NCBI GenBank assembly: GCA_943356415.1
Contig: CALREW010000001.1
Span: 80,528-144,527 of the forward strand
Direction of reading: 5' to 3'
Source of the DNA: Candidatus Nomurabacteria bacterium
GTDB taxonomy: Bacteria; Patescibacteriota; Minisyncoccia; Phycocordibacterales; SBAW01
Length of the DNA stretch: 64,000 nt
Position 1 is the first letter of the stretch. Each line of letters starts with the position of its first letter. The position numbers and the translations under genes were made by a program. The notes under the pieces were generated by a model. That model was not told the origin of the DNA. It made no database searches and was given only the letters and a program-made list of their open reading frames with translations. This document shows, piece after piece, positions 1-64,000 of this stretch.

Positions 1-1056
1 CGTGGGGAAAAAGCCATCGAAATACCGGACGAGCGTCGCGAGCAAGATAAAGGCGCGCTTAAGATCCGTGGCGGGAAGCTTTTCAATATAAAGAATCTCT
101 CCGCCGACATCCCCCTTGGACGTCTGGTGTGTATTACGGGCGTCTCTGGTTCTGGAAAATCTACATTCCTGTATGACATTGTGTATGAAAATTTGAGAGC
201 GCGTTTTGATAAGCGCTATCGCACTGCAAAGACGTATAACGCGGCTTCGTTTGAGGGAACTGAATACCTCTCGCGAGAAGTGCTTATCGACCAAAGTCCG
301 ATAGGACGCACGCCACGTTCAAATCCTGCAACCTACACTGGTGCGTGGACTCATATTCGCGACATGTTCGCGGCAAGCTCCGAGGCACGAGCGCGCGGTT
401 GGAAGGCAAATCGCTTCTCTTTCAACGTAAAAGGTGGGCGCTGTGAAGCCTGTGAAGGAAATGGGCTTATTGCGGTTGAGATGCACTTTTTGCCGACGGT
501 GTATGTCACCTGCGATATTTGCGGTGGAAAGCGCTTTATGAAAGAGACACTCGAAGTTAAGTATAAGAAAAAGAGTATTTACGACATCCTCAAAATGACG
601 ATAGAGGAGGCGCTCGAATTTTTTAAAGATATTCCGGCTATCCACGACCGTTTGCGCACCCTTGATGAGGTGGGTTTGGGTTATCTCGAGCTCGGGCAGA
701 GCGCCACAACGCTTTCAGGAGGCGAGGCACAGCGTGTGAAAATTGCTGCAGAATTGTATCGCCCCCACACGCAAAAGACCGTCTACTTACTCGACGAGCC
801 AACCGTAGGTCTTCATTACGAAGATGTTCGCAAGCTTATTGAAATACTCGAGAAGCTCGTCAAAGCAGGCAATACCGTTATTGTTATCGAGCACAATATG
901 GACGTTATCAAATGCGCTGACTATGTTATCGACTTTGGGCCTGAAGGTGGAGAGGGGGGAGGTAAAATTGTAGCGAAAGGCACGCCGGAGCAGGTGGCCA
1001 ATACTCCTGGTTCACACACGGGTAAATATCTTAAGAAAGCCTTGAAAGGGAGATAG
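1..1056 (+). CDS. uvrA: Excinuclease ABC subunit A, C-terminal part (5' end lies outside the window)
   Basis: The reading frame is open from nt 1. Motifs include GVSGSGKST (Walker A), LSGGEAQRVKIAAEL (ABC signature) and a Cys4 zinc module, CEACEGNG...CDICGGKRF. Confidence 0.9.
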   Translation, partial: RGEKAIEIPDERREQDKGALKIRGGKLFNIKNLSADIPLGRLVCITGVSGSGKSTFLYDIVYENLRARFDKRYRTAKTYNAASFEGTEYLSREVLIDQSPIGRTPRSNPATYTGAWTHIRDMFAASSEARARGWKANRFSFNVKGGRCEACEGNGLIAVEMHFLPTVYVTCDICGGKRFMKETLEVKYKKKSIYDILKMTIEEALEFFKDIPAIHDRLRTLDEVGLGYLELGQSATTLSGGEAQRVKIAAELYRPHTQKTVYLLDEPTVGLHYEDVRKLIEILEKLVKAGNTVIVIEHNMDVIKCADYVIDFGPEGGEGGGKIVAKGTPEQVANTPGSHTGKYLKKALKGR

Positions 1057-1060
1057 GAGA

Positions 1061-2329
1061 TTGGTAAGACTGTATTTACCGATGAACCTGGATCAATTTA
1101 AGAAAAAAAAGCTGCCAGATACGCCCGGGGTGTATTTCTTCCTCGGAAAGCGAAAAAAAATTCTCTATATAGGTAAAGCGACCTCTCTTAAGGATAGAGT
1201 TCGTAGCTACTTTGCATCCGACCTTATTGAAGGACGTGGTCAGCGGATTGTCAGTATGGTTGATGAGGCGAAATATCTTGAGTGGAGAGAGACCGACTCA
1301 GTTCTTGAGGCGCTGATACTTGAAGCCAACTTAATAAAGACGCACAAGCCGCACTATAACGTTCTTGAGAAAGATGGAAAGAGTTTTAACTACGTCGTCA
1401 TTACGAAAGAAGATTTCCCACGCGTACTTTTAGTTCGAGGCAAAGACTTACCGGTGCTGTGGCCGACGAAAATGCGACTAAAAGTCTTTGGTCCTTTTCC
1501 GCATGGTTTACAACTTCAAGAAGCGCTGAAGCTGATACGTCGCATATTTCCGTATCGAGACTCCTCATGCACACCTGCAGATGTACAGATTGCAGATGGA
1601 AAAACTCCCAAGCCCTGTTTCAACGCGCAAATAGGACTCTGCCCAGGAGTATGCTCCGGATTGATAACTACGACTGAGTATCGAAACATCATTCGTCACC
1701 TCATTTTATTCTTCTCGGGAAAGAAGAAGGCGCTTCTCCTTACCCTTGAACGCGAGATGAAGCGCTTTGCAAAAGAGGAGCGTTTTGAAGAAGCTGCCGA
1801 GCGACGTCGACAGATATTTGCACTCACCCATATAAACGATGTGGCACTTATTAAAGAAGAGTACCGTGCTCCACAGGGTTCGACGCCCTTTCGTGTGGAG
1901 GCATACGATGTTGCGCACTTAATGGGTGGCGCAATGGTGGGAGTAATGACGGTGGTAGAAAATGGCGTAAAACTCCCTGCCGAATACCGCAAATTTAATA
2001 TAAAAACCGTCAAAGGTAGCAACGACCCAGCGGCGCTCTCAGAAGTGCTTTCTCGTCGCTTGGGGCACGATGAGTGGCAGATGCCTAAGCTTATCGTGGT
2101 GGATGGCTCAACGGCACAACTCAACGCAGCGGAAAAAGTACTTGAAAGTGCCGGAGTACGCATACCACTTGTTGGAGTGGTGAAAGATGAAAAGCACCGC
2201 CCAAAGCAAATAAAAGGGGATCGAATGCTTATAACCACTCGTGAGAAAGATATATTGCTTGCAAATGCTGAGGCGCATCGCTACGCCATCGCTTTCCATC
2301 GACAAAAGAAGCGTAAAGAGATGTTCTGA
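1061..2329 (+). CDS. uvrC: Excinuclease ABC subunit C, short form (GIY-YIG, UvrB-interaction and RNase H-like domains; no C-terminal HhH)
   Basis: N-terminal GIY-YIG (GVYFFLGKRKKILYIGKATSLKDRVRSYF), a UvrBC motif (EEAAERRRQIF) and an RNaseH-like region (KLIVVDGSTAQLNAA). It lies immediately downstream of uvrA. Confidence 0.8.
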   Translation: MVRLYLPMNLDQFKKKKLPDTPGVYFFLGKRKKILYIGKATSLKDRVRSYFASDLIEGRGQRIVSMVDEAKYLEWRETDSVLEALILEANLIKTHKPHYNVLEKDGKSFNYVVITKEDFPRVLLVRGKDLPVLWPTKMRLKVFGPFPHGLQLQEALKLIRRIFPYRDSSCTPADVQIADGKTPKPCFNAQIGLCPGVCSGLITTTEYRNIIRHLILFFSGKKKALLLTLEREMKRFAKEERFEEAAERRRQIFALTHINDVALIKEEYRAPQGSTPFRVEAYDVAHLMGGAMVGVMTVVENGVKLPAEYRKFNIKTVKGSNDPAALSEVLSRRLGHDEWQMPKLIVVDGSTAQLNAAEKVLESAGVRIPLVGVVKDEKHRPKQIKGDRMLITTREKDILLANAEAHRYAIAFHRQKKRKEMF

Positions 2330-2364
2330 AACTCTAGACCGGGCTTCTTGGTATACTTATATAT

Positions 2365-3339
2365 ATGCAGAGGACTGTCGTTGGGGTTTTGCGTGGAGGC
2401 CCATCAAGCGAATATGAGGTCTCCCTTAATTCTGGAGCCACGGTACTAGCTGAGCTCGATCGAAGCCGATTCGAACCCCGAGATATTTTTATCGGACGCG
2501 ATGGAACATGGCATCTTGGTGGCCGTCCGGTTCCTATCAACAAGGCACTTCAAGGTGCCGATGTCGTTTTTAATGCGTTGCATGGTGAATACGGCGAGGA
2601 CGGTACAGTCCAACGTATTCTCGATATCCACGGCATGCCCTACACGGGTTCGGGTTCCTTGGCGTCCGCTATTGCGTTGAGCAAGCACCGCACAAAGGAG
2701 CTACTTGAACCATACGGAATTCGCATGGCTCAAGGTGTATTGGTGTCGCCTGAAGATGATGGGCAGCTCGAAATCGACGTCATGCGCGTGTTCAACGCTT
2801 TTCCAGCGCCGTGGGTGATAAAACCAGCTGCTTCAGGCTCTTCTGTAGGAGTGTCGGTTGTCCGCGATTACACGAAACTTCCAGATGCGATACGAGACGC
2901 TCAACGCATCGGACCGAAAGTCCTTGTCGAAGAATTTGTCCGCGGGAGGGAAGCGACTGTTGGTGTCGCTGATAATTTTCGCGGGGAAGAGACGTATGCA
3001 TTTTTCCCCGTTGAAATAATTCTGCCAGGAAATGCCGCGTGTTGGACCTACGAAGCAAAGTATGACGGTTCGTCGCAAGAAATATGTCCTGGCAACTTCA
3101 CCCACGCGCAAAAGGAAGAGCTCATAACTACTGCAAAAAAGGTTCACAAAGCATTGGGCTTGTCGCACTATTCTCGTTCAGATTTCATAGTCACTCCTCG
3201 AGGGGCGTATTTTCTTGAAGTAAATACGCTCCCTGGCCTTACGTCTGAATCGTTACTTCCAAAAGCAGTAAAAGCTGCGGGAGCCACACTTTCTGAATTC
3301 TTTAGTCACCTTATCGATCTTGCACTTAAGAAAAAGTAA
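2365..3339 (+). CDS. ddl: D-alanine--D-alanine ligase
   Basis: Typical Ddl N-terminus (VGVLRGGPSSEYEVSL), HGEYGEDGTVQ motif and ATP-grasp C-terminal half. Confidence 0.85.
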   Translation: MQRTVVGVLRGGPSSEYEVSLNSGATVLAELDRSRFEPRDIFIGRDGTWHLGGRPVPINKALQGADVVFNALHGEYGEDGTVQRILDIHGMPYTGSGSLASAIALSKHRTKELLEPYGIRMAQGVLVSPEDDGQLEIDVMRVFNAFPAPWVIKPAASGSSVGVSVVRDYTKLPDAIRDAQRIGPKVLVEEFVRGREATVGVADNFRGEETYAFFPVEIILPGNAACWTYEAKYDGSSQEICPGNFTHAQKEELITTAKKVHKALGLSHYSRSDFIVTPRGAYFLEVNTLPGLTSESLLPKAVKAAGATLSEFFSHLIDLALKKK

Positions 3340-3340
3340 T

Positions 3341-3670
3341 ATGGATTTTGCGAAGAAACGCTGTATACCGTGCGAGGGGAATGTGCCGCCGCTTACCTTG
3401 CCTCAGGCAAGAGATTTCATGCAGCACATACCGGGATGGACCTTGTCGGAGAATGGAATGAATATTTACCGGGAGTATTCTTTTAAAAACTTCGACGAGA
3501 CGATGGAGTTTGTAAATATGGTCGCTGAACTTGCGGAGACCGAAGGTCATCACCCAGACATGCAGGTGAGCTATGGAAAAGTACGACTTGAATTAACCAC
3601 GCACGCTATTGGAGGACTTTCAGAAAACGATATTATTTTGGCTGCGAAGATAAATGAGCTCGCGCTGTAG
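3341..3670 (+). CDS. Pterin-4a-carbinolamine dehydratase (PCD/DCoH)
   Basis: ~110 aa with the EGHHPD motif. The start is taken at the ATG at 3341, just after the ddl stop; the tracked ORF start at 3320 overlaps ddl. Confidence 0.7.
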   Translation: MDFAKKRCIPCEGNVPPLTLPQARDFMQHIPGWTLSENGMNIYREYSFKNFDETMEFVNMVAELAETEGHHPDMQVSYGKVRLELTTHAIGGLSENDIILAAKINELAL

Positions 3671-3695
3671 AGGTAGGACCGCGCGGATACCCTAC

Positions 3696-4019
3696 CTAGA
3701 AGTCCTCTTTCGTAGAATCGGTAGTTATCATTTCACCCTTTTCTATATCTCGCAGTGCGATGTCGCAATGATGCTCAAAATCTTGAATCGTATTGGGAGT
3801 ACTTGAATGGTTCGTATAGCGGTCCGGTTCGCCGTAGAGATATATACGCCCACTTCGTGTATGTGTAGAATCTCTGTCCTCTGGTGAGAGCGAAGCAAAT
3901 TCCTCGGCAGATATCACTCGGATGTTGTATTGCTTGATAACCTCACCTTTCTTGAATGAGCGACCCGCATACACGCCTTTTCCGTGCAGATTTCCCTTCC
4001 CGATAAAAACATCACTCAT
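3696..4019 (-). CDS. Small SET-domain protein (putative lysine methyltransferase)
   Basis: GKGVYA...KGEVI core and an NHSSTPNT motif, which is a variant of the SET NHSCxPN motif. ~107 aa, like bacterial mini-SET proteins. Confidence 0.55.
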   Translation of the reverse strand: MSDVFIGKGNLHGKGVYAGRSFKKGEVIKQYNIRVISAEEFASLSPEDRDSTHTRSGRIYLYGEPDRYTNHSSTPNTIQDFEHHCDIALRDIEKGEMITTDSTKEDF

Positions 4020-4092
4020 GGTGGACCCAGGGGGAGTCGAACCCCCGCCTCTGCAATGCGAATGCAGCGTTTTACCACTTAACTATGGGCCC
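4019..4092 (-). tRNA. tRNA-Ala (anticodon CGC)
   Basis: The reverse complement folds as a cloverleaf with a G3:U70 acceptor pair and anticodon loop UUCGCAU. CCA is encoded. An antisense spurious ORF overlaps it. Confidence 0.8.
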
Positions 4093-4108
4093 TCGTGCAA
4101 AATCTGTG

Positions 4109-4179
4109 TCGGGGTGCCGAGAATCGAACTCGGGTTTTACGCACCCGAAGCGTACATAATACCACTATATCACACCCCG
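4109..4179 (-). tRNA. tRNA-Pro (anticodon CGG)
   Basis: Reverse complement has acceptor CGGGGUG/CACCCCG, anticodon stem-loop UACGC-UUCGGGU-GCGUA and a T-arm with GTTCGATTC. The D-arm is imperfect. Confidence 0.6.
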
Positions 4180-4227
4180 ACACAGATTTCGACGATTGTA
4201 AAGTTACGTCCTCCGCAACAGCGCGGG

Positions 4228-4300
4228 TGGACGGTACAGGACTCGAACCTGTGACCTCTCCCGTGTGAAGGGAATGCTCTACCAACTGAGCTAACCGTCC
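4228..4300 (-). tRNA. tRNA-Val (anticodon CAC)
   Basis: Reverse complement GGACGGTTAGCTCAGTTGGTAGAGC...TTCACAC...GGTTCGAGTCC; anticodon loop UUCACAC. Confidence 0.8.
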
Positions 4301-4406
4301 CGGTTTTGAGCTCAAGAATAGTACCTTATTTTAAACGGGTTTTAAATACGGACGACAAAGTTTAATCGGTGTGTTTCAATTGCGAAGGCAGACAGGGAGG
4401 GACCGT

Positions 4407-4529
4407 ATGCGCGATTTCCAATTGCGCTTAGCCGTTTGGTGGCATCAGCAAAAAGGAGGGTTCCTGATCATCGCGGTGATCCTCGCCTTTCTCTCGCTGA
4501 AAGTCATTCTTCCACCGCGAGGCGAATAG
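4407..4529 (+). CDS. Possible 40-aa single-TM peptide (MRDFQLRLAVWWHQQKGGFLIIAVILAFLSLKVILPPRGE)
   Basis: Short ORF below the track cutoff. It is followed by two GC hairpins (4515-4535 and 4536-4565). No homology support. Confidence 0.2.
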   Translation: MRDFQLRLAVWWHQQKGGFLIIAVILAFLSLKVILPPRGE

Positions 4530-4610
4530 CCTCGCGACAAGCCCCGGCGGTTGCCGGGACTTGTCTTGTCTAGACCTCTATCTTTTTACGCGGTATAGTG
4601 CCAACCGTAA

Positions 4611-4686
4611 CGGGCCCTTAGCTTAGTTGGTAGAGCGCCTCATTTGCAATGAGGAGGTCACCGGTTCGAATCCGGTAGGGTCCACC
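4611..4686 (+). tRNA. tRNA-Ala (anticodon TGC)
   Basis: GGGCCCTTAGCTTAGTTGGTAGAGC...TTTGCAA...GGTTCGAATCC...AGGGTCCACCA. G3:U70 is present and CCA is encoded. Confidence 0.9.
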
Positions 4687-6190
4687 AAATTTGATTTGCA
4701 TCAGAATTGACCGCGCCCGCGCCAGAGGCGCGGGCTTGGGCTGGCATTTCCGCCAAGAAATTCCAAGGGGTTTTGAATTCCGCCAAAAGCATTCCCGCCG
4801 CGAGGCGGCGGTTCGAGCCGATGGAAACAAGAAAATCTTTCATCCCCGAAAGATTTTCTTGTTTCGAGAGATTTTCGGCTTGGTTGGCTTCAATAATCCA
4901 GTTTCGCATGAGTTCGAGCCAATGATTACCTTTTCGCTCAAAATCACTCAATTTCTCCTCCAGTGTCTTTTTTTCCGACATTAAAATATTCTTTTTCTCC
5001 TGATACTCGGTAAGTTCCAATGCCTCGCCTAAATATGCGTCTGTAAGTCGCTCTAGTCGCATTTTAATGGCGGAAATAGTATCGCGGAGATTTTGAGCGA
5101 AAAGGTCAGACGAATGGCGGGATTCCACTTGCTCGCTTTCAAGACGAGCAATATATTTGTCCCGCCATTCGTCCGGCAAAGAAACTTTTTGACAAAGCGT
5201 TTTCACTTGCTCGGCTAGGGCTTCCTCACGCAAAAAGCGATTTTCAGTACACGCAATAGTTTTACTCTTGTGGGTGCAACGATAATATACGAACTTCAAA
5301 CCACTTTTCTTGATGTGTCGCTCGGCGGTTATTGCATATCCACAAACCCCACAAGTAGCAAAACCTAAAAACTGAAAATTCTTTGGTCCTCGCTTTTTGC
5401 GGGGTTTACCATTCGTGATACACGCCTCTTGGATTTGGTCAAAAAGTTTCTTTGAAATCATTGGCTTATGCGATCCGGCATGCACATCGCCACGATACTG
5501 AAAATGTCCGTAGTAAAAAGGATTAGTTAAAATATGCTCCACCGAGGCAAGGGCGAGGGGCTTGCCGGTCTTGCCAACCAAGCCGACAGAAAACATTTTG
5601 CGCTGAATGCCAGTGAGCGTGTATTGTCCTGTAGCAAAAGCCCCTAGACATTCTTTCACTTTCGCAAAGGTCTTTTTGTCCGGCTCAATCGTTCGCAAAC
5701 GAGGTTCGTTGAAATAGCCGAGAGGGGCTTTTGCCGATAATTCGCCACGGCGTATCTTTTGCCGTATACCGCGCAAAATGTTTTCTCGCAAATTATCGGT
5801 GTAATATTTTGCTTGACCGAACGCCACAGACAACATGAATTTACCCTGTGGCGTCGGCTCAAACCAAAATGTAGGGAATTTTAGCGTGGTGATTTTGCCA
5901 GTGTCTACTAAATAAATCACTCTGCCTCCGTCTATCGAGTTGCGCGCCAATCTATCGGGATTCCACGCTAAAATTCCCTGCGCAGTGCCTTTTTCAATTT
6001 CGCCAAGCATTTCTTTAAAAATTTCACGACCAGGTTCTTTTGCAGTTTTACTCTCGTAAAATTCCTTAACAACAAAAAGAGAGTTTTGCTTGGCGAATTC
6101 CCGAAGCTCCGTCAGTTGTGCCTCAATGCTCAAAACTTGGCGTTCTTCATCTTCGCTCGATTTTCTACAGTAGATAAAATATTTCGTCAT
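4658..6190 (-). CDS. Large serine recombinase (resolvase catalytic domain, recombinase domain and zinc ribbon)
   Basis: N-terminus YCRKSSEDEERQVLSIEAQ carries the catalytic Ser, followed by ...DRLARN and a CGVCG...YYRC zinc ribbon with a coiled coil. The start is taken at MTKY (ATG at 6190), because the tracked N-terminal extension runs into repeat A'. The 3' end runs through repeat A into the tRNA 3' end. Confidence 0.85.
   Translation of the reverse strand: MTKYFIYCRKSSEDEERQVLSIEAQLTELREFAKQNSLFVVKEFYESKTAKEPGREIFKEMLGEIEKGTAQGILAWNPDRLARNSIDGGRVIYLVDTGKITTLKFPTFWFEPTPQGKFMLSVAFGQAKYYTDNLRENILRGIRQKIRRGELSAKAPLGYFNEPRLRTIEPDKKTFAKVKECLGAFATGQYTLTGIQRKMFSVGLVGKTGKPLALASVEHILTNPFYYGHFQYRGDVHAGSHKPMISKKLFDQIQEACITNGKPRKKRGPKNFQFLGFATCGVCGYAITAERHIKKSGLKFVYYRCTHKSKTIACTENRFLREEALAEQVKTLCQKVSLPDEWRDKYIARLESEQVESRHSSDLFAQNLRDTISAIKMRLERLTDAYLGEALELTEYQEKKNILMSEKKTLEEKLSDFERKGNHWLELMRNWIIEANQAENLSKQENLSGMKDFLVSIGSNRRLAAGMLLAEFKTPWNFLAEMPAQARASGAGAVNSDANQIWWTLPDSNR
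4681..4814. repeat. Inverted repeat A (134 bp), starting with the last 6 nt (CCACCA) of tRNA-Ala(TGC)
   Basis: A perfect reverse-complement copy lies at 6294-6427; I verified this base by base. The segment also encodes the C-terminal ~44 aa of the recombinase. Confidence 0.9.
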
Positions 6191-6293
6191 AGCTTCGGGA
6201 ATTAAATTGATAAAGGCACTGCACTTACACCGACAATTTGCAATCTCTCCGCATCGGCTCCTGTGCGAAGCACAGAACAAGCGTTAGCTTGTG

Positions 6294-6427
6294 GAACCGC
6301 CGCCTCGCGGCGGGAATGCTTTTGGCGGAATTCAAAACCCCTTGGAATTTCTTGGCGGAAATGCCAGCCCAAGCCCGCGCCTCTGGCGCGGGCGCGGTCA
6401 ATTCTGATGCAAATCAAATTTGGTGGT
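6294..6427. repeat. Inverted repeat A' (reverse complement of 4681-4814), ending in TGGTGG
   Basis: Perfect identity to the reverse complement of repeat A. Confidence 0.9.
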
Positions 6428-6678
6428 GTTTGTTTGAAAAAGTTAGAACTCATTTCGAGCAGAACCCCTGACTTCGCACGCGCGGAGCGCGTGATGGCTT
6501 GAAACTGCCTCGTACGCTCGGATTGCGTGGTGATGCGAACCAATGCGCCTCGGACACGCTCGCGGACTCGCGTGTGCAAAACCCAAAAATTTTCCTTCCT
6601 TAATTTCTGATTTTCGGCGGGGGGTGTGGGGGGAGCCGACAAAAAATGGAAAGGAAATTTTTGGTTTTGCTTCGCCGT
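6423..6678. repeat. Inverted repeat B (~255 bp), abutting repeat A' at the TGGTGG core
   Basis: The reverse complement recurs at 9105-9359. The spurious ORFs 6202..6816(-) and the 9083.. N-terminal extension share the identical peptide ...AKQNQKFPFHFLSAPPTPPAENQKLRKENFW... Confidence 0.9.
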
Positions 6679-6759
6679 ATTGAGAATACTTACAATTATT
6701 GCTATCATAGTATTGTACTCAAAGTATACCACAAATAATGATATCAAAGTATTGAAACT

Positions 6760-6957
6760 ATGGCAACGATTGGCGAAAATATAAAAAGAGTGCGTAACAA
6801 GCTTGGTTTGACCCAAGACGATTTAGTGAGGAAGTCCGGTGTTAAACATACTACTCTTACAAAAATTGAAAGTAATGTGGTGGTCAAACCAAGCGTGCAG
6901 ACCGTCGCCAAAATCGCCAAGTCGTTGGGCGTTCCTATGGAGGAATTAGTAAAATAA
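6760..6957 (+). CDS. XRE-family (Cro/CI-type) HTH transcriptional regulator
   Basis: 65 aa; IKRVRNKLGLTQDDLVRKSGVKHTTLTKIE is a classic HTH_3 pattern. First gene of the AT-rich cargo operon, with a repeated CAAAGTAT motif upstream. Confidence 0.75.
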   Translation: MATIGENIKRVRNKLGLTQDDLVRKSGVKHTTLTKIESNVVVKPSVQTVAKIAKSLGVPMEELVK

Positions 6958-6961
6958 TTTT

Positions 6962-7477
6962 ATGGCAATAAACACAGCACCACATATTCATAATCTTGTA
7001 ATCTGCGCGAATATTTTTGTCCGCAAAGACGGCAAGTATCTTTTACTAAAACGATCTGCACAAAAAAAGTATGCACCGAATGTAATTCATCCTATCGGCG
7101 GAAAAGTAGACCCTGATGAAAATCCTTATACTGGCGCACAACGCGAGCTTTTAGAAGAAGCCGGAATCAAAGTCAAAAATATGCGTTTAGAAGCTGTCAT
7201 CATGGAAATTAAGCCAGTAAAGGGTGAGGACGAAAATTGGTTGATTTTTCACTTTTCCGCCGATTACGAATCGGGCGAACTTATAACAACCAAAGAGGGA
7301 GAATTTGTTTATTTAAGTGCTGAAGAAATACCAAAGCAAGATTTGTTTCCATCTGTTCGCCCCATTATTCAACACATTCTCAATCCGAAAGATGGAACAG
7401 TATTTTTTACAGTTTCCTATGATGATAATGGAAAAGTTGTTGAGGAAACAAAAAGCGTGAATCTATGCGCTATATAA
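6962..7477 (+). CDS. Nudix hydrolase
   Basis: Nudix box GGKVDPDENPYTGAQRELLEEAGI (GX5EX7REUXEEXGU). Confidence 0.8.
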   Translation: MAINTAPHIHNLVICANIFVRKDGKYLLLKRSAQKKYAPNVIHPIGGKVDPDENPYTGAQRELLEEAGIKVKNMRLEAVIMEIKPVKGEDENWLIFHFSADYESGELITTKEGEFVYLSAEEIPKQDLFPSVRPIIQHILNPKDGTVFFTVSYDDNGKVVEETKSVNLCAI

Positions 7478-7481
7478 ATTT

Positions 7482-8033
7482 ATGGCAAATATTACTTTTA
7501 TAACAGGTAACCAAAAGAAAGCCGACTATCTAGCCAAGTATCTTGGTTTTCCTGTTGACCATGTAAAACTTGATTTAGACGAAATTCAATCACTTAATCT
7601 AAAAGAAATTGTTGAACATAAAGTCCGACAGGCTTATGAAAAAATAAAGAAGCCTGTCATTGTTGAGGATGTTTCGTTAGAGTTTGCCGCGCTTGGTAGG
7701 TTACCCGGCACTTTTATTAAATTTTTTGTTGACGAAGTACCATTTGAAAATATTTGTTCAATGATTGATGGAAAAACAAGAAAAGCAACCGCCCGATGTG
7801 TGTTTGGGTACTTTGATGGACAAGAATTGAAACTTTTTGAGGGTGGACTTGATGGTGAAATAGCCACAACGCCGTCAGGCGAAAATGGCTATGGCTGGGA
7901 TAAAATTTTTATCCCGCAAGGTTACACCGTAACGCGAGCTTCACTTGAAGAAAAAGACGACCAAAAAACTTATTTACAAATCAAGCCATTTGCAAAATTA
8001 AAAGAGTTTCTTGAATCAAAAATCAACAACTAA
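7482..8033 (+). CDS. Ham1/RdgB-family non-canonical purine NTP pyrophosphatase (ITPase-like)
   Basis: FITGNQKK at the N-terminus, VEDVSLEFAALGRLPG and GYGWDKIF, corresponding to the Ham1 motifs. Confidence 0.8.
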   Translation: MANITFITGNQKKADYLAKYLGFPVDHVKLDLDEIQSLNLKEIVEHKVRQAYEKIKKPVIVEDVSLEFAALGRLPGTFIKFFVDEVPFENICSMIDGKTRKATARCVFGYFDGQELKLFEGGLDGEIATTPSGENGYGWDKIFIPQGYTVTRASLEEKDDQKTYLQIKPFAKLKEFLESKINN

Positions 8034-8035
8034 AT

Positions 8036-8482
8036 ATGACAACAATAAATGAGGGTAAAATCAGAATAAAAGCCATGTGTCTTTTTCATAAAGATGGGAA
8101 AGTTTTGGTATCTAAAGGCTTTGATAAAGTAAAAAATGAAAACTTTTATCGCGTTCTTGGTGGTAGCGTAAATTTCTTTGAAACCGGCGAAGCCGGTGTC
8201 CGCAGAGAGATACAAGAGGAATTGCTAAGCGAAGTTGAAAATTTGAAATTGATTGATGTCATTGAGAACTTGTTTACTTATGAGGGAAACAAGGGGCATG
8301 AAATTGTTTTCTTGTATCATGGGGATTTAGCGCGTAAGGAATTATATGCGCAAAATCCTATTCATATCATTGAGGAAGCCTATGAATTTGATGCTGAATG
8401 GATTGCTACAAGTGATATTCTTGCTGGGAAAATTCCTCTCTATCCAGCTCTTGATTACAAAAGTTTATTCAAGAAACTATAA
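8036..8482 (+). CDS. Nudix hydrolase (second copy, divergent)
   Basis: GGSVNFFETGEAGVRREIQEELL is a Nudix-box-like sequence. Confidence 0.7.
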   Translation: MTTINEGKIRIKAMCLFHKDGKVLVSKGFDKVKNENFYRVLGGSVNFFETGEAGVRREIQEELLSEVENLKLIDVIENLFTYEGNKGHEIVFLYHGDLARKELYAQNPIHIIEEAYEFDAEWIATSDILAGKIPLYPALDYKSLFKKL

Positions 8483-8501
8483 TTAACTTTTAACCAAAAT
8501 T

Positions 8502-8903
8502 ATGTATCTAAGCTATTTAATGGGAGCAAAAAATATTAACGATGAAGATTTAACAAATCTTGATATTGTTATTGTGGAGAAAACAGATTCAGAAAGTAGG
8601 AAACTCAAAATTCCGTCTGAAAAAATCGAGGGATACAAGAATTTAATTAGAGAAAAAATGACTCCTGGGTTTTGGAACGAATTTTTAGACGAAAATGCTG
8701 TGCATTTTATTTTCAAGTTAAAGAACGGTGAATTAAAAGAATATGTCTTGTCACCAGAAAACGAACTAGAAATTGACCATCTTTGTGCTGAATTAAACAA
8801 TGAACCAGCTGGAAAAACCGCGAATGTTTTTAAATATATTTCCGACAATGATTTTTACCACGATTTTATGATGAAGCATTATAAAGAAATGATTGAACGG
8901 TAA
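8502..8903 (+). CDS. Hypothetical protein (133 aa, acidic, no recognisable domain)
   Basis: ORF in the same AT-rich operon, followed by a strong hairpin. Confidence 0.45.
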   Translation: MYLSYLMGAKNINDEDLTNLDIVIVEKTDSESRKLKIPSEKIEGYKNLIREKMTPGFWNEFLDENAVHFIFKLKNGELKEYVLSPENELEIDHLCAELNNEPAGKTANVFKYISDNDFYHDFMMKHYKEMIER

Positions 8904-8908
8904 GGGAG

Positions 8909-8952
8909 CAACCCCCGCCGTTTTATAATATTTCCTAAAAACGGCGGGGTTG
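8909..8952 (+). terminator. Hairpin terminator of the cargo operon
   Basis: CAACCCCCGCCGTTTT...AAAACGGCGGGGTTG, a 16-bp stem. Confidence 0.55.
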
Positions 8953-9104
8953 TTGTGCGCGCACTGGGCGGGCGGGGCAAGCACATATCAAACATGATTG
9001 CGCCCTAGCGCAAACCAAATTGTATTGCGCCTCGGTCGCCGTGAGGGCGGAGAAAAGAGCAAACAAAAATGCTATAATATAATTGCTCTTTTTGCAGACT
9101 GAAA

Positions 9105-9359
9105 CGGCGAAGCAAAACCAAAAATTTCCTTTCCATTTTTTGTCGGCTCCCCCCACACCCCCCGCCGAAAATCAGAAATTAAGGAAGGAAAATTTTTGGG
9201 TTTTGCACACGCGAGTCCGCGAGCGTGTCCGAGGCGCATTGGTTCGCATCACCACGCAATCCGAGCGTACGAGGCAGTTTCAAGCCATCACGCGCTCCGC
9301 GCGTGCGAAGTCAGGGGTTCTGCTCGAAATGAGTTCTAACTTTTTCAAACAAACACCAC
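9105..9359. repeat. Inverted repeat B' (reverse complement of 6423-6678), ending ...CAAACAAACACCAC
   Basis: Verified identity to the reverse complement of repeat B. Identity stops at the CCAC core. Confidence 0.9.
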
Positions 9360-9436
9360 AAACGACACAAAGATCCCGCCTGCGCGGGATTTTGTGCGAT
9401 TGTGGAAGGCGGAGAGTTTTACGCTATAGTTTTCTA

Positions 9437-9997
9437 ATGGAAGGCTCCACGCGAACAGAAGAAAAACCAATAATTTCAGTATCTCAGACGACCCCAGAGG
9501 ATATTGAAGGTCTTCAAAATGTTCATTTCCGCACGTGGCTCGCGACGTACCCAAACGCGGAGCATGGGGTAACAGAAGATGACATTAAGGCAAAGTTTGA
9601 GGAGTGGCACACGCCGGAGGACACTGCGCGCCGAAAGCAGACAGTAGCTGCTCCAAAGTCAGGTGAAATGCATCTAGTTGCAAAAGATGCCGGGAAGGTT
9701 GTTGGTTTTTGTCGAGCGAGACGAGGCGACCAAGAGAATGAACTTGTGGCACTTTACGTGCTACCTGAATACCAAGGGCAGGGAGTTGGTTCGGCACTTT
9801 GGTCGCGAGCCGCCGAGACGCTTGATTTAACCAAAGATACCGTTCTTTATGCCGCTGAATATAACAAGAATGCTATCGCGTTTTACGAGCACCTCGGGTT
9901 TAAGGATACGGGAGAGCGTACAACTGACGAGACGCTGCGTATGAAAAGTGGCTCCATAATTCCAGAAATAAAAATGGTTCTCAAAGGGACGCGTTAA
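9437..9997 (+). CDS. GNAT-family N-acetyltransferase
   Basis: VVGFCRARRG...LYVLPEYQGQGVGSALW...AFYEHLGFK, an acetyl-CoA-binding motif. The start is taken at MEGSTR (ATG at 9437), because the tracked ORF start at 9083 is read-through from repeat B'. Confidence 0.75.
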   Translation: MEGSTRTEEKPIISVSQTTPEDIEGLQNVHFRTWLATYPNAEHGVTEDDIKAKFEEWHTPEDTARRKQTVAAPKSGEMHLVAKDAGKVVGFCRARRGDQENELVALYVLPEYQGQGVGSALWSRAAETLDLTKDTVLYAAEYNKNAIAFYEHLGFKDTGERTTDETLRMKSGSIIPEIKMVLKGTR

Positions 9998-10034
9998 GAT
10001 TCCCCATCAGTGCTATACTTTCACGTATACATCT

Positions 10035-10346
10035 ATGTCACCAAACCTCATGTCATCATTTGCAGATGGAACTAACTCAGTAGCGGCCGCAATGGGTGCA
10101 CTTGGCATCTATCCAGCAGTAGACACACTTGCTGCGGCTCCGGCATTGAGCGCCCCAGTTATGGCTGCGCTGCTTTTGTGCGGCATTGTTTTGGTTGGGT
10201 TTTGGATTTGGATGATTGTTCACGCGATACGTCACGAAATAAAGGAACAAGCAGTTTGGATACTTATCCTCATGCTTACGAACTTCTGGGGCGCAATCGT
10301 TTATTACTTTGCGGTAAAAAGAAAAACGGATCGCCGAATTTCCTAA
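10035..10346 (+). CDS. Small membrane protein with a PLDc_N-type domain (cardiolipin-synthase N-terminal-like)
   Basis: FWIWMIVHAIRHEIKEQAVWILILMLTNFWGAIVYYFAVKRK matches the PLDc_N pattern. It lies directly upstream of atpB. Confidence 0.5.
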   Translation: MSPNLMSSFADGTNSVAAAMGALGIYPAVDTLAAAPALSAPVMAALLLCGIVLVGFWIWMIVHAIRHEIKEQAVWILILMLTNFWGAIVYYFAVKRKTDRRIS

Positions 10347-10391
10347 GGATACTCGCTAGAATTTTGAGAGGTTTCTTGGTACTCTTTTCAT

Positions 10392-11159
10392 ATGGAGGGC
10401 ATACATATCGCCCTGGCTTCTGAGCCAGTTTTTCATTTGTGGGGGCTACCTATCACCAATAGCCTGCTTTTGACGTGGGTGGTTATCGCTATTCTTCTGG
10501 TACTTGGTTTTATTGTTGGTCGCCGTCCAAAATTGGTGCCAGGTCGTCTTCAAGGCGCCTTCGAAAGCATTTTCGAGGTCTTGCTCGACTATATGGCTGA
10601 AACACTTGAGAGCCGCAAACTCGCCCTGCGTTACTTTCCGCTTATCGCTACCATTTTCCTCTTTATATTTACGGCAAACATGGTGACGTTTATCCCTGGC
10701 ATTGAAAGCGTGGGGGTAACCCACGATGGCCACTTCACAGCGCTTTTGCGACCCGTAAATACCGATCTTAACGTCACTTTGGCGCTCGCGATGATAGCTT
10801 TTTTGGTTATCGAATTATCTGGAATCTTCACTCTAGGATTGTTGAAATATGGCTCAAAATTCGTTACAGTTAGTTCGCCGATGAACGCTGCGGTGGGCCT
10901 CCTTGAGCTCATCGGGAACATCGCGCGGCTCATATCGTTCTCCTTCCGTCTTTTTGGGAACGTATTTGCAGGGCATGTGCTGATTGTGGTCATCATCTTC
11001 TTTTTGCCGCTCGTGGTGCCGGTGCCCCTCATGCTCTTTGAGGTGTTCGTTGGCTTCCTCCAAGCGGCGATATTTAGCCTCCTCACGTTGGTCTTCATAA
11101 AGCTCGCTATCGACGAGCCGCATGGGGCAAGTGAAGGGCAGGCGCATGGAGCGCACTGA
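10392..11159 (+). CDS. atpB: ATP synthase F0 subunit a
   Basis: Multi-TM protein with RLFGNVFAGHVL, which contains the conserved subunit-a Arg region. First gene of the atp operon. Confidence 0.85.
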   Translation: MEGIHIALASEPVFHLWGLPITNSLLLTWVVIAILLVLGFIVGRRPKLVPGRLQGAFESIFEVLLDYMAETLESRKLALRYFPLIATIFLFIFTANMVTFIPGIESVGVTHDGHFTALLRPVNTDLNVTLALAMIAFLVIELSGIFTLGLLKYGSKFVTVSSPMNAAVGLLELIGNIARLISFSFRLFGNVFAGHVLIVVIIFFLPLVVPVPLMLFEVFVGFLQAAIFSLLTLVFIKLAIDEPHGASEGQAHGAH

Positions 11160-11253
11160 GGGGTAGTCCCCAGCTCACAGAAGTCGAATATCGACATCTG
11201 AAAGCTGGGTGCTACTACAAGAGCGCCCGTTCGTAATTACAGGATTAGTGTAA

Positions 11254-11487
<234 letters not shown>

Positions 11488-11612
11488 TTTCGGCGAATTT
11501 CTTTGTCGGGCGGCACTTGCTGTCCCTCACCGCAGCTATAGTGCGGCTCAGGCCAGCAAGTTTGCCCTTCGCGAACTCCGCGCAAAATTAAGCGAACAGC
11601 TCAGACAGATAC

Positions 11613-12059
11613 ATGGAAATATTTCACGCATTTGGCATAGAGTGGCGCCTCCTGTTAATCCAGGTGGTCAACTTTGGTCTGCTTCTTATTGCCTTGTGGT
11701 ATTTCCTGTACGGGCCGCTGATGCGTCTTTTGGACGAACGTCGCGCAAAGATTGAAAAGGGAGTAACCGACGCTGACCGCGCCGCACATAATCTATCGAA
11801 AGCAGAAGAAGAACGCCGTTCAATTGTTGCAGCAGCAGCTAAAGAGGCTGATGCGATGGCTGAACGCGCGCGCAAAGATGCGGTGACTCGAGAGAAGCAA
11901 GCTGCAGCCGATGCGGATGCTAAGGCCGCGCGCATACTTGCGGCTGCTGAGACAGAAAGTGAAGAACTTCGCGCACGCGCTCTTGCAGGTGCCAAGGAAG
12001 AGATAGCGCGTCTTATTGTTTTGGGGGCAGAAAAAGCGCTATCTGGACAGCGTAAATAA
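11613..12059 (+). CDS. atpF: ATP synthase F0 subunit b
   Basis: N-terminal TM segment followed by a long Ala/Glu/Arg-rich coiled coil; fits the operon position. Confidence 0.8.
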   Translation: MEIFHAFGIEWRLLLIQVVNFGLLLIALWYFLYGPLMRLLDERRAKIEKGVTDADRAAHNLSKAEEERRSIVAAAAKEADAMAERARKDAVTREKQAAADADAKAARILAAAETESEELRARALAGAKEEIARLIVLGAEKALSGQRK

Positions 12060-12064
12060 TTGAT

Positions 12065-12460
12065 ATGCTTGCACGCCAATACGCAGATGCTCTCTACGCA
12101 CTCGCACAACAGCCAAAAGCTGACGCGAAGAAACTTGCTGAGGGTCTAAAGGAAACACTCGTGCGTCGCGGACACGCGGCACTTGCCCCGCGCATTGCGG
12201 CGGAGCTTTCGCGCGTTGAGCATCATGCAAAAAACCAAACCGTCATACGTGTGCGCATTGCCGACGCATCGGCAAAAAAAGAGGCAGTAGCAAAAGCAGA
12301 AGCACTTATTACTGCCGAGGGTGATGTGGCGCGTGACATCGAGGTCGTCGAGGACAAGTCCCTGATATCGGGGTTTGTTGTCGAGGGCCCCGGTTTCCGG
12401 TTTGATGCCTCAGCTCGTGCAGCACTTACCGATTTGTATCGAACGCTCACCACTAATTAA
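12065..12460 (+). CDS. atpH: ATP synthase F1 delta (OSCP), short form (131 aa)
   Basis: C-terminal ISGFVVEGPGFRFDASARAALTDL resembles the delta C-terminus; fits the operon position. Confidence 0.7.
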   Translation: MLARQYADALYALAQQPKADAKKLAEGLKETLVRRGHAALAPRIAAELSRVEHHAKNQTVIRVRIADASAKKEAVAKAEALITAEGDVARDIEVVEDKSLISGFVVEGPGFRFDASARAALTDLYRTLTTN

Positions 12461-12468
12461 TCATTGCC

Positions 12469-14037
12469 ATGGAACACACAATTGTAGAGAAACTAAAGAA
12501 AGAGATTGCCGGCTTCTCGCATGAGCCAAAGACTGAAGTTGCTGGCCGTGTGATTAAGGCTGCCGATGGCATCGCTGAAATCGAAGGTCTCTCGGGAGCC
12601 GTGATGTCGGAGATGGTGCGTTTTGAAGTTGGTTCTGGCAAAGAATTGAAGGATGCGCTTGGTCATGGGGATGTTTTTGGCGTCATCCTTAACCTCGAAG
12701 AGGATGTCGTGAAGGCAGTTATTCTCGGCGACGCGGAAATGATACGAGAGGGAATGGCTGTCGTGGGTACGGGCAAAGTCTTGTCGCTTGGAGTAGGCGA
12801 GAGTCTCCTCGGACGTGTCGTATCCGCACTCGGTGAGCCGCTTGATGGCAAAGGTGAGGTTAAGGCGTCTGCGCAGTACTCAATTGAACGTGAAGCGTAT
12901 GGCGTTATGGATCGTCAGTCGGTAAATCAACCGCTCCACACCGGTATTAAAGCTATCGACTCAATGATCCCGATAGGACGCGGTCAACGCGAGCTTATCA
13001 TCGGCGATCGCAATACCGGCAAAACAACCATCGGCATAGATACGATACTTAACCAACTGGCAGAACCTGAAGAAACGCGCCCCATTTGTATTTACGTAGC
13101 CATTGGTCAGAAGGAGTCTAAGACGGCGCGCCTGGTAGGCATGCTCGAGGAGAAAGGCGCGATGGCGTACACCATCGTGGTTAATGCAGGAGCAGCCGCG
13201 CCTGCAGCACTTCAGTACCTTGCTCCATTTGCAGGTGCAGCAATCGGTGAGTACTTCATGGATAAAGGTCGCGACGCGCTTATCATCTACGACGACCTCT
13301 CAAAGCACGCGGTTGCGTATCGTGAACTTTCGCTTTTGCTTCGTCGTCCGCCAGGTCGTGAAGCATATCCAGGTGACGTCTTCTACCTTCACTCCCGCCT
13401 CCTTGAGCGTGCCGCGAAGCTTTCTAAGGAAAAAGGAGGAGGCTCGCTTACGGCTCTTCCCATTATCGAGACGCAAGAAGGAGACATCTCGGCGTACATC
13501 CCAACCAACGTCATCTCTATTACTGACGGTCAGATATTCCTTGAGACCGATCTCTTCAATAAAGGCTCACGCCCAGCGGTGAACGTCGGTAACTCAGTGT
13601 CTCGCGTCGGTTCTGCAGCGCAGACGAAAGCGATGAAGAAAGTTGCCGGCAAAATAAAACTTGAGCTCGCACAATTCCGTGAGCTTGAAGCGTTTATGCA
13701 ATTCGCGCAGGATCTCGATGCCGACACCAAGCGTCGCATTGATCATGGGCAGCGCCTCACGGCTATTTTGCGCCAACGCAACGGACGCCCTATCTCATTC
13801 GAGAAACAAGCCGCGGTTATTTACGCTGCGGTAAACGGCTATCTGGCAAAGGTGTCACTTGAACGCGTAAGCGACTACGAAGAGAAGGTCGTTGCGTTTA
13901 TCGAACGCGAATCCCCGAAACTTCTCTCAACGATTAAGGAGACTCGCGAGATTTCAGAAGAGAGCGAAAAGGCATTGAAAGAAGGTCTTGCTAAGTTCGA
14001 AACCGCGCATCCTGAGCTATTTTCCACTAATGCCTAA
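12469..14037 (+). CDS. atpA: ATP synthase F1 alpha
   Basis: GDRNTGKTTI P-loop and overall alpha-subunit similarity over 522 aa. Confidence 0.95.
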   Translation: MEHTIVEKLKKEIAGFSHEPKTEVAGRVIKAADGIAEIEGLSGAVMSEMVRFEVGSGKELKDALGHGDVFGVILNLEEDVVKAVILGDAEMIREGMAVVGTGKVLSLGVGESLLGRVVSALGEPLDGKGEVKASAQYSIEREAYGVMDRQSVNQPLHTGIKAIDSMIPIGRGQRELIIGDRNTGKTTIGIDTILNQLAEPEETRPICIYVAIGQKESKTARLVGMLEEKGAMAYTIVVNAGAAAPAALQYLAPFAGAAIGEYFMDKGRDALIIYDDLSKHAVAYRELSLLLRRPPGREAYPGDVFYLHSRLLERAAKLSKEKGGGSLTALPIIETQEGDISAYIPTNVISITDGQIFLETDLFNKGSRPAVNVGNSVSRVGSAAQTKAMKKVAGKIKLELAQFRELEAFMQFAQDLDADTKRRIDHGQRLTAILRQRNGRPISFEKQAAVIYAAVNGYLAKVSLERVSDYEEKVVAFIERESPKLLSTIKETREISEESEKALKEGLAKFETAHPELFSTNA

Positions 14038-14062
14038 ACTTCTAGTGGCTCGTCGCTAACCT

Positions 14063-14980
14063 ATGGCTTCCCTTAAAACAATTAAAGGCAAGATTACCGC
14101 TACGGCAAAGACCCGTAAGGTAACAAAGGCTATGGAGGCAGTTTCTGCTGCAAAGATGCGTAAAGCGCAGGTGAAAGCTCTTACCGACCGTGCGTATGCG
14201 CGAGCTGCGGTAAGTGTCTTGTCACGTCTCAGTGGCTCAGCCACGCTTAAGCGCCATGCGTTTATGAATGAACGCGCGGTTAAAAGCGCTCTATACGTAG
14301 TTGTCACTAGCGATAAAGGCCTCGCGGGAGCTCTCAATTCGGGGGTTCTTAAGGCAGTTGTAAACGATATTGCGCTGCTTGGACTTACGCCTTCAAATGT
14401 ACACATTGTTGCGGTTGGCCGTCGTGCAAATGATTTCTTCTTTCGCCGCGGTTTTGTTATGGATGGATATTTTGAAAATGCAGATGGAAAGGTGGATGCT
14501 GACGCGATACGTCGCGTTGTGGAAGAGGGTCTTATTGAATATCGTTTGGAAAATGTTGATACGGTGCGCGTGGCGTATCAGAGTTTTATTTCGACATTCG
14601 AACAACGACCGACCGTTCGCACCATGCTGCCGTTCTCGCTTTCGCAGCTTAGCGCTATTGTGAGCGATATTGTGCCTGCGAAGGGTAAATTTTCTTCAGA
14701 AGAAAAGACGATTACCGCGCCGCACGACTATACGGTGGAGCCATCTGAAGAAGGCGTCATTGACGCGCTGGTGCCGAAACTCGCAGCGATATTTTTCTAT
14801 CACGCATTGCTTGAATCCCAGGCGTCTGAACACTCGGCCCGCATGGTGGCGATGAAGAACGCGTCAGACAAGGCAGGAGACAAGGTGCGCGATCTCACCC
14901 GTGTCTTTAACCGTGTCCGTCAGGCAAGCATCACGAGAGAGGTAAGTGAGATTATCGGCGGTATCGAAGCTATGGCATAA
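14063..14980 (+). CDS. atpG: ATP synthase F1 gamma
   Basis: N-terminus MASLKTIKGKITATAKTRKVTKAMEAVSAAKMRKAQ and C-terminus ...QASITREVSEIIGGIEAMA are typical of gamma. Confidence 0.9.
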   Translation: MASLKTIKGKITATAKTRKVTKAMEAVSAAKMRKAQVKALTDRAYARAAVSVLSRLSGSATLKRHAFMNERAVKSALYVVVTSDKGLAGALNSGVLKAVVNDIALLGLTPSNVHIVAVGRRANDFFFRRGFVMDGYFENADGKVDADAIRRVVEEGLIEYRLENVDTVRVAYQSFISTFEQRPTVRTMLPFSLSQLSAIVSDIVPAKGKFSSEEKTITAPHDYTVEPSEEGVIDALVPKLAAIFFYHALLESQASEHSARMVAMKNASDKAGDKVRDLTRVFNRVRQASITREVSEIIGGIEAMA

Positions 14981-14985
14981 CGCTT

Positions 14986-15362
14986 ATGACAAATCCACTC
15001 GAGAGAAGTCGCATACCTGCCTCACCTGATAGTCAATTGTTGAACGACGCACGTAGCCAGCTGCGCAGCTATGTTGCGCTTGTTGGACTCGTCGGTGTTG
15101 GCTCTGCAACAAGAGAAAAGATTCTCGGCATTATCGACGGCTTGGATCTTAGTGAGGGGATTGAGATCTTGCACGGTAAACATCCGCTCTATGAAGGAGA
15201 AAGTGTTCGTGAGCGTGCAGTTACTTTTGTTCGACAAAGTGTTCGAATCAAACTTTTACCGCTGGTAGCAGAACTGCCAGAAAACGAACAACCCCAGATT
15301 CAGGATTTCCTAAAATTTATGGGACAGGCCCAGTCTGCCACTCGGCCAAGTAATGCCAGAGA

Positions 15363-15366
<4 letters not shown>
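14986..15366 (+). CDS. Hypothetical protein (126 aa) inserted between atpG and atpD
   Basis: ORF only; no recognisable motif. It is tightly packed in the operon. Confidence 0.4.
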
Positions 15367-17059
<1,693 letters not shown>

Positions 17060-17060
17060 C

Positions 17061-17297
17061 ATGCACGTCTTTGTAGGCAAAGTAGGAGAAACACTCTTTG
17101 ATGGCGATGCCTATTCACTTACTGCACCTGGCAGCGCCGGCGAACTCACTGTTCTCGGCGGCCATATGCCTCTGGTGACTACACTTAAGGCGGGTACCGT
17201 ACGTCTCCATGTAACGAAAGATTCTGAAGCTCAAGAATTCGCGGCGCTCGACGGTGTTCTTGAGGTGACAGGAGACGGAGCGCGAGTTTTGCTGTAA
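17061..17297 (+). CDS. atpC: ATP synthase F1 epsilon, N-terminal beta-sandwich domain only (78 aa)
   Basis: LTAPGSAGELTVLGGHMPLVTTLKAGTVRL resembles the epsilon N-terminal domain. The C-terminal helical hairpin is absent. Confidence 0.7.
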   Translation: MHVFVGKVGETLFDGDAYSLTAPGSAGELTVLGGHMPLVTTLKAGTVRLHVTKDSEAQEFAALDGVLEVTGDGARVLL

Positions 17298-17320
17298 CAT
17301 AATTCGCGTTCGGATCTGTC

Positions 17321-17393
17321 AGGGCCGCTAGCTCACTTGGTAGAGCGCTTCCATGGCATGGAAGAGGTAACCGGTTCGATCCCGGTGCGGTCC
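17321..17393 (+). tRNA. tRNA-Ala (anticodon GGC)
   Basis: GGGCCGCTAGCTCACTTGGTAGAGCGCTTCCATGGCATGGAAG...GGTTCGATCCCGGTGCGGTCCA; G3:U70 is present. Confidence 0.85.
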
Positions 17394-17395
17394 AC

Positions 17396-17431
17396 AAAAA
17401 GCAAGACGCCCCTTCGGGGGCTTTTTGCTTT
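17396..17431. terminator. Bidirectional rho-independent terminator
   Basis: GCCCC-TTCG-GGGGC hairpin flanked by A-run and T-run (AAAAAGCAAGAC...TTTTTGCTTTC). It serves the atp/tRNA unit on the plus strand and the convergent amylase gene on the minus strand. Confidence 0.75.
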
Positions 17432-17546
17432 CTGTGACACGTAGCGAAACAACTGCTTGTTTCGCGGCCGAGGTGAGTGACGACGAGCTGAGAGCTGTGA
17501 CCCACAAATTTACTGGCCATGCAGATCAACCCCATTTTCGGCATGT

Positions 17547-19151
17547 CTACATGACGTTCCTCGCTTCCTTATTAGGACCCATCTCTTCAGGCACTTGATT
17601 TTTTGAGCACGCGCCGTCTTTACTTTTTTTCACTTGAAGCATGCGAAATCCATAGGGCGGAAGTTTAATAGTATAGACATCTTTTGTGATGGTAGGCGCC
17701 GGCTGCTTTGTGTAAAGATCATAAGGTATTTGACATAGCGAAAGACCAGACGCTTCTAATTGAACGGAAATATCTGTCTGAATTTTATTAAAATTATAAA
17801 TTAATAAGACAGTTTGTGATCCATCTTTACTCGTCCGCTGCATAGCATAGATTTTCGGGTCTGGGTTTGTCGGAACCCGAGTTCGGGAAGCGGAAGGAAG
17901 TAGTGCTTTGTTCGCATTAACAGTTCTTAGAACTTCATCCCAATTGTCGCGAATATCTTTAGGCCATTGTAAGTAGATGTCGTACTCCGGCGTGCCATAC
18001 AATATCCCGGCTCCAGCTAAGAGTGCGGCCTCTTGAACGCGCATGAGGGCTTCGCTCGGATATGGATCGGAACTAGCCCAAGCATGAGTCGTCTGTCCGT
18101 TACTGCGAGCGAAATCCGTTTTTTTAAATGCATCTTCTAAACTATCGGCATTGTCATCGTACAAAGTAATGCCAGTATAATCATTCATATTGTCGACGTC
18201 GGCAAAGTTGAACCAAGAGGTTAAACCAAATTTTAAATACGCATCTCCTTGATCACCTTGAGTGCTCTCAAATGTGATCCACTTGTCGTTAGGTGTATAG
18301 GTTTTTGCAAGATCTGCCATATGATATTTAAAAACTTCGCGCTCTTTTCCTTGGAAATTCATTGCGCTATGCCCATCGTCCCACATAAAACCATCCACGC
18401 CTGTGTCGAGCCAGTACTTGGTTAATTTTTCAATTTCTGCTCGTGCGCCAGGTTTATTAAAATCAAGTCCGGCTTCGCCCCACACGGACCAATAATAGGC
18501 TCCGGCCTCGGGGCTGTATTTCCATTGGGTCCGGTGTTCATAACCCTCGTCCGTTCGCGGAGTGTTTTTTGGAGGACCAACGGATGGCGACGGCAGGGGC
18601 GCTGTTGGATCTGTAGTCCATTGAAAAGTACTGACTTCGCGAGAAGTACGATCGCCTGTTTTGTACTGCAATGCAGCTATTTTGAAATAATCAGACTCTT
18701 TGTCAATAAATACATTTGAAAAATAAGTGACAACTTTCATATTTCTCTTATGAGCTTCCTCAACTAATTTTTTCCAGTCATCTATTGAGCCACTTTGTGG
18801 AGAGGTAGAGTAAAAATCAAGCGGATCGCAACCCAGCCATTTGTTTTTATCACCGTAATAAGGCGAATAAATTCCTACCACACGGAAACCACTGTCATTT
18901 AATTTGTCCAAGCTTTTTGTGATGTCGGCAAATGTATGATCATGTTGAGTGGTATAAATCCAAGCCACCCCATTTAAATCTTGAAAACTGTTTGGCTTTA
19001 CTTCGGCTTTTAGTGAAGCTGGGGAAGTAGAGTTTTGCGTAGCCGCTTTTTTCTGCGTGTAATAGGTCCCTACGGTAGCGAGTGCAGCTAAAAGACCGGC
19101 TGCCACAAAGAGACTGACAAACCCGAGCCCCTGTTTTTTATATAGGTGCAT
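17547..19151 (-). CDS. Glycoside hydrolase family 13 (alpha-amylase-like), N-terminally membrane-anchored
   Basis: GVDGFMWDDGHS matches GH13 region II (GFRxDxxxH). An N-terminal TM helix is present. The start is taken at MHLYKK (ATG at 19151). Confidence 0.65.
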   Translation of the reverse strand: MHLYKKQGLGFVSLFVAAGLLAALATVGTYYTQKKAATQNSTSPASLKAEVKPNSFQDLNGVAWIYTTQHDHTFADITKSLDKLNDSGFRVVGIYSPYYGDKNKWLGCDPLDFYSTSPQSGSIDDWKKLVEEAHKRNMKVVTYFSNVFIDKESDYFKIAALQYKTGDRTSREVSTFQWTTDPTAPLPSPSVGPPKNTPRTDEGYEHRTQWKYSPEAGAYYWSVWGEAGLDFNKPGARAEIEKLTKYWLDTGVDGFMWDDGHSAMNFQGKEREVFKYHMADLAKTYTPNDKWITFESTQGDQGDAYLKFGLTSWFNFADVDNMNDYTGITLYDDNADSLEDAFKKTDFARSNGQTTHAWASSDPYPSEALMRVQEAALLAGAGILYGTPEYDIYLQWPKDIRDNWDEVLRTVNANKALLPSASRTRVPTNPDPKIYAMQRTSKDGSQTVLLIYNFNKIQTDISVQLEASGLSLCQIPYDLYTKQPAPTITKDVYTIKLPPYGFRMLQVKKSKDGACSKNQVPEEMGPNKEARNVM

Positions 19152-19212
19152 AGGGTTAAATAGTTTATGCAATTGTAAGCGGCTCCTGGTTTTCCACAAA
19201 GTGAAAGCGGTG

Positions 19213-20361
19213 CTATTCACACCTCACTCCTAACTTTTCCTCAAACTCTCGGCACATTGCTTCTCGTTGTTGTGGAGCGTAAAACCCTTCTAAATATTCA
19301 AGTGCTGCACTCCCCGGGCAATCATCTTGTTTAAGTACTGGCATGACTGCACGTGCTTCGGTGCAAAATTGGAGCAAGGCGACGTGCTGTCTATTCGGAA
19401 TACCTAGTTTTGCCAGACCAACGCTGTACCCTTTAATACACAATGATGCGAGGGTGCCTGGCATATCTTCGCAGGCTTGTATGTCGCTTTGGTACGGAGA
19501 CCGCTCTCCAATATGGAGGTGAGCTGTGTCATAGCCGAATGACCATACAACTGCTTCGAGAGTAGTTGTACTAATGCCTTGAGGATATATATCGCTCAGC
19601 GCTTTTTGAAGCTCTGCAAAACTTGTAATGCCAGCAAGAGGGACTACTGCCCATTTATAATTACCAATGCACCGGGTGCGAATGTCGGGTTCAAATCCGT
19701 CGCATAGCGCAAGTGGGTTTGCGGTGCCTACGGACACTGCTTCACGCCCCAGTTTATTAAAAAGTCCTGAAAGGCAGTTGTTATAGTCTGCAGGATTCGG
19801 CGAAATATTTTTACATTGTGCGATGGCGTACGTGGCCATTTTTACTGGGTCATTTTGAAAATCTTTCTTAATGAAGGGGAGTGCGCGGCCAATACCTCGA
19901 AAACATTCAGCTTCTGCGTCGGGAACGAGCTGGCCAATATTTTTCCCCGTGGCAGCACAAAATTGCACTGCCGTTTCGATACTCCCTCTATCAAGTAAAA
20001 GTGCTCTCGGATATTCTTGGTAAAACCCATAGTTACAAACGACACTCTCTGGGCCGAGTGAAAGTTTGCTCGGGTCTTTTTGTTTTGCGTACACGGCAGC
20101 CCCTACTTCGAGTGCAAACTCATAACAGTGTGGTCGGAACCAGAGATTGTTCTTATACAATTCGTCAATTTTCTTAAATCCCGTTGCTGCGTCCTCACTA
20201 ATAATAGTGGTGCTTATTTCATAAAGATTTTTGTCGTATTGAGTTTTTTGTTGCTGCTCGCTCGGCGCATGTGGGAGTCGGGATTGTAGTACAACCGTAA
20301 TGCCTACGAAGGCGGTAACTGCAAGGAAAATAAGAACACGGGCAGTTACGGCACTTTTCAT
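19213..20361 (-). CDS. Hypothetical Cys-rich exported or membrane-anchored protein (382 aa)
   Basis: N-terminal signal/TM segment with many paired cysteines; no recognisable catalytic motif. Confidence 0.45.
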   Translation of the reverse strand: MKSAVTARVLIFLAVTAFVGITVVLQSRLPHAPSEQQQKTQYDKNLYEISTTIISEDAATGFKKIDELYKNNLWFRPHCYEFALEVGAAVYAKQKDPSKLSLGPESVVCNYGFYQEYPRALLLDRGSIETAVQFCAATGKNIGQLVPDAEAECFRGIGRALPFIKKDFQNDPVKMATYAIAQCKNISPNPADYNNCLSGLFNKLGREAVSVGTANPLALCDGFEPDIRTRCIGNYKWAVVPLAGITSFAELQKALSDIYPQGISTTTLEAVVWSFGYDTAHLHIGERSPYQSDIQACEDMPGTLASLCIKGYSVGLAKLGIPNRQHVALLQFCTEARAVMPVLKQDDCPGSAALEYLEGFYAPQQREAMCREFEEKLGVRCE

Positions 20362-20374
20362 TTGGCCATTCTAA

Positions 20375-20404
20375 CGAAAAAACCAGGACGTTGCTGTCCT
20401 GGTT
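20375..20404 (-). terminator. Hairpin terminator downstream of the TctC-like gene
   Basis: AACCAGGAC-GTTGCT-GTCCTGGTT with a T-run on the minus strand. Confidence 0.5.
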
Positions 20405-20432
20405 TCTCCTCCCGCCATTGCTGGCAGAAAAT

Positions 20433-21425
20433 CTATTCCGGCCGCACCTTGAAGCCCGCCTTGACGAGGCTGTCGTGGATTCGCTTCGCGTCGCTGTTGC
20501 GGAACGCAAGCGTCTCTACCGGATTCATGAAGACGGGTTCGGCGCCCATCTGGGTGTACTTCCGCCCCACCTCGCCTTCGAGTGCTTCCTTGATGAGGGC
20601 GGAGAGCTTGTCGACGACGGCCTGAGGCAAACCACGGGGTCCGCACAGTCCGCCCCACGTGGTCATCTCGTAGCCAGGTAACAGCTCGTCGAGTGCCGGA
20701 AGTTCCGGCAGTTGTCGGTTACGCTTCCTTGATGTGACGGCCAGGCCCTTCATCGTTCCTGCGCGAATATTCGTCACGGCCGGGCCGATGTTATCGAACA
20801 TGAGATCGGCGTGGCCACCAACGATGTCGCGCACCGCTTCGCCAGTCCCACCCTTGTAACCGACCGATGTGAAGGTAATGCCAGTCATCTGCTCGAAGAG
20901 AACGAGTGAGATGTGTGGAGTGGTGGCGATGCCGCCGTGTGCTGCCGTATATGGCTTGGGGTTCACCTTCGCGAGCGCAACGAGTTCTTCTACCGATGAA
21001 ACCGGCAGGTCACGGCGGGTCAGAAGAACGTTGCTTTGCAGATACAACGTGCCAATTGCCGCGAAGTCCTTCACAGAATCATACGGCGCAGGCGCTGCAA
21101 CATCGACTCCATCAGGAATGATCATCGTCGATGATGCATGAGTGACCGCGTTGTAGAGGCCGATGGTGTACCCATCTGGTGCAGCTTTTGCGAGTGCTGC
21201 AGTACCGATGGTACCGCTTGCGCCGAGGATGTTCTTGACCAGGAAGTTCTGTCCAGTGCGCTCGCTTGCGAACGCACAGAAAATCCTGATAAAGACGTCG
21301 GTGGGGCCGCCTGCCGAAAACGGGCAGATTACCTCGACTGGCCGATTAGGCCACGCGTCTTGCGCAAACGCAGGGACGCAGATCGCCCGAGGTGCAACTG
21401 CGGCGCTAAGGCTAACCGCAAGCAT
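20433..21425 (-). CDS. TctC/'Bug'-family tripartite tricarboxylate transporter periplasmic binding protein (orphan)
   Basis: Signal peptide followed by PNRPVEVICPFSAGGPTD...ILGASGTIGTAALAKAAPDGYTIGL. High GC (~62%). The start is taken at MLAVSL (ATG at 21425). Confidence 0.7.
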   Translation of the reverse strand: MLAVSLSAAVAPRAICVPAFAQDAWPNRPVEVICPFSAGGPTDVFIRIFCAFASERTGQNFLVKNILGASGTIGTAALAKAAPDGYTIGLYNAVTHASSTMIIPDGVDVAAPAPYDSVKDFAAIGTLYLQSNVLLTRRDLPVSSVEELVALAKVNPKPYTAAHGGIATTPHISLVLFEQMTGITFTSVGYKGGTGEAVRDIVGGHADLMFDNIGPAVTNIRAGTMKGLAVTSRKRNRQLPELPALDELLPGYEMTTWGGLCGPRGLPQAVVDKLSALIKEALEGEVGRKYTQMGAEPVFMNPVETLAFRNSDAKRIHDSLVKAGFKVRPE

Positions 21426-21672
21426 ACTGCGACGGGGAAGTACGAGTTTGAACACGAATTGAGCCCTCCTTGGGCGTGTTGGTTGTGTAGGGGAAGAAGG
21501 GGCAGTAGTGCCCGAACAGAGTTCCAAAAATGAGAGTACTGCATCGGAGCACAGAGTTCCATAGAATGCGAAACTCGTCGCGTCTGTGTATCGTTAGAAA
21601 GGAAGGAGCACCTTGAGACGTGCTTTTCACCACATTCTGCAATATAGGGCGCTGCCCAGAAAGGACGACCGC

Positions 21673-23499
21673 ATGTGCGGAATCATCGGAATCATCGGCA
21701 AGGCGCCGGTCACCCCGCTTCTTGTCGATGCGCTGAAGCGCCTCGAATACCGTGGCTATGACTCAGCGGGTGTTGCGACGCTCATCAACGGCCACATCGA
21801 TCGCCGACGCGCGGAAGGCAAGCTGGCCAATCTCGAGGCGAAGCTCGCTGGGGAACCACTGGCGGGCACTATCGGCATCGGTCACACGCGCTGGGCGACG
21901 CACGGGAAGCCGAGCGAACGCAACGCTCACCCGATCGCAACGGATCGTGTGGCAGTCGTTCACAACGGCATCATCGAGAACTTCCAGGAGCTCAAGGACG
22001 AGCTCGTGGCGGAAGGTCGTCGCTTCGACAGCGACACAGACACGGAAGTCGTCGCGCAACTGCTGACCTCGTACCTCGAGCGCCAGCTGTCGCCCGAGCA
22101 GGCGATGGAAAAAGCAATGGGACGCTTCAAGGGCGCATTTGCCCTCGTCGCTCTCTTTGCTGGACGACACGATATTCTCATCGGCGCTCGTCGTGGTTCG
22201 TCACTCGCTGTCGGCTACGGCGAAGGTGCAATGTACATCGGCACCGACGCCCTTGCACTCGCGCCGTTCACCGATCGCGTCGCGTACCTGGAGGAGGGTG
22301 ATTGGGCTGTTCTGCGCGATACTGATTGCCTCTTCTATCAAGGGGTGACGCAGGTCACACGGACCGCAAAGCATACCGGCCTCAGCTCGACACTCGTCGG
22401 CAAGGGGAATCACCCGCATTTCATGCTCAAGGAGATCTGTGAGCAGCCAACGGTGTTGGGTGACACGATGCAGCAATATCTCGACCCCAGTCGACGTGTG
22501 CGCCTGCCGGCGCTTTCGATCGACTGGAAGAACGTGAGTCGCTTGACCATGACTGCGTGCGGCACGGCGAACTTTGCCTGCCAGATCGCTAAGTACTGGT
22601 TCGAGAAACTGGCTCGGCTTCCCGTCGACACAGAGATTGCCTCCGAGATGGGCAGTCGCAAGCCGCCGCTTTCGAAAGGAAGCGTCTGCGTAGCCGTGTC
22701 GCAGTCTGGCGAGACCGCAGACACGATTCGCGCGATCAAGTACGCCAAGCAGGAAGGCTTGAAGGTCGTCTCCGTCGTGAACGTGCCGGAGAGTCAGATT
22801 GCCCGCCTGAGTGATGTGGTACTGCTGACGGTCGCTGGCCCTGAAATCGCGGTGGCGTCTACCAAGGCGTTCACCACGCAGTTGCTGGTATTACTGTCTG
22901 CAGCGATCGATGCAGGCCGCGCGCGAGGCACGCTGTCGGAGGAAGATGAGCGCGCGCTCACGCTTGCGCTTATCGAGCTGCCGAGGAAGGTGAGCGAGGT
23001 CATCGATGCACAGGAGCAGTTCAAGGCGCTCGGTGCACTCGAACTTCTCGCGAAGGCGAAGTGCGCGCTCTACCTGGGACGCGACTATCAGTATCTGATC
23101 GCCATGGAAGGGGCGCTCAAGCTGAAGGAGTTGACCTATATTTCGGCCGAAGGGTACGCCGGCGGCGAAATGAAGCATGGGCCTATTGCCCTGGTCGACT
23201 CGGACCTCCCGGTCTTCGTGCTGGCTCCTTCGGGCCCGTCGTTTGACGAGATGGTGTCGAACTTCGAGCAGGTGAAAGCGCGCGGTGGTCAGGTCATCCT
23301 CCTTACCGACGCGCGTGGTGCGAGCCGTCTCGCCAACGAAAGCACGGCGTGCTGCATCACTCTGCCCGACGTTCATCCGGACGTCGCGCCCATCCTCTAC
23401 GCCGTCGCAGTGCAGTTGATCGCGTATCATACGGCACTGTCGATGGGCAGAGATATCGATCAGCCTCGCAATCTGGCAAAGTCGGTGAGCGTCGCGTGA
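21673..23499 (+). CDS. glmS: Glutamine--fructose-6-phosphate aminotransferase
   Basis: N-terminal MCGIIGIIG (Cys2 nucleophile), two SIS domains and a C-terminal ...AKSVSVA. High GC. Confidence 0.9.
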   Translation: MCGIIGIIGKAPVTPLLVDALKRLEYRGYDSAGVATLINGHIDRRRAEGKLANLEAKLAGEPLAGTIGIGHTRWATHGKPSERNAHPIATDRVAVVHNGIIENFQELKDELVAEGRRFDSDTDTEVVAQLLTSYLERQLSPEQAMEKAMGRFKGAFALVALFAGRHDILIGARRGSSLAVGYGEGAMYIGTDALALAPFTDRVAYLEEGDWAVLRDTDCLFYQGVTQVTRTAKHTGLSSTLVGKGNHPHFMLKEICEQPTVLGDTMQQYLDPSRRVRLPALSIDWKNVSRLTMTACGTANFACQIAKYWFEKLARLPVDTEIASEMGSRKPPLSKGSVCVAVSQSGETADTIRAIKYAKQEGLKVVSVVNVPESQIARLSDVVLLTVAGPEIAVASTKAFTTQLLVLLSAAIDAGRARGTLSEEDERALTLALIELPRKVSEVIDAQEQFKALGALELLAKAKCALYLGRDYQYLIAMEGALKLKELTYISAEGYAGGEMKHGPIALVDSDLPVFVLAPSGPSFDEMVSNFEQVKARGGQVILLTDARGASRLANESTACCITLPDVHPDVAPILYAVAVQLIAYHTALSMGRDIDQPRNLAKSVSVA

Positions 23500-23558
23500 C
23501 GCTCATACGAGAAAATTTCTACCACCGCCCGCGCTTCGGCCCGGGCGGTGTACTGCGT

Positions 23559-26500
23559 CTAATGGGTAACTGGAGGTGCACTCATACGCTCGGCAAACAT
23601 TTTTTCCAGTCCTTTACCTGGTTTGCGGTGAAGCATGACGGGAATAAATACGAGCGTGAGAACCGTGCCGAAAATGAGACCGAACATAATCGTAAAGGCG
23701 AGTGGGGCCCACAACGCTGAAGCAAAGGAGAGCGGTATCATACCGACTGCCGTTGTTACCGTTGTAAGGAAGATAGGGCGCAAACGAGAAGAAGCGGCGC
23801 GCACGATAAAGTCATCGAGGCTTCGCGGGCCAGTACCGTCATCGGTGGAGCGTAGTGGCGAGATAAAGGAGTCGATAAGAATGATGGCGTGGTTGATAAT
23901 GACTCCGCCGAGTGCGATAAGACCAAGAAGCGAAGGGAAGGACAGTGGTTTGAAGGTAATAAGAAGTCCCAGCAACACTCCGGTTATAGAAAGTGGAACA
24001 ATCATTAAGGTATAACCTGCCAGACGGAATGAGTTGAACTCAAGCACAACCACTGCATACATGATCACGATACCTGCAATAAAGGCAAAAAACATTTCCA
24101 TAAACGACTGGTTTGTTTCTTCGTTCTCGCCCCCGGTAGACATGACAACTCCGTCAGGGAGCGCAAGGTCAGTCTTCGATTTCTCCATAAAGGCAGCAAG
24201 AGTGTCACGTGCATTTTCACCGCTTTTAAGCGTGGCAGAGACCGTCATGATGCGTTTGCGCCCTTCGTGGGCGATAGCAGATTGACCCTTAGCAAGTGTT
24301 GGATTCACGAGCGAGCCGAGCAGTACTTGGCCGTCTGCGGTTGCGATAGGTATTTGTTTGATTGCGTCAAACGTTGCTCGTGATGCGTCTTCTGCGCCAT
24401 ACGCGGTCGGATTGAGGTTGGCGCGCACCGTAACCGAAATGTCGTCACCAAAGGTGCGTATTTTGGTTGCTTCAACGCCGTAGATAGCGCTGCGCAGCGT
24501 TTGAGCAATGGCAACGGGTGTAAGTCCCAAGGAAGCCAACTTCGCGCGATCTGCAGTTAGCACGAACTCAGTGCCACCGGCGTCGCCAGAAGAGCGCACA
24601 TCAGCAACGCCTTCCATACTTCCTAGAATGTTTGCAGTTTTCTCTGACGCTTGGGCGAGGGCACCCAAATCATCACCGGTGAATTTAATAAGAATGGGAG
24701 CGCCCGTTGGCGGTCCACCGGCAGGTTCTCCGACGCGGATGGTTCCAATAGTCATGTCAGCCATTTGTGCACGCAAACGGTTTACAACATCGGTGCTGCG
24801 CTTCGTGTCTTTGTCGGAGAGAAGTATCAATGCGTTTGCAAATCTCGAACCAGAACTTGCCGCCCCACTAAACTGGTTGGTTGTACCAACCGTCGTAATG
24901 ATGGACTCAAATTCCTTGTGTTCATAGAGACGTTCTTCGACGGCACGCATCGCAAGGTCAGTTTGTGCGAGCGGGGTTCCTTCGGGCATTTCAAGGTCGA
25001 GATACACAAATTCAGCGCCACCTCCAGGGAAGAATTCAACTTTCACGAGACCAAATATTGGGAGTGCCAAGCTTGCGAGAAAGGCGAGCGCAATACCCCA
25101 AAGGAAGTACTTTTGGAGACGTGGTTGGGCAAACATATGGCGCAAAAAGCTTTCATATTTGCTGCGCGCAAGATTTGCGTAGCGATCTTGGAGTTCGCCG
25201 AGACGGCCTGCATGAGTTTCTTTAACGAATAGTGTTGCAAGAAGAGGCAAGATGCCGAGGGCAACAAACGTTGAGGCGATAAGCACCGCGATAATGGTGA
25301 ACGGAATCGACTTTATGAACTCTCCGGTAATCCCTGAGATAAAGAAGAGAGGAACGAATACGCCAACGGTGGTGGCGGTGCCTGCGATAAGCGGCCATGA
25401 AAACTCTCGAACGGTTTCGCGTGCTGCACGTAGCGGGTCGTGGTGGCGCGCCAAGCGGACGCTCATACCTTCAACAATCACAATGCCGGCGTCGACCAAA
25501 ATACCAATGGCAAGAATGAGAGAAAATAGCGATACGAAATTGATGGTGTTGCCTGAGTAATAGAGACCAACGAACGAGATAAGGAAGGAGAGGGGAACTG
25601 ATATGCCCGCGACGAGCGACTCACGCCAGCCGATGGTAATAAAGAGACACAATGCAACAAGAAGGACAGTCTCAATACCGACACGAACAAGTTCTCCAAG
25701 ATCTTTGTTTACTTGCTCACCGGCATCAAAAGAGACAACGACTGAACTTCCTGCAAGTACAGGCTTGCTCTGAAGTTCAGTGAGTTTTGTGCGCACTCCG
25801 TCTGCAACTTTGGTTACATCAGCACCAGCGCCTTTGAATATGTTTAAGGTGAGGGCTTGTTCTGACGGTGCGCCTGCTTTGGAGAGTCGAGTGAGGGTGG
25901 TTGCGGATTCTACACCGTCCGCAATAGTCGCAATGTCGCGAACGTAAATGATCGCGCCGGTGCGCGTCGGAATGCCGATGAGCCCAACATCTTTTGGATC
26001 AGTGAGATCGCCGGCAAAGCGAACGCTGTACTCAACATCATCGACGGTTATTTTGCCGGCAGGAAGTGCTGCATTTGCAGCACGAATAGCGTTACTGACA
26101 TCGCCAAGACTCAAGCCGTATCGAGCGAGGTCTTCCTTGCGGACAATAACCTGCGTCTCGCGCGGTCGAGCACCTTGTACTTCCACTCGGGAAACGCCAG
26201 GTATTGCCTGGAGTTCATCCTTGAGCGTATCGCCAAGAGCTGCAAACTGACCAAACGGTAAGTCGGCAGAGACTGAGACAATGAGGACTGGCTGGTCAGA
26301 AAAATTTACGTTGCTGACTGAAGGGTCCTTCGCTTCCTCAGGGAGTTCGGGTTTAACCTTATCAACTTCATCCTTTAGTTTGCGTATCGACGAGTCAATA
26401 TCTGCAGATGCAACGTACTGGACGGTTACTACCGATATGCCATCACCTGATGAGGATGTGATTTTGTCGACATCGGAAAGCGATGAGAGTTGCTTCTCTA

Positions 26501-26702
26501 TCTTGTTGGTCACCAACGATTCAACTTCGGTAGACGATGCCCCAGGAAGTGCCGTTACGACAATACCGATAGGGACTTCGACTTCAGGTGAAGACTCCTT
26601 ACGAATAACAATCGCTGAAGCGACGCCAGCGAGAACCAACCCTGCGATAAGCAGATAGGTAAATTGTCGACGTGAAAGGAAAAAATTCCAGAGAGGAAAC
26701 AT
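23559..26702 (-). CDS. RND-superfamily efflux permease (AcrB/HAE-like, 1047 aa)
   Basis: 12-TM architecture with two large periplasmic loops, and AcrB-like N- and C-terminal segments. Confidence 0.85.
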   Translation of the reverse strand: MFPLWNFFLSRRQFTYLLIAGLVLAGVASAIVIRKESSPEVEVPIGIVVTALPGASSTEVESLVTNKIEKQLSSLSDVDKITSSSGDGISVVTVQYVASADIDSSIRKLKDEVDKVKPELPEEAKDPSVSNVNFSDQPVLIVSVSADLPFGQFAALGDTLKDELQAIPGVSRVEVQGARPRETQVIVRKEDLARYGLSLGDVSNAIRAANAALPAGKITVDDVEYSVRFAGDLTDPKDVGLIGIPTRTGAIIYVRDIATIADGVESATTLTRLSKAGAPSEQALTLNIFKGAGADVTKVADGVRTKLTELQSKPVLAGSSVVVSFDAGEQVNKDLGELVRVGIETVLLVALCLFITIGWRESLVAGISVPLSFLISFVGLYYSGNTINFVSLFSLILAIGILVDAGIVIVEGMSVRLARHHDPLRAARETVREFSWPLIAGTATTVGVFVPLFFISGITGEFIKSIPFTIIAVLIASTFVALGILPLLATLFVKETHAGRLGELQDRYANLARSKYESFLRHMFAQPRLQKYFLWGIALAFLASLALPIFGLVKVEFFPGGGAEFVYLDLEMPEGTPLAQTDLAMRAVEERLYEHKEFESIITTVGTTNQFSGAASSGSRFANALILLSDKDTKRSTDVVNRLRAQMADMTIGTIRVGEPAGGPPTGAPILIKFTGDDLGALAQASEKTANILGSMEGVADVRSSGDAGGTEFVLTADRAKLASLGLTPVAIAQTLRSAIYGVEATKIRTFGDDISVTVRANLNPTAYGAEDASRATFDAIKQIPIATADGQVLLGSLVNPTLAKGQSAIAHEGRKRIMTVSATLKSGENARDTLAAFMEKSKTDLALPDGVVMSTGGENEETNQSFMEMFFAFIAGIVIMYAVVVLEFNSFRLAGYTLMIVPLSITGVLLGLLITFKPLSFPSLLGLIALGGVIINHAIILIDSFISPLRSTDDGTGPRSLDDFIVRAASSRLRPIFLTTVTTAVGMIPLSFASALWAPLAFTIMFGLIFGTVLTLVFIPVMLHRKPGKGLEKMFAERMSAPPVTH

Positions 26703-26706
26703 GACG

Positions 26707-28377
26707 TTATTTAACGGTTACCTGCTCGCCACTCTTTAAGCCACGCGCATCGGTGACTATGTTCATGTCGGTAGAGAGTCCAGACGTAATGACAACGCGG
26801 TCTCCGAGAAGTGTGCCGAGAACGACTGGGTGTGCAAGAAGGGCACCAGTTTCTTCAACGGTAAATACGACCGTTGCGTCGGTGCCGATTTTGAGTGCGG
26901 AAAGCGGGATGGCGATGGGGCCGGACGTAGTCACTTTGCTCTCGCGTTTTAGCTCCACCGTCACCGCAGCACCGTTTATAAGCGGGGTGGTGTCAGGTAG
27001 GCCGATGCGGACTTCAAGTTTTTTGGTCGACGGGTCAATGGCTGGCGCGATACGAGTTATCACTCCTTTGTAGGTTGCGCCGTCTGGACCTTGAACGCTT
27101 GTCTCACTGCCGGCAGACAATTCCGTTGCGTCGCCCTCAGTGACGTATGCCACGACTTCGAGCGCTTTGTTGTTGGCAATGGTTGCGGCAGGAGAGAGTG
27201 CAGCGACAAAATCACCCTGCGTAAGAGGAAGCGAGTTAATGGTTCCGGAGATGGGAGCGCGAACAATGGTTTTTTCAAGATTTGCACGTGCCGCGGCAAG
27301 AGAGCCTTGTGCCTGCTTGAGTGTTGCTTGCGCAGAAGCAATATCAGATTCATCTCCAACAACGCCTTGCTCGAGACTCTTGCGAGACACTTCAACTGCT
27401 GAAGCCTTGCTTGAGAGAAGATCCCGAGCGGCTGAAATGGCCGCAAGCGCCGCATTCACGTTGGTTCGCGCTGTATTTGCGTCAGACTTATACGACGCAA
27501 TACTTGTTTCTGAAATGTTTTGGTTAGTGATAGCGCGGTTGAGTGCGAGGATAAGTCGGTCGAGGAAATTGCGCACGTCACGCAACTCCGTTTCGGTACG
27601 CGCCAACTCTGCCTCAAGATCGTTTGAAGCGGAAAGCGTGCTCGAAAGGTTTGCCTCTCGCTTAAGTGTGGCGCCAAGACTTACGCGCGCACTAGCTGCG
27701 TCGTTAGCTGCTTGTGAGTCGGTCGACTGAACGAGGAGAGACGGCGAACTGGTATCTGGGTTATTGAACATTGGGTCCGTTTTGCGACGAAGGGTTTCGT
27801 CCACAGTCGCGTATGAGGAGAGCAGCGTATTTACTGCTGCAGTACGTGCCGCCGCGAGGGATGTTTCTGCGCTCGCCACACCAGACTCAAGTATCGCTAC
27901 TTGTTCGTCGCGCGCACCGCGTGTGACTTTGTTTAGCTGTGCACGCGCGCCGTCTGCAACGCCTTCGCTTTGGAGTACTGCCGCACGCTCGCGCGCGTTA
28001 TCCATCTCAGCGATGATTTCACCTGCGCGGATCGAATCGCCAAGTTGCTTGTAGAGGCGCACTATTTCACCAGATGACTGGGTTCGTACATCTGCCTCTG
28101 ACTGCGACGTAACAATGCCAACCACTGGCAAGAGCGAAGCGACGCCTGCAAGTTCACCGACCGAGCGTACCGACACGGTACGAGGGCCTTGTTCAGTGAG
28201 AGGGGTTTCGGTGGGACCGCCGCGCACAATAAGCGTACCTAAAATGCCAATGAGGATTCCGGCGACTGCAGAAAGCTTCCACCATCCGACACGTTTGCCA
28301 AAACGCTTAAACCACGAGTACGCGTCGTGTCGGAAAAAGCGGAGCATTGAACGAAGGGTGTTGGTAAACGAAGCCAT
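26707..28377 (-). CDS. Efflux periplasmic adaptor (HlyD/membrane-fusion-protein family) with a very long coiled coil
   Basis: N-terminal TM, biotinyl/lipoyl-like half-motifs (GEIVRLYKQLGDSIRAGEIIAEMD ... IVRAPISGTI) and a ~250-aa Ala-rich helical hairpin. Confidence 0.7.
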   Translation of the reverse strand: MASFTNTLRSMLRFFRHDAYSWFKRFGKRVGWWKLSAVAGILIGILGTLIVRGGPTETPLTEQGPRTVSVRSVGELAGVASLLPVVGIVTSQSEADVRTQSSGEIVRLYKQLGDSIRAGEIIAEMDNARERAAVLQSEGVADGARAQLNKVTRGARDEQVAILESGVASAETSLAAARTAAVNTLLSSYATVDETLRRKTDPMFNNPDTSSPSLLVQSTDSQAANDAASARVSLGATLKREANLSSTLSASNDLEAELARTETELRDVRNFLDRLILALNRAITNQNISETSIASYKSDANTARTNVNAALAAISAARDLLSSKASAVEVSRKSLEQGVVGDESDIASAQATLKQAQGSLAAARANLEKTIVRAPISGTINSLPLTQGDFVAALSPAATIANNKALEVVAYVTEGDATELSAGSETSVQGPDGATYKGVITRIAPAIDPSTKKLEVRIGLPDTTPLINGAAVTVELKRESKVTTSGPIAIPLSALKIGTDATVVFTVEETGALLAHPVVLGTLLGDRVVITSGLSTDMNIVTDARGLKSGEQVTVK

Positions 28378-28394
28378 ACCTGAGTGCGTTTAGA

Positions 28395-28742
28395 TTAACG
28401 TTGAGTAGTAAGAGTGCGGTGAGGAAAAGTACCGGTACCTTTGCGCCCTTCAAGAAGGGTTTGCGCTTTCTGTATTTGCTCGGAGAGGCCGCGGAGGAAC
28501 TCCAGCATATGAGAGGTGTTTAAAATATACACAACCTCACGCCCTTGCCGCTCATCCTGCACCAGACCGTGCAGTTTTAGGATTTTAAGATGCTGCGATA
28601 CGGCCGATTGGCTGATACTTGAAGCGCGCACCAGTTCGGACACGGTTCGCGGTCCTTTAATGAGCGCCTCAACAATTTGGAAGCGGGAATGACTGCCGAT
28701 CCCTTTGCCGAATGATGCGGCCTGCTTGCAGAAAAATCGCAT
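28395..28742 (-). CDS. ArsR/SmtB-family transcriptional regulator
   Basis: RFQIVEALIKGPRTVSELVRASSISQSAVSQHLKILKLHGLV is the wHTH of the ArsR family. It is positioned upstream of the MFP-RND pair. Confidence 0.75.
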   Translation of the reverse strand: MRFFCKQAASFGKGIGSHSRFQIVEALIKGPRTVSELVRASSISQSAVSQHLKILKLHGLVQDERQGREVVYILNTSHMLEFLRGLSEQIQKAQTLLEGRKGTGTFPHRTLTTQR

Positions 28743-28799
28743 CTCGGGATATTAGCGTATGCTTATGTGTTGCGCAAGCGGGCGTGATAGAATGGAGCC

Positions 28800-29024
28800 A
28801 TGATAAAGCAATTTCTGCTCAAACAATTAGTGAAGCGCAAGATGGGCGCACTCCCTCCTCATATGCAAGAGAAGTTTGCGCGCGCCATTGAAGAGGATCC
28901 AGAATTTTTCACAATGCTATCAAAAGAGATTGATGCAGAAATGAAGCGCGGTAAACCGCAGATGGCGGCGTCGATTGCGGTTATGAAGAAACATCAAAAG
29001 AGACTGCAGGAATTGCTTAGTTGA
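28800..29024 (+). CDS. Hypothetical small protein (74 aa)
   Basis: ORF only. Confidence 0.3.
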   Translation: MIKQFLLKQLVKRKMGALPPHMQEKFARAIEEDPEFFTMLSKEIDAEMKRGKPQMAASIAVMKKHQKRLQELLS

Positions 29025-29095
29025 GTTTCGTTATCGTACGTAGTCCCCAAGCACGTACTATCAACTATCGACTACAAACTATAAACTAGAGGGTA

Positions 29096-29701
29096 ATGGA
29101 TTCCCTGGCGCTCTTTTTCTTTTTTCTACAACAGCTTGGCATATGCCTCGGCGTCGGTTCGTCTACCTTTGCGGTGATGTTTTACATCATCGGGAGTGCC
29201 GATGGGACCATTGACCAATCAGAGCGGGCATTTATGCACGCGGTGTATACCACACTTCGCATCGGCCTTTTTCTTATCATTGCAAGCGGTGCGGCGATAA
29301 CCGGCGCGCACCTCGCAGCAGGCGACATGTCGCTTGTCGAAAGTCCAGTGTTTCTTTTCAAATGGCTCCTCCTCGGCGTCCTTGTAATAAACGGCATGCT
29401 GATGAAATACCGCATTATGAATCATTCTATTGGCGGGCCGATTGCCGGGGGCTCTTGGTACGCGCTTTTTTTCGTCCATACGCTTGCCATTAACCTCAAC
29501 TGGGAAATGCTTTTCACACTCTATGCGCTTTGGCTCATCCTTTTCGCGCTGGCCTTTAAAGGACTCACCCGCTTTGCTATTGATAGGCATCAGGCGCACA
29601 TGCAGGCCGCAGCCCCAACGGTGCCGGTACCGACTGGACCACGCATCGAATTTACACTTGGCCAGACAGACTCAACCCCTCATGAAACTCCTCGGGCATG
29701 A
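29096..29701 (+). CDS. Hypothetical integral membrane protein (201 aa)
   Basis: Five predicted TM segments. It overlaps the next gene by 4 nt. Confidence 0.45.
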
Positions 29702-30303
29702 AGTATTTTGGAACGCATAAAAAAATTCTAGTCCTCCTTGGTCATCCAGACCACGATTCATTCTGCGGCGAACTCTCCGATGCGTACGCCCGTGGCGCAA
29801 CGGCGGCGGGTCACGCGGTAAAAAAAGTACATCTCAGCGACTTGGTGTTTGATGCGACCCTGCACAAAGGCTACAAAGTGATTCAAGAGCTTGAGCCAGA
29901 CTTAAAGCAACTTCAAGAAGATATACGCTGGTGCGATCATTTGGTGGTGCTGTACCCGAATTGGTGGTGCACCATGCCGGCACAGTTGAAAGGTCTCTTT
30001 GATCGCATTTGGTTGCCTGGTTTTGCCTTTCGATATCGCAAAGATGCCAACGGAAATCGAAAGCTGGGGTGGGAGAAACTGCTCAAGGGTCGTACCGGAC
30101 GAGTCATTGTTACTGCAGGATCGCACCCGTTTATGATTTGGCTTTTCTTCGGCGATTTTACGAATGAAATTTCACGAGGGATTTTAGGTTTTGCTGGTAT
30201 CCGTACTTCAATGACGCGACTTGGTCCTGCAGAAAAAATACCGGAGTGGAAAAAGGAACATTGGCGAAAAAAAATAGAGCGCATGGGTGCTCACGCACAG
30301 TAG
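29698..30303 (+). CDS. Flavodoxin-like-fold NAD(P)H-dependent oxidoreductase (NQO/KefF-like)
   Basis: [26 protein letters not shown]...[24 protein letters not shown] is typical of the Flavodoxin_2 family. Confidence 0.7.
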
Positions 30304-30357
30304 AGTGTAAACGCGAAAGCCGTCCCCATTGCTGGGGACGGCTCCGTAGCTGCTTCG

Positions 30358-30807
30358 TTACCTGCCTCGTACTAGGTCCTTCCGGCGTGACTCCGCCAGA
30401 TCCTTAGCCCAGGCGAGTCGATCGCACAGTATCGGGAAGCAATCGACCATCTGGTCGATGAGCTCCTGCAGTTTGTCGTAGACCATCGCGACCTCGCTGC
30501 GGTAGGGGAAGGACACCTTGCCATCGTTGTACTCAAGCAAATGTGCGCCATCCCCTTCATTCACGAAGCGAATGCTGATCTGCGCCATGCGGTTGGCTTC
30601 GACAACCCGCACCTCCCAGGGACCCCATTCGGTGGAGCCAGCTTTGACTTGGTTCATCCACTTGCCGGCGTGGTGCTTGATTTGCCAGGCAAGGTCGCCA
30701 TAAGTCAGCGAGCTCGTCAGCAGGCCGAGCGTGCGGGCGATGTCGTCCCGCATTTCGTCAAGAGACTTGGAAGCCAAGACGAGGTCGTCGCGAGTGATAA
30801 AAGCCAT
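30358..30807 (-). CDS. Hypothetical protein (149 aa) in a small high-GC patch
   Basis: ORF with protein-like composition. Local GC ~60% against ~50% in the flanks. Confidence 0.4.
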   Translation of the reverse strand: MAFITRDDLVLASKSLDEMRDDIARTLGLLTSSLTYGDLAWQIKHHAGKWMNQVKAGSTEWGPWEVRVVEANRMAQISIRFVNEGDGAHLLEYNDGKVSFPYRSEVAMVYDKLQELIDQMVDCFPILCDRLAWAKDLAESRRKDLVRGR

Positions 30808-30956
30808 TTTCCTTCCTCTGTCTCCAGAGGTCCTCTCGGTTTGGATGGCGGTATTGCCAGGGTTCTACCCACCTGTAAGTATACCTCATAACAACATAAA
30901 AAGCAACATGTCAATAGCTATGCAAAATAAAGCTTTTCTGTGATGATGTGGTACTC

Positions 30957-32054
30957 ATGGCCTTGTCGATAGGAATCGTCGGTCTCCCAAACGTTGGCAA
31001 GTCAACGTTATTTAACGCGCTTACCAAAAAAGCGGTTCCTGCGGAGAATTTCCCCTTTTGTACCATCGATCCTTCGGTGGGTGTGGTCGCGGTGCCCGAC
31101 GAACGCGTAGATACGTTGGCTGATTTTTCTCACTCAAAGAAACGTATTCCTGCTGCGGTTGAATTTGTCGACATTGCAGGTTTAGTGAAAGGTGCCGCGG
31201 AAGGAGAAGGTCTCGGTAATCAATTTCTCTCAAATATTCGGGAAACAGACGCTATCGCAGAAGTGGTGCGTATTTTTGATGACCCAAACATTATTCACGT
31301 AGACGGCGTTGTAGACCCTCTGCGTGATATTGAAGTTATTAATCTCGAACTTGTTCTTGCAGATCTCGACACAGTTACTAAACGTCTTGGTGGTTTGGAG
31401 AGGGATGTTAAACGGGGAGACAAAGAAGCCGTCCTTATACACGGAGCCTTAAAGAAAGTTGAGCCGGCGCTTCTCACAGGCATGCTTGCGCGGACGGTTA
31501 CGCTCACCGAAGAAGAGTTAAAACACGTAAAGCAGCTCAACTTGCTTACGATGAAGCCAATTTTGTACGTACTTAATAAACAATCGGGCGGACACAACCT
31601 CGACGAACTAAACGACGGCAGATTTGAGCGTTTGATGCAGTTTATGGAAAAAAGCGGAAGTTCCTACGTGTTGGTTGATGCTGGTGTTGAGAACGAACTG
31701 AAAGACCTTCACACAAACGACAAACTTGAGTTCCGTCGCGAGTACGGAATGTTTGATGACGGTGTTAATGCACTTATTCGTGCAGGCTACGATTTGCTTG
31801 GCCTCATGTCGTATTTTACGACCGGCGAGGATGAGACGCGCGCCTGGACGGTAAAGCGGGGAAGTACTGCGCCTGAAGCTGCAGCGGCAATACATACTGA
31901 CTTCAAAACAAAGTTTATCCGCGCGGAAGTTGTCGCCACTGACGCGCTCCTTACTGCTGGCTCCTACGCAAAAGCGCGCGAGCAGGGCTTGGTACGCACG
32001 GAAGGAAAGGAATACATCGTCAAAGATGGTGATGTTATAGAGTTTAAAATCTAA
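30957..32054 (+). CDS. ychF: Ribosome-binding ATPase YchF (Obg-family GTPase)
   Basis: IGIVGLPNVGKSTLFNALT followed by NFPFCTIDP and a TGS-like C-terminus. Confidence 0.9.
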   Translation: MALSIGIVGLPNVGKSTLFNALTKKAVPAENFPFCTIDPSVGVVAVPDERVDTLADFSHSKKRIPAAVEFVDIAGLVKGAAEGEGLGNQFLSNIRETDAIAEVVRIFDDPNIIHVDGVVDPLRDIEVINLELVLADLDTVTKRLGGLERDVKRGDKEAVLIHGALKKVEPALLTGMLARTVTLTEEELKHVKQLNLLTMKPILYVLNKQSGGHNLDELNDGRFERLMQFMEKSGSSYVLVDAGVENELKDLHTNDKLEFRREYGMFDDGVNALIRAGYDLLGLMSYFTTGEDETRAWTVKRGSTAPEAAAAIHTDFKTKFIRAEVVATDALLTAGSYAKAREQGLVRTEGKEYIVKDGDVIEFKI

Positions 32055-32115
32055 AACCGTCCTTACAGAGCCGCTCTGCTATACTGTTGGTACGTTTACC
32101 AGTAGCCCTCTTTAT

Positions 32116-33081
32116 ATGAATTCAACCGCAACCCACGCCAAAGCTTCTCCTAAGGATTTCTTTCTATGGGCGGGTGCGATGGTTTCGCTCTATGGAGGTG
32201 TTGTTGCTCTTATCACCCTTCTCTTCCAGTACATCAACTACGCGTACCCGGACCCACTTTTAAACGCGTATCAGTATAGTGACCCGTATAGCGGTTCGGT
32301 TCGCTTTGCGATGGCCTCACTTATTGTGCTCACGCCAATCTTTTTGGTTTTGATGCGCCTTATCCGTAACGACATCACCAAAGACGCAACACGCGCCGAT
32401 ATTTGGGTACGTCGATGGGCACTGTACCTAACGTTGTTTATTGCAGGAGCGACGATGGCCGGAGACCTTATTACGTTGGTTAACTATTTCCTTGACGGTG
32501 ATGTGACCATGCGTTTCGTGCTTAAGGTTGTGGTTGTCTTGCTTGTTGCGGGCGCTGGTTTCCTTCATTTCCTTGCGGACCTGCGCGGCTACTGGGTGAA
32601 GTACTCAGGTCGGGCTAATGCTGTGGGGTACGCCGCGTTTGTCCTTGTAATTGCAGCCATCGCCTCAGGTTTCCTCATCATTGGCTCGCCAGCTCAAGCG
32701 CGACTGTATCGTTTTGACCTGCAAAAGACAAACGATCTCTCAAACATTCAGTACCAAGTGGTCAATTACTGGCAGCAAAAGCAGGCGTTGCCTACAAATC
32801 TGGGTGAACTTACCGATTCCATTTCCGGATTTACGGCTCCTAAAGATGCGCAAACGGGAGTTGATTATGGCTACCGCGTTACCGGACCGATGTCCTTTGA
32901 TGTCTGTGCGGTATTTAACCTACAGAGTCGAGGTACCGACGCAAGCTACAGTGATCCGTCAATTGCTCGTAACGTGGGCGGTGATACGTGGCAGCATGGT
33001 GCAGGACAGACTTGTTTTGAGCGAACGGTTGATCCCGAGCGATATCCTCCCTTCCCAAAACCAGTGCTCGGGGGTAAGTAA
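32116..33081 (+). CDS. Hypothetical membrane protein (several TM helices plus a C-terminal soluble domain)
   Basis: ORF with hydrophobic segments; no catalytic motif recognised. Confidence 0.45.
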   Translation: MNSTATHAKASPKDFFLWAGAMVSLYGGVVALITLLFQYINYAYPDPLLNAYQYSDPYSGSVRFAMASLIVLTPIFLVLMRLIRNDITKDATRADIWVRRWALYLTLFIAGATMAGDLITLVNYFLDGDVTMRFVLKVVVVLLVAGAGFLHFLADLRGYWVKYSGRANAVGYAAFVLVIAAIASGFLIIGSPAQARLYRFDLQKTNDLSNIQYQVVNYWQQKQALPTNLGELTDSISGFTAPKDAQTGVDYGYRVTGPMSFDVCAVFNLQSRGTDASYSDPSIARNVGGDTWQHGAGQTCFERTVDPERYPPFPKPVLGGK

Positions 33082-33146
33082 TAGTTGCTTTGTAGCCCGC
33101 TCTGGCAGTTTTGCCAGAGCGGCGTTACATTCAATGGGTCAAAAAG

Positions 33147-36140
33147 ATGGCTATCTACGATCATAAGAGAATAGAGAAGAAGTGGCAGGAGAAGTGGCTG
33201 CGCGAAAACGCGTTTCAGGCTGACGATGCGTCCACAAAAGAGAAGAAGTACGTGCTCGACATGTACCCCTATCCGTCCGGCTCAGGTCTCCATGTGGGGC
33301 ACGTAGAGGGCTACACGGCCACTGACATCTATAGTCGGTACCTACGCATGAAAGGTTTCGAAGTGCTCCATCCGATGGGATGGGATGCGTTCGGCCTTCC
33401 TGCAGAAAATTACGCCATCAAGACTAACGTTCCTCCCGCAAAAACGACTGAGGAGGCGATACAGACCTTTACTTCACAAATAAACAGCCTAGGTCTCTCC
33501 TACGACTGGTCGCGTGAAATTGGTACGCACCGTCCGGATTACTACAAATGGACGCAGTGGCTTTTCTTGCTGCTCTATAAAAACGGTCTTGCGTACAAAC
33601 AGAAAGCAAAGGTTAATTGGTGCCCCAAAGACCAAACGGTTCTTGCGAACGAGCAGGTTGTCGATGGTAACTGCGAGCGGTGCGGAACGGGTGTAATACA
33701 AAAAGATCTTGAGCAGTGGTTTTTCCGTATTACTAAATTTGCCGAGGAATTACTCGCCGACCTCGAGCATGTTAATTGGCCTGAATCAACTAAGGCAGCG
33801 CAACGCAACTGGATAGGAAAAAGCGAAGGCGCGGAGATTGATTTTGTTATCGCTGGCACAGACGAGAAGATACGCGTTTTTACCACCCGCCCCGATACGC
33901 TCTATGGAGCAACATACCTGGTGCTTGCTCCTGAGCATCCACGTATTGATGTGCTTTCTGCACATATCACAAACCTTGATGCCGTTGCTGCGTATCGTGC
34001 ACAAACTGCGACAAAAACTGAGCTCGAGCGCACCGCGCTTGCCAAAGAAAAGACTGGCGTGCAGCTTGAAGGTATTGCCGCTATAAACCCCGCCACAAAA
34101 GAACAAATTCCGGTTTTTATAGCTGACTACGTTCTTTCTCAATACGGTACAGGCGCCATTATGGCGGTGCCTGCGCATGACGAGCGTGATGCTGACTTTG
34201 CCAAAGCGTTTAACTTGCCAGTGAAGCGTGTTGTCGACGAGAAGAAGTATTTTATATTCGACTTCGACGGTGTGCTCGGCGACACCTTTGAAGCAGCGCT
34301 TGCAGCTCATGTAGCAATGGGACACTCGCCGGATCTTGAAGCAGCGCGCGAAGCGGTATTGAAGTATGCGCACAACAAACCTCGCCACACGCGCGACGCA
34401 AACCCGTCTCCTGAAGTACTTGCTGAAGAGCGAGCGTGGACTGCGCGGTTTGGTACCGCAATGTTACAGAGTGACTGGAAACTTTTCGACGAGTTTATTC
34501 GCGAAGTTGAGAAGATACCCAACACACAGATTGCAATTGTTTCCAGCGGCTCGGAGCTCTATGTAAAACCTGCGTCGGAGAAAACACGCCTTAACCCAAC
34601 GCACGTTATGGCATTTGAGACGAGTCATTCAAAAGAAGAGAAAATCGAAACGATTTGCCGTGACTGGGGCATAGATCCAAAGCAAGCGTATTACTTTACC
34701 GATTCAAAAGCCGACGTATACGAACTTAAGGGTATGTTTCCTGAGGGGAAACTCATTGGCTGTGCCTGGGGCTTTGTTGGGAAAGAAGCACTCGAGGAAG
34801 TCCTTCCGCGTTCGTCAGTACTTGAGAACTATGCGGACATACATACGCTTTTCATGGGTCTCCATACTGGCGATGGATTGCTTATCAATTCGGGCGATTT
34901 TACTGGCGCATCTTCGGCTGCAGCAAAACGCACCATTACTGAATCGGTCGGCGGCGTTATGAAGACGACTTATCGTCTACGCGATTGGCTTATTTCCCGC
35001 CAGCGCTATTGGGGCGCCCCGATACCGATGGTGTATGACCCGGAAGGCAATTTGCATCCGGTACCGGAGGAACACTTGCCCTGGGCTTTGCCTACTGATG
35101 TTGAGTTCAAGCCAACAGGGGAATCCCCAATGGCAAAATCGAAAGAGCTACGCGAACGGGTAGAAAAACTATTCGGTCCTGGATGGACTCCAGACGTGGA
35201 CACGATGGATACCTTCGTGTGTTCGTCATGGTACTTCTTCCGTTTTGCGGACCCACACAACGCGGAAGTTTTCGCTGATAAAGAAAAAATGAAGCGCTGG
35301 CTGCCGGTTGACCTGTATGTCGGCGGGGCAGAACATACCGTTCTCCACCTTCTCTACGCCAGATTTTTTACCAAAGCACTGCAATCCCTAGGCTTCATAG
35401 ATTTCGTCGAACCCTTCACCATGTTGAGGCATCCAGGAACCATCCTCGCTGAAGATGGGCGAAAGATGAGCAAGTCACTCGGTAATGTGGTTAATCCGAC
35501 CGATGTCGTTGATGAGTACGGTGCCGACTCGTTGCGCTTGTACGAAATGTTTATGGGCCCGCTCGATGTCGCAAAGCCGTGGAATACCCGCAACATACTC
35601 GGCGTGCGTCGATTCCTTGAAAAGATAATTGCGCTTGCGTCGCGCGTTGCAGATGCAGAAGCGGATGAACCGACCGAATCGTTGATGCATCAAAGCATCG
35701 AGTCGGTAACCGCTGATATTGAGGCGCTGAAGTTCAATACGGCAATAAGCCAGTTGATGATTTTCGCCAATAAGCTTGGCGAATACAAAGAGGTGCCGCG
35801 GCACGCCTTCGAGACGCTTCTGGTGTTACTTTCGCCATTAGCCCCTCATCTCACACATGAACTCTGGGAGCAAACCGGCCACGCAGACGATATCAGGCTC
35901 TCCTCATGGCCGGTGGCAGACCAAACAAAGCTCTCAAAGGCGTCAGTGACTGTTGGAGTGCAGGTAAATGGAAAAGTGCGCGGTTCAGTCACGCTTTCTG
36001 CAGAAGCCACGCAAGAGGAAGCGCTTGCCGCAGCACGCGCACACGAGGGTGTTTCAAAATGGCTCGCCCTGGGCAGGGAAGTGAAGGCGGTCTACGTACC
36101 GGGCCGGATTATCAGCTTTGTGGTCGAATCGGCAGTATAG
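33147..36140 (+). CDS. leuS: Leucyl-tRNA synthetase with an inserted HAD-hydrolase-like domain
   Basis: HVGH motif, CP1 editing domain (TRPDTLYGATY...AVPAHDERD), KMSKS and the C-terminal domain are all present. An extra ~190 aa segment (FDFDGVLGDT...IVSSGS...FTDSKADV) sits after the editing domain. The start is taken at MAIYDHK (ATG at 33147). Confidence 0.9.
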   Translation: MAIYDHKRIEKKWQEKWLRENAFQADDASTKEKKYVLDMYPYPSGSGLHVGHVEGYTATDIYSRYLRMKGFEVLHPMGWDAFGLPAENYAIKTNVPPAKTTEEAIQTFTSQINSLGLSYDWSREIGTHRPDYYKWTQWLFLLLYKNGLAYKQKAKVNWCPKDQTVLANEQVVDGNCERCGTGVIQKDLEQWFFRITKFAEELLADLEHVNWPESTKAAQRNWIGKSEGAEIDFVIAGTDEKIRVFTTRPDTLYGATYLVLAPEHPRIDVLSAHITNLDAVAAYRAQTATKTELERTALAKEKTGVQLEGIAAINPATKEQIPVFIADYVLSQYGTGAIMAVPAHDERDADFAKAFNLPVKRVVDEKKYFIFDFDGVLGDTFEAALAAHVAMGHSPDLEAAREAVLKYAHNKPRHTRDANPSPEVLAEERAWTARFGTAMLQSDWKLFDEFIREVEKIPNTQIAIVSSGSELYVKPASEKTRLNPTHVMAFETSHSKEEKIETICRDWGIDPKQAYYFTDSKADVYELKGMFPEGKLIGCAWGFVGKEALEEVLPRSSVLENYADIHTLFMGLHTGDGLLINSGDFTGASSAAAKRTITESVGGVMKTTYRLRDWLISRQRYWGAPIPMVYDPEGNLHPVPEEHLPWALPTDVEFKPTGESPMAKSKELRERVEKLFGPGWTPDVDTMDTFVCSSWYFFRFADPHNAEVFADKEKMKRWLPVDLYVGGAEHTVLHLLYARFFTKALQSLGFIDFVEPFTMLRHPGTILAEDGRKMSKSLGNVVNPTDVVDEYGADSLRLYEMFMGPLDVAKPWNTRNILGVRRFLEKIIALASRVADAEADEPTESLMHQSIESVTADIEALKFNTAISQLMIFANKLGEYKEVPRHAFETLLVLLSPLAPHLTHELWEQTGHADDIRLSSWPVADQTKLSKASVTVGVQVNGKVRGSVTLSAEATQEEALAAARAHEGVSKWLALGREVKAVYVPGRIISFVVESAV

Positions 36141-36232
36141 CCTGTGACCCTGTGGAAAAGTCGGGTTCCGCATGGGTGGTTAATTTGACCTTGTAAAAAG
36201 GGCGTGATATAACGAGAACGTTACTACACCAT

Positions 36233-37264
36233 ATGAAAACGGTTGCCTTCAAGCCAAAAGCAGTGGTCAAAAAGCTCCTCCAAGCCCTTCCCGAACGCTC
36301 ACGCGTTTTCGTTGAGGCTCGTTTTGGTTTGGGTGCTAAGGCAGAACGCATGACGCTTGAAGCTATCGGTACCCGCTACGGAATCACACGTGAGCGTGTC
36401 CGTCAGATTGAAAACCACGCCATTGCGACTCTCCGCAAGGCTCCTGCATTCTCTGAGGCAAAAGAGGCATTTGACGACTTAGAGCGAATCATTGATTCAC
36501 TCGGGGGCATTGTGTGCGAAGACGATCTTCTTGATTTTGTGACCAACGACGAGAGTCTCCAGAATCACATTTACTTCCTTTTGGTTTTAGGAGATCCCTT
36601 CAAATATCGCAAAGAAGACGGTGAGGCAAAGCGCTGCTGGTTTGTTGACGCTGCCCTTGCCGCCAAGGTTGAAAGCGCACTCAAGCGCCTTTACAGCAAT
36701 CTTGCTGACGATGACCTCATTCCTGAAGCTGAAATGGTTGATCGTTTCCTTCTGGAACTCAAGGATTTGTCTGAAAAGTATCGAAACGAAGAGATTGCGA
36801 AGCGCTGGCTAAAAATCAGCAAGACCATTGGCCGCAACCCGCTCGGCGAATGGGGTCCGGCACGTTCAAGCAATGTTAAGACAAAAGGCGTTCGCGATTA
36901 CGCCTACCTCGCCGTGAAGCGTCATGGTTCGCCGCTTCACTTTGCTGAAGTGGCAAAACTTATCGGCAAGCTTTTTGACCGCACCGCGCATGTTGCCACC
37001 ACCCACAACGAGCTCATCAAAGACGAGCGTTTTGTCCTTGTCGGACGCGGTATCTACGCACTTAAGGAGTGGGGATATGCTCAGGGAGTCGTTCGCGACG
37101 TCATCAAAGACATCATTAAGGCAAATGGCCCGCTGACACGTGAGGAAATCGTTGAAAAAGTACTCAAAGAGCGTCATGTGAAGGAAAACACCATCCTCGT
37201 AAACTTGCAGAACCAAAAGTTTTTCAAAAAGGGCAAAGACGCAAAGTACGCACTCGCAAAATAA
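36233..37264 (+). CDS. Sigma-70 region-4 (HTH) domain protein, 343 aa
   Basis: N-terminal LPERSRVFVEARFGLGAKAERMTLEAIGTRYGITRERVRQIENHAIATLR matches sigma70_r4; region 2 is absent. Confidence 0.55.
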   Translation: MKTVAFKPKAVVKKLLQALPERSRVFVEARFGLGAKAERMTLEAIGTRYGITRERVRQIENHAIATLRKAPAFSEAKEAFDDLERIIDSLGGIVCEDDLLDFVTNDESLQNHIYFLLVLGDPFKYRKEDGEAKRCWFVDAALAAKVESALKRLYSNLADDDLIPEAEMVDRFLLELKDLSEKYRNEEIAKRWLKISKTIGRNPLGEWGPARSSNVKTKGVRDYAYLAVKRHGSPLHFAEVAKLIGKLFDRTAHVATTHNELIKDERFVLVGRGIYALKEWGYAQGVVRDVIKDIIKANGPLTREEIVEKVLKERHVKENTILVNLQNQKFFKKGKDAKYALAK

Positions 37265-37271
37265 AGACCTG

Positions 37272-37296
37272 AAAAATCCCCGGTGCGGGGATTTTT
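37272..37296 (+). terminator. Rho-independent terminator
   Basis: AAAAATCCCCG-GTG-CGGGGATTTTT. Confidence 0.75.
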
Positions 37297-37349
37297 CAAT
37301 TACCCTGGTACGTGAATGCTATACTTTAGAGTACGTTCGGCTATAGAAA

Positions 37350-38729
37350 ATGGCAGGAAAAAAAGGAAAAGGCTTTAGCCTCGGCGGTCTCTACAGTTGG
37401 ATAACTGGAAACATGGACAGTTTCGGACTCACTGATTTTTCCGCAGTGGTGGCGTTGCTGCTCATTGCCTATCGAGGGACGCAAGATCCTGAGACCTTTT
37501 GGCAGATGGGTGCTTTTTTCCTCGCCCCTCTACCGTTAGTACTTCCAGTCCTTTTGTACAAATTGTGGTGGCATGGCTGGATGGAGTACATCCAAGAAGA
37601 TAAATACTGGAATAGGCGCGAATACGCAGTTCTTGAAGTTAAGTTGCCTGAAGAAATTACGCAGTCACCGTACGCGATGGAACTTTTTCTCCGTTCGCTT
37701 TATCAAACGGGGGAAATTGACACACCAATCGATCAATATTGGAAAGGTCACGTCAAACCTTTTTTCTCGCTTGAACTTGTTTCAACGGAAGGAGCGGTTC
37801 GCTTTTATATCTGGACATGGAAGCAGTTCAAAAACTTTGTTGAAAGCCAAATTTACGCACATTATCCGACAGTACAGGTTTACGAAGTCCCCGACTATAC
37901 GCTTTCGGTGCCGTACAACGCCTACGATAAAAATTGCGAATTTGATATGTGGTGTATCGAGCAGGAGCTTCAAAAACCTGATCCGTATCCTATAGCTACC
38001 TACGTATCAACGGAACAAGCAAAGCAGGACCTCGATGAGGAATTTAAACACGACCAAATGTCCTCACTTTTGGAGTTTTTCTCCATCATGAAAGCAGGGG
38101 AGCATGCGTGGATGCAAATTATCATCCGTGGACATACGGTGTGCCCTCAAGCAACTGATAAAGGACCAGGGCACCCTATCTCTATTACTGAGTGGGTTGA
38201 AGTTGAGCGCAACAAAATACTCGCACTTACCATTGATGATCCAAAAGACGACAAGCAGAAAGCAAACTTCCAACGTCTCCCAGAAGGTTTGCGTACGGAG
38301 GTTAAGGCGATGGAGTTAAAGCCGCACAAACAAATGTTTGATGTCGGTATCCGCATGATTTACCTCTATAGAAACGACGATCCATCGTTAGGAAAACAAA
38401 AGGTGGGTTTCCCAACGGCGCTGCGCGTGTATGAACACGGCTCGCAAGGCCGCGGACTTAACGGTTTTAAGCCGGTATTCGTTATCGGCCCATTTGACTA
38501 CCCGTGGCAAGACTATTTTGGCATTCGTCGTCGTTTCCTTAAACAGCAGATGTACGACGGGTATGTGCAGCGACAGTACTTCTTTCCACCCATTGGTCGC
38601 AAATGGATAGCGCTTAACGTTGAAGAAATCGCTTCCGTCTATCACTTCCCAGGCAAGGTTGTTCAAACGCCGACCTTGCAGCGTATGCCAAGTAAGCGCG
38701 GCGATGCGCCAGCCAATCTCCCCACATGA
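37350..38729 (+). CDS. Hypothetical protein with N-terminal TM region (459 aa)
   Basis: ORF preceded by an extended -10-like aTGcTATACT; no domain recognised. Confidence 0.45.
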   Translation: MAGKKGKGFSLGGLYSWITGNMDSFGLTDFSAVVALLLIAYRGTQDPETFWQMGAFFLAPLPLVLPVLLYKLWWHGWMEYIQEDKYWNRREYAVLEVKLPEEITQSPYAMELFLRSLYQTGEIDTPIDQYWKGHVKPFFSLELVSTEGAVRFYIWTWKQFKNFVESQIYAHYPTVQVYEVPDYTLSVPYNAYDKNCEFDMWCIEQELQKPDPYPIATYVSTEQAKQDLDEEFKHDQMSSLLEFFSIMKAGEHAWMQIIIRGHTVCPQATDKGPGHPISITEWVEVERNKILALTIDDPKDDKQKANFQRLPEGLRTEVKAMELKPHKQMFDVGIRMIYLYRNDDPSLGKQKVGFPTALRVYEHGSQGRGLNGFKPVFVIGPFDYPWQDYFGIRRRFLKQQMYDGYVQRQYFFPPIGRKWIALNVEEIASVYHFPGKVVQTPTLQRMPSKRGDAPANLPT

Positions 38730-39736
38730 CGGAGCCCCAAGCGCCGCGAACGGGCCGCGCCTTGCTTTTGGAACGTTTGCAGACACACCGCACTTTTTTG
38801 CGGGTGATTCCGCTTATGGTGCTTGTCGGGGTACTGCTCGGCTCGTTGTGGGTGGCACTGGTCGCAGCTCCTCACTCCTTTAGCGCGCCACGCATCGTAA
38901 AAATTGAAGAGGGGGTGGGTGTTCGCGAAGCCGCCAATATGCTTAAAGCAAATAACGTAATCCGTCGGGCGGATATTTTTGTTGTAGCGACGCTTGCGCT
39001 TGGCGGAGAAACAAAATTAATCGCTGGCGATTACTATTTCGCAGGACCGCAAAATGCATTGACTATTGCCAGTCGCATGACGCGAGGTGATTACGAACTT
39101 GATCCTGTTCGGGTCACCCTCCCAGAAGGGGCGACCGTGCGCGACATGGCGTTGCTGTTGTCGCAGAAACTTGTGTACTTCGATAGCCAGTCATTTATTG
39201 CACTGGCTGACGGAAAAGAAGGGTATCTTTTCCCCGACACGTATTACTTCCTGCCGACGGCGAGTGCCGACTTAATTGTGCGAACGCTGGAGAATAATTT
39301 CTACCGCCGAACCGAAGGATTGCAAGCCTCGATTGAATCCTCTGGACATACATTGCACGACATTGTGACTATGGCGTCACTTCTTGAAGAGGAGGCACGT
39401 ACGTTGCCCACGCGTAAAATGATTTCAGGCATCCTTTGGAAGCGTATTGCACTTGGAATGAAACTCCAGGTTGATGCGGTGTTTCCGTACATTATTGGGA
39501 AAAATACGTTCCAGGTAACCAAAAAGGATTTGATGGTTGATTCGCCTTATAACACATACCTACACAAGGGACTTCCTATCGGACCCATCAGCAATCCAGG
39601 ACTTTCAGCACTTGAAGCCGCCGTAAAGCCGACGCCATCGGCATATCTTTTCTATCTCGCAGACATGCAAGGCGTGACGCACTACAGCAAGACGTACGCT
39701 GAACACCTTCGTAAACAGCACCTCTACCTCAAGTAG
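38726..39736 (+). CDS. mltG: Endolytic murein transglycosylase MltG (YceG-like)
   Basis: N-terminal TM, YceG core (AGDYYF...) and C-terminal NTYLHKGLPIGPISNPGLSALEAA. Confidence 0.8.
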   Translation: MTEPQAPRTGRALLLERLQTHRTFLRVIPLMVLVGVLLGSLWVALVAAPHSFSAPRIVKIEEGVGVREAANMLKANNVIRRADIFVVATLALGGETKLIAGDYYFAGPQNALTIASRMTRGDYELDPVRVTLPEGATVRDMALLLSQKLVYFDSQSFIALADGKEGYLFPDTYYFLPTASADLIVRTLENNFYRRTEGLQASIESSGHTLHDIVTMASLLEEEARTLPTRKMISGILWKRIALGMKLQVDAVFPYIIGKNTFQVTKKDLMVDSPYNTYLHKGLPIGPISNPGLSALEAAVKPTPSAYLFYLADMQGVTHYSKTYAEHLRKQHLYLK

Positions 39737-39774
39737 TAGTTGCGCTCGACTCGTGGCTACGGTTTAGTGCAGCT

Positions 39775-40824
39775 ATGCATGTGTATGTAGGACTCTCAGG
39801 CGGCGTGGATTCGTCCGTTGCCGCACACCTTCTCCTCAAAGCAGGACATCAGGTGACCGGTGTGTTTATCCGTACCTGGCAGCCTTCGCACGTGCCGTGT
39901 ACTCAGCCGGATGATGAGCGCTCGGCTCTTCAGGCAGCCCTGTACCTCGGCATACCATTTTTCACATTGGATTTGTCGAAATTGTACCGAAACGAAGTAG
40001 GCACACATTTTATCGAAGGGTATTCGCGTGGCGAGACGCCAAATCCTGACGTTCTTTGCAACAGAGAAGTTAAGTTCGGAGGTTTTCTTTCATACGCACT
40101 TGCGCACGGTGCGGATGCGGTTGCAACAGGCCATTATGCTCGCGTCAAAAAAGAAGAAGGAACGTTTTCATTACTTCGTGGCGTTGATCCGCAAAAAGAT
40201 CAGAGTTACTTTTTGTCGCTCCTTTCACAAGAACAACTTTCTCACACGCTTTTCCCCCTTGGTGAATATACGAAAGAAGAAGTGCGCCGCATTGCCTCTT
40301 CGATCGACCTACCGAATGCCGCACGGAAAGATAGTCAGGGCATCTGTTTTCTTGGAGCAATTGATCTCGAGGAATTTTTATCCGCGTATATCGATATCAC
40401 GCCAGGTGTTGTGCTTGATCAAAGCGGAATGCCGATTGGAACACACCGTGGCGCACCGTTATATACGCTGGGTGAGCGGCACGGGTTTACCATTGAAAAG
40501 AAATCTGGAAATCACGATGAGCCGCTCTATATCAGTGCAATTAACGTCTCTGAAAATACGGTCACTGCCGTCTCTCAGCAAAACCTACCGAGTTACAGAA
40601 GGCTGCGCCTCCGCGATGTTGTTGACCGAGGTGCTCAAAAAAATGCCATCTACCAGGCGCAGGTGCGATATCACGGAGGAAAATATTCCGCACAGGCAAC
40701 GCAGGAGCATAACGGCTGGATCATTGTCTTAAAAGAAGGCGTTTTGGTTTCACCTGGACAAACCGTCGTTCTCTACGAAAACGATACACTTGTCCTCGCT
40801 GGGATACTCACAGAGGTCGCGTAG
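39775..40824 (+). CDS. mnmA: tRNA-specific 2-thiouridylase
   Basis: VGLSGGVDSSVAA PP-loop and CNREVKFG...GADAVATGHYAR. Confidence 0.9.
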   Translation: MHVYVGLSGGVDSSVAAHLLLKAGHQVTGVFIRTWQPSHVPCTQPDDERSALQAALYLGIPFFTLDLSKLYRNEVGTHFIEGYSRGETPNPDVLCNREVKFGGFLSYALAHGADAVATGHYARVKKEEGTFSLLRGVDPQKDQSYFLSLLSQEQLSHTLFPLGEYTKEEVRRIASSIDLPNAARKDSQGICFLGAIDLEEFLSAYIDITPGVVLDQSGMPIGTHRGAPLYTLGERHGFTIEKKSGNHDEPLYISAINVSENTVTAVSQQNLPSYRRLRLRDVVDRGAQKNAIYQAQVRYHGGKYSAQATQEHNGWIIVLKEGVLVSPGQTVVLYENDTLVLAGILTEVA

Positions 40825-40854
40825 ACGAGCGTAGGAGCAGGGTATACTTCTTCC

Positions 40855-41286
40855 ATGGAAGCACGACGAGCCGGGAGCGTCATCATCATATTTATTGCGA
40901 TTCTTGTTATTGCCTGGGCTGCCATTTATTTCGGACCTCGGTACTATGGCGCCAAATCAGTTCAAAGTACGCCGGTACAAAATACGGCAGCGGTAGCACA
41001 AAGCATTACGTTAATGCATTCAGTCAAAGGAGACACTCATTCGTACGTCGGAGAGATCGAAACACCGACGCCGTGCGAAAACCTTTCAGCAGCAGTTGAA
41101 GTGAGATACTCACGCCCTCCGCACGGCACCATTGCGCTTACAACCGAACCTCAAAAGGATGCTGTTTGCGCTCAAGTTGTCACAAAACAACCGTTCTCGA
41201 TATCGTTTATGAGTACAGAGACTCCAGAAGTGAGTCTGACGCTCAACGGGGAAGTACGTCAGGTTTCGATCGCGGAGAGTCAGTAA
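40855..41286 (+). CDS. Hypothetical membrane-anchored protein (143 aa)
   Basis: ORF with an N-terminal TM helix. Confidence 0.4.
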   Translation: MEARRAGSVIIIFIAILVIAWAAIYFGPRYYGAKSVQSTPVQNTAAVAQSITLMHSVKGDTHSYVGEIETPTPCENLSAAVEVRYSRPPHGTIALTTEPQKDAVCAQVVTKQPFSISFMSTETPEVSLTLNGEVRQVSIAESQ

Positions 41287-41288
41287 CC

Positions 41289-42095
41289 ATGCTTGTTGTT
41301 AAAGCTGACGGTACACAAGAGACGTTCGAGAGGGCGAAGCTTGAATCATCGCTTACAAAAGCAGGTGCTTCTGCAGAAGATATCGCTGCAATCGCAGATA
41401 TTGTTGAACGTACGCTTGCGCCGAATATGTCCACGGCGGCAATCTATCGAAACGCTTTTACGCTCTTACGAAAACGCGAAGCGGGAACGGCCGCGCGCTA
41501 TAGCCTGAAGCGCGCAGTCCTTGAGTTCGGTCCATCCGGGTTTCCTTTTGAGGCATACCTTGCCGAAGTGTTCCGAACTGAAGGATTTGAAGCTACGACA
41601 AACGCCATAAGTCAGGGCGCCTGTGTAGAACACGAGATTGACGTGCTTTTACATAAAGACGGCATCAAAACCTACGTTGAAGCTAAGTTCCACAACACCC
41701 CAGGATTCAAAACGGATCTTAAAGTAGTTCTCTATGTCAAGGCGCGCATCGACGATATCAACAAGCGTGAAGGTGAAAGCGTGCGTGGTTTGGTGGTGAC
41801 AAATACGAAATTTACCGACATGGCCCGTCGATATGCGGAATGCGCAGGGCTACCGATTTTGGGATGGGACTATCCAGACGTGGACAACTTGCATCAACGC
41901 ATCGAACAGTCGGGACTCTACCCAGTGACCGCACTTACCTCACTCTCGCGTCGCGAAAAGCTTCTCCTCTTGTCTCAAAAAGTAGTTCTCTGTAACGGTC
42001 TTCTGCGTCATACGGACGCGCTTCGTAGCCTCGGAATCTCTCAAGGGAGACACGCACGATTGACCCAAGAAATAGGCGCATTGTGCCGAACCTGA
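41289..42095 (+). CDS. ATP-cone domain fused to an Mrr-like (PD-(D/E)XK) restriction-endonuclease domain
   Basis: N-terminal ~90 aa resembles the NrdR/RNR ATP-cone (MLVVKADGTQETFERAKLESSL...); the C-terminal part has an E...D...EAK Mrr_cat-like core. The start is taken at MLVVK (ATG at 41289). Confidence 0.55.
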   Translation: MLVVKADGTQETFERAKLESSLTKAGASAEDIAAIADIVERTLAPNMSTAAIYRNAFTLLRKREAGTAARYSLKRAVLEFGPSGFPFEAYLAEVFRTEGFEATTNAISQGACVEHEIDVLLHKDGIKTYVEAKFHNTPGFKTDLKVVLYVKARIDDINKREGESVRGLVVTNTKFTDMARRYAECAGLPILGWDYPDVDNLHQRIEQSGLYPVTALTSLSRREKLLLLSQKVVLCNGLLRHTDALRSLGISQGRHARLTQEIGALCRT

Positions 42096-42133
42096 GGCGA
42101 AGTATAATCGGGCCATACCAGTAACGTATCTCT

Positions 42134-42688
42134 ATGGCCGAAACTCCTGCAGAACATAAGAATCTCTACACGCTTGCATACGTCACGGCCGCAGCGCTTG
42201 TGGGTCTGGTTCTCGGCATTCTTATCGCGTGGGCTTTTTTCATCGATAAAGGAACGCTTTCTGCAGTACGGGATGTAGAAATACCAAATCTTAGTTTCGA
42301 CGGAACGTCGACTGTCGATGTACGTAGTGCGACAGTGCGACGCGAGCCTATTGAAACCGATCATGTCGTGACGACTGATGCGTTGATTGTGGCAGACCAG
42401 CCCGCAGGTATGACCGTCATCATTGCGCACGCGGCCCTCGAAGAGGGGCAATGGGTTGTCATTCATGAAGACAAAGACGGAACACTTGGAAACGTTCTCG
42501 GTGCTGCCCGTTTTATTGGCGGTGCACACGATGGAGCAGTTGAGCTTTTACGTGCAACCATAGCGGGAGCAACGTATCACGCGATTGTATACGCCGATAA
42601 CGGTGACCGGGCTTTCTCGCTTCGCGACGACACCCCACTTACCGATGTCTCGGGTACCGTAAAAGGTGTTGCTTTTAGCGCTCAGTAG
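42134..42688 (+). CDS. Hypothetical membrane-anchored protein with internal duplication (184 aa)
   Basis: ORF with an N-terminal TM helix and two similar ~50-aa segments. Confidence 0.4.
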   Translation: MAETPAEHKNLYTLAYVTAAALVGLVLGILIAWAFFIDKGTLSAVRDVEIPNLSFDGTSTVDVRSATVRREPIETDHVVTTDALIVADQPAGMTVIIAHAALEEGQWVVIHEDKDGTLGNVLGAARFIGGAHDGAVELLRATIAGATYHAIVYADNGDRAFSLRDDTPLTDVSGTVKGVAFSAQ

Positions 42689-42735
42689 CGCCTAATGCCT
42701 AGCGCCTAGTTGCTCGCGCTTGGTATACTCCTTCC

Positions 42736-43581
42736 GTGAGCGACTACTACAAAGTTCATCGGAACCCAGAGTGGAACTATGGCGGGAAGCATTTTCGGCT
42801 GTCCCGCTCCAAAATCGATCTTTTTCTAAACTGCCCTCGCTGCTTCTACATCGATAACAAGCTTGGCACCGCACGTCCGCCTGGCTATCCGTTCAATCTC
42901 AACAACGCCGTTGATGAACTTTTGAAAAAGGAGTTTGACGTCCATCGCGCAAATGGAACACAGCACCCACTTGCGGCAGCATACGGCGTCGATGCAATTC
43001 CGCTTAAACACGCACAACTCGATGCATGGAGAGACGCACTTAAACGCGGCGTTGAGCACGTGCATACGCCCACCGGCATCACGGTACGCGGAGGTGTTGA
43101 CGATGTTTGGGTGAGACCAAATGGAGAACTTATCGTTGTTGACTATAAAGCCACGAGCAAGAATGGTCACATTACTGAGCTCGACGCTGACTGGCACATC
43201 GGCTACAAACGCCAAATGGAGGTCTATCAGTGGCTTTTTCGACAAAACGGCTTCCAAGTATCGGACATGGGCTACTTCGTCTATGCGAATGCAAGTAAAG
43301 ATAAAGAAGCGTTTGACGCAAAGCTCGAATTTGAAGTAACCCTCGTGCCGTACATCGGCGATGCGTCGTGGGTAGATGGAACACTTCTTGAACTTAAAGC
43401 ATGCCTTGATAGCGCGAGCGCTCCAGCTGCAGCGGACGATTGCGACTACTGCAGGTACCGCGAAGCTGCAGGTAAAGCGCTCCTCGCATTGCAGCTAGGG
43501 AAGGCAGTTCCTGCGGCAGTAAAGAGTAAGCCAATAAAAAAAGTTTCTAATGCGGAAAACCCAAACGACAGCCTATTCTAA
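42736..43581 (+). CDS. Cas4/RecB-like PD-(D/E)XK nuclease with four-Cys cluster (stand-alone)
   Basis: N-terminal CPRCFY, core ELIVVDYKATS (D-x-(D/E)-x-K) and C-terminal CDYCRY. This architecture matches Cas4/DUF83 with a 4Fe-4S cluster. Confidence 0.6.
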   Translation: MSDYYKVHRNPEWNYGGKHFRLSRSKIDLFLNCPRCFYIDNKLGTARPPGYPFNLNNAVDELLKKEFDVHRANGTQHPLAAAYGVDAIPLKHAQLDAWRDALKRGVEHVHTPTGITVRGGVDDVWVRPNGELIVVDYKATSKNGHITELDADWHIGYKRQMEVYQWLFRQNGFQVSDMGYFVYANASKDKEAFDAKLEFEVTLVPYIGDASWVDGTLLELKACLDSASAPAAADDCDYCRYREAAGKALLALQLGKAVPAAVKSKPIKKVSNAENPNDSLF

Positions 43582-43870
43582 TTTTGACGCGTTCAAAAAA
43601 TCTTTTGCTGACCGCGTCCATGCCGTTGTCCGCGATATCCCAAAGGGAGAGATGATGACGTACGGGGAAGTGGCCTATAAAGCGGGTTATCCAGGCGCTG
43701 CGCGAGCCGTTGGAACGCTTATGAGAAACGCCATTGACCCGGCACTGCCATTTCACCGCGTGGTGTTGGCGAGCGGAAAGATAGGCAAGGACCGTAACGC
43801 TATGAAGCGCGCAGTAAAATTAAAGACTGAACAGAAATCAAATGTGCGTAACCCGGGTTACGCACATTAG
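43550..43870 (+). CDS. Alkyltransferase-like protein (MGMT DNA-binding fold with Phe replacing the catalytic Cys)
   Basis: MTYGEVAYKAGYPGAARAVGTLMRNA...LPFHRVV corresponds to the O6-methylguanine methyltransferase helix-turn-helix and the PCHRV motif, but with PFHRV. Confidence 0.6.
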   Translation: MRKTQTTAYSNFDAFKKSFADRVHAVVRDIPKGEMMTYGEVAYKAGYPGAARAVGTLMRNAIDPALPFHRVVLASGKIGKDRNAMKRAVKLKTEQKSNVRNPGYAH

Positions 43871-44544
43871 GATACCCAGTCGATTTCATTACGGCCGTGT
43901 TCGCGGAGGTATTCGTTCGCTGCTTTGAAGTGGCCGTTGCCTAAAAAGCCTCGGTGCGCAGAAAGCGGTGAAGGATGTGCCGATTTTAGAACAAGATGCT
44001 TGGTCCAATCGATAAGGACTTCCTTTTTTCCAGCAAAGGAGCCCCAGAGCATGAATACAATATTTTCTTTTGCGTCGGAGAGACTTTTAATCACTGCATC
44101 AGTAAACTCGTGCCAACCGAAACTTTCATGAGAGTTTGCCTGTCCGGAAGCAACTGAGAGTGATGCGTTTAGTAGCAAAACACCTTGCGTGGCCCAACGG
44201 GCAAGGTCTGGGTTTCGATTGATTGGACCGCCATACTCCGCCTCAATTTCTTTGAACATATTAAGGAGTGACGGGGGAATTGAATTTGTGCTCTCCGTTG
44301 AAAAAGCTAAACCATGCGCCACCCCAGGCGTGTGATATGGGTCTTGTCCAAGTATGACGACTTTTACTTCAGCGGGAGGAACAAGCTCTAGTGCACGAAA
44401 AATTTGTGAAGGTGGAGGATATACCGCGCCTTTTAAATAGGCGTGCCGGACTTTCTCGCGCAGCTCTACAAAATAAGCTTTTCCAAACTCAGCAGAAAGG
44501 AGCTCCTTCCACTCAGTGCGTAGCTTTACGTCCTCGCCAGCCAT
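43867..44544 (-). CDS. ung: Uracil-DNA glycosylase, family 1
   Basis: GQDPYH motif and the overall UNG length and order. Confidence 0.85.
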   Translation of the reverse strand: MAGEDVKLRTEWKELLSAEFGKAYFVELREKVRHAYLKGAVYPPPSQIFRALELVPPAEVKVVILGQDPYHTPGVAHGLAFSTESTNSIPPSLLNMFKEIEAEYGGPINRNPDLARWATQGVLLLNASLSVASGQANSHESFGWHEFTDAVIKSLSDAKENIVFMLWGSFAGKKEVLIDWTKHLVLKSAHPSPLSAHRGFLGNGHFKAANEYLREHGRNEIDWVS

Positions 44545-44606
44545 GGGAGCCAGTCTACCACTGACAATTTTGCGAAAAAGCGAGGAGCGTATAGGCTAGT
44601 ACACAT

Positions 44607-45086
44607 ATGTGGTTTATTTTGGCGCTATTTTCGGCACTCACCGCGGCCCTCGTTGCAATATTTGGCAAGCTTGGTCTTAAAGGAATTGACACGACCCTCG
44701 CCACGTCGGTCCGCTCGGTTATCATGGCTGTCTTTTTAGTATCAGCAGCAGGAGTGCTCGGTAAATTTCAAGGATTTTCGATCCACTCATTCTCAAGCAA
44801 AGGCTGGACGTACATTATCCTGGCCGGACTTGCCGGAGCTGCGTCCTGGCTCTTCTACTTTTGGGCCCTTAAACTTGGGCCGGCATCGGCTGTCGCAGCC
44901 ATAGACCGCCTTTCAATCGTATTTGTAGTTATTGTGGCGGCGCTTGTTTTAGGTGAGACGTTTTCGCGTTATACCGCAGCCGGCGCGTTGTTGGTTGTTA
45001 TGGGAGCACTTCTTATTGCCTTTGATAGCAAAGCCGTTTCCTACATTGGAGTACTCGGCAAAGGAGCTCTCGCACTTTTTAAATAG
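44607..45086 (+). CDS. EamA-like (DMT superfamily) small transporter
   Basis: 4-5 TM helices with an EamA-like pattern. Confidence 0.55.
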   Translation: MWFILALFSALTAALVAIFGKLGLKGIDTTLATSVRSVIMAVFLVSAAGVLGKFQGFSIHSFSSKGWTYIILAGLAGAASWLFYFWALKLGPASAVAAIDRLSIVFVVIVAALVLGETFSRYTAAGALLVVMGALLIAFDSKAVSYIGVLGKGALALFK

Positions 45087-45091
45087 CACCT

Positions 45092-46846
45092 ATGCAGACA
45101 ACTTGGAACTTTAAGAAATTTTTCTACGAGTCAATTAATGACCCGCAGATAGATAAAGACGTTGCCGCGATGAAACGCGCCTACGATGCGTTTGCAAAAA
45201 AATACGAGAAGCGCACGGACTATCTAAAAGATTCAGGGAAATTGGCCGCAGCGCTCAAGGAATACGAGCGGTTCTCTCGTGCCGTAGGACACGCAAAGCC
45301 TATTCTCTACTTGATGTACGTCAAAGAACTCGATAACCGCAATACTGCCGCAGAAGGAAAGCTTAATAAACTTTCACTTGATATGACGCCGTACGAGAAC
45401 AAGATAATGTTTTTTGGTCTTCGTCTTGGAAAAATAGCAAAGCCCCTCCAGGCAAAGATGTTGAAAGACATCCGGCTCGTTTCGTATCGGTACATGCTCA
45501 CAAAAATATTTGAGACCGCTAAGTACGACCTGACTGAAGCTGAAGAAAAGATTCTTAACTTGAAGTCACTCACCGGTCGCTCCATGTGGGTAGACGGTGT
45601 CGACCGGGTGGTAAATCGCCTCACGGTGTCGTGGAAAGGGAAGGAGATGCCTATCAATGAAGCCATGGGGGTGGTGAGCAGTTTGCCGCGCAAAGAACGC
45701 CTTTTGCTCCATAGCGCCATCATGCAGAAACTGAATGTTGCGGCAGATTTCGCAGAGAGCGAGATGAATGCCATCGTTACTGATAAAAAAATAAATGACG
45801 AACTGCGAGGTTTTAAAAATCCATGGACCGGAACTATCCTCGGGTACCAAAACGACGAAAAGTCGATACTCGGACTCGTTGACGCAGTGACTGATGCATT
45901 CAAAATGAGCCATCGCTTTTACAAAGTAAAAGCAAAACTTCTCGGTGTTAAAACACTGAGCTATGCGGACCGCAGCGCCCCGATTGGTAAGGTCCAAACA
46001 AAAATACCTTTCAAGGAAGCAGTCGCGCGCTACCGTGCGGTACTCGCTTCTATTGATAGCGAGTACGTGGACATTCTCGATCGCTTTTTGAGGGACGGCC
46101 AGATTGATGTGTACCCAAAGCTTGGTAAAAGCGGCGGAGCGTATTGCTCAAGCAATACTGACTCGCCAACGCTCGTGCTCCTCAACCACACCGATGACTT
46201 CAAGTCATTTATGACGCTCGCACATGAAATGGGGCACGCCATTCATGCCGAGATGAGCAAGAAGCAACCGCACTTCTACCAAGGGCACACCATTTCTGTT
46301 GCAGAGACGGCGAGTACACTTTTTGAACAGTTGACGTTTGAAGCTGTTTTTAAAACTCTCCCGAAAGATGAGCAGTTGATTGCACTACACGATCGCATTA
46401 ACGACGATATCTCAACCATCTTTAGACAGATAGCGTTTTTTAACTTTGAAAAAGAGCTTCACCTCACCATTCGTGCAAAAGGAAAACTTACCAAAGAAGA
46501 GATCGGCTCACTTCTAAACAAGCACATGGCGGCCTATATGGGTCCAGTGACGAAGTTTAATCCTGAAGACGGCAACTTCTTTATCGTTGTGTCACACTTT
46601 CGCCGCTTCTTCTACGTCTACGCCTACACGTACGGCCAGCTTATCTCGCGTGCAATGTGCGAGGCCTATCAAAAAGACAACGCGTTCGGCAGCCAGATAA
46701 AGCAGTTCCTCACTGATGGGGAAAGCAAAACGCCTGAGCAGATATTTAAAGATATCGGCATCGACACGAGCAAACGTTCATTTTTTGAAGCCGGACTTAA
46801 GAGTGTCGAGAAAGATATTGCCCGGTTGGAGCGGCTCGCTCGCTAG
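45092..46846 (+). CDS. pepF: Oligoendopeptidase F (M3B metallopeptidase)
   Basis: HEMGHAIH (HExxH) and the overall M3 layout. Confidence 0.85.
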   Translation: MQTTWNFKKFFYESINDPQIDKDVAAMKRAYDAFAKKYEKRTDYLKDSGKLAAALKEYERFSRAVGHAKPILYLMYVKELDNRNTAAEGKLNKLSLDMTPYENKIMFFGLRLGKIAKPLQAKMLKDIRLVSYRYMLTKIFETAKYDLTEAEEKILNLKSLTGRSMWVDGVDRVVNRLTVSWKGKEMPINEAMGVVSSLPRKERLLLHSAIMQKLNVAADFAESEMNAIVTDKKINDELRGFKNPWTGTILGYQNDEKSILGLVDAVTDAFKMSHRFYKVKAKLLGVKTLSYADRSAPIGKVQTKIPFKEAVARYRAVLASIDSEYVDILDRFLRDGQIDVYPKLGKSGGAYCSSNTDSPTLVLLNHTDDFKSFMTLAHEMGHAIHAEMSKKQPHFYQGHTISVAETASTLFEQLTFEAVFKTLPKDEQLIALHDRINDDISTIFRQIAFFNFEKELHLTIRAKGKLTKEEIGSLLNKHMAAYMGPVTKFNPEDGNFFIVVSHFRRFFYVYAYTYGQLISRAMCEAYQKDNAFGSQIKQFLTDGESKTPEQIFKDIGIDTSKRSFFEAGLKSVEKDIARLERLAR

Positions 46847-46914
46847 ATATTGACTACTGGCAAATTTGATTTTATAATCAAATTCGCTGCATATTTTCAC
46901 AACGGGAGCCTCGG

Positions 46915-47367
46915 ATGGGCCTGAAAAATTTTGCCTACGCGTTGTTTATCGCGTCAGCCTTCGTGGCCTGGCCGATTCTTGGCAAGTGGTCGGGGGCCGG
47001 CGGTGCCTGGACAAGCAACGTGGTCATCGTCGCGTCGCTCATCACCTCTGTCGTGTTCACCTACCGACAGATGGCTGAAGAGGCGCTTCCGTCGTGGACG
47101 GCGTTCGTCGTGCTCGCTGTCGCTGGCCTCATCAACGGCCTCGCCGTACTGATGTATTCCAACCGGACGGCAACGGCAGATGCACAAACCACCATCTTCA
47201 TGGCAGTCGTAATGACGCTGATGGTGGTGCTGACGCCCATCGCCAATCGTCTCCTCAACAACGAGCAGATCACGCTCACGCAAGGCCTGGGGTTCGTCCT
47301 CATCGTCGGCGGCGTGATCCTGCTCACGGTCAAGGACTTCGCGGCTGTTGCCGCGACACTCCGGTGA
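46915..47367 (+). CDS. Hypothetical 4-TM membrane protein in a high-GC (~62%) single-gene patch
   Basis: ORF followed by the hairpin GGGGCTGCCA-GCAA-TGGCAGCCCC at 47381-47404. Confidence 0.45.
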   Translation: MGLKNFAYALFIASAFVAWPILGKWSGAGGAWTSNVVIVASLITSVVFTYRQMAEEALPSWTAFVVLAVAGLINGLAVLMYSNRTATADAQTTIFMAVVMTLMVVLTPIANRLLNNEQITLTQGLGFVLIVGGVILLTVKDFAAVAATLR

Positions 47368-47454
47368 CGCATCTCAGCAGGGGCTGCCAGCAATGGCAGC
47401 CCCGCGCTCGTTTAAGCCTTTATTTTTCATACTGAACGAGATATTCTCTCCTTT

Positions 47455-49344
47455 ATGACTTTGGACGAAATACGAGGTAAATATCTTGGCTTTATGCAGG
47501 CTCGTGAGCATGCGGTTATTGCCTCTGCTCCGCTTGTCCCTGAAAACGACCCGACCACTCTTTTTACTGGCTCTGGTATGCAGCCGCTCGTCCCATATCT
47601 TCTCGGCAAGGATCATCCAGCAGGGGTGCGCCTCGTTAACTCGCAGAAGTCGTTCCGCGCAGAAGATATTGAAGAAGTAGGTGACAACCGTCACACCACA
47701 TTTTTTGAAATGCTTGGAAACTGGTCATTGGGTGACTATTTCAAGCGTAACCAGCTTCGCTGGTTCTTTACGTTTCTTACTGACGAAAAAGAAGGGGTGA
47801 ATCTAGATCCGTCTCGCCTCTATGTCACCGTTTTTTCTGGAGATGCAGGCGCAAATATTCCTCGCGACACTGAAGCGGTAGAAGTATGGAAAGAACTTTT
47901 TGCAGAGCGCGGCATTGAAGCCGCTGACATTGAGCTTTTGACAGAAGAAAAAGGGAGCGAACTTGGCATGCAAGGTGGACGTATCTTCTATTACGACGCA
48001 AAGAAAAATTGGTGGTCGCGCGCTGGACGTCCAGAAAAAATGCCTGCAGGTGAACCAGGCGGTCCGGATTCCGAAGTCTTTTTTGATTTTTACCCGCAAG
48101 CTGGAAACAAGTGCATCACTCCTGGGTGGGGACCGCTTTGCCATCCGAACTGCGATTGTGGACGTTTTATGGAGATAGGGAACTCTGTTTTTATGGAGTA
48201 CCTGAAGAAAGACGACGGTACATTCGGTAAATTACCCAAGCGCAACGTCGACTTCGGTGGAGGACTGGAGCGCATTGCTGCTGCGTCCGAGGATAGTCCT
48301 GACGTTTTCAAAATAGATATTTTTGCCGGCATGGTTGCCACCCTCGAAAAACTTTCTGGCTCGGAGTACGAAGATGTGCAGAAAATAAAGTCATTCCGCG
48401 TTGTGGCTGACCATATCCGTGCGGCCATGTTCCTTATTGGAGACGGCGTTATCCCAGGCAATGTTGAGCAAGGCTACTTCGTGCGCCGCCTTATTCGTCG
48501 CGCGGTACAGCACGCAGACAAGCTCGGCGTACCTCCCGGCAAGCTAGCCGACCTCATCGAACCATCTGCAGCGCTCTACAGTAGCCATTACGAGAACCTA
48601 GCGCGAGATGCAGGCAAGATTGCCAAGGAAGTACGTGATGAGGAAGAACGTTTTCGTAAAACTCTTGAGCGTGGTCTTAAAGAATTCGACAAACATGCCT
48701 ACGGAGATTCTATTTCTGGAGAAGATGCGTTTATCCTTTTTACTACCTACGGTTTTCCCATTGAGCTTGTTAAAGAGATTGCGGTTGAACGTGGCATGAA
48801 GGTTGACGAAGAGGGTTTCAAAATGGCGATGCTAAAGCATCAGGAGCTTTCGCGCTCGGGTTCTGAGCAAAAGTTTAAAGGTGGTCTCGCTGATCACTCT
48901 GAAATGTCCGTCAAATATCATACCGGCACCCACTTGCTTCATAAAGCACTTCGAGATGTTCTTGGTCCTTCCGCGACACAAAAAGGAAGCAACATCACGC
49001 CTGAGCGACTTCGTTTTGACTTTGCATTTGAACGGAAGATGACCCCTGATGAAATATCGACTGTGGAGAATGCAGTTAACGCCCGTATTAAAGAGGCAAT
49101 TCCTGTTACCTTTGAAGACCTTTCGCTCGAGGAAGCACAGAAGCGCGGAGCGCTCGGTCTTTTTGAGGAAAAATATGGCGACAAAGTGCGTGTGTATAAA
49201 ATAGGGGATTACAGCTTGGAGTTCTGTGGTGGCCCGCACGTAGAAAACACCGCGAAGCTCGGCGAGGACGGCAAACGTTTTAAAATACAGAAAGAAGAAG
49301 CTATTTCCGCAGGGGTGCGACGTATTCGCGCAGTGCTTGTATAG
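47455..49344 (+). CDS. alaS: Alanyl-tRNA synthetase, 629 aa form lacking the C-terminal C-Ala domain
   Basis: Catalytic core (HTTFFEMLGNWSLGDYFK), an editing-domain HxxxH (HTGTHLLH) and CGGPHV. Confidence 0.85.
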   Translation: MTLDEIRGKYLGFMQAREHAVIASAPLVPENDPTTLFTGSGMQPLVPYLLGKDHPAGVRLVNSQKSFRAEDIEEVGDNRHTTFFEMLGNWSLGDYFKRNQLRWFFTFLTDEKEGVNLDPSRLYVTVFSGDAGANIPRDTEAVEVWKELFAERGIEAADIELLTEEKGSELGMQGGRIFYYDAKKNWWSRAGRPEKMPAGEPGGPDSEVFFDFYPQAGNKCITPGWGPLCHPNCDCGRFMEIGNSVFMEYLKKDDGTFGKLPKRNVDFGGGLERIAAASEDSPDVFKIDIFAGMVATLEKLSGSEYEDVQKIKSFRVVADHIRAAMFLIGDGVIPGNVEQGYFVRRLIRRAVQHADKLGVPPGKLADLIEPSAALYSSHYENLARDAGKIAKEVRDEEERFRKTLERGLKEFDKHAYGDSISGEDAFILFTTYGFPIELVKEIAVERGMKVDEEGFKMAMLKHQELSRSGSEQKFKGGLADHSEMSVKYHTGTHLLHKALRDVLGPSATQKGSNITPERLRFDFAFERKMTPDEISTVENAVNARIKEAIPVTFEDLSLEEAQKRGALGLFEEKYGDKVRVYKIGDYSLEFCGGPHVENTAKLGEDGKRFKIQKEEAISAGVRRIRAVLV

Positions 49345-49360
49345 GAGAATTTAGAAGTAC

Positions 49361-49392
49361 TTGACTAATACTACTTTATGTAGTAGTATTAG
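49361..49392 (+). promoter_or_regulatory. Promoter-like element (TTGACT-17-TAGTAT) overlapped by an 11-bp perfect palindrome (CTAATACTACT/AGTAGTATTAG)
   Basis: Read directly in the AT-rich spacer upstream of the high-GC ORF at 49513. Confidence 0.35.
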
Positions 49393-49512
49393 CTAAGTGC
49401 AACAGCCCGAGCCGAGGCGCCTATACAAAGGCATTAAAATATCGGCACTGTACGGCCTAGCGAGCCGCATAGAAAAGAAGGGCCCCGCTAATGCAAGCGC
49501 ATAGGGGTTTCA

Positions 49513-50040
49513 GTGATGGGTAGTACATTCAAGTGGACGAATTTCGACGTTGCCGATCTTTCGGCAGCGGAGCTGGACGAGATCGCCCTTCAAGGCGGGG
49601 TCGTTGGTGCGCTGAGCGCCGGAGGATACCGGGCCCGCGACAACCTCCTCCCGGAGGTGCACGGTTACGGCTTTGCGTGGATCAACACCGCCGGTGAGGG
49701 AAACCGGGGGACCTTGGTCCTCCGCGGCCTGACGGCGCGCACCCGCGCCCTCGTCGCGCAGGGCAAGATCCGCGAGCTCCAGGCCCGCTTTGGGCTGAGC
49801 GAGCGGGTCGCCCGCGCGGTCGCCCGCGCCCGGGTCTCGTACAAGTACGAGGAGCGGGTGGTCCAGGCGGCGGTCGCGACCGCCGGTGCGAAGTTCTGGA
49901 AGTCGTACCCCGGGTGGGGCAACGGGGTCAACCGCTGGCTCGAGCGGACCCCCGAGGCGGCCGACGCCCTCAAGGGGTTGTCGGTGCCGCGGATTGATTC
50001 CGTGTCCCAACTCGCACCCGCCATCTGCTGGGCGCAATAA
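49513..50040 (+). CDS. Hypothetical protein (175 aa) in a very high-GC (~68%) cassette
   Basis: Protein-like composition on the plus strand, whereas the antisense ORF is an R/G/P-rich low-complexity artefact. A terminator follows immediately. Confidence 0.4.
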   Translation: MMGSTFKWTNFDVADLSAAELDEIALQGGVVGALSAGGYRARDNLLPEVHGYGFAWINTAGEGNRGTLVLRGLTARTRALVAQGKIRELQARFGLSERVARAVARARVSYKYEERVVQAAVATAGAKFWKSYPGWGNGVNRWLERTPEAADALKGLSVPRIDSVSQLAPAICWAQ

Positions 50041-50054
50041 TTGCCCAGCAGCCC

Positions 50055-50089
50055 ATCGCCCCGGTAACACCCGGGGCGATGTTCTTTTT
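50055..50089 (+). terminator. Rho-independent terminator
   Basis: ATCGCCCCGG-TAACAC-CCGGGGCGAT followed by GTTCTTTTT. Confidence 0.7.
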
Positions 50090-50169
50090 AATGCCTAAAA
50101 ATAATTTATATTTTTTACAACATACACATCGCTACGCTAACGCCGTTGGTGTAGTGGTATACTTTTTTT

Positions 50170-51423
50170 ATGTTCTCTCTTTTTGGGAGGCGCTCGGGCA
50201 GCGCAACAAAAGTAATTGCGATTCTTGATATTGGTAGCGGCTCAGTCGCAGGCGCACTCGGTCGCCTCGATCGCAATGGCCTCCCAGAACTCCTTTTTAG
50301 TGTCCGCGAAGATTTTCCAGTGCGTATGGACCGCTCTGCGAAAGAGCTGGCCACAGACGCAGCTAAATCAACGAGAACGGTCTACGACAAGCTTCGCAAG
50401 AGTGCGGCGCTCTTTACTGCTGGCGAAAAGGTAACTCCCTTGCCAATTGAACACATTGCGGTTTTCCTCGCGGCTCCTTGGAGTAGTACTTCCATACGCA
50501 CACTCAAACTTTCTCGTACCAAGCCATTTGTTATGAGCGCCGACGTGCTGCGTCGCATGCTTTCAGACGAAGCGCGTAGTGCGGAAGCACACACCAAAGC
50601 AGCGACGCGCATTATCGAGCGGATTGCGACTGGCCTCACCTTAAACGGCTATGAGGCACGGGAAATATCAAGCGTGGCGGTACAAACGGCTGAAGTAACG
50701 CTCGCAACGACCCTCGCTCCAGAAGCCTTCATCGATCTGCTTGAAGAAACGCTCGGTGACGCCCCGCATGGTGCAGAGAGAACCTTCCACTCGTTTGCAC
50801 TACCTGCAGCTCATGCGCTTTCACTTTGGCGCCCTCAAGTACGCGACGCACTGATCATCGATGCAGGGGCGGAGGTAACCGAAATAATCGCACTCCGTAA
50901 TGGAGTTCCTGCTGCAACGGCAACGATACCCACCGGACATCATTTGTTATTGCGAACACTGAAGAGCCGTACCGGAATGGGGAAGTCTGAAGGTGTAACG
51001 ACACTGAAGCTCGCCGAAATCGACGGTACACGTCTCTCTGAAACGATGCGAGAGGCTATTGCGGAGGCAACAACCAAGTGGGCGAAAGAACTGGGCAAAG
51101 CCGTTGAATCTCTTGAGCTCGGCGGCGCCACTCCGACCGACGCATATCTCTTTGCAGACGCGCACGCGCTTTCTTGGTTTTCGGTAGCCCTTGCGAAAGC
51201 CCCGCTCTATGATGCGGCCACTTCAGCGCCTATTGCGCCGCTGGCTCTTACTGGCGCCAGCCTCTCTTCGCTCGTCACGATTCGTGGAGTGATTCCAGAC
51301 CCGTATCTTCTCGTTGAGCTCGCCTTTACAGACGCCCGCCTTGATGAAGGTAAGACGCTTTCATTCTCTCCATCGCGTGAACTAGTTCTCGGGAGAGCAC
51401 GTGCTACACTTAGCCGTACCTGA
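50170..51423 (+). CDS. Actin-fold ATPase-like protein (FtsA/PilM/MreB superfamily)
   Basis: KVIAILDIGSGSVAGAL looks like phosphate-1 and LIIDAGAEVTEIIALRNG like phosphate-2/adenosine motifs. No further specificity. Confidence 0.45.
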   Translation: MFSLFGRRSGSATKVIAILDIGSGSVAGALGRLDRNGLPELLFSVREDFPVRMDRSAKELATDAAKSTRTVYDKLRKSAALFTAGEKVTPLPIEHIAVFLAAPWSSTSIRTLKLSRTKPFVMSADVLRRMLSDEARSAEAHTKAATRIIERIATGLTLNGYEAREISSVAVQTAEVTLATTLAPEAFIDLLEETLGDAPHGAERTFHSFALPAAHALSLWRPQVRDALIIDAGAEVTEIIALRNGVPAATATIPTGHHLLLRTLKSRTGMGKSEGVTTLKLAEIDGTRLSETMREAIAEATTKWAKELGKAVESLELGGATPTDAYLFADAHALSWFSVALAKAPLYDAATSAPIAPLALTGASLSSLVTIRGVIPDPYLLVELAFTDARLDEGKTLSFSPSRELVLGRARATLSRT

Positions 51424-51433
51424 GAAAACTTGT

Positions 51434-52747
51434 ATGCAAGATGTAGTACCCCCAAACGACCGTTCCATCCGAAATATTCCACTTCCCGCACACCGCAAAC
51501 GTCATCAAACCGAAGGACCGGTTCCTTCGTCTACTCCACCACGCAGAAAAGTACCTCCGCCTCAAGAACCACGCACATACGAAGAAGTTTCTGGTGGACA
51601 GAGCTCCCGTATTATGTGGTTCCTCGCAGTCGCTCTCGTGGGCGTTCTTATCGCTGTCGGGGCCGCAATGCTCTTTGAAGGAGCTACGGTAACGGTCATG
51701 CCTCGCAAAGCAGAAGTCTCGATACCAGAAAATATGGTTGCCCGTAGCGATGCACCTTTGGGAACTCTTCCATTTACGACTGCAACCGCATCAGCCGAGG
51801 CAAGTCGAACAGTTGCAGCAACCGGAGAGCGGGACGTCGCCCGCCAATCATCAGGAGCCGTCGTTATTTCAAATACGTATAGCACCGCACCCCAGCGTCT
51901 TATCAAAAATACACGGTTCGAAGCCCCTGACGGCAAGATATACCGCATCAATGAATCCGTTGTGGTTCCTGGGGCAAAGAAAAATGCAAACGGAACCTTT
52001 ACTGCTGGTACTGTAGCGGCAACGATATTTGCTGATTCCGCAGGGCCAGATTATGACCGTGGCGTTGATACGTACACCATCCCTGGCTTTAAGGGTGACC
52101 CCCGTTACGAAAAATTTTCTGCTAAAGGAACTTCCCCGGTCTCTGGCGGTTTCATTGGTAAGGAAAAAGTGATTCCCGACGCAGACCGCAAAGCTGCTGA
52201 GGACGGTATCCGCGCCGAACTCACCGAAACGTTAGCCAAATCACTTGGGGACGCGGCTCCAACCGACCGCATGCTCATCGCAGGCAGTATTAGCTACAGC
52301 TTCGTACCGGTCGCAGATACAAGCGCTGCAGGTGCGTCAGAGGCGACTATAAAACTTAAAGGAACTGCCGTCGGTGCACTTATCAAAGAAGCAGACCTTG
52401 CGAGCGCTATTGCGAAAGTTGGCGTTCCAACGTACAACGGCGAGTCGTTACGCTTCGCCGACCGCTCTGCGGTTACTATCCGCGCAAAGGAGCCGGTTAC
52501 TAGTGATTCGACTGAACTTTCTCTTGCCGCAGAAGGCTCGGCAACGCTTATTTGGCAGTTTGACCCTGCCGCCATTCAGAAGCTTTTGGCAGGTATTTCC
52601 GAGGATTCCTTTGCCCAAACACTCCAAAGCGCCGGACCAGCGATTGCCGACGGTACTGCGAGCTTCAAACCCTTCTGGAAACACACATTCCCGAAAGATC
52701 CGGCTGATATTCGGGTAAAAGTGGGGGAACCCACAGAAGCTAAATAG
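51434..52747 (+). CDS. Hypothetical single-TM protein (Pro-rich N-terminus plus a large extracytoplasmic domain)
   Basis: ORF only. An alternative start at 51401 overlaps the previous gene. Confidence 0.4.
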   Translation: MQDVVPPNDRSIRNIPLPAHRKRHQTEGPVPSSTPPRRKVPPPQEPRTYEEVSGGQSSRIMWFLAVALVGVLIAVGAAMLFEGATVTVMPRKAEVSIPENMVARSDAPLGTLPFTTATASAEASRTVAATGERDVARQSSGAVVISNTYSTAPQRLIKNTRFEAPDGKIYRINESVVVPGAKKNANGTFTAGTVAATIFADSAGPDYDRGVDTYTIPGFKGDPRYEKFSAKGTSPVSGGFIGKEKVIPDADRKAAEDGIRAELTETLAKSLGDAAPTDRMLIAGSISYSFVPVADTSAAGASEATIKLKGTAVGALIKEADLASAIAKVGVPTYNGESLRFADRSAVTIRAKEPVTSDSTELSLAAEGSATLIWQFDPAAIQKLLAGISEDSFAQTLQSAGPAIADGTASFKPFWKHTFPKDPADIRVKVGEPTEAK

Positions 52748-52803
52748 CCGCCCAGTTGACAGCTCGTATGCCTTTTTGTATGCTCATGCTCACGCCTACG
52801 TGA

Positions 52804-53013
52804 ATGGGGAACAACGCTGAAGAAAAGCAGGGAATCGTCGAAGAGGCTCTTCCCAATACGCTATTCAGAGTTACTCTCGACTCGGGCGAGCAGATCCTTG
52901 CGTACCTTGCCGGAAAAATGCGGTTGCACCGCATCAAAGTCCTGGTAGGAGATAAGGTAACGATCCAGCTTGATCCGTACGGAGGGCGAGGGCGTATTGT
53001 GAAGCGGCTCTAA
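52804..53013 (+). CDS. infA: Translation initiation factor IF-1
   Basis: [51 protein letters not shown]. Confidence 0.9.
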
Positions 53014-53057
53014 AAAGCACCGCGAAGACGGGGCTGGGGGTTCGTTTTTCGTTTTGT

Positions 53058-53171
53058 ATGAAAGTAAAAGCATCTATTAAGAAGCGTTGTACCAAGTGCA
53101 AGCTCGTAAAACGCGAGCGTCGGCTTTTTATTATTTGCGAAAACCCTCGCCATAAACAGCGCCAAGGCTAA
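53058..53171 (+). CDS. rpmJ: Ribosomal protein L36
   Basis: [37 protein letters not shown], 37 aa, below the ORF-track cutoff. Confidence 0.85.
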
Positions 53172-53178
53172 AAAATCT

Positions 53179-53559
53179 ATGCGTATTGCCGGTATCACCA
53201 TCCCTGGAGAAAAACGTCTTGAGTTCGGACTCACCGAGCTTTATGGCATTGGCCGCTCCCGAGCTATTTCGATTTGCAAAGAAGCAAAAATTGACCACGC
53301 ACGCAAAGTTTCAGAACTATCTGCCGATGAAGAGAACAGCATCCGCCGCATTCTTGAGAGCCTCAAGCTTGAAGGAGATCTCAAGCGTGAGATTGGTGGT
53401 AACGTAAAGCGCCTCAAAGACATTGGTTCATACCGCGGAAGCCGTCACGCCAAGCGTTTGCCAGCGCGTGGTCAGCGAACCAAGACCAATTCCCGAACCG
53501 TCCGAGGCAACGTGCGCAAGACCATGGGTTCTGGACGCCGTAAGGAGTCGAAGACCTAA
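53179..53559 (+). CDS. rpsM: Ribosomal protein S13
   Basis: MRIAGITIPGEKRLEFGLTELYGIG... Confidence 0.9.
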   Translation: MRIAGITIPGEKRLEFGLTELYGIGRSRAISICKEAKIDHARKVSELSADEENSIRRILESLKLEGDLKREIGGNVKRLKDIGSYRGSRHAKRLPARGQRTKTNSRTVRGNVRKTMGSGRRKESKT

Positions 53560-53587
53560 TTATTAGCCACACACATATCGCATTCCT

Positions 53588-54013
53588 ATGGGTAAGAAGC
53601 GGATAGTGAAAAAAGGCGGAGAGCAAGACAGTGGGTCTGCTCGTTCAGCGCGCACGCTCAAGCGAAAGCTTGAAAGCGGCATTCTTTTTGTTGAAGCAAC
53701 CTACAACAACACGAAAGTATGTTTTGCCGATGAAAAAGGCGGCGTCATCACCTGGTCTTCGAGCGGTTCGCTTGGCTTTTCAGGTGCAAAGAAAGGCACG
53801 CCGTTTGCGGCGGCAAAAGTCGGTGAACTTATCGGTGACCGCGCACTCCAGATGGGTGTACGCGACGTTTCCGTTGTTGTGACCGGCGTCGGTGCTGGCC
53901 GTGAATCCGCTATCCGCGCCTTTTCTGGCAAAGGTATCGGCATTGTATCCATCAAGGATGCAACGCCGGTTCCTCATAATGGTCCGCGCCCTAAGAAGCC
54001 GCGCCGCGTATAA
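53588..54013 (+). CDS. rpsK: Ribosomal protein S11
   Basis: ...ATYNNTKVCFADEKGGVITWSSSGSLGFSGAKKGTPFAA... Confidence 0.9.
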   Translation: MGKKRIVKKGGEQDSGSARSARTLKRKLESGILFVEATYNNTKVCFADEKGGVITWSSSGSLGFSGAKKGTPFAAAKVGELIGDRALQMGVRDVSVVVTGVGAGRESAIRAFSGKGIGIVSIKDATPVPHNGPRPKKPRRV

Positions 54014-54016
54014 CCT

Positions 54017-54637
54017 ATGAAAATTGGACCTAAGTACAAAATTTGTAAGCGTCTCGGCGCTCAAATCTTCGAGAAGTGCCAGACACAGAAGTTTGCACTG
54101 TCTCTTGAGAACGCTGCTCCGAAAAAGAAGGGCAAAGGCGGCATGCGCGGTGGCAGCTCCTTCGGCGTACAGCTTATTGAGAAGCAGAAAGCTCGTTTTA
54201 CCTACGGTATTTCTGAAAGCCAGTTCTTCCGCTACGTCAAAGAAGCAATGTCCCGCAAAGGCGCTGACTCTTCGAAAGAACTTGTTTCGCGCCTCGAAGC
54301 ACGCCTTGATAACGTCGTCTTCCGCATGGGCTTTGCCGCAACTCGCCGCCAAGCACGCCAGCTCGTGTCACACGGTCATATCACTGTAGACGGACACCGC
54401 TTGACGGTACCTTCTTACAAAGTAGAGAAGGGTAACGTTATCGCCATCCGAACCCAGAGCCAACAGAGCCCGGCATTTGCTGAACCGAACGAGAAAGTTG
54501 CCAGCCGCGCGCTTCCAAACTGGCTCTCGTCTGTGGAAGGCAATCCGTACGCAATACGCATCGACGGCACACCTGAGGCGCCCGACACCCAGCTTCAGTT
54601 TGACCCAGCGGTCATCATCCAGTTCTACAGCCGCTAG
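54017..54637 (+). CDS. rpsD: Ribosomal protein S4
   Basis: N-terminal zinc-ribbon-like region and S4 domain (VDNVVFRMGFAATRRQARQLVSHGHI). Confidence 0.9.
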   Translation: MKIGPKYKICKRLGAQIFEKCQTQKFALSLENAAPKKKGKGGMRGGSSFGVQLIEKQKARFTYGISESQFFRYVKEAMSRKGADSSKELVSRLEARLDNVVFRMGFAATRRQARQLVSHGHITVDGHRLTVPSYKVEKGNVIAIRTQSQQSPAFAEPNEKVASRALPNWLSSVEGNPYAIRIDGTPEAPDTQLQFDPAVIIQFYSR

Positions 54638-54685
54638 TTCAATTATTTTATTTCGCTATTAGTAATTACTTAGTAATAAACACGT

Positions 54686-55657
54686 ATGATGGAGTATTCG
54701 ATCACCTTGCCGTCGAAACCCCGCGTTGTCTCAGAAGACGGCGCTAGCGGCGTGTACGAAATAGATGGCCTCTACCCTGGGTATGGTCACACCCTGGGAA
54801 ACAGCCTTCGTCGTATCATTCTCTCTTCGCTCTCAGGCGCTGCAATCACTGGTGTCAAAATCGAAGGCGTTTCGCATGAATTTTCAACCATTACTGGTGT
54901 GAAAGAAGATGTAGTCACTATCCTTCTTAACCTCAAGAAGCTTCGCTTCGAGATGCTCACCCAGGAACCTCAGACCATCAACTTGAAAGTAAGCGGCCCG
55001 AAAGTAGTTACTGGCGGCGATCTCACTCTTCCTGGACAAGTTCGCTTGCTTAACCCAAAAGAAATTATCGCTGACCTCACTGACAAGAGTGCATCTCTTG
55101 AGGCTGAATTCCGCGTCGAGCGCGGTCTTGGATATGTGCCGCGCGAAGCACTGAAGAAGGATCGTGTCGAAATAGGAGAAATCACCGTTGATGCCGCATT
55201 CTCTCCGATTCGCCGCGTAAACTACGAAGTAGAGAACATGCGCGTTGGTGATCGTACGGACTTCAACCGTCTCCGCATTTCTATCGAGACTGACGGCACG
55301 CTGAGCGCACGCGAAGCACTTGAGCGTTCGATTGAAATCATGATTACCCAGCTCAAAGCGGTTATCGGCTTCCGTGAGGAGGAGGAAATTTCCGCTCCAG
55401 TATCTTCTGAAGAGGCCATCTCTGAAGAAGGTTCTCTTGGCGGCGATGAACCGTCTGCTGACATCATGAAGACGCGTATCGAGGCGCTTAATCTCTCTGC
55501 ACGCACCGTCGGCGCACTTGCCCGCGCAAACATCCGCACAGTGGGTGGCCTCGCTCGCAAGAAAGAGGATGACCTTCTTGACGTCGAAGGATTGGGACCG
55601 AAGGCTATCCAGGAGATCAAGCGCTCGCTTTCGAACTTCGGAATCACCCTTAAGTAA
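54686..55657 (+). CDS. rpoA: DNA-directed RNA polymerase alpha subunit
   Basis: YGHTLGNSLRRILLSSL-type N-terminus and a C-terminal alpha-CTD (ARTVGALARANIRTVGGLA). Confidence 0.9.
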   Translation: MMEYSITLPSKPRVVSEDGASGVYEIDGLYPGYGHTLGNSLRRIILSSLSGAAITGVKIEGVSHEFSTITGVKEDVVTILLNLKKLRFEMLTQEPQTINLKVSGPKVVTGGDLTLPGQVRLLNPKEIIADLTDKSASLEAEFRVERGLGYVPREALKKDRVEIGEITVDAAFSPIRRVNYEVENMRVGDRTDFNRLRISIETDGTLSAREALERSIEIMITQLKAVIGFREEEEISAPVSSEEAISEEGSLGGDEPSADIMKTRIEALNLSARTVGALARANIRTVGGLARKKEDDLLDVEGLGPKAIQEIKRSLSNFGITLK

Positions 55658-55662
55658 CCGAT

Positions 55663-56019
55663 ATGAAGCATCACAAAGGCAAACGAACACTCGGTCGCGA
55701 AACAGCGCAGCGCACAGCGCTTCTTCGCAGTCTTGCCCAAGCACTTGTGGTGCGTGGACGCATTACGACTACGGTCGCACGAGCAAAGGAGCTACGCCCA
55801 TTCATTGAACGCATTGTTACGCGCGCTCGCACGGGTACCGTTGCCGCACGTCGCGACGTCACGGCACGTCTCGGTGGCGACGTTCGCTCAACCACAAAGC
55901 TTTTCAAAACCATCGCGCCCAGGTATGGTGAGCGCGCTGGTGGCTACACCCGTGTTATCAAGGCCGGCCCTCGCAAAGGAGACGCGAGCCCGATGGCAAT
56001 CATCGAGTTTGTTGAGTAA
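55663..56019 (+). CDS. rplQ: Ribosomal protein L17
   Basis: MKHHKGKRTLGRETAQRTALLRSLA... Confidence 0.9.
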   Translation: MKHHKGKRTLGRETAQRTALLRSLAQALVVRGRITTTVARAKELRPFIERIVTRARTGTVAARRDVTARLGGDVRSTTKLFKTIAPRYGERAGGYTRVIKAGPRKGDASPMAIIEFVE

Positions 56020-56024
56020 GACGT

Positions 56025-56366
56025 ATGAAGACCATTGACGCAGAAAACCGAATACTTGGCCGAGTCGCTTCAGAAGCGGCCAACATCCTCCTCGGCAAGG
56101 GGTCTGTTTCCTTTGCAAAAAATGCCGTTAAAGGAGAGGAGGTAAAGATCGTGAACGCTTCAAAGATCCGCGTCTCCGGTACCAAAAATCGCAACAAGGC
56201 GTATCGTCACTACACCGGCCACCCAGGCGGTCTTCGTGAAGAGTCCTACAAAGACCTCGTTACTCGTCGCGGCCACGCTGAAGTCATCCGACTCGCAGTC
56301 CAAGGAATGATCCCGCGCAACCGTCTTCTCAACGCTCGCATGAAGCTTCTCACTATTGAAGAATAA
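56025..56366 (+). CDS. rplM: Ribosomal protein L13
   Basis: ...ILGRVASEAANILLGKG... and overall length. Confidence 0.85.
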   Translation: MKTIDAENRILGRVASEAANILLGKGSVSFAKNAVKGEEVKIVNASKIRVSGTKNRNKAYRHYTGHPGGLREESYKDLVTRRGHAEVIRLAVQGMIPRNRLLNARMKLLTIEE

Positions 56367-56371
56367 TTATT

Positions 56372-56770
56372 ATGGCAACTACTGAACGCTACATAGAAGC
56401 AACCGGCCGCCGAAAGACTGCTATTGCCCGTGTCCGCATCACGAAGGGCAAGTCCGACGTGGTTGTAAACGGTAAAGACATCAAGGCGTACTTCCCAGTC
56501 GAGGCACATCAGGTAATGGCACTCGAGCCGTTCATCAAAGTGCCACTTCCGGCAACCTTTGGTGTTACGGTCCGCGTCAGTGGTGGAGGTACCGCTTCGC
56601 AGGCAGGTGCCATGCGCCACGCCATCTCTCGCGCTCTTATCGATTTTGATATTACGCTTCGCGGTGAACTCAAGAGTCGCGGCTTCCTCAAGCGTGACCC
56701 TCGTGCGAAGGAGCGCAAGAAGCCAGGATTGGTCAAGGCTCGCAAGCGCAAGCAGTGGAGCAAGCGTTAG
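56372..56770 (+). CDS. rpsI: Ribosomal protein S9
   Basis: ...GRRKTAIARVR...GGGTASQAGAMRHAISRAL...KRKQWSKR. Confidence 0.9.
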   Translation: MATTERYIEATGRRKTAIARVRITKGKSDVVVNGKDIKAYFPVEAHQVMALEPFIKVPLPATFGVTVRVSGGGTASQAGAMRHAISRALIDFDITLRGELKSRGFLKRDPRAKERKKPGLVKARKRKQWSKR

Positions 56771-56805
56771 CTTACGGAACCCTGAGCTTGTCGAAGGGTG
56801 GTCCG

Positions 56806-56836
56806 GAAAAAGCCAGTCTCTCGACTGGCTTTTTCG
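56806..56836 (+). terminator. Rho-independent terminator of the ribosomal-protein cluster
   Basis: AAAAAGCCAGTC-TCTCG-GACTGGCTTTTTC. Confidence 0.8.
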
Positions 56837-57060
56837 TTCTTCACCCCGCGTCGCGCATCTGTACCGTCGCCTAAGTTTAAGAAGGACCTTTTAAAAAGAA
56901 ATGCTCAAAATAAAACGACAAAAAACGTTCATTTTTTATTGCAACAGAGAAATTGACAAGTAGCTATTTTTATCCTAAAGTGGCTCTGGATAAGGGTTTC
57001 TGAGCTCGCTCTTTGAGACTCTGCTATCCGGTCTAACCGACAAGAAGAGAGGTAAGTCCG

Positions 57061-59094
57061 ATGTTTTGGGTAGTTCTCCTCGCGGCCTCGCTGATCGCGG
57101 GGGCTGTGTTCCGCTGGAAGCGGCGCAGCGTCCCGATCCTTCAGCAAGTGCCGTCCCTCCCGGTCTACGCGGTGCTGAGCGTCGTCGCTCTGTTCTCCGT
57201 GTTCCAGACCTCAACCGTGAACCCGGGCGGAAGCCAGTTCGCGCAGTTCGTCCGCATCTACTTCTGCAAGGAGATCACAGACGGACGCAACGTGGCCTTG
57301 CCGGGCGAATGCGGCCGTCAGGCCGAGATCGTCATGCCGGGCTTCCAGTTCTCGTTCTTGGTGAACGTCCTCAATGACGTCACCTATCACGAGATGTTGG
57401 ACGTCGCCGACGGCCATTACGCGCTGCTCAATGCGCGTGACGGTCTGAAGATGGACGAAGGCCAGGTCGCAGCCAAACCGTGGGCTCTCGGGATCATCAC
57501 CATGATGACCAAGGCTGCCGACGGCAAGCTCATCCCGTTGACGACCAAGGGATCCGACGGCAAGGATATCGAGGTGAAGGGCAACATGCTCGACGCCACG
57601 TTCTTCCTCACCAAGGGCCAAGGCCGCAAGGGTCCGCAGACGACCGTGCTGCCTCCTGGCCGGTACGCGCTGAACAACTTCCTGTGGGATGTGACCGTCG
57701 ACCAGGCGGTCGAGTCCACCGACAAGAAGAAGACGCTCACCAGCAAGTACGTCCGACGCACCATCCAGCCGGGCCACGTAGGCGTGATCAAGTCGGCAAT
57801 CGACAGCGACGTCGTGCCGGCCTTCATGCCTGATGCCGGCAAGTCGATCGACTGCGGCGCACACGTCGCCGAGGAGAAGACCCTCGGCCAGATCAAGGCG
57901 GTGCTCGTTCCGGTGGGCTGCCGCGGCGTCTGGAAGGATACCCTCCATCCCGGCGACTACTTCATCAACGAGCGCGTCTACCAGGTCACCGAGGTCGACA
58001 CGCGTGTGCAGAACTGGACCTTCCAGGGCGGCTACAAGCGCCGCTACATCAACCTCTCGATCAGCGACAACGGCCAGATCACCCAACAAGTGGTCCTGGA
58101 CGACGTCGATCTGCCTCTCGGCGGTGCCGGTGGCGCGATCGCGGTGAAGGTCGAGGGCTGGACGGTCTACCAGGACGTCCGCTTGCAGGCACGCGCCTTG
58201 CCGGAGTACGCCGCGCTGGTCGTGGCGGCCGTCGGCGGGCTGAAGGAGGTCGAGGACCGCATCATCGTTCCGCAGGTCAGCTCCGTCCTGCGTGACGTTG
58301 GCGGTTCGCGCATCTCGGTCTCGAATACGGCCGCCTACGAGGAGGCCAAGTCCGAGCTCGACGCGCTGAAGGCCCGGTTGGAGATCCTCAAGGACTCCAA
58401 TACGGAAGTCGGTCTCTCCGCCGAGCAGCGGGCCGTTGAGGTCGCCCAGCTCGAACGGCAGATCGCCGGCATCCGTCTTCCGGACCCGAACACGACAGTC
58501 ACACGCCCCACGCGTGTGCTGGACTTCCAGAACGAGCGCGCTGCCCTGCAGAAGCTCGTGGCTGCGGACATCCAGCTCATCGGCAAGGGCGCTGGCATCG
58601 AAATTGTGAACGTCACCTTCGGCAACGCCGACATTCCGGCGGAACTCCTGGTGTCACGCAAGATCGAGCAGCTCTCGGGCCAGATGCGCAACGCCTACCT
58701 GCAGCAGCGGGTGGCCCAGGTCCAGCGTCAGGCGACGGAGTCCGCCAGGGCTCGCGCCGACCAGCAGAAGGATCTGGTCACCGCTGCGGTCAAGGTCGAG
58801 ACGTCCAAGCTCGGCATCGAAAGCCGAACCAACGACGGCAAGGCCGAGCAAGCGTATCTCGAGGCGCTCGCCAAGGGTCAGTTGGCCCAGGCGAACGTGC
58901 TCGGTCCTGACCGTGTGCTGATGTTCAACCTCGTCCAGGAAGTCCTGAAGCATCCGGACGCCATCGGCGCCCTGAAGCTTCCCTCCACCTTGACCCTCGG
59001 GCAGGGCGGCGGGCTGACGGACATGGCGACGATCCTTGGCGCAACGAAGCTCTTCGGCGGACCAGCTACGGCCGCGCCTCCGACGACGCGTTGA
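57061..59094 (+). CDS. SPFH/band-7 (flotillin-like) membrane protein, 677 aa, high GC (~63%)
   Basis: N-terminal TM, a central region compatible with SPFH, and a C-terminal Ala/Gln/Glu-rich flotillin-like repeat region (EQAYLEALAKGQLAQANVLG). The antisense ORFs are GC artefacts. Confidence 0.4.
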   Translation: MFWVVLLAASLIAGAVFRWKRRSVPILQQVPSLPVYAVLSVVALFSVFQTSTVNPGGSQFAQFVRIYFCKEITDGRNVALPGECGRQAEIVMPGFQFSFLVNVLNDVTYHEMLDVADGHYALLNARDGLKMDEGQVAAKPWALGIITMMTKAADGKLIPLTTKGSDGKDIEVKGNMLDATFFLTKGQGRKGPQTTVLPPGRYALNNFLWDVTVDQAVESTDKKKTLTSKYVRRTIQPGHVGVIKSAIDSDVVPAFMPDAGKSIDCGAHVAEEKTLGQIKAVLVPVGCRGVWKDTLHPGDYFINERVYQVTEVDTRVQNWTFQGGYKRRYINLSISDNGQITQQVVLDDVDLPLGGAGGAIAVKVEGWTVYQDVRLQARALPEYAALVVAAVGGLKEVEDRIIVPQVSSVLRDVGGSRISVSNTAAYEEAKSELDALKARLEILKDSNTEVGLSAEQRAVEVAQLERQIAGIRLPDPNTTVTRPTRVLDFQNERAALQKLVAADIQLIGKGAGIEIVNVTFGNADIPAELLVSRKIEQLSGQMRNAYLQQRVAQVQRQATESARARADQQKDLVTAAVKVETSKLGIESRTNDGKAEQAYLEALAKGQLAQANVLGPDRVLMFNLVQEVLKHPDAIGALKLPSTLTLGQGGGLTDMATILGATKLFGGPATAAPPTTR

Positions 59095-59217
59095 AGCTTC
59101 CGCGAGGCCAAACGGCCTCGCGCACCATCGACGGAAAGGGCGGCGTTTCGGCGCCGTCCTTTTTGTTTTCTTTAACTGGTAAAAATTTGACTGAGGTGTT
59201 TTTTTCCGGCATACTGC

Positions 59218-59742
59218 GTGTCTATGGAGGGCGAAAACGGGGAGGATATTGTCCTCGAGGAAGAAGATTCCTCAGAGGGAGCAGAGGCAGTGGGGAAGCT
59301 TCGTGCGCGTCTGAAAAAAGCCGTTGCCGACAAGCAGGAATACCTCGACGGATGGCAGCGTGCTCGTGCTGATTTCCAAAATGAGCGCAAACAAGCAGGA
59401 GAACGTCTTGCTGCGGCGCGCGAAGAAGCACACGCAGAAGCAGCTGAGAAAATCATCCCGCTCGTCGATGCATTCGACCTTGCATTCGCATCGCCTTCTT
59501 GGAAGGAACTAGACGCTAACTTCCGCACCGGCATTGAGCGGCTCCGCGAAGAGACCCTTAAGGCACTGCGCGAACTTGGGGTCGAAGCGTTCAGTCCTAT
59601 GGGAGAAGAATTCGATCCCGCCTCGATGAGTGCCGTTCGTGAAGTTGAAGGACCTGCGCATACCGTCATGTCAGTCGAGCGGCAGGGGTTTAAGGTAGGT
59701 GGGCGAATTATCAGACCGGCATACGTCGGAGTAGGTAAATAA
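59218..59742 (+). CDS. grpE: Nucleotide exchange factor GrpE
   Basis: [12 protein letters not shown] matches the GrpE RaxAEFEN(Y)RKR motif, and the C-terminal beta domain is present. The tracked ORF begins with GTG. Confidence 0.85.
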
Positions 59743-59810
59743 CCTTTTGGTTTCGTGCTCCTGTTCTGGACAGTCTCCAGACTAGAAGCGATAAGCTAAA
59801 CAAAAAAATT

Positions 59811-61688
59811 ATGGGAAGAATCATTGGAATTGACTTGGGCACGACGAATTCTGCAGTTGCTTCCGTGCGCGGCGGAGAGCCATCCATTCTTGAAAACGCC
59901 GAAGGAGGCCGCACAACGCCTTCTATCGTCGCAATAGGCAAAAATGGCGAGCGTCTTGTCGGTCTTCTCGCACGACGCCAAGCAGTAACGAACCCAAAGA
60001 ACACGGTCTACCAGATAAAACGCTTCATCGGACACAACTGGGGAGAATCTGGTGTGGAGAAGGACCGCACCTCAGTTCCGTTTGAGATGCGTAAATCGCA
60101 AAATGGTGGCATCGAAGTAGAAATGGGCGGGCAATGGTCTCGCCCAGAAGAAATCTCCGCGATGCTTCTTAGTAAACTTAAGGCTGACGCTGAAGCAAAG
60201 CTTGGCGAGCCGGTGACTGAGGCGGTTATTACCGTTCCTGCATACTTCAACGACACGCAACGTCAGGCAACACGCGACGCAGGTAAAATTGCTGGCCTCG
60301 ACGTAAAACGCATCATCAATGAGCCAACAGCCGCAGCACTCGCCTATGGCTTCAATACAAAAAGGGACGAAAAAATAGCCGTCTTTGACTTCGGTGGTGG
60401 AACATTTGACGTATCGATCCTCGAAGTTGGCGCAGACGTCATTGAAGTTAAATCGACTGACGGCGACGCACACCTTGGTGGAAAAGACATCGACCAAAAA
60501 ATAATTGATTGGCTCGCAGAAGAATTCAAAAAAGAATCCGGCATCGATGTCCGAAACGACCCTCTCGGACGCCAGCGCCTCGATGAAGCTGCTGAAAAAG
60601 CAAAAATAGAACTCTCCTCTGCTGCAGAAACCGAGGTCAATATTCCGTTCATCACGTCAGACGCGTCCGGCCCGCGACATCTTCTTGTGCGTATGACACG
60701 AGCAAAACTCGAAGAACTTTCCCAGGAGTTTATTGACCGTGCACTCGTGATCACCAAGCGCGCAATGGAAGCGTCGCCCTTTAAAGTAGGCGACCTCAAT
60801 GAAGTGATCCTTGTTGGCGGACAGACGCGCATGCCGGCGATACAGCAGGCGGTGGAGAAATTCTTCAACCGCAAACCAAACATGTCGGTTAATCCGGACG
60901 AAGTAGTAGCCATCGGCGCGGCTATTCAAGGAGGTATCCTGCAAGGCGATGTGCGCGACGTTCTATTGCTCGACGTCATACCACTCTCACTTGGCATTGA
61001 AACAATGGGTGGGGTTGCGACAAAACTTATTGACCGCAATACCACTATCCCGACCTCAAAGTCACAAACGTTCTCAACGGCAGCAGACAATCAAACGAGT
61101 GTTGAAATACACATCGTGCAGGGAGAGCGCGCGCTTGCGAGCGACAACAAAAGTCTTGGCAGGTTTATCCTTGACGGTATTCCGCCAGCACCTCGCGGCC
61201 TCCCACAAGTAGAGGTGACTTTTGACGTCGACCAAAACGGTATTCTTGCCGTGAAGGCCAAAGACAAGGCGTCAGGCAAAGAGCAGACCATCCGCATCGA
61301 AGCATCCTCGGGCCTTGCTGACGCGGATATCGAGCGCATGAAAAACGAAGCGGAAGCAAATGCTGACGCCGACAAAAAGAAACTCGAGCTTATCGAAGCG
61401 CGAAACATGGCGGAGCAAGCCGTATACGCTGCCCGCAAAGCGCTTACCGACAACAAGACAGCAGTGCCTGCCGATATCGTATCTGCCGTTGAGGCCAAAG
61501 TAACTGAACTTGAGAGCAAGAAGACAGGGGACGACGCTGCCGTTATAAAAACAGCAGTCGAAGACCTCTCGAAGGAACTCTCCAAAATATACGAAGCAGT
61601 GCAAAAAGCAGGAGGCCCTGAAGCACCAAAGGAAGAGCCGAAAACAGATGAACCAGAAGGTCCCGTCCGCGATGCAGAGGTAAAATAA
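59811..61688 (+). CDS. dnaK: Chaperone DnaK (Hsp70)
   Basis: [25 protein letters not shown] and [11 protein letters not shown]. Confidence 0.95.
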
Positions 61689-61691
61689 CGC

Positions 61692-62768
61692 ATGGCTTCC
61701 AACAAGGACTACTATGAGGTGCTTGGTATTGCGAAGGGCGCGTCGAAAGACGAAGTGAAGAAAGCCTTTCATAAGCTTGCGCACAAGTATCACCCCGACA
61801 AAGCCGGAGGCGACGCCGAACGCTTCAAAGAGGCAAGCGAAGCTTATTCAGTGCTCTCCGATGAGAAAAAACGCGCCGAGTACGATGCATACGGTCGAGT
61901 TTTCTCAGGCGGCGCAAACCCTGGCGCAGGAAGCGCCGGCGGTTTCGACTTCTCAGGCTTTGCTGACCAATTCAACGGACAAGGATTTAACGTCGACTTC
62001 GGAGATATCTTTGGCGACATATTCGGCGGAGGTGGTTCTCGTGCGCGACGCGGGCGCGATATCTCGATAGACCTTGAGCTTACCTTTCAGGAATCTGTCT
62101 TTGGCGTGACTCGAAACGTACTTCTCGCAAAAGTTGCTCAGTGTGACACCTGTCACGGGACAGGGGGAAAGCCAGGCACTGAACTTACCACCTGCACGCG
62201 CTGCAATGGTAAAGGCGCGGTGCACAACACAATGAACTCTCCGTTCGGTACCTTTACTTCCACGGCTCCGTGCAGTGAATGTCGTGGCACCGGAAAAATT
62301 CCGAAAGAGCGCTGCGCAACCTGCCGTGGTGAAGGTGTGTATCGTAAACAAGAAGAAATAGAGATAGCCGTGCCTGCGGGCATCGAAGGTGGAGAGATGA
62401 TACGCCTCGGTGGCATGGGGGAGGCAACACAGGGAGGCCCTGCCGGCGACCTGTACGTAAAAATCCACGTGCGCCCAGACGCTCGTTTTAAGAAAGACGG
62501 CATCAACCTCATTACTGACCTTTCAGTTAAACTCTCCGACGCGCTCATTGGCGCCGACTACACTATTGAAACGCTTGATGGTGCCGTCACGGTTGCCGTA
62601 CCTGCAGGCGTCTCACACGGCGAGTTGCTGCGCATAAAAAACAAAGGTGTTCCGGCTGGCAAAGGAAAGCGTGGAGACCTCTTTGTCCGTGTTAAAGTCC
62701 CTCTACCAACAAAACTTTCTCGCGAGGCAAAAAAGCTTATCGAAAAACTGAAAGAGGAGGGTATATGA
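61692..62768 (+). CDS. dnaJ: Chaperone DnaJ
   Basis: J-domain HPD (KYHPDK), a Gly/Phe region and four CxxCxGxG repeats. Confidence 0.9.
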
Positions 62769-63463
62769 ACTCGCATCGTTTCTTTTCGGCGACTGCCGCC
62801 TTTATTCAAGGCACGACATGGGTAGCCGCTCGCGCGCTACTATTTTTATTTGTGCGCTTCTCTGTCCAAGGGAAAGAACACCTCGCACCCCTCAACGGCA
62901 AAGCAATCATTTTTGCTTCGAATCACGCCAACGAAGTTGATGCACTTTTAATGCGCTACGCGCTGCCGCTTTTTTCTCCATGGACACCGCTTTTTTACCC
63001 AGTCCGAGAAGCGCCATTTTACCGAAATGACCACGAGACGTTCTCGTGGCGCCGATTTATCTATGGCGGCACTATCTTCAAACTACTCGGCGCATTTCCC
63101 ATACGCTCGGGACGCCAAAATTACGCAGAAGCGTTACAGGAATACGTTGTACTGCTAGAAGAGAAGAGAAGTGTGTGCATTTTTCCTGAAGGTCGCATGA
63201 CCACAACCGGCGCAATGGGGGAGGCGCACGGGGGTGTGGCGTATCTTGCTGGGAAAACTGGCGCCGCAGTGGTGCCTGTACGCATTGAAGGAACGTACCG
63301 ACTCACCGCCGCACGTTTTATTTTTTCACGTCCATCGATACGCATTCGCATCGGAGCACCGATGTACCTTACCTTGCCTCGAGATGCGACGGACGGCTCA
63401 GCGCTCGCGCTTCACTGCAAAAAGCAGGCAGCGCAGGTTCTCGATCGCATCAAAGAGATGTAG
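62765..63463 (+). CDS. plsC: 1-acyl-sn-glycerol-3-phosphate acyltransferase-family protein
   Basis: NHANEVD (HX4D) and FPEGRMT motifs. It overlaps the dnaJ stop by 4 nt. Confidence 0.7.
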
Positions 63464-63496
63464 CACGGGGTGGTACTATACAAGTACGACGCTCCC

Positions 63497-64000
63497 ATGA
63501 AGACGCTTTCCGTCTTTTTTCATGCTTTCAGTGATCTGGCAATGCACGTGTTGCCAATGCGTAGTCTCACGCGCCCGCGCTATGCGTTTGGATTTCTAGT
63601 CCACCCTCGCGATGACTACGATGTTTTTCGCAAATTCCCAATACTCCGCATCCTTCCGCAGACATGGCTCGAACGATTTCTCAATGGTTTTTGGCCGATT
63701 ACCGTCTCGCGCATAACCGGGCTTCGCGACAAAGAAGGACACCCTATCGGTGGCTTTGTTTTTTCCATACCACTGACATCGCGGATGCTGCTTGAAAATC
63801 GAGACCGTTCAAAGCGAAAGATACTTTCTGCATTGCGCCTAGCCCATAAAAGAGGTGTCCATCTCGTAGGATTAGGCGGCCTTATTTCATCAGTCACTGG
63901 CGGAGGCCTTACCATCCTCCCTGAAGTGAATGATATGGCTATCACCACCGGGCACGCCTATACCGCCGTCAACGTGACCAACAATGTGTTTGCGCTCGCG
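63497..64000 (+). CDS. Hypothetical protein, 3' end outside the window
   Basis: Open frame from the ATG at 63497 to the window end (MKTLSVFFHAFSDLAMHVLPMRSL...). I translated this by hand. It makes the overlapping minus-strand ORF 63616..63948 unlikely. Confidence 0.3.
   Translation, partial: MKTLSVFFHAFSDLAMHVLPMRSLTRPRYAFGFLVHPRDDYDVFRKFPILRILPQTWLERFLNGFWPITVSRITGLRDKEGHPIGGFVFSIPLTSRMLLENRDRSKRKILSALRLAHKRGVHLVGLGGLISSVTGGGLTILPEVNDMAITTGHAYTAVNVTNNVFALA

Follow-up and report, generated by a model that had tools for sequence, protein, structure and literature searches.

The five-gene operon at 6760-8903 of the window (the whole 64,000-nucleotide stretch of Candidatus Nomurabacteria DNA that was analysed) is carried by a mobile element, and four of its genes are probably best understood as mobile nucleotide-pool sanitation cargo, an interchangeable payload on a tRNA-integrating serine-recombinase element. 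The segment from 4682 to 9359 appears to be an integrative element of about 4.7 kb, inserted at the 3' end of a tRNA-Ala(UGC) gene by its own large serine recombinase. Such an element has two parts. The backbone comprises the recombinase gene (rec), the repeats (an inverted attP duplicate, A'+B, of about 390 bp and a distal P arm, B'), a promoter with operator-like repeats, an XRE gene and a terminator. The payload slot extends from the XRE stop codon to the terminator and varies between elements. The elements form a large family with an inverted-repeat design, of which no description was found in the literature searched.

The operon itself agrees with the preliminary description, in that all five open reading frames are present on the + strand at the positions given there; the genes for XRE, Nudix, Ham1, Nudix and a 133-aa protein are low in GC and closely packed, with intergenic gaps of 4, 4, 2 and 19 nt. 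It is also AT-rich and bracketed by the repeat-B pair, as had been claimed: the GC content is 0.364 over 6679-9103, whereas the flanks have 0.48-0.50 and rec has 0.45, and the brackets are exact inverted repeats of 256 nt. The promoter-like site on the + strand (TTGAGA-17-TATCAT, 6680-6708), a -35/-10 match with an extended TG, begins at 6680 on the inner edge of repeat B. It is followed by two operator-like repeats, TCAAAGTAT, at 6719-6727 and 6744-6752 (+ strand), which are the only two occurrences in the whole 64 kb, two matches being reached in 2 of 100 shuffles. The leading gene (6760-6957, + strand) encodes a 65-aa XRE-family HTH protein (Pfam HTH_3, E 6e-15), which may set operon expression through TCAAGTAT-type operator repeats. 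The payload genes, also on the + strand, encode Nudix-1 (6962-7477, 171 aa, PF00293, E 5e-18), of the MutT/NudG-like NTP pyrophosphohydrolase type; a Ham1/ITPA-type non-canonical purine NTP pyrophosphatase (7482-8033, 183 aa, PF01725, E 5e-33); Nudix-2 (8036-8482, 148 aa, PF00293, E 3e-9), with a MutT-like fold; and ORF5 (8502-8903, 133 aa). The slot is closed by a terminator-like hairpin at about 8907-8954 (+ strand; -27.5 kcal/mol, z = -2.9). The duplicated motif and the strong terminator that had been assigned to the operon are both real, but they are parts of the element backbone, kept in a sibling element (L058), and do not belong to this particular gene set.

The recombinase, Rec, is a 510-aa protein encoded on the - strand (4658-6190) with Pfam Resolvase, Recombinase and Zn_ribbon_recom domains, and the matches to PF00239, PF07508 and PF13408 all exceed their gathering scores. 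The N-terminal YCRKSS...Q motif, including the catalytic serine, can be read in the sequence, and the protein matches the PHROG 95 integrase with an E value of 1e-67. The best NCBIfam matches, XisF and CcrB, are both far below their cut-offs, and Rec is less than 30% identical to any annotated phage or plasmid recombinase. The antisense strand of the tRNA gene supplies the last seven residues after the WW codons (TLPDSNR) together with the stop codon, a 'T-type' tail, whereas the first 45 or so nucleotides of repeat B, in frame with A', encode a conserved 'P-type' tail, CLFEKVRTHFEQNP. The position of attP within the rec reading frame means that the conserved C-terminal tail of Rec is exchanged for another on integration. 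Nearly all assembled copies carry T-type tails, and relatives in which full-length Rec is joined to the P arm are found in a 4118-nt contig (P0208) and in two other loci (L061 and L131).

Fundamental to the assignment is the arrangement of three junctions around a short core. The target, tRNA-Ala(UGC) (4612-4687, + strand), was identified by ARAGORN, an Rfam score of 73.9 bits and junction alignment. At junction 1 (tRNA|A, attL-type) the crossover core is CCAC at 4682-4685, among the last bases of the tRNA, and from here repeat A, the Q arm, extends for 133 nt (4682-4814) as the antisense of the last 44 or so rec codons. Repeat A' (6294-6426), a 100% inverted match to A, thus carries the rec 3' end in the opposite orientation, about 100 nt upstream of the rec start. 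It abuts repeat B, a P arm (6423-6678, with a G-rich hairpin loop at about 6612-6650), at junction 2 (A'|B, core GTGG, 6423-6426), an attP-type site that is intact and inverted. The exact inverted partner of B is B' (9104-9359), a P arm that meets the host at junction 3 (core CCAC, 9356-9359, attR-type), beyond which the host sequence continues with a GNAT gene and then the atp operon. Junction 2 is composed of the left half of junction 3 (P) and the right half of junction 1 (Q) around CCAC, so that the three junctions have the relationship expected when attP and attB recombine at a short core and yield attL and attR as the reciprocal products. The same rule holds in at least nine further elements, including L039, at tRNA-Ala, tRNA-Ser, tRNA-Trp and other genes. 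An unoccupied tRNA-Ala(GGC) in the window ends in TCCAC|AAAAAG, resembling the predicted attB, TCCAC|AAACGA. We infer integration from the junction logic and the base composition because neither an empty tRNA-Ala(UGC)|GNAT site nor a circular junction was recovered for exactly this element.

Several other arrangements were considered for the repeats. A transposon with terminal inverted repeats, whether an IS or a composite, is contradicted by the outer ends, A and B', which are unrelated to each other, and the direct target-site duplication of such a transposon by the cores at successive junctions, which are inverted and not direct. The sequential insertion of two circles is excluded, as junction 2 shares no same-strand dinucleotide with junctions 1 and 3. 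Inverted repeats with an adjacent recombinase, the hallmark of invertons and shufflons, are present, with A/A' flanking rec and B/B' flanking the cargo. A segment occurring in both orientations is not seen in the assembled copies: XRE is proximal to rec in all 12 of the elements that have it, nearly every integrated rec terminates in the tRNA, and a k141 contig crosses both A arms unbroken. It is extremely improbable that mis-joining at repeats during assembly made the inverted repeats perfect and put the cassette where it is. Repeat B, at 256 nt, exceeds k = 141, which leaves the cassette orientation unfixed in short-read graphs, and in one relative (L002) the region upstream of the promoter is 43 nt of different sequence. 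Set against this, one k141 contig spans tRNA-A-rec-A' and enters B, an independent host contig enters B', k141 contigs enter B and B' by exactly 141 nt, independent host contigs beginning precisely k-1 bases within B', and junctions 1 and 2 are covered by independent k141 contigs. In addition, the identical architecture is found in dozens of loci from different assemblers, with one orientation in 12 of 12 elements bearing the XRE gene.

The design is a family trait. At least 511 relatives of Rec are found in JGI metagenome contigs, their nearest named relatives being Patescibacteria/CPR, and the arrangement recurs in assemblies from many studies and assemblers. The 3' end of rec overlaps the tRNA end and is repeated in inverted form upstream of the gene, a repeat also present in 64 related metagenome loci and L039; among the 65 A pairs measured, 25 are identical and 40 are at 97% or above. 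A second inverted-repeat pair encloses cargo headed by an XRE gene, and both pairs are present in 20 elements. The boundary between backbone and payload is sharp, with homology to L058 spanning 4721-6964 and 8902-9205 and breaking exactly at the slot, since this sibling has the same backbone and a different payload. XRE is the only recurrent cargo-side gene, 12 of the 20 complete elements having a homolog in this place; it is 95% identical at the amino acid level to that of an element carrying three unrelated hydrophobic proteins instead. The cluster that contains XRE at 90% identity numbers 275, those of the payload proteins 1-12, and element-specific repeats are found upstream of each XRE homolog. 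The slots of siblings hold restriction-modification (R-M) systems in 6 of 18 cases, along with deaminases, transporters and others; further payloads include a P-type ATPase, an LD-carboxypeptidase with LysE, and Clp, while dCMP/cytidine deaminases are cargo in L127, in an ERZ1305449 contig and, weakly, in L015.

The payload genes are to be compared with the house-cleaning NTP pyrophosphatases, with which they share the Nudix box and fold (MutT, NudG, NUDX1, MTH1) or the Ham1 domain motifs (ITPA, RdgB, Mj0226). Judged by the box GX5EX7REUXEEXGU and the alpha/beta/alpha Nudix fold, the Nudix proteins belong to the superfamily. The intact boxes reported earlier are confirmed in full for Nudix-1, where GKVDPDENPYTGAQRELLEEAG is complete, and in part for Nudix-2, where GSVNFFETGEAGVRREIQEELL keeps the catalytic REUXEE (REIQEE) but has its final G replaced by L. 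Nudix-1, a narrow subfamily with 21 representatives at E < 1e-30, has MutT (3fk9) and NudG (2rrk) as its nearest solved structures, and the AF2 model of Nudix-2 (pLDDT 91.9) matches 2pqv best (TM 0.70), followed by NUDX1, NudG, Ap4A hydrolase, MutT and NudI. The HMM and structure searches advocated in the preliminary description thus place both among MutT/NudG/NUDX1-type NTPases by sequence and fold, but assignment is possible only to this broad MutT-like NTPase neighbourhood, as none of the three hydrolases reaches any NCBIfam equivalog cut-off; the Nudix scores are far below (for instance MutT, 34 bits against 148, and NudG-type, 34 against 156). In Ham1 the motifs TGNxxK, LPGxxIK and GWD can all be read directly, in keeping with their reported conservation, and the Pfam Ham1p_like score of 114.9 bits, against a cut-off of 22.5, places it in the family, although the NCBIfam equivalog scores remain below cut-off (117 bits against 203, and 106 against 145). 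What distinguishes the cassette from the known house-cleaning enzymes is the packing of three of them into one mobile operon with a LeuRS-insert-like protein. This last protein, ORF5, had been called a 133-aa acidic orphan; acidic it is (pI 4.9), and it has no Pfam match, but it is no orphan, since a search at E <= 1e-3 yields 133 homologs. The family is widespread in CPR/DPANN and is found both as free-standing proteins, such as ORF5, and inserted as a domain within LeuRS; in the 21 genomes whose ORF5 homologs were examined, no neighbouring gene recurs.

In other Patescibacteria, close homologs of the payload genes (72-96% identity) stand alone on the chromosome. Ham1, which has 2849 homologs and is 77-97% identical to those of many Patescibacteria, is 96% identical in amino acids and 91% in nucleotides to a gene that stands alone on the chromosome of a co-occurring organism with low GC, with nucleotide homology confined to the gene itself; a second stand-alone chromosomal copy is 87% identical. 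Homologs of Nudix-2 at 72-78% identity lie in unrelated contexts. The payload genes co-occur only in near-identical copies, their linkage being absent from 45 ORF5 loci and 80 Rec loci, and the other payload genes are absent from the Nudix-2 and Ham1 contexts examined. Conservation on the chromosome away from an island, which the preliminary description held would speak against its proposal, is absent for the cassette as a unit and present gene by gene. An ordinary chromosomal housekeeping operon, with the repeats and recombinase as incidental neighbours, is nonetheless very improbable. The many close chromosomal homologs of each gene in Patescibacteria are in its favour, but it is already contradicted by the GC content (0.36 against 0.50 in the flanks), by junctions that obey exact att logic, by the different payload on the same backbone in L058, and by the fact that no other ORF5, Nudix-2 or Ham1 context examined contains the cassette.

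What, then, does this payload do for the element or its host? The three hydrolases, like their chromosomal homologs, would most likely rid the nucleotide pool of (d)NTPs that are non-canonical through deamination, oxidation or other changes, and pool cleaning could be an accessory trait of the element that is useful to nucleotide-scavenging Patescibacteria. The preliminary description had suggested, as one possibility, a defence or anti-defence module, a repressor-controlled nucleotide-cleaving system on a mobile element. Its mobile context holds good, with foreign GC, inverted repeats, an adjoining serine recombinase and siblings that hold defence genes in the same slot. A dedicated system is at odds with XRE and the promoter being backbone, with payload genes that are unlinked outside near-identical copies and with the near-identity of Ham1 to a stand-alone chromosomal gene, and PADLOC gave no match to any complete known defence system. 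A dedicated defence system is thus not supported for this cassette, and the alternative offered there, that the element merely happens to carry ordinary house-cleaning genes, fits better. Two further observations count against sanitation: three pyrophosphatases in one operon exceed what simple redundancy predicts, and sibling slots that hold R-M genes more often than anything else, together with a defence-rich neighbourhood of the cassette in another genome, leave some weight for a defence-related role by association.

There is an unlikely, though not negligible, chance that the payload acts against phages through the nucleotide pool, whereby the pyrophosphatases would destroy non-canonical or modified dNTPs needed by modified-genome phages (for example dUTP/hm-dUTP, hm-dCTP, dZTP, dITP or 7-deaza-dGTP) and so complement the R-M systems of sibling slots. 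R-M is the commonest payload in the same slot (the 6 of 18 siblings above), deaminase payloads recur, and Nudix-1 matches the PADLOC candidate single-gene system PDC-S07 (E 9e-12). The proposed neighbourhood search did find the same cassette in another genome, between a Type III R-M system and a dCMP deaminase with Mrr_N (an Mrr-like gene), the gene set occurring together only in near-identical copies. Against this stand the level of the PDC-S07 match, which is that of generic Nudix similarity, the near-copy of Ham1 on a chromosome, the lack of co-inheritance outside near-identical copies, and the clearly non-defence cargo that the slot also holds (the P-type ATPase, the LD-carboxypeptidase with LysE, and Clp).

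It is improbable that the cassette instead degrades nucleotide immune signals, whether Kongming-type dITP, ADPR-derived or cyclic nucleotide, allowing the element or host to escape abortive infection. dITP is an established immune signal (bioRxiv 10.1101/2024.12.20.629578; PMC13454610), and Ham1 resembles two proteins equally: KomB, the HAM1-like subunit through which Kongming binds dITP (8zsg, E 5e-22), and human ITPA (E 8e-23, 175 residues aligned). However, no KomA deaminase or KomC SIR2 partner is nearby, the neighbours being Nudix, Nudix and ORF5, and PADLOC gives no match for Ham1; membership of Kongming was accordingly rejected, only a KomB-like protein being present. Moreover, both Nudix proteins resemble NTPases and not ADPR/NAD enzymes, Ham1 is the lineage's common housekeeping ITPase, and Ham1, Nudix-1 and ORF5 have no relatives in 2.9 million viral contigs.

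Nucleotide-pool sanitation remains the preferred reading of the payload, and the vehicle may be set beside several known systems. Large-serine-recombinase integrative elements (those of the phiC31/Bxb1/A118 integrases, SCCmec CcrAB, the fdxN-element XisF and Tn4451 TnpX) share the three-domain recombinase, the short common crossover core with attL/attR recombinants of attP and attB, and cargo unrelated to mobility. In contrast to these, the element here targets the last 4-7 nt of tRNA genes, has attP within the rec coding sequence, keeps a second intact attP region of about 390 bp inverted inside itself, and has no recognised RDF-like gene, its contents being rec, XRE and payload only. Two inverted recombination regions are found in some replicons, namely the yeast 2-micron plasmid (Flp/FRT) and plastids with their inverted repeats, and inverted att sites are used in engineered phiC31 cassette exchange. 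As in 2-micron-type replicons, two long identical inverted repeats with recombinase sites split the predicted circle into rec and cargo arcs, and the repeat arms evolve in concert, but the element has no replication functions, uses a serine and not a tyrosine recombinase, and has one fixed orientation in assembled copies (XRE rec-proximal in 12 of 12), free flip-flop not being seen. Unlike in inverted-att cassette exchange, the payload is swapped inside the bracket, after XRE, and not at the att sites.

Tycheposons of Prochlorococcus are small tRNA-targeting cargo elements of streamlined genomes, a minority with large serine recombinases; they carry adaptive or defence cargo, form arrays and remnants at tRNA hot spots, have direct partial-tRNA repeats at their flanks and in many cases include replication genes (bioRxiv 10.1101/2020.12.28.424599). 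The element resembles them as small cargo at a tRNA gene, but has inverted repeats, no replication gene and a conserved XRE leading the slot; tycheposon-like direct repeats were rejected, as only 4-7 nt of the tRNA end are shared and the long repeats are inverted. C-protein-regulated mobile R-M units likewise begin with a small XRE/HTH gene behind repeated operator-like motifs, and R-M genes follow XRE in several siblings; XRE also matches PADLOC Control_protein weakly (E 3e-7). Here, however, XRE is a putative regulator that is part of the element backbone and, at 95% identity, also precedes non-R-M payloads.

Gene exchange in the ultra-small, host-dependent Patescibacteria is poorly understood, and few plasmids, conjugative systems or transposons have been recognised in them. 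A bolder reading, which we regard as quite unlikely, is that the inverted, intact second attP is a working part of a new organisational type of serine-recombinase element, that this type is the main Patescibacteria vehicle for defence and nucleotide-metabolism genes, and that the payload is a pool-based anti-phage module destroying modified dNTPs. If so, the second attP and the swap of the Rec tail on integration may replace a separate directionality factor, and the second attP may stay live for DNA capture or exchange at tRNA ends. The near-identical inverted attP duplicate is in any case a structural puzzle, relevant to the question of how direction is controlled by serine integrases that lack an obvious helper protein, and natural serine integrases with known site pairs are possible tools. 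The cargo operon itself is of more modest interest, showing that house-cleaning genes circulate as mobile cargo in nucleotide-scavenging organisms. With more than 500 compact elements that have definable attP/attB sites at tRNA 3' ends, a fixed backbone and a cleanly bounded payload slot, the family offers a concrete and testable route for gene flow and defence-gene turnover in the Patescibacteria radiation.

The cargo operon lies in a putative integrative element of about 4.7 kb (4682-9359) that sits at the end of a tRNA-Ala(UGC) gene (4612-4687) and pairs a five-gene cassette with the gene for a large serine recombinase, Rec (rec, 4658-6190, - strand), the neighbour already named in the preliminary description. 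The five cassette genes all read on the + strand with gaps of 2-19 nt, and encode XRE (6760-6957; Pfam HTH_3), Nudix-1 (6962-7477; NUDIX), Ham1 (7482-8033; Ham1p_like), Nudix-2 (8036-8482; NUDIX) and ORF5 (8502-8903; no Pfam match), an arrangement that agrees with the preliminary description. The base composition that had been read as foreign is confirmed by a GC of 0.36 within 6679-9103 (rec has 0.45 and the surrounding DNA 0.48-0.50), as are the inverted bracket (repeat B, 6423-6678, vs B', 9104-9359, exact across 256 nt), the operator-like motif TCAAAGTAT, of which the window holds two copies upstream of XRE and none elsewhere, and the terminator, a hairpin 3' of ORF5 (-27.5 kcal/mol, z = -2.9). 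A promoter-like site starts at 6680, the inner edge of repeat B. The Nudix box, said to be intact in both proteins, is complete in Nudix-1, and in Nudix-2 the catalytic REIQEE is kept and the final G is replaced by L; ORF5, described as an orphan, has 133 homologs.

What kind of vehicle carries this operon? There is a second perfect inverted repeat, A (4682-4814) and A' (6294-6426), around rec; repeat A, which begins within the 3' end of the tRNA gene, reads antisense to the final ~44 codons of rec. With all three junctions written in one orientation, junction 1 (tRNA to A) is GGGTCCAC/CAAATTTG, junction 2 (A' to B, as the reverse complement) is AAACACCAC/CAAATTTG and junction 3 (B' to host) is AAACACCAC/AAACGAC. 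Junction 2 therefore consists of the left half of junction 3 and the right half of junction 1, joined at a 4-nt core, CCAC. To judge from the sequence, this is the relation of an attP to its attR and attL, with a putative attP-type site held inverted inside the element, where the A arms would form its Q side and the B arms its P side. A sequential insertion of two circles with palindromic joints was considered as a source of the repeats and rejected because, on the same strand, not one dinucleotide of junction 2 recurs in junctions 1 and 3; the core is therefore truly inverted.

Excision between junctions 1 and 3 would release a circle of 4.67 kb, divided into a rec arc and a cargo arc by two inverted ~390-bp copies of the attP region, with B' joined to A as ...CAAACAAACACCAC/CAAATTTGATTTG...; the empty site left behind is predicted to read ...GGGTCCAC/AAACGACACAAAG..., that is, tRNA...TCCAC/AAACGA. 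The natural end of an unoccupied tRNA-Ala(GGC) in the same window, TCCAC/AAAAAG, resembles this prediction. A search for the empty target site via the GNAT, SET and AtpB proteins returned occupied or broken contigs only, and no excised circle of this element was recovered. As to structure within the repeats, tRNAs are the only Rfam matches, and repeat B is not unusually structured (folding z about 0). A conserved hairpin without an Rfam match is common to the P-side arms; its loop is a G-rich mirror repeat such as GGAAGGGGGTTGGGGGGAAGGAA, the window copies (6612-6650 and 9132-9170) having GGGGGGTGTGGGGGG. The hairpin recurs in the B arms of related loci (L039, L061, L065, L069, L080, L093, L099, L104 and L128) and is reversed in L060, L066 and L123, such that either orientation relative to the core is possible.

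The repeat architecture is not an assembly artefact. In independent megahit assemblies (k = 141) of related samples, one contig spans the tRNA cluster, A, rec and A' and ends 141 nt into B, another is the cassette (window 6423-8928), and the host contig begins 141 nt within B'; ends at 141 nt are what a true 256-nt repeat is expected to give in such a graph. The orientation of the cassette, which this graph does not fix, is taken from the window assembly and from consistency among relatives. In a Logan contig from ERR5863123 (L002) the cassette is 99.6% identical, but repeat B is missing 5' of the promoter and 43 nt (1-43) of unrelated, terminator-like sequence stand there instead; this sequence is absent from every other locus compared and reflects either a different context or a unitig mis-join. 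Elsewhere, two segments of the window (20433-23000, which includes a TctC/Bug-family periplasmic binding protein, and 57000-59000) have a GC of 0.58-0.65 vs a window mean of 0.51 and may be further foreign DNA.

The same plan is found in other genomes. For instance, an element in a Berkelbacteria MAG (L039), with a Rec 66% identical, occupies a tRNA-Ala(GGC) gene and has a perfect 135-nt A/A' pair, a B/B' pair and a junction core CCACCA; its cargo begins with an XRE protein (59% identical), after which come an LD-carboxypeptidase and a LysE exporter. JGI metagenome contigs hold at least 511 Rec relatives, of which 80 loci were kept, and in almost every locus long enough to judge the 3' end of rec overlaps that of a tRNA gene. 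The closer relatives use tRNA-Ala with any anticodon, occasionally Val or Lys, and the clade at ~48-50% Rec identity uses Gln, Gly, Ser, Trp and Asn. An inverted copy of the rec 3' end lies upstream of rec in 65 pairs, 25 identical and 40 at least 97% identical, and in 20 elements, where the contig permits, 0.6-5.3 kb of cargo lies within a further inverted pair (70-390 nt) that adjoins A'. The relation between the three junctions holds in every case written out, with the core at the discriminator-CCA end of the tRNA. Rec, XRE and the payload proteins (the four encoded after XRE) have named relatives in Patescibacteria only (Taylor-, Azam-, Kaiser-, Campbell- and Berkelbacteria, among others). 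Annotated phages and plasmids offered only recombinases less than 30% identical to Rec, and IMG/VR gave seven matches, four at 24-26% identity and three, at 44-69%, partial or cut by contig ends. No description of the family was found in the literature, a search that left most subscription journals outside its reach and so yields absence of evidence only.

The arms are identical within an element while Rec differs by 10-50% between elements, and they co-evolve with the element that bears them. The P arm encodes a Rec C-terminus across the core, here called the P-type tail, with the consensus (D/E)x(V/I)RT(F/H)F(E/D)QN, and this tail is conserved with synonymous changes at Rec identities from 45% to 100%. 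In integrated copies the P-type tail is lost and the frame reads into the tRNA, giving an arbitrary tail of 0-40 residues; full-length Rec with its P tail is found in the relatives P0208 (a 4118-nt contig), L061 and L131. The exchange of tails may set the direction of recombination, with the spare attP copy restoring or supplying the tail, possibly as a small peptide encoded across A'-B, where the reading frame covers the last ~59 aa of Rec with its P tail. Alternatively, the spare attP could be a docking site for further DNA, or a regulatory block of Rec binding and termination between the divergent rec and XRE promoters. Free flip-flop inversion is unlikely because orientation is fixed in the assembled copies. 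The internal attP seems able to react. In L056 (149-2023) a rec module, A'-rec-A, without the cargo module, abuts a tRNA-Ala gene at A' and is enclosed by a convergent pair of tRNA-Ala genes that differ in anticodon, its two Q arms being from different element variants, and in L107 (1176-2370) A' and rec, within which the contig ends, abut a tRNA-Ala on the A' side, again without the cargo module. Both suggest recombination between the internal attP and a second tRNA gene, or stacked remnants. In L109 (1-8608) cargo lies between two complete inverted rec modules that form a 2125-nt repeat of 99.95% identity, and two inverted Rec genes likewise enclose the cargo on the ERZ1305449 contig described below.

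In those class features that could be tested, the element behaves as a serine-integrase island would, with a tRNA gene as its site and a putative controller at the head of its cargo. An inverton would be expected in both orientations, of which the assembled copies show only one; the element lacks the matching outer ends and the direct duplication of a transposon with terminal inverted repeats, the direct partial-tRNA repeats that are a feature of tycheposons and the partner genes that are a feature of Kongming.

Comparison with siblings, elements with a related Rec, separates the common backbone from a variable slot. XRE is the sole recurrent cargo-side gene (12/20 elements), always adjoins the rec-proximal arm and reads away from rec, and at 90% identity its cluster has 275 members, that of Rec 64 and those of the payload proteins 1-12. 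In L058, whose Rec and XRE are 90% and 95% identical to those of the window, the alignment covers 4721-6964 and resumes at 8902-9205, a break which places the slot between the XRE stop codon and the terminator hairpin; in it are three hydrophobic proteins without Pfam matches. By this sequence comparison the element itself includes XRE, the promoter/operator region and the terminator. Exchange of cassettes at the att sites is rejected, the payload boundary being inside the bracket, after XRE.

The siblings surveyed were 20 complete elements of more than 500, with ORFs called by a simple longest-ORF rule. Restriction-modification genes fill the slot in 6/18 distinct elements (C5 or N6/N4 methylases with HinP1I-, MjaI-, Bsp6I- or HNH-type nucleases, or an EcoRI-type methylase); other payloads are a dCMP/cytidine deaminase, a P-type ATPase, a radical-SAM protein with a TrmB regulator, a Clp protease and many unknowns, and PADLOC matched none of 10 unannotated sibling cargo proteins. 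The L099 payload (1547-3103) has a LexA DNA-binding domain and S24 peptidase fused to a C5 DNA methylase, which could be regulated by self-cleavage, with a Bsp6I-like nuclease adjoining. A more distant Rec (45% identical, P-type tail ...IRTFFERN) occurs in L015 (5940-10799) without an A-type repeat; a 36-nt inverted pair 3' of it brackets XRE, an ORF5 homolog, a weak cytidine-deaminase match and a 326-aa protein. A by-eye guess that the last is an HhH-GPD glycosylase was dropped for want of Pfam support. Directly outside this bracket is a nucleoside deoxyribosyltransferase/MazG-like fusion.

The payload genes themselves are familiar ones. Ham1 belongs to the ITPA/archaeal type (human ITPA at E 8e-23, KomB at 5e-22) and has 2849 homologs, over 100 of them at 77-97% identity on Patescibacteria contigs of up to 1.2 Mb; the copies at 96% and 87% stand alone among genes unrelated to the cassette, and the DNA of the former, from an organism of GC 0.34 in the same study, is 91% identical in a match confined to the gene. 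Nudix-2 has 80 homologs, the 72-78% copies in varied chromosomal contexts, and a model (pLDDT 91.9) whose nearest folds are 2pqv, NUDX1, NudG, Ap4A hydrolase, MutT and NudI; Nudix-1, of a narrow subfamily, is nearest by sequence to MutT and NudG. None of the three reaches an NCBIfam equivalog cut-off; only a broad class, MutT-like (d)NTP pyrophosphohydrolase, can be assigned. The ORF5 homologs occupy 45 genome loci, free-standing (~135 aa) with no recurrent neighbour in about 21 and, in about 23 from CPR and DPANN, as a ~120-aa insertion in a LeuRS of ~900-1000 aa, directly after the AVPAHDERDFEFAKKY motif and 37-48% identical to ORF5 (L039 6966-9650; L033-L052). The ORF5 model is confident (pLDDT 93.7), and its fold matches are generic ferredoxin-like, none specific in the PDB.

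Several neighbourhoods deserve mention in their own right. Judged by eye, the gene directly downstream of the ORF5 homolog in L013 looks like one for a CsaA/Trbp111-type tRNA-binding protein, with a related gene ~1.2 kb upstream in L028. An unrelated MAG (L017, 7739-9732) has a free-standing ORF5 homolog (61%) between tRNA-Glu and a GNAT gene, a 50%-identical homolog of the one next to the element; the locus has no recombinase and may represent either a remnant or a shared hot spot of insertion. A 78%-identical Nudix-2 homolog (L148, 6001-9025) stands in a cluster of small hydrolases on a Patescibacteria chromosome, amid two Nudix proteins, a metallo-beta-lactamase with a weak Apyc1-like match, an AlaX-type tRNA-editing domain and a DUF3850-Nudix fusion. 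On the host side of the window itself (14986-15680), the ATP synthase operon encodes, between its gamma and beta subunits, a 126-aa protein that Pfam does not match and a 105-aa MazG-type NTP pyrophosphatase, a second 'house-cleaning' pyrophosphatase near the element.

Is the combination of these genes conserved? A tblastn search with all five proteins found no co-occurrence in the 45 ORF5 loci and 87 Rec loci (80 metagenome, 7 viral), and no other cassette genes were found beside Nudix-2 and Ham1 homologs, whose neighbours differ. The combination is unique to this payload, and each of its genes closely copies one that is common on chromosomes of the lineage. All five cassette genes recur at 98-99% identity on a 60.7-kb contig from another study (ENA ERZ1305449; 60,660 nt), mirror-symmetrically between two inverted Rec genes and flanked by Type III R-M and HTH_17 on one side and by dCMP deaminase and Mrr_N on the other. 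A viral origin of the cassette is rejected, since IMG/VR has no relatives of Ham1, Nudix-1 or ORF5 and only the seven Rec matches; so is a known defence system, PADLOC giving generic HTH and Nudix matches only. An anti-phage role, with modified dNTPs destroyed in the pool, is an attractive idea to which the R-M-rich slot of the siblings and the defence-rich surroundings on the ERZ1305449 contig lend an argument from association, though we consider it unlikely. Weaker still, and very improbable, is an anti-signal role, which sits poorly with the want of partner genes and viral relatives and with the resemblance of the Nudix proteins to NTPases.

Three intact pyrophosphatases of the non-canonical-NTP type and a LeuRS-insert-like protein form one operon behind the putative controller of the element. 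The operon probably cleans the nucleotide pool and is borne as an accessory trait, in which Ham1 would remove ITP, dITP and XTP and the Nudix pair oxidised or otherwise altered (d)NTPs. The cargo operon is an ordinary gene set in an interesting vehicle, and an accessory nucleotide-cleaning trait of this kind is plausible for organisms that scavenge their nucleotides.

Follow-up and report, generated by a model that had tools for sequence, protein, structure and literature searches.

Apparent in situ displacement of glmS by an alphaproteobacterial gene, with tctC alongside, in a Paceibacteria-class chromosome

The concept of xenologous gene displacement in situ, and with it that of 'mosaic operons', reportedly goes back to Omelchenko et al. 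in 2003. PMC1274311 and PMC2783167 both employ the former term. In Paceibacteria, inter-phylum acquisitions, including some from Pseudomonadota, affect metabolic capacity (PMC12455944, mSystems 2025). The main text of that study makes no mention of glmS, tricarboxylate transporters or Alphaproteobacteria, and our literature search found no paper linking Patescibacteria, glmS and transfer. As for the Bug (TctC) binding proteins, orphan status is the rule (PMC5812351), and large expansions of TTT binding proteins also occur in alphaproteobacteria, e.g. Rhodoplanes (PMC5994714). The locus presented here probably represents a foreign alphaproteobacterial block fixed in a Paceibacteria-class chromosome, in which glmS was displaced in situ and tctC came to lie alongside. 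Transfer with in situ displacement is a well-known process, and the locus adds no new mechanism or kind of system to it.

The window, i.e. the whole 64-kb stretch of DNA that was analysed (64,000 nucleotides), belongs to a Patescibacteria bacterium of the class Paceibacteria. Its AtpD places it near Adlerbacteria and Kaiserbacteria, with 84-89% identity to Adlerbacteria, Kaiserbacteria and Paceibacterota proteins. The genes flanking the block were also Patescibacteria by their closest matches, which bears out the impression of a small-genome or monoderm-like host given in an earlier note made from the sequence. The block consists of two genes, tctC on the minus strand and an intact glmS on the plus strand, with a hairpin 3′ of each (Table 1). 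Along the sequence, GC content rose from 0.43-0.48 (19.0-20.3 kb) to 0.58-0.65 (about 20.4-23.5 kb) and then returned to about 0.51. Specifically, GC was 0.597 in the block (20433-23499) and 0.504 in the window minus the block. The sharp rise between the hairpins described in the earlier note was thus confirmed, although the level reached, 59.7%, was slightly lower than the jump from ~50% to ~62% that it gave. The codon usage of both genes was, as had also been remarked, unlike that of their neighbours: GC3 was 0.67 in tctC (GC 0.591) and 0.73 in glmS (GC 0.610), against ~0.45-0.55 in most neighbours. Since donor-type genes have a GC3 of 0.88-0.95 and host neighbours one of ~0.5, the GC3 of the block is intermediate. 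The ORF antisense to glmS that the note mentioned (22891..23430) is present in the ORF list. The block is a compositional outlier and not the sole one in the window, the 56-59 kb segment being higher (0.606) and the 6-9 kb segment much lower.

Table 1. Coordinates of the features at and around the tctC-glmS block, as positions of the window.
Feature	Position	Strand	Evidence and remarks
tRNA-Ala(GGC)	17322..17395	+	ARAGORN, Rfam; conserved left anchor of the variable region
Two low-GC genes: alpha-amylase-family protein and 382-aa protein	17547..20361	-	Pfam; GC 0.43-0.46, GC3 0.40
tctC terminator hairpin	20375..20404	-	Fold; left edge of the GC shift
tctC, Bug/TTT-family extracytoplasmic solute-binding protein	20433..21455	-	PF03401, E 4e-43
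Shine-Dalgarno AGGAGG	21465..21470	-	Read in the sequence; 9 nt 5′ of the tctC GTG start
Divergent tctC/glmS intergenic region	21456..21672	.	217 nt, GC 0.52
glmS, glutamine--fructose-6-phosphate transaminase, 608 aa	21673..23499	+	TIGR01135
GC-rich hairpin with UUCG loop, between convergent glmS and acrB	23523..23550	.	Fold
acrB-type RND pump gene and membrane-fusion protein (MFP) gene	23559..28377	-	Pfam; marR beyond

Both proteins pointed to the same group of Alphaproteobacteria. The best 120 matches of GlmS were 70-72% identical and carried the names Reyranella, Enhydrobacter or Alphaproteobacteria. When 185,579 species genomes were searched, the best 80 matches were all Alphaproteobacteria, and among them the Reyranella group reached 66-72% while the others stayed at or below 62%. 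In an NJ tree, the window GlmS and the Reyranella-type sequences grouped in 100/100 bootstraps, and the Reyranella-type sequences grouped without the window GlmS in 99/100. The best non-self matches of TctC (44-47%) belonged to Reyranella and Vineibacter. Horizontal acquisition from a high-GC proteobacterium, one of two origins considered in the earlier note, is therefore supported by both composition and affinity. Its label 'Burkholderiales-type' has to be given up, as the nearest taxa of both proteins were Alphaproteobacteria of the Reyranella group (Reyranella, Enhydrobacter or Vineibacter), and not relatives of the host. The donor is an alphaproteobacterium that falls outside the sampled Reyranella/Enhydrobacter clade but is akin to it; with the nearest sequences at only 72% (GlmS) and 47% (TctC), either the true donor is unsampled or evolution after the transfer was fast.

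The arrangement of the two genes found no parallel in the sampled donors. tctC was within 4 kb of glmS in 0 of 80 alphaproteobacterial loci, glmU was directly upstream of glmS in 59 of 71, and no glmS was found near the closest TctC homologues, whose contexts were unrelated. Similarity to the donors started only ~10 nt 5′ of the glmS ATG, and the donor neighbours glmU and the downstream EF-hand gene gave nothing above chance level in the block. The intergenic region, which must contain the promoters of both tctC and glmS, showed no likeness to donor glmU or to the upstream motif of the relatives' native glmS; within it, the 11-nt sequence ACAGAGTTCCA occurs twice as an exact direct repeat (21516-21526 and 21551-21561). 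Because the sampled donors have glmU-glmS without a nearby tctC, the block is either composite or derived from an unsampled gene order. These observations, to which the somewhat different GC3 of the two genes can be added, would fit separate acquisitions, with tctC and glmS arriving independently or as fragments joined during uptake and not as one donor segment. We consider this possible but rather unlikely: only a 217-nt spacer separates the two adjoining genes, they point to the same donor group and show equal strain-level divergence, and the gene order of an unsampled donor may differ from that of the sampled loci.

GlmS, which had been described as intact, is indeed full-length. It starts with MCGIIG at 21673, the nucleophile Cys directly following the initiator Met, and comprises GATase_6/7 and two SIS domains (Pfam). 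It scored 701 bits against the TIGR01135 equivalog (cut-off 418) and 729.6 bits against NF001484 (cut-off 381). Alignment to 4amv showed that the equivalents of E. coli E488, H504 and K603 are kept and that KLKE, KHGP, LAKSV and the phosphate-binding SQSGETADT are conserved. At the level of sequence comparison, the isomerase domain is unusually diverged: it is 64% identical to the Reyranella type where the glutaminase domain reaches 82%, and seven changes, all in the isomerase domain, affect columns invariant in 121 other GlmS. Among them are substitutions that turn EFRYR into EMGSR (R327G, Y328S), replace a histidine (H491S) and convert the C-terminal tail KSVTVE into KSVSVA (T606S, E608A), so that the EFRYR motif and the KSVTVE tail, both invariant in the 121 compared sequences, are altered here. 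A mosaic GlmS with a second donor for the C-terminal domain found no support, as an exhaustive HMMER search with the isomerase domain (1.84 billion cluster representatives) gave best matches of 53-57%, compared to 64-66% for the Reyranella group. Native-derived ends produced by crossovers inside the gene were discarded; in a sliding-window identity scan the alphaproteobacterial type won everywhere, and the 3′ codons of glmS differ from the donors by point changes only. Rfam gave no glmS ribozyme 5′ of either glmS, native or foreign. Relative to strain L001, glmS showed a pN/pS of 0.02 (P = 7e-9 vs neutrality), and this strong purifying selection argues that the enzyme is probably working.

TctC matched PF03401 with 148.3 bits (cut-off 27) and contains GASGTIGTAALAKAAPDGYT, in agreement with the previous assignment of the minus-strand gene to the TctC/Bug family on the basis of such a motif. 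The structures 5oei (AdpC), 2f5x (BugD), 6hke and 2dvz were matched at E 1e-38 to 1e-43. The protein has 340 aa when read from the GTG at 21455 and 330 aa from the ATG at 21425, the start chosen by gene callers. Its N-terminus, MFKLVLPRRSMLAV...AFA followed by QD, is signal-peptide-like and presented no canonical lipobox; in the GTG-start version, MFKLVLPRRSMLAVSLSAAVAPRAICVPAFA followed by QD aligns with the signal peptides of homologues ('LPRRR' N-termini). How a predicted secreted, non-lipidated TctC would stay attached to a cell lacking an outer membrane is not obvious. Patescibacteria lack a periplasm, and no match to TctA or TctB was found among the window ORFs scanned (all those of at least 400 aa and the block neighbours). 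In addition, TctC has an insertion of seven residues, no homologue is more than 47% identical to it, and the pN/pS of tctC, 0.19, is about ten times that of glmS. All this might be expected if tctC were a decaying, non-functional passenger and glmS alone mattered. Such a reading is distinctly unlikely, since the 340-codon ORF is intact and equipped with an AGGAGG, a putative signal peptide and its own terminator, its pN/pS against strain L001 is significantly below 1 (P = 0.002 vs neutrality), and all ten TctC compared agree in 58 alignment columns, the PDGYTIGL motif among them. Moreover, the missing partners are what the orphan rule of the family predicts (PMC5812351).

The position of the block was then compared with that in two relatives, L002 (GCA_964829305.1) and L007 (GCA_964348815.1); the contig of the closest other species, L006 (AtpD 97%), ends before the locus. 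Both relatives present the atp operon, the same tRNA-Ala(GGC) 3′ of atpC, variable genes, glmS on the plus strand and acrB on the opposite strand. MFP and then marR follow acrB in L007 only; the L002 locus ends within acrB. The AcrB orthologues of these relatives are 53-65% and the MFP orthologue 57% identical, in the same order, and the acrB and MFP genes of the window, which have host composition, constitute the conserved right anchor common to the relatives. The variable region itself begins where the ATP synthase operon ends and reaches as far as glmS, with the tRNA-Ala(GGC) anchoring its left side. Within it, the two low-GC genes had no counterpart at this position in L002, L007 or the outgroups L013 and L015, and the 382-aa protein had no family match in Pfam; this pair is a separate variable segment, outside the high-GC block.

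Judged by its position, glmS is not an added gene, a point absent from the earlier note, as it sits in the exact slot of the relatives' native glmS. The genes found there in L002 and L007 have a GC at host level (0.495 and 0.518, respectively), and the two GlmS proteins are 57% identical to each other, whereas the window GlmS is only 42-43% identical to either. Thus, the relatives' orthologue lies in the same neighbourhood and the resident gene is phylogenetically distant from it (72% vs 42%). The window lacks the upstream motif that the native glmS genes of L002 and L007 have in common, and its glmS terminator is GC-rich where the native one is AT-rich. The nearest named cluster of the L002 and L007 GlmS was a Bacteroidota MAG (50-54%), in a sample of representatives too biased to be informative. 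Scanning JGI metagenomes with AcrB yielded 13 loci, 43-53% identical and none with a nearby glmS, which did not help with dating. The alternative that the native glmS has moved away from acrB to another place, which would make the foreign one an additional copy, draws on the fact that the inspection covered 64 kb of the genome and on the outgroups L013 and L015, which do not carry the glmS-RND cassette at the site and so show that this locus is not the invariable place of glmS. We find it improbable, given that the foreign gene has the slot and orientation of the native one in two relatives, that no native glmS remnant was found in the 64-kb window and that the pN/pS of glmS is as expected of an essential gene present once. 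Moreover, genomes of Patescibacteria are small, and redundant housekeeping genes are rarely kept in them.

The edges of the block could be placed closely. The 71-nt spacer at 20362-20432 folded on the minus strand with -32.8 kcal/mol (z = -5.5), and the tctC hairpin, a 14-bp stem followed by U6, is a canonical intrinsic terminator. On the other side, the hairpin at 23523-23550 has a 9+2-bp stem (-24.3 kcal/mol, z = -2.5) and is similar to the terminators 3′ of Reyranella glmS; on the right, the foreign DNA ends at this hairpin, with the stop codon of acrB ~10 nt away. Neither hairpin was listed by a simple consensus terminator scan. The hairpins that had been proposed to bound the block are therefore both real, but they are the genes' own terminators and not the ends of an element. 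The flanks of the block showed no direct or inverted repeats beyond chance, and neither att sites nor target-site duplications were found; Pfam revealed no integrase or transposase genes in or beside it. The lack of such genes and repeats speaks against a mobile genomic island or transposon. A Tn7-like insertion at glmS does not fit either: Tn7 inserts downstream of glmS, and here glmS itself is foreign.

The sequence across the block was identical in the ENA assemblies ERZ27280317 and ERZ27280315. The same junctions were present on an NCBI contig of 425,570 bp. They were also present on 17 Logan contigs, which carry the GlmS of the 98.5%-identical strain, with one residue different, and all have the same neighbours. 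In strain L001 (98.5% identical), pS was 0.033-0.036 in tctC, glmS, acrB and the amylase gene, synonymous divergence being alike in block and flanks (~0.035). An assembly chimera, the other origin raised in the earlier note, in which an alphaproteobacterial fragment was misjoined into a Patescibacteria contig, would explain the sharp GC change at both edges and the alphaproteobacterial affinity of both genes, but it is barely credible when the junctions are shared by independent assemblies and by a second strain at 1.5% divergence, with the same ~3.5% synonymous divergence inside and outside, when host genes in conserved order flank only 3.1 kb of foreign DNA, and when GlmS and TctC are 28% and 53% diverged from every known alphaproteobacterial protein and so do not come from a co-occurring Reyranella genome.

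In the reading that we favour, the foreign glmS would have displaced the lineage's own gene in situ, in the same position and orientation and convergent with the RND pump gene, and the AT-rich terminator and the promoter motif of the native gene would have been exchanged along with it. The exchange may have been a one-step replacement or an insertion with later loss of the native copy, possibly through illegitimate recombination of taken-up DNA in the variable region downstream of tRNA-Ala(GGC), and we infer that the genome has no other glmS. The foreign GlmS would now likely be the working enzyme that provides glucosamine-6-phosphate for UDP-GlcNAc and peptidoglycan. The divergent tctC would have come with glmS or just beside it, and TctC may have been kept as a putative exported orphan carboxylate-binding protein. 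Ddl and YceG/MltG are also encoded in the window. The locus offers a well-supported inter-phylum transfer into CPR/Patescibacteria that appears to have replaced, and not added, an essential gene for a cell-wall precursor, with both boundaries fixed within tens of bases and with population-level selection data. Binning and annotation pipelines should not throw out such regions as contamination, and the Reyranella-like donor clade is a lead on the organisms that this uncultured, ultra-small host meets or needs. A bolder scenario, which we regard as a long shot, is that the lineage lives or lived attached to a Reyranella-like partner, took its glmS, remodelled the isomerase domain and reused TctC as a surface receptor. 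If so, the remodelling (seven changes including the catalytic C-tail; 64% vs 82%) could alter regulation or inhibitor sensitivity, and the carboxylate recognised by the co-acquired TctC would come from the host.

Compared with known systems, TctC shares the PF03401 fold family and a signal-peptide-like N-terminus with an RR-containing n-region with the Bug/TctC orphans (Bordetella Bug; Rhodoplanes, PMC5994714; PMC5812351), and its gene, like most Bug genes, has no adjacent tctA or tctB. Unlike those, it resides in a Patescibacteria genome, in a cell without an outer membrane and with no known expansion of the family, and unlike the Burkholderiales Bug proteins it is closest to alphaproteobacterial members, from which the identity limit and insertion described above set it apart. 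GlmS has the two-domain architecture, N-terminal Cys and isomerase catalytic residues of the E. coli enzyme (4amv, 2j6h, 1jxa), but among the bacterial GlmS compared (121 others) it alone carries the seven isomerase-domain substitutions. The event resembles the horizontal transfers and genomic islands described in Patescibacteria in being an inter-phylum acquisition (PMC12455944), and differs from those cases in that an existing essential gene was apparently replaced and no new function gained. In contrast to the displacements in mosaic operons, the gene is monocistronic and convergent with its neighbour, the donor comes from another phylum, tctC lies alongside as a second foreign gene, and the native promoter and terminator appear to have been replaced too. 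What it has in common with xenologous displacement in situ is a housekeeping gene swapped for a distant orthologue among neighbours that are native.

The two-gene block formed by tctC (minus strand) and glmS (plus strand) was a clear compositional outlier within the window. The GC profile rose from 0.43-0.48 at 19.0-20.3 kb to 0.58-0.65 at about 20.4-23.5 kb and settled at about 0.51 beyond, while third-position GC (GC3) reached 0.67 in tctC and 0.73 in glmS, compared with 0.45-0.55 in most other window genes. An earlier note had described these two genes, a hairpin at either side and a GC jump between the hairpins, all of which were recovered, with the jump at about 20.4 and 23.5 kb; its value of about 62% was slightly too high, since 20433-23499 measured 59.7% GC against 50.4% in the remainder of the window. 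The block was not the only GC outlier, as 56-59 kb was the top 3-kb stretch of the window (60.6%), and the strongest tetranucleotide outlier was 6-9 kb, not the block. The minus-strand gene encodes a PF03401 TctC/Bug protein (Pfam, E 4e-43) and the plus-strand gene a full-length GlmS, beginning MCGIIG at 21673 and comprising glutaminase and SIS domains. The 71-nt spacer 3' of tctC folds at -32.8 kcal/mol (z = -5.5) into a 14-bp stem followed by U6, and the hairpin after glmS carries a UUCG loop on a GC-rich stem (fold, z = -2.5); neither was listed by a simple consensus terminator scan. The start of tctC is most likely GTG 21455, judging from an AGGAGG located 9 nt before it and from the resulting N-terminus (MFKLVLPRRSMLAV...AFA/QD), which can be aligned to homologue signal peptides of the 'LPRRR' kind; gene callers took a downstream ATG instead.

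Searches against 5.8 billion proteins showed that the best 120 GlmS matches apart from the own species were all 70-72% identical, the named ones being Reyranella, Enhydrobacter or 'Alphaproteobacteria bacterium'. Similarly, when GTDB was searched with one genome per species, the best 80 GlmS loci were all alphaproteobacterial, with 66-72% identity in the Reyranella/Enhydrobacter/Vineibacter group and at most 62% in every other alphaproteobacterium. In a neighbour-joining tree the window GlmS joined the Reyranella type in 100 out of 100 bootstraps, lying outside its crown group, on a long branch, in 99. TctC was 98% identical to a same-species variant and otherwise at most 47% identical to anything, and its best named matches were Reyranella and Vineibacter. 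Since the best matches of both proteins fall in the Reyranella group, the 'Burkholderiales-type' label first given to TctC is unsupported; alphaproteobacteria also have large TTT binding-protein families (PMC5994714). The proposed horizontal transfer from a high-GC proteobacterium is thus supported, with the donor corrected to a Reyranella-type alphaproteobacterium.

As for the recipient, the flanking ATP synthase beta subunit was 84-89% identical to proteins named Candidatus Adlerbacteria, Kaiserbacteria, Paceibacterota or Patescibacteria, and DUF5671 and related families were present among the neighbours, pointing to a Paceibacteria-class member of the Patescibacteria (CPR) as host. Two relatives, L002 (GCA_964829305.1) and L007 (GCA_964348815.1), which are nearer to the window than outgroups L013 and L015 in AtpA, AtpG and subunit a, share a common gene order, in which the ATP synthase operon and tRNA-Ala(GGC) are followed by a few variable genes, by glmS (plus) and by convergent acrB, MFP and marR; the L002 locus ends within acrB, and both MFP and marR were seen in L007. 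In the closest other species (sample SRR29476930, AtpD 97% identical) the contig stops short of this locus. The glmS genes of L002 and L007 are of host composition (GC 0.495 and 0.518, GC3 0.44 and 0.51, respectively), and the encoded proteins share 57% identity with each other and only 42-43% with the window GlmS. The window glmS occupies the same slot in the same orientation, with the acrB stop codon 59 nt away, and no native glmS remnant was found throughout the 64-kb window. The native genes share an upstream motif, CGTAACT ... GTTATATATC, which ends 4-5 nt before the ATG and is absent from the window. The native glmS genes carry no Shine-Dalgarno sequence, and this arrangement suggests a -10 box set for a leaderless transcript. 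Downstream of glmS, L002 has an AT-rich terminator and in L007 acrB lies only 1 nt from the glmS end, while the window hairpin is GC-rich and of the kind found after Reyranella glmS. On this comparison of gene order and sequence, we read the event as an in situ gene displacement by a xenologue. The whole glmS-RND-MFP-marR cassette was absent at this site from the outgroups (L013/L014 and L015) and the stretch from tRNA-Ala(GGC) to glmS held different genes in every genome compared (table), which marks the locus as a variable region and the interval as an insertion hotspot. No integrase, transposase or flanking repeat was found for the foreign segment.

The similarity of glmS to donor DNA (71% nucleotide identity to an Enhydrobacter chromosome) spans from about 10 nt before the ATG to the stop codon. 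In 59 out of 71 alphaproteobacterial glmS loci, glmU was located directly upstream in the same orientation, and no glmU trace was found in the window. In none of 80 alphaproteobacterial loci did tctC lie within 4 kb of glmS, and the closest TctC homologues sit in unrelated gene contexts. The tctC-glmS pair therefore either reproduces an arrangement present in a donor that has not been sampled or was put together as a composite, upon uptake or later. Likewise, block GC3 lies between that of Reyranella-type genes (0.88-0.95) and that of the host (about 0.5), so that either the block is partly ameliorated or the donor was of lower GC; divergence from the nearest known sequences was 28% for GlmS and 53% for TctC. 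Among the matches listed in the search of 5.8 billion proteins, the foreign GlmS type was confined to this species-level lineage.

The alternative that the block was a chimeric join in the assembly, which the earlier note had left standing, is refuted by several assemblies, a second strain and host gene order on both sides: contigs in two ENA assemblies (ERZ27280317 and ERZ27280315) match the window at 100% identity, an NCBI contig of 425,570 bp bears the same GlmS together with host AtpD, 17 Logan contigs carry GlmS with one residue changed (the version of the second strain) and the same neighbours in all 17, and the foreign DNA amounts to only 3.1 kb with conserved-order host genes on either side. 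One of the Logan contigs, from SRR24750914, represents a different strain, 98.5% identical across 16 kb. Synonymous divergence between the two strains was alike in tctC (0.036), glmS (0.033), acrB (0.035) and the amylase gene (0.035), so the block was already in their common ancestor and was inherited with the chromosome. The transfer predates the split of the two strains and postdates the split from L002 and L007.

Between the strains, glmS showed 15 synonymous and 1 non-synonymous differences (pN/pS 0.02, P = 7e-9 against neutrality) and tctC 9 and 5, respectively (pN/pS 0.19, P = 0.002). The window GlmS scores above the curated glmS equivalog threshold; its Cys nucleophile and SQSGET loop are conserved, as are the residues corresponding to E488, H504 and K603. 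As Ddl and YceG/MltG are also encoded in the window, peptidoglycan synthesis requires the GlmS product, and the foreign GlmS would be the working enzyme of the cell. No TctA/TctB partner was matched among the window ORFs scanned and TctC has no canonical lipobox; TctC is an orphan, predicted exported binding protein in a cell without an outer membrane. Relative to the Reyranella type, the glutaminase domain of GlmS was 82% identical and the isomerase domain (residues 241-608) 64%, whereas in alphaproteobacterial GlmS pairs with like N-domain identity the C-domain was never below 75%. Seven substitutions fell at columns that do not vary in 121 other sequences, among them native Patescibacteria types; those in the C-terminal tail turn KSVTVE into KSVSVA. 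Another source for this domain was considered, and searching with the isomerase domain by itself gave no closer one. The domain must therefore either have evolved fast once transferred or have been unusual in the donor beforehand. The purifying selection now acting on GlmS speaks against its decay.

Positions of features in the window and in relatives L002 and L007
Feature	Genome	Position (strand)	Description
Foreign DNA, left edge	window	between 20362 and 20433	
Foreign DNA, right edge	window	between 23550 and 23559	
Hairpin 3' of glmS	window	23523-23550	
GlmS isomerase domain	window	22393-23499	
GlmS substitutions at invariant columns	window		R327G, Y328S, G471D, H491S, K526E, T606S, E608A
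Native glmS upstream motif	L002	16535-16580	
Native glmS upstream motif	L007	11427-11472	
tRNA-Ala(GGC)-glmS interval	window	17396-21672	amylase gene, 382-aa gene, tctC
tRNA-Ala(GGC)-glmS interval	L002	12156-16580	about nine small ORFs
tRNA-Ala(GGC)-glmS interval	L007	10720-11472	750-nt gap
382-aa gene	window	19213-20361 (-)	
11-nt direct repeat	window	21516-21526, 21551-21561	
677-aa ORF	window	57061-59094 (+)	most extreme composition in window; GC 0.644, GC3 0.86
Overlapping ORFs	window	49510-50070	short, GC 0.69; 175 aa (plus, GC3 0.85) and 186 aa (minus)
EamA-like half-transporter	window	46915-47367 (+)	150 aa; weak Pfam match, below gathering score; GC3 0.79, compositional outlier
tRNA/recombinase region	window	4019-8033	four tRNA genes (Ala-CGC, Pro, Val, Ala-UGC) adjoining large serine recombinase gene, 4658-6280 (-)
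NUDIX; Ham1/ITPase	window	6962-7477; 7482-8033	very low GC (0.36-0.38), GC3 0.28-0.30; after recombinase gene
Hairpin element	window	9356-9414	about 55 nt, terminator-like
Hairpin element	L002	1395-1447	
Hairpin element	L007	10716-10774	

The divergent tctC-glmS promoter region contains an exact 11-nt direct repeat, ACAGAGTTCCA, with copies 35 nt apart, about 16 of 18 bases agreeing over the extended repeat and both copies kept in the second strain; a regulator may bind there. Within 21589-21672, a strong Shine-Dalgarno-like AAGGAAGGAG precedes an in-frame TTG at 21613, which would place 20 extra residues before the GlmS catalytic Cys (gene callers chose ATG 21673); such a start does not seem compatible with an N-terminal nucleophile if the added residues stay in place. 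The 382-aa gene, whose start codon lies only 13 nt past the tctC terminator U-tract, encodes a Cys-rich exported protein with no family match; its 4.9% nucleotide difference between strains (pS 0.108, pN/pS 0.29), compared with about 1% in neighbours, suggests allele exchange or diversifying selection. Elsewhere in the window, the 677-aa ORF, with an N-terminal membrane segment, a long coiled-coil-like C-terminal half and no match in Pfam or NCBIfam, is probably another foreign gene. The overlapping 175-aa and 186-aa ORFs had no family match, and 4019-8033, the region of the strongest tetranucleotide outlier, resembles an element that integrated at a tRNA gene. Copies of the hairpin element (…AAGATCCCGCCTGCGCGGGATTTTGTG…) are 91-92% identical from genome to genome. 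In the relatives the element immediately follows tRNA-Ala genes on their 3' side; in the window no tRNA adjoins it.

Altogether, these results provide a clean case that warns against discarding such regions as contamination, and they suggest that an uncultured ultra-small bacterium has a Reyranella-like partner. Paceibacteria are reported to receive genes from other phyla, Pseudomonadota included (PMC12455944), and the main text of that study mentions neither glmS nor TTT proteins. The type of event is a textbook one, combining horizontal transfer with xenologous in situ displacement.
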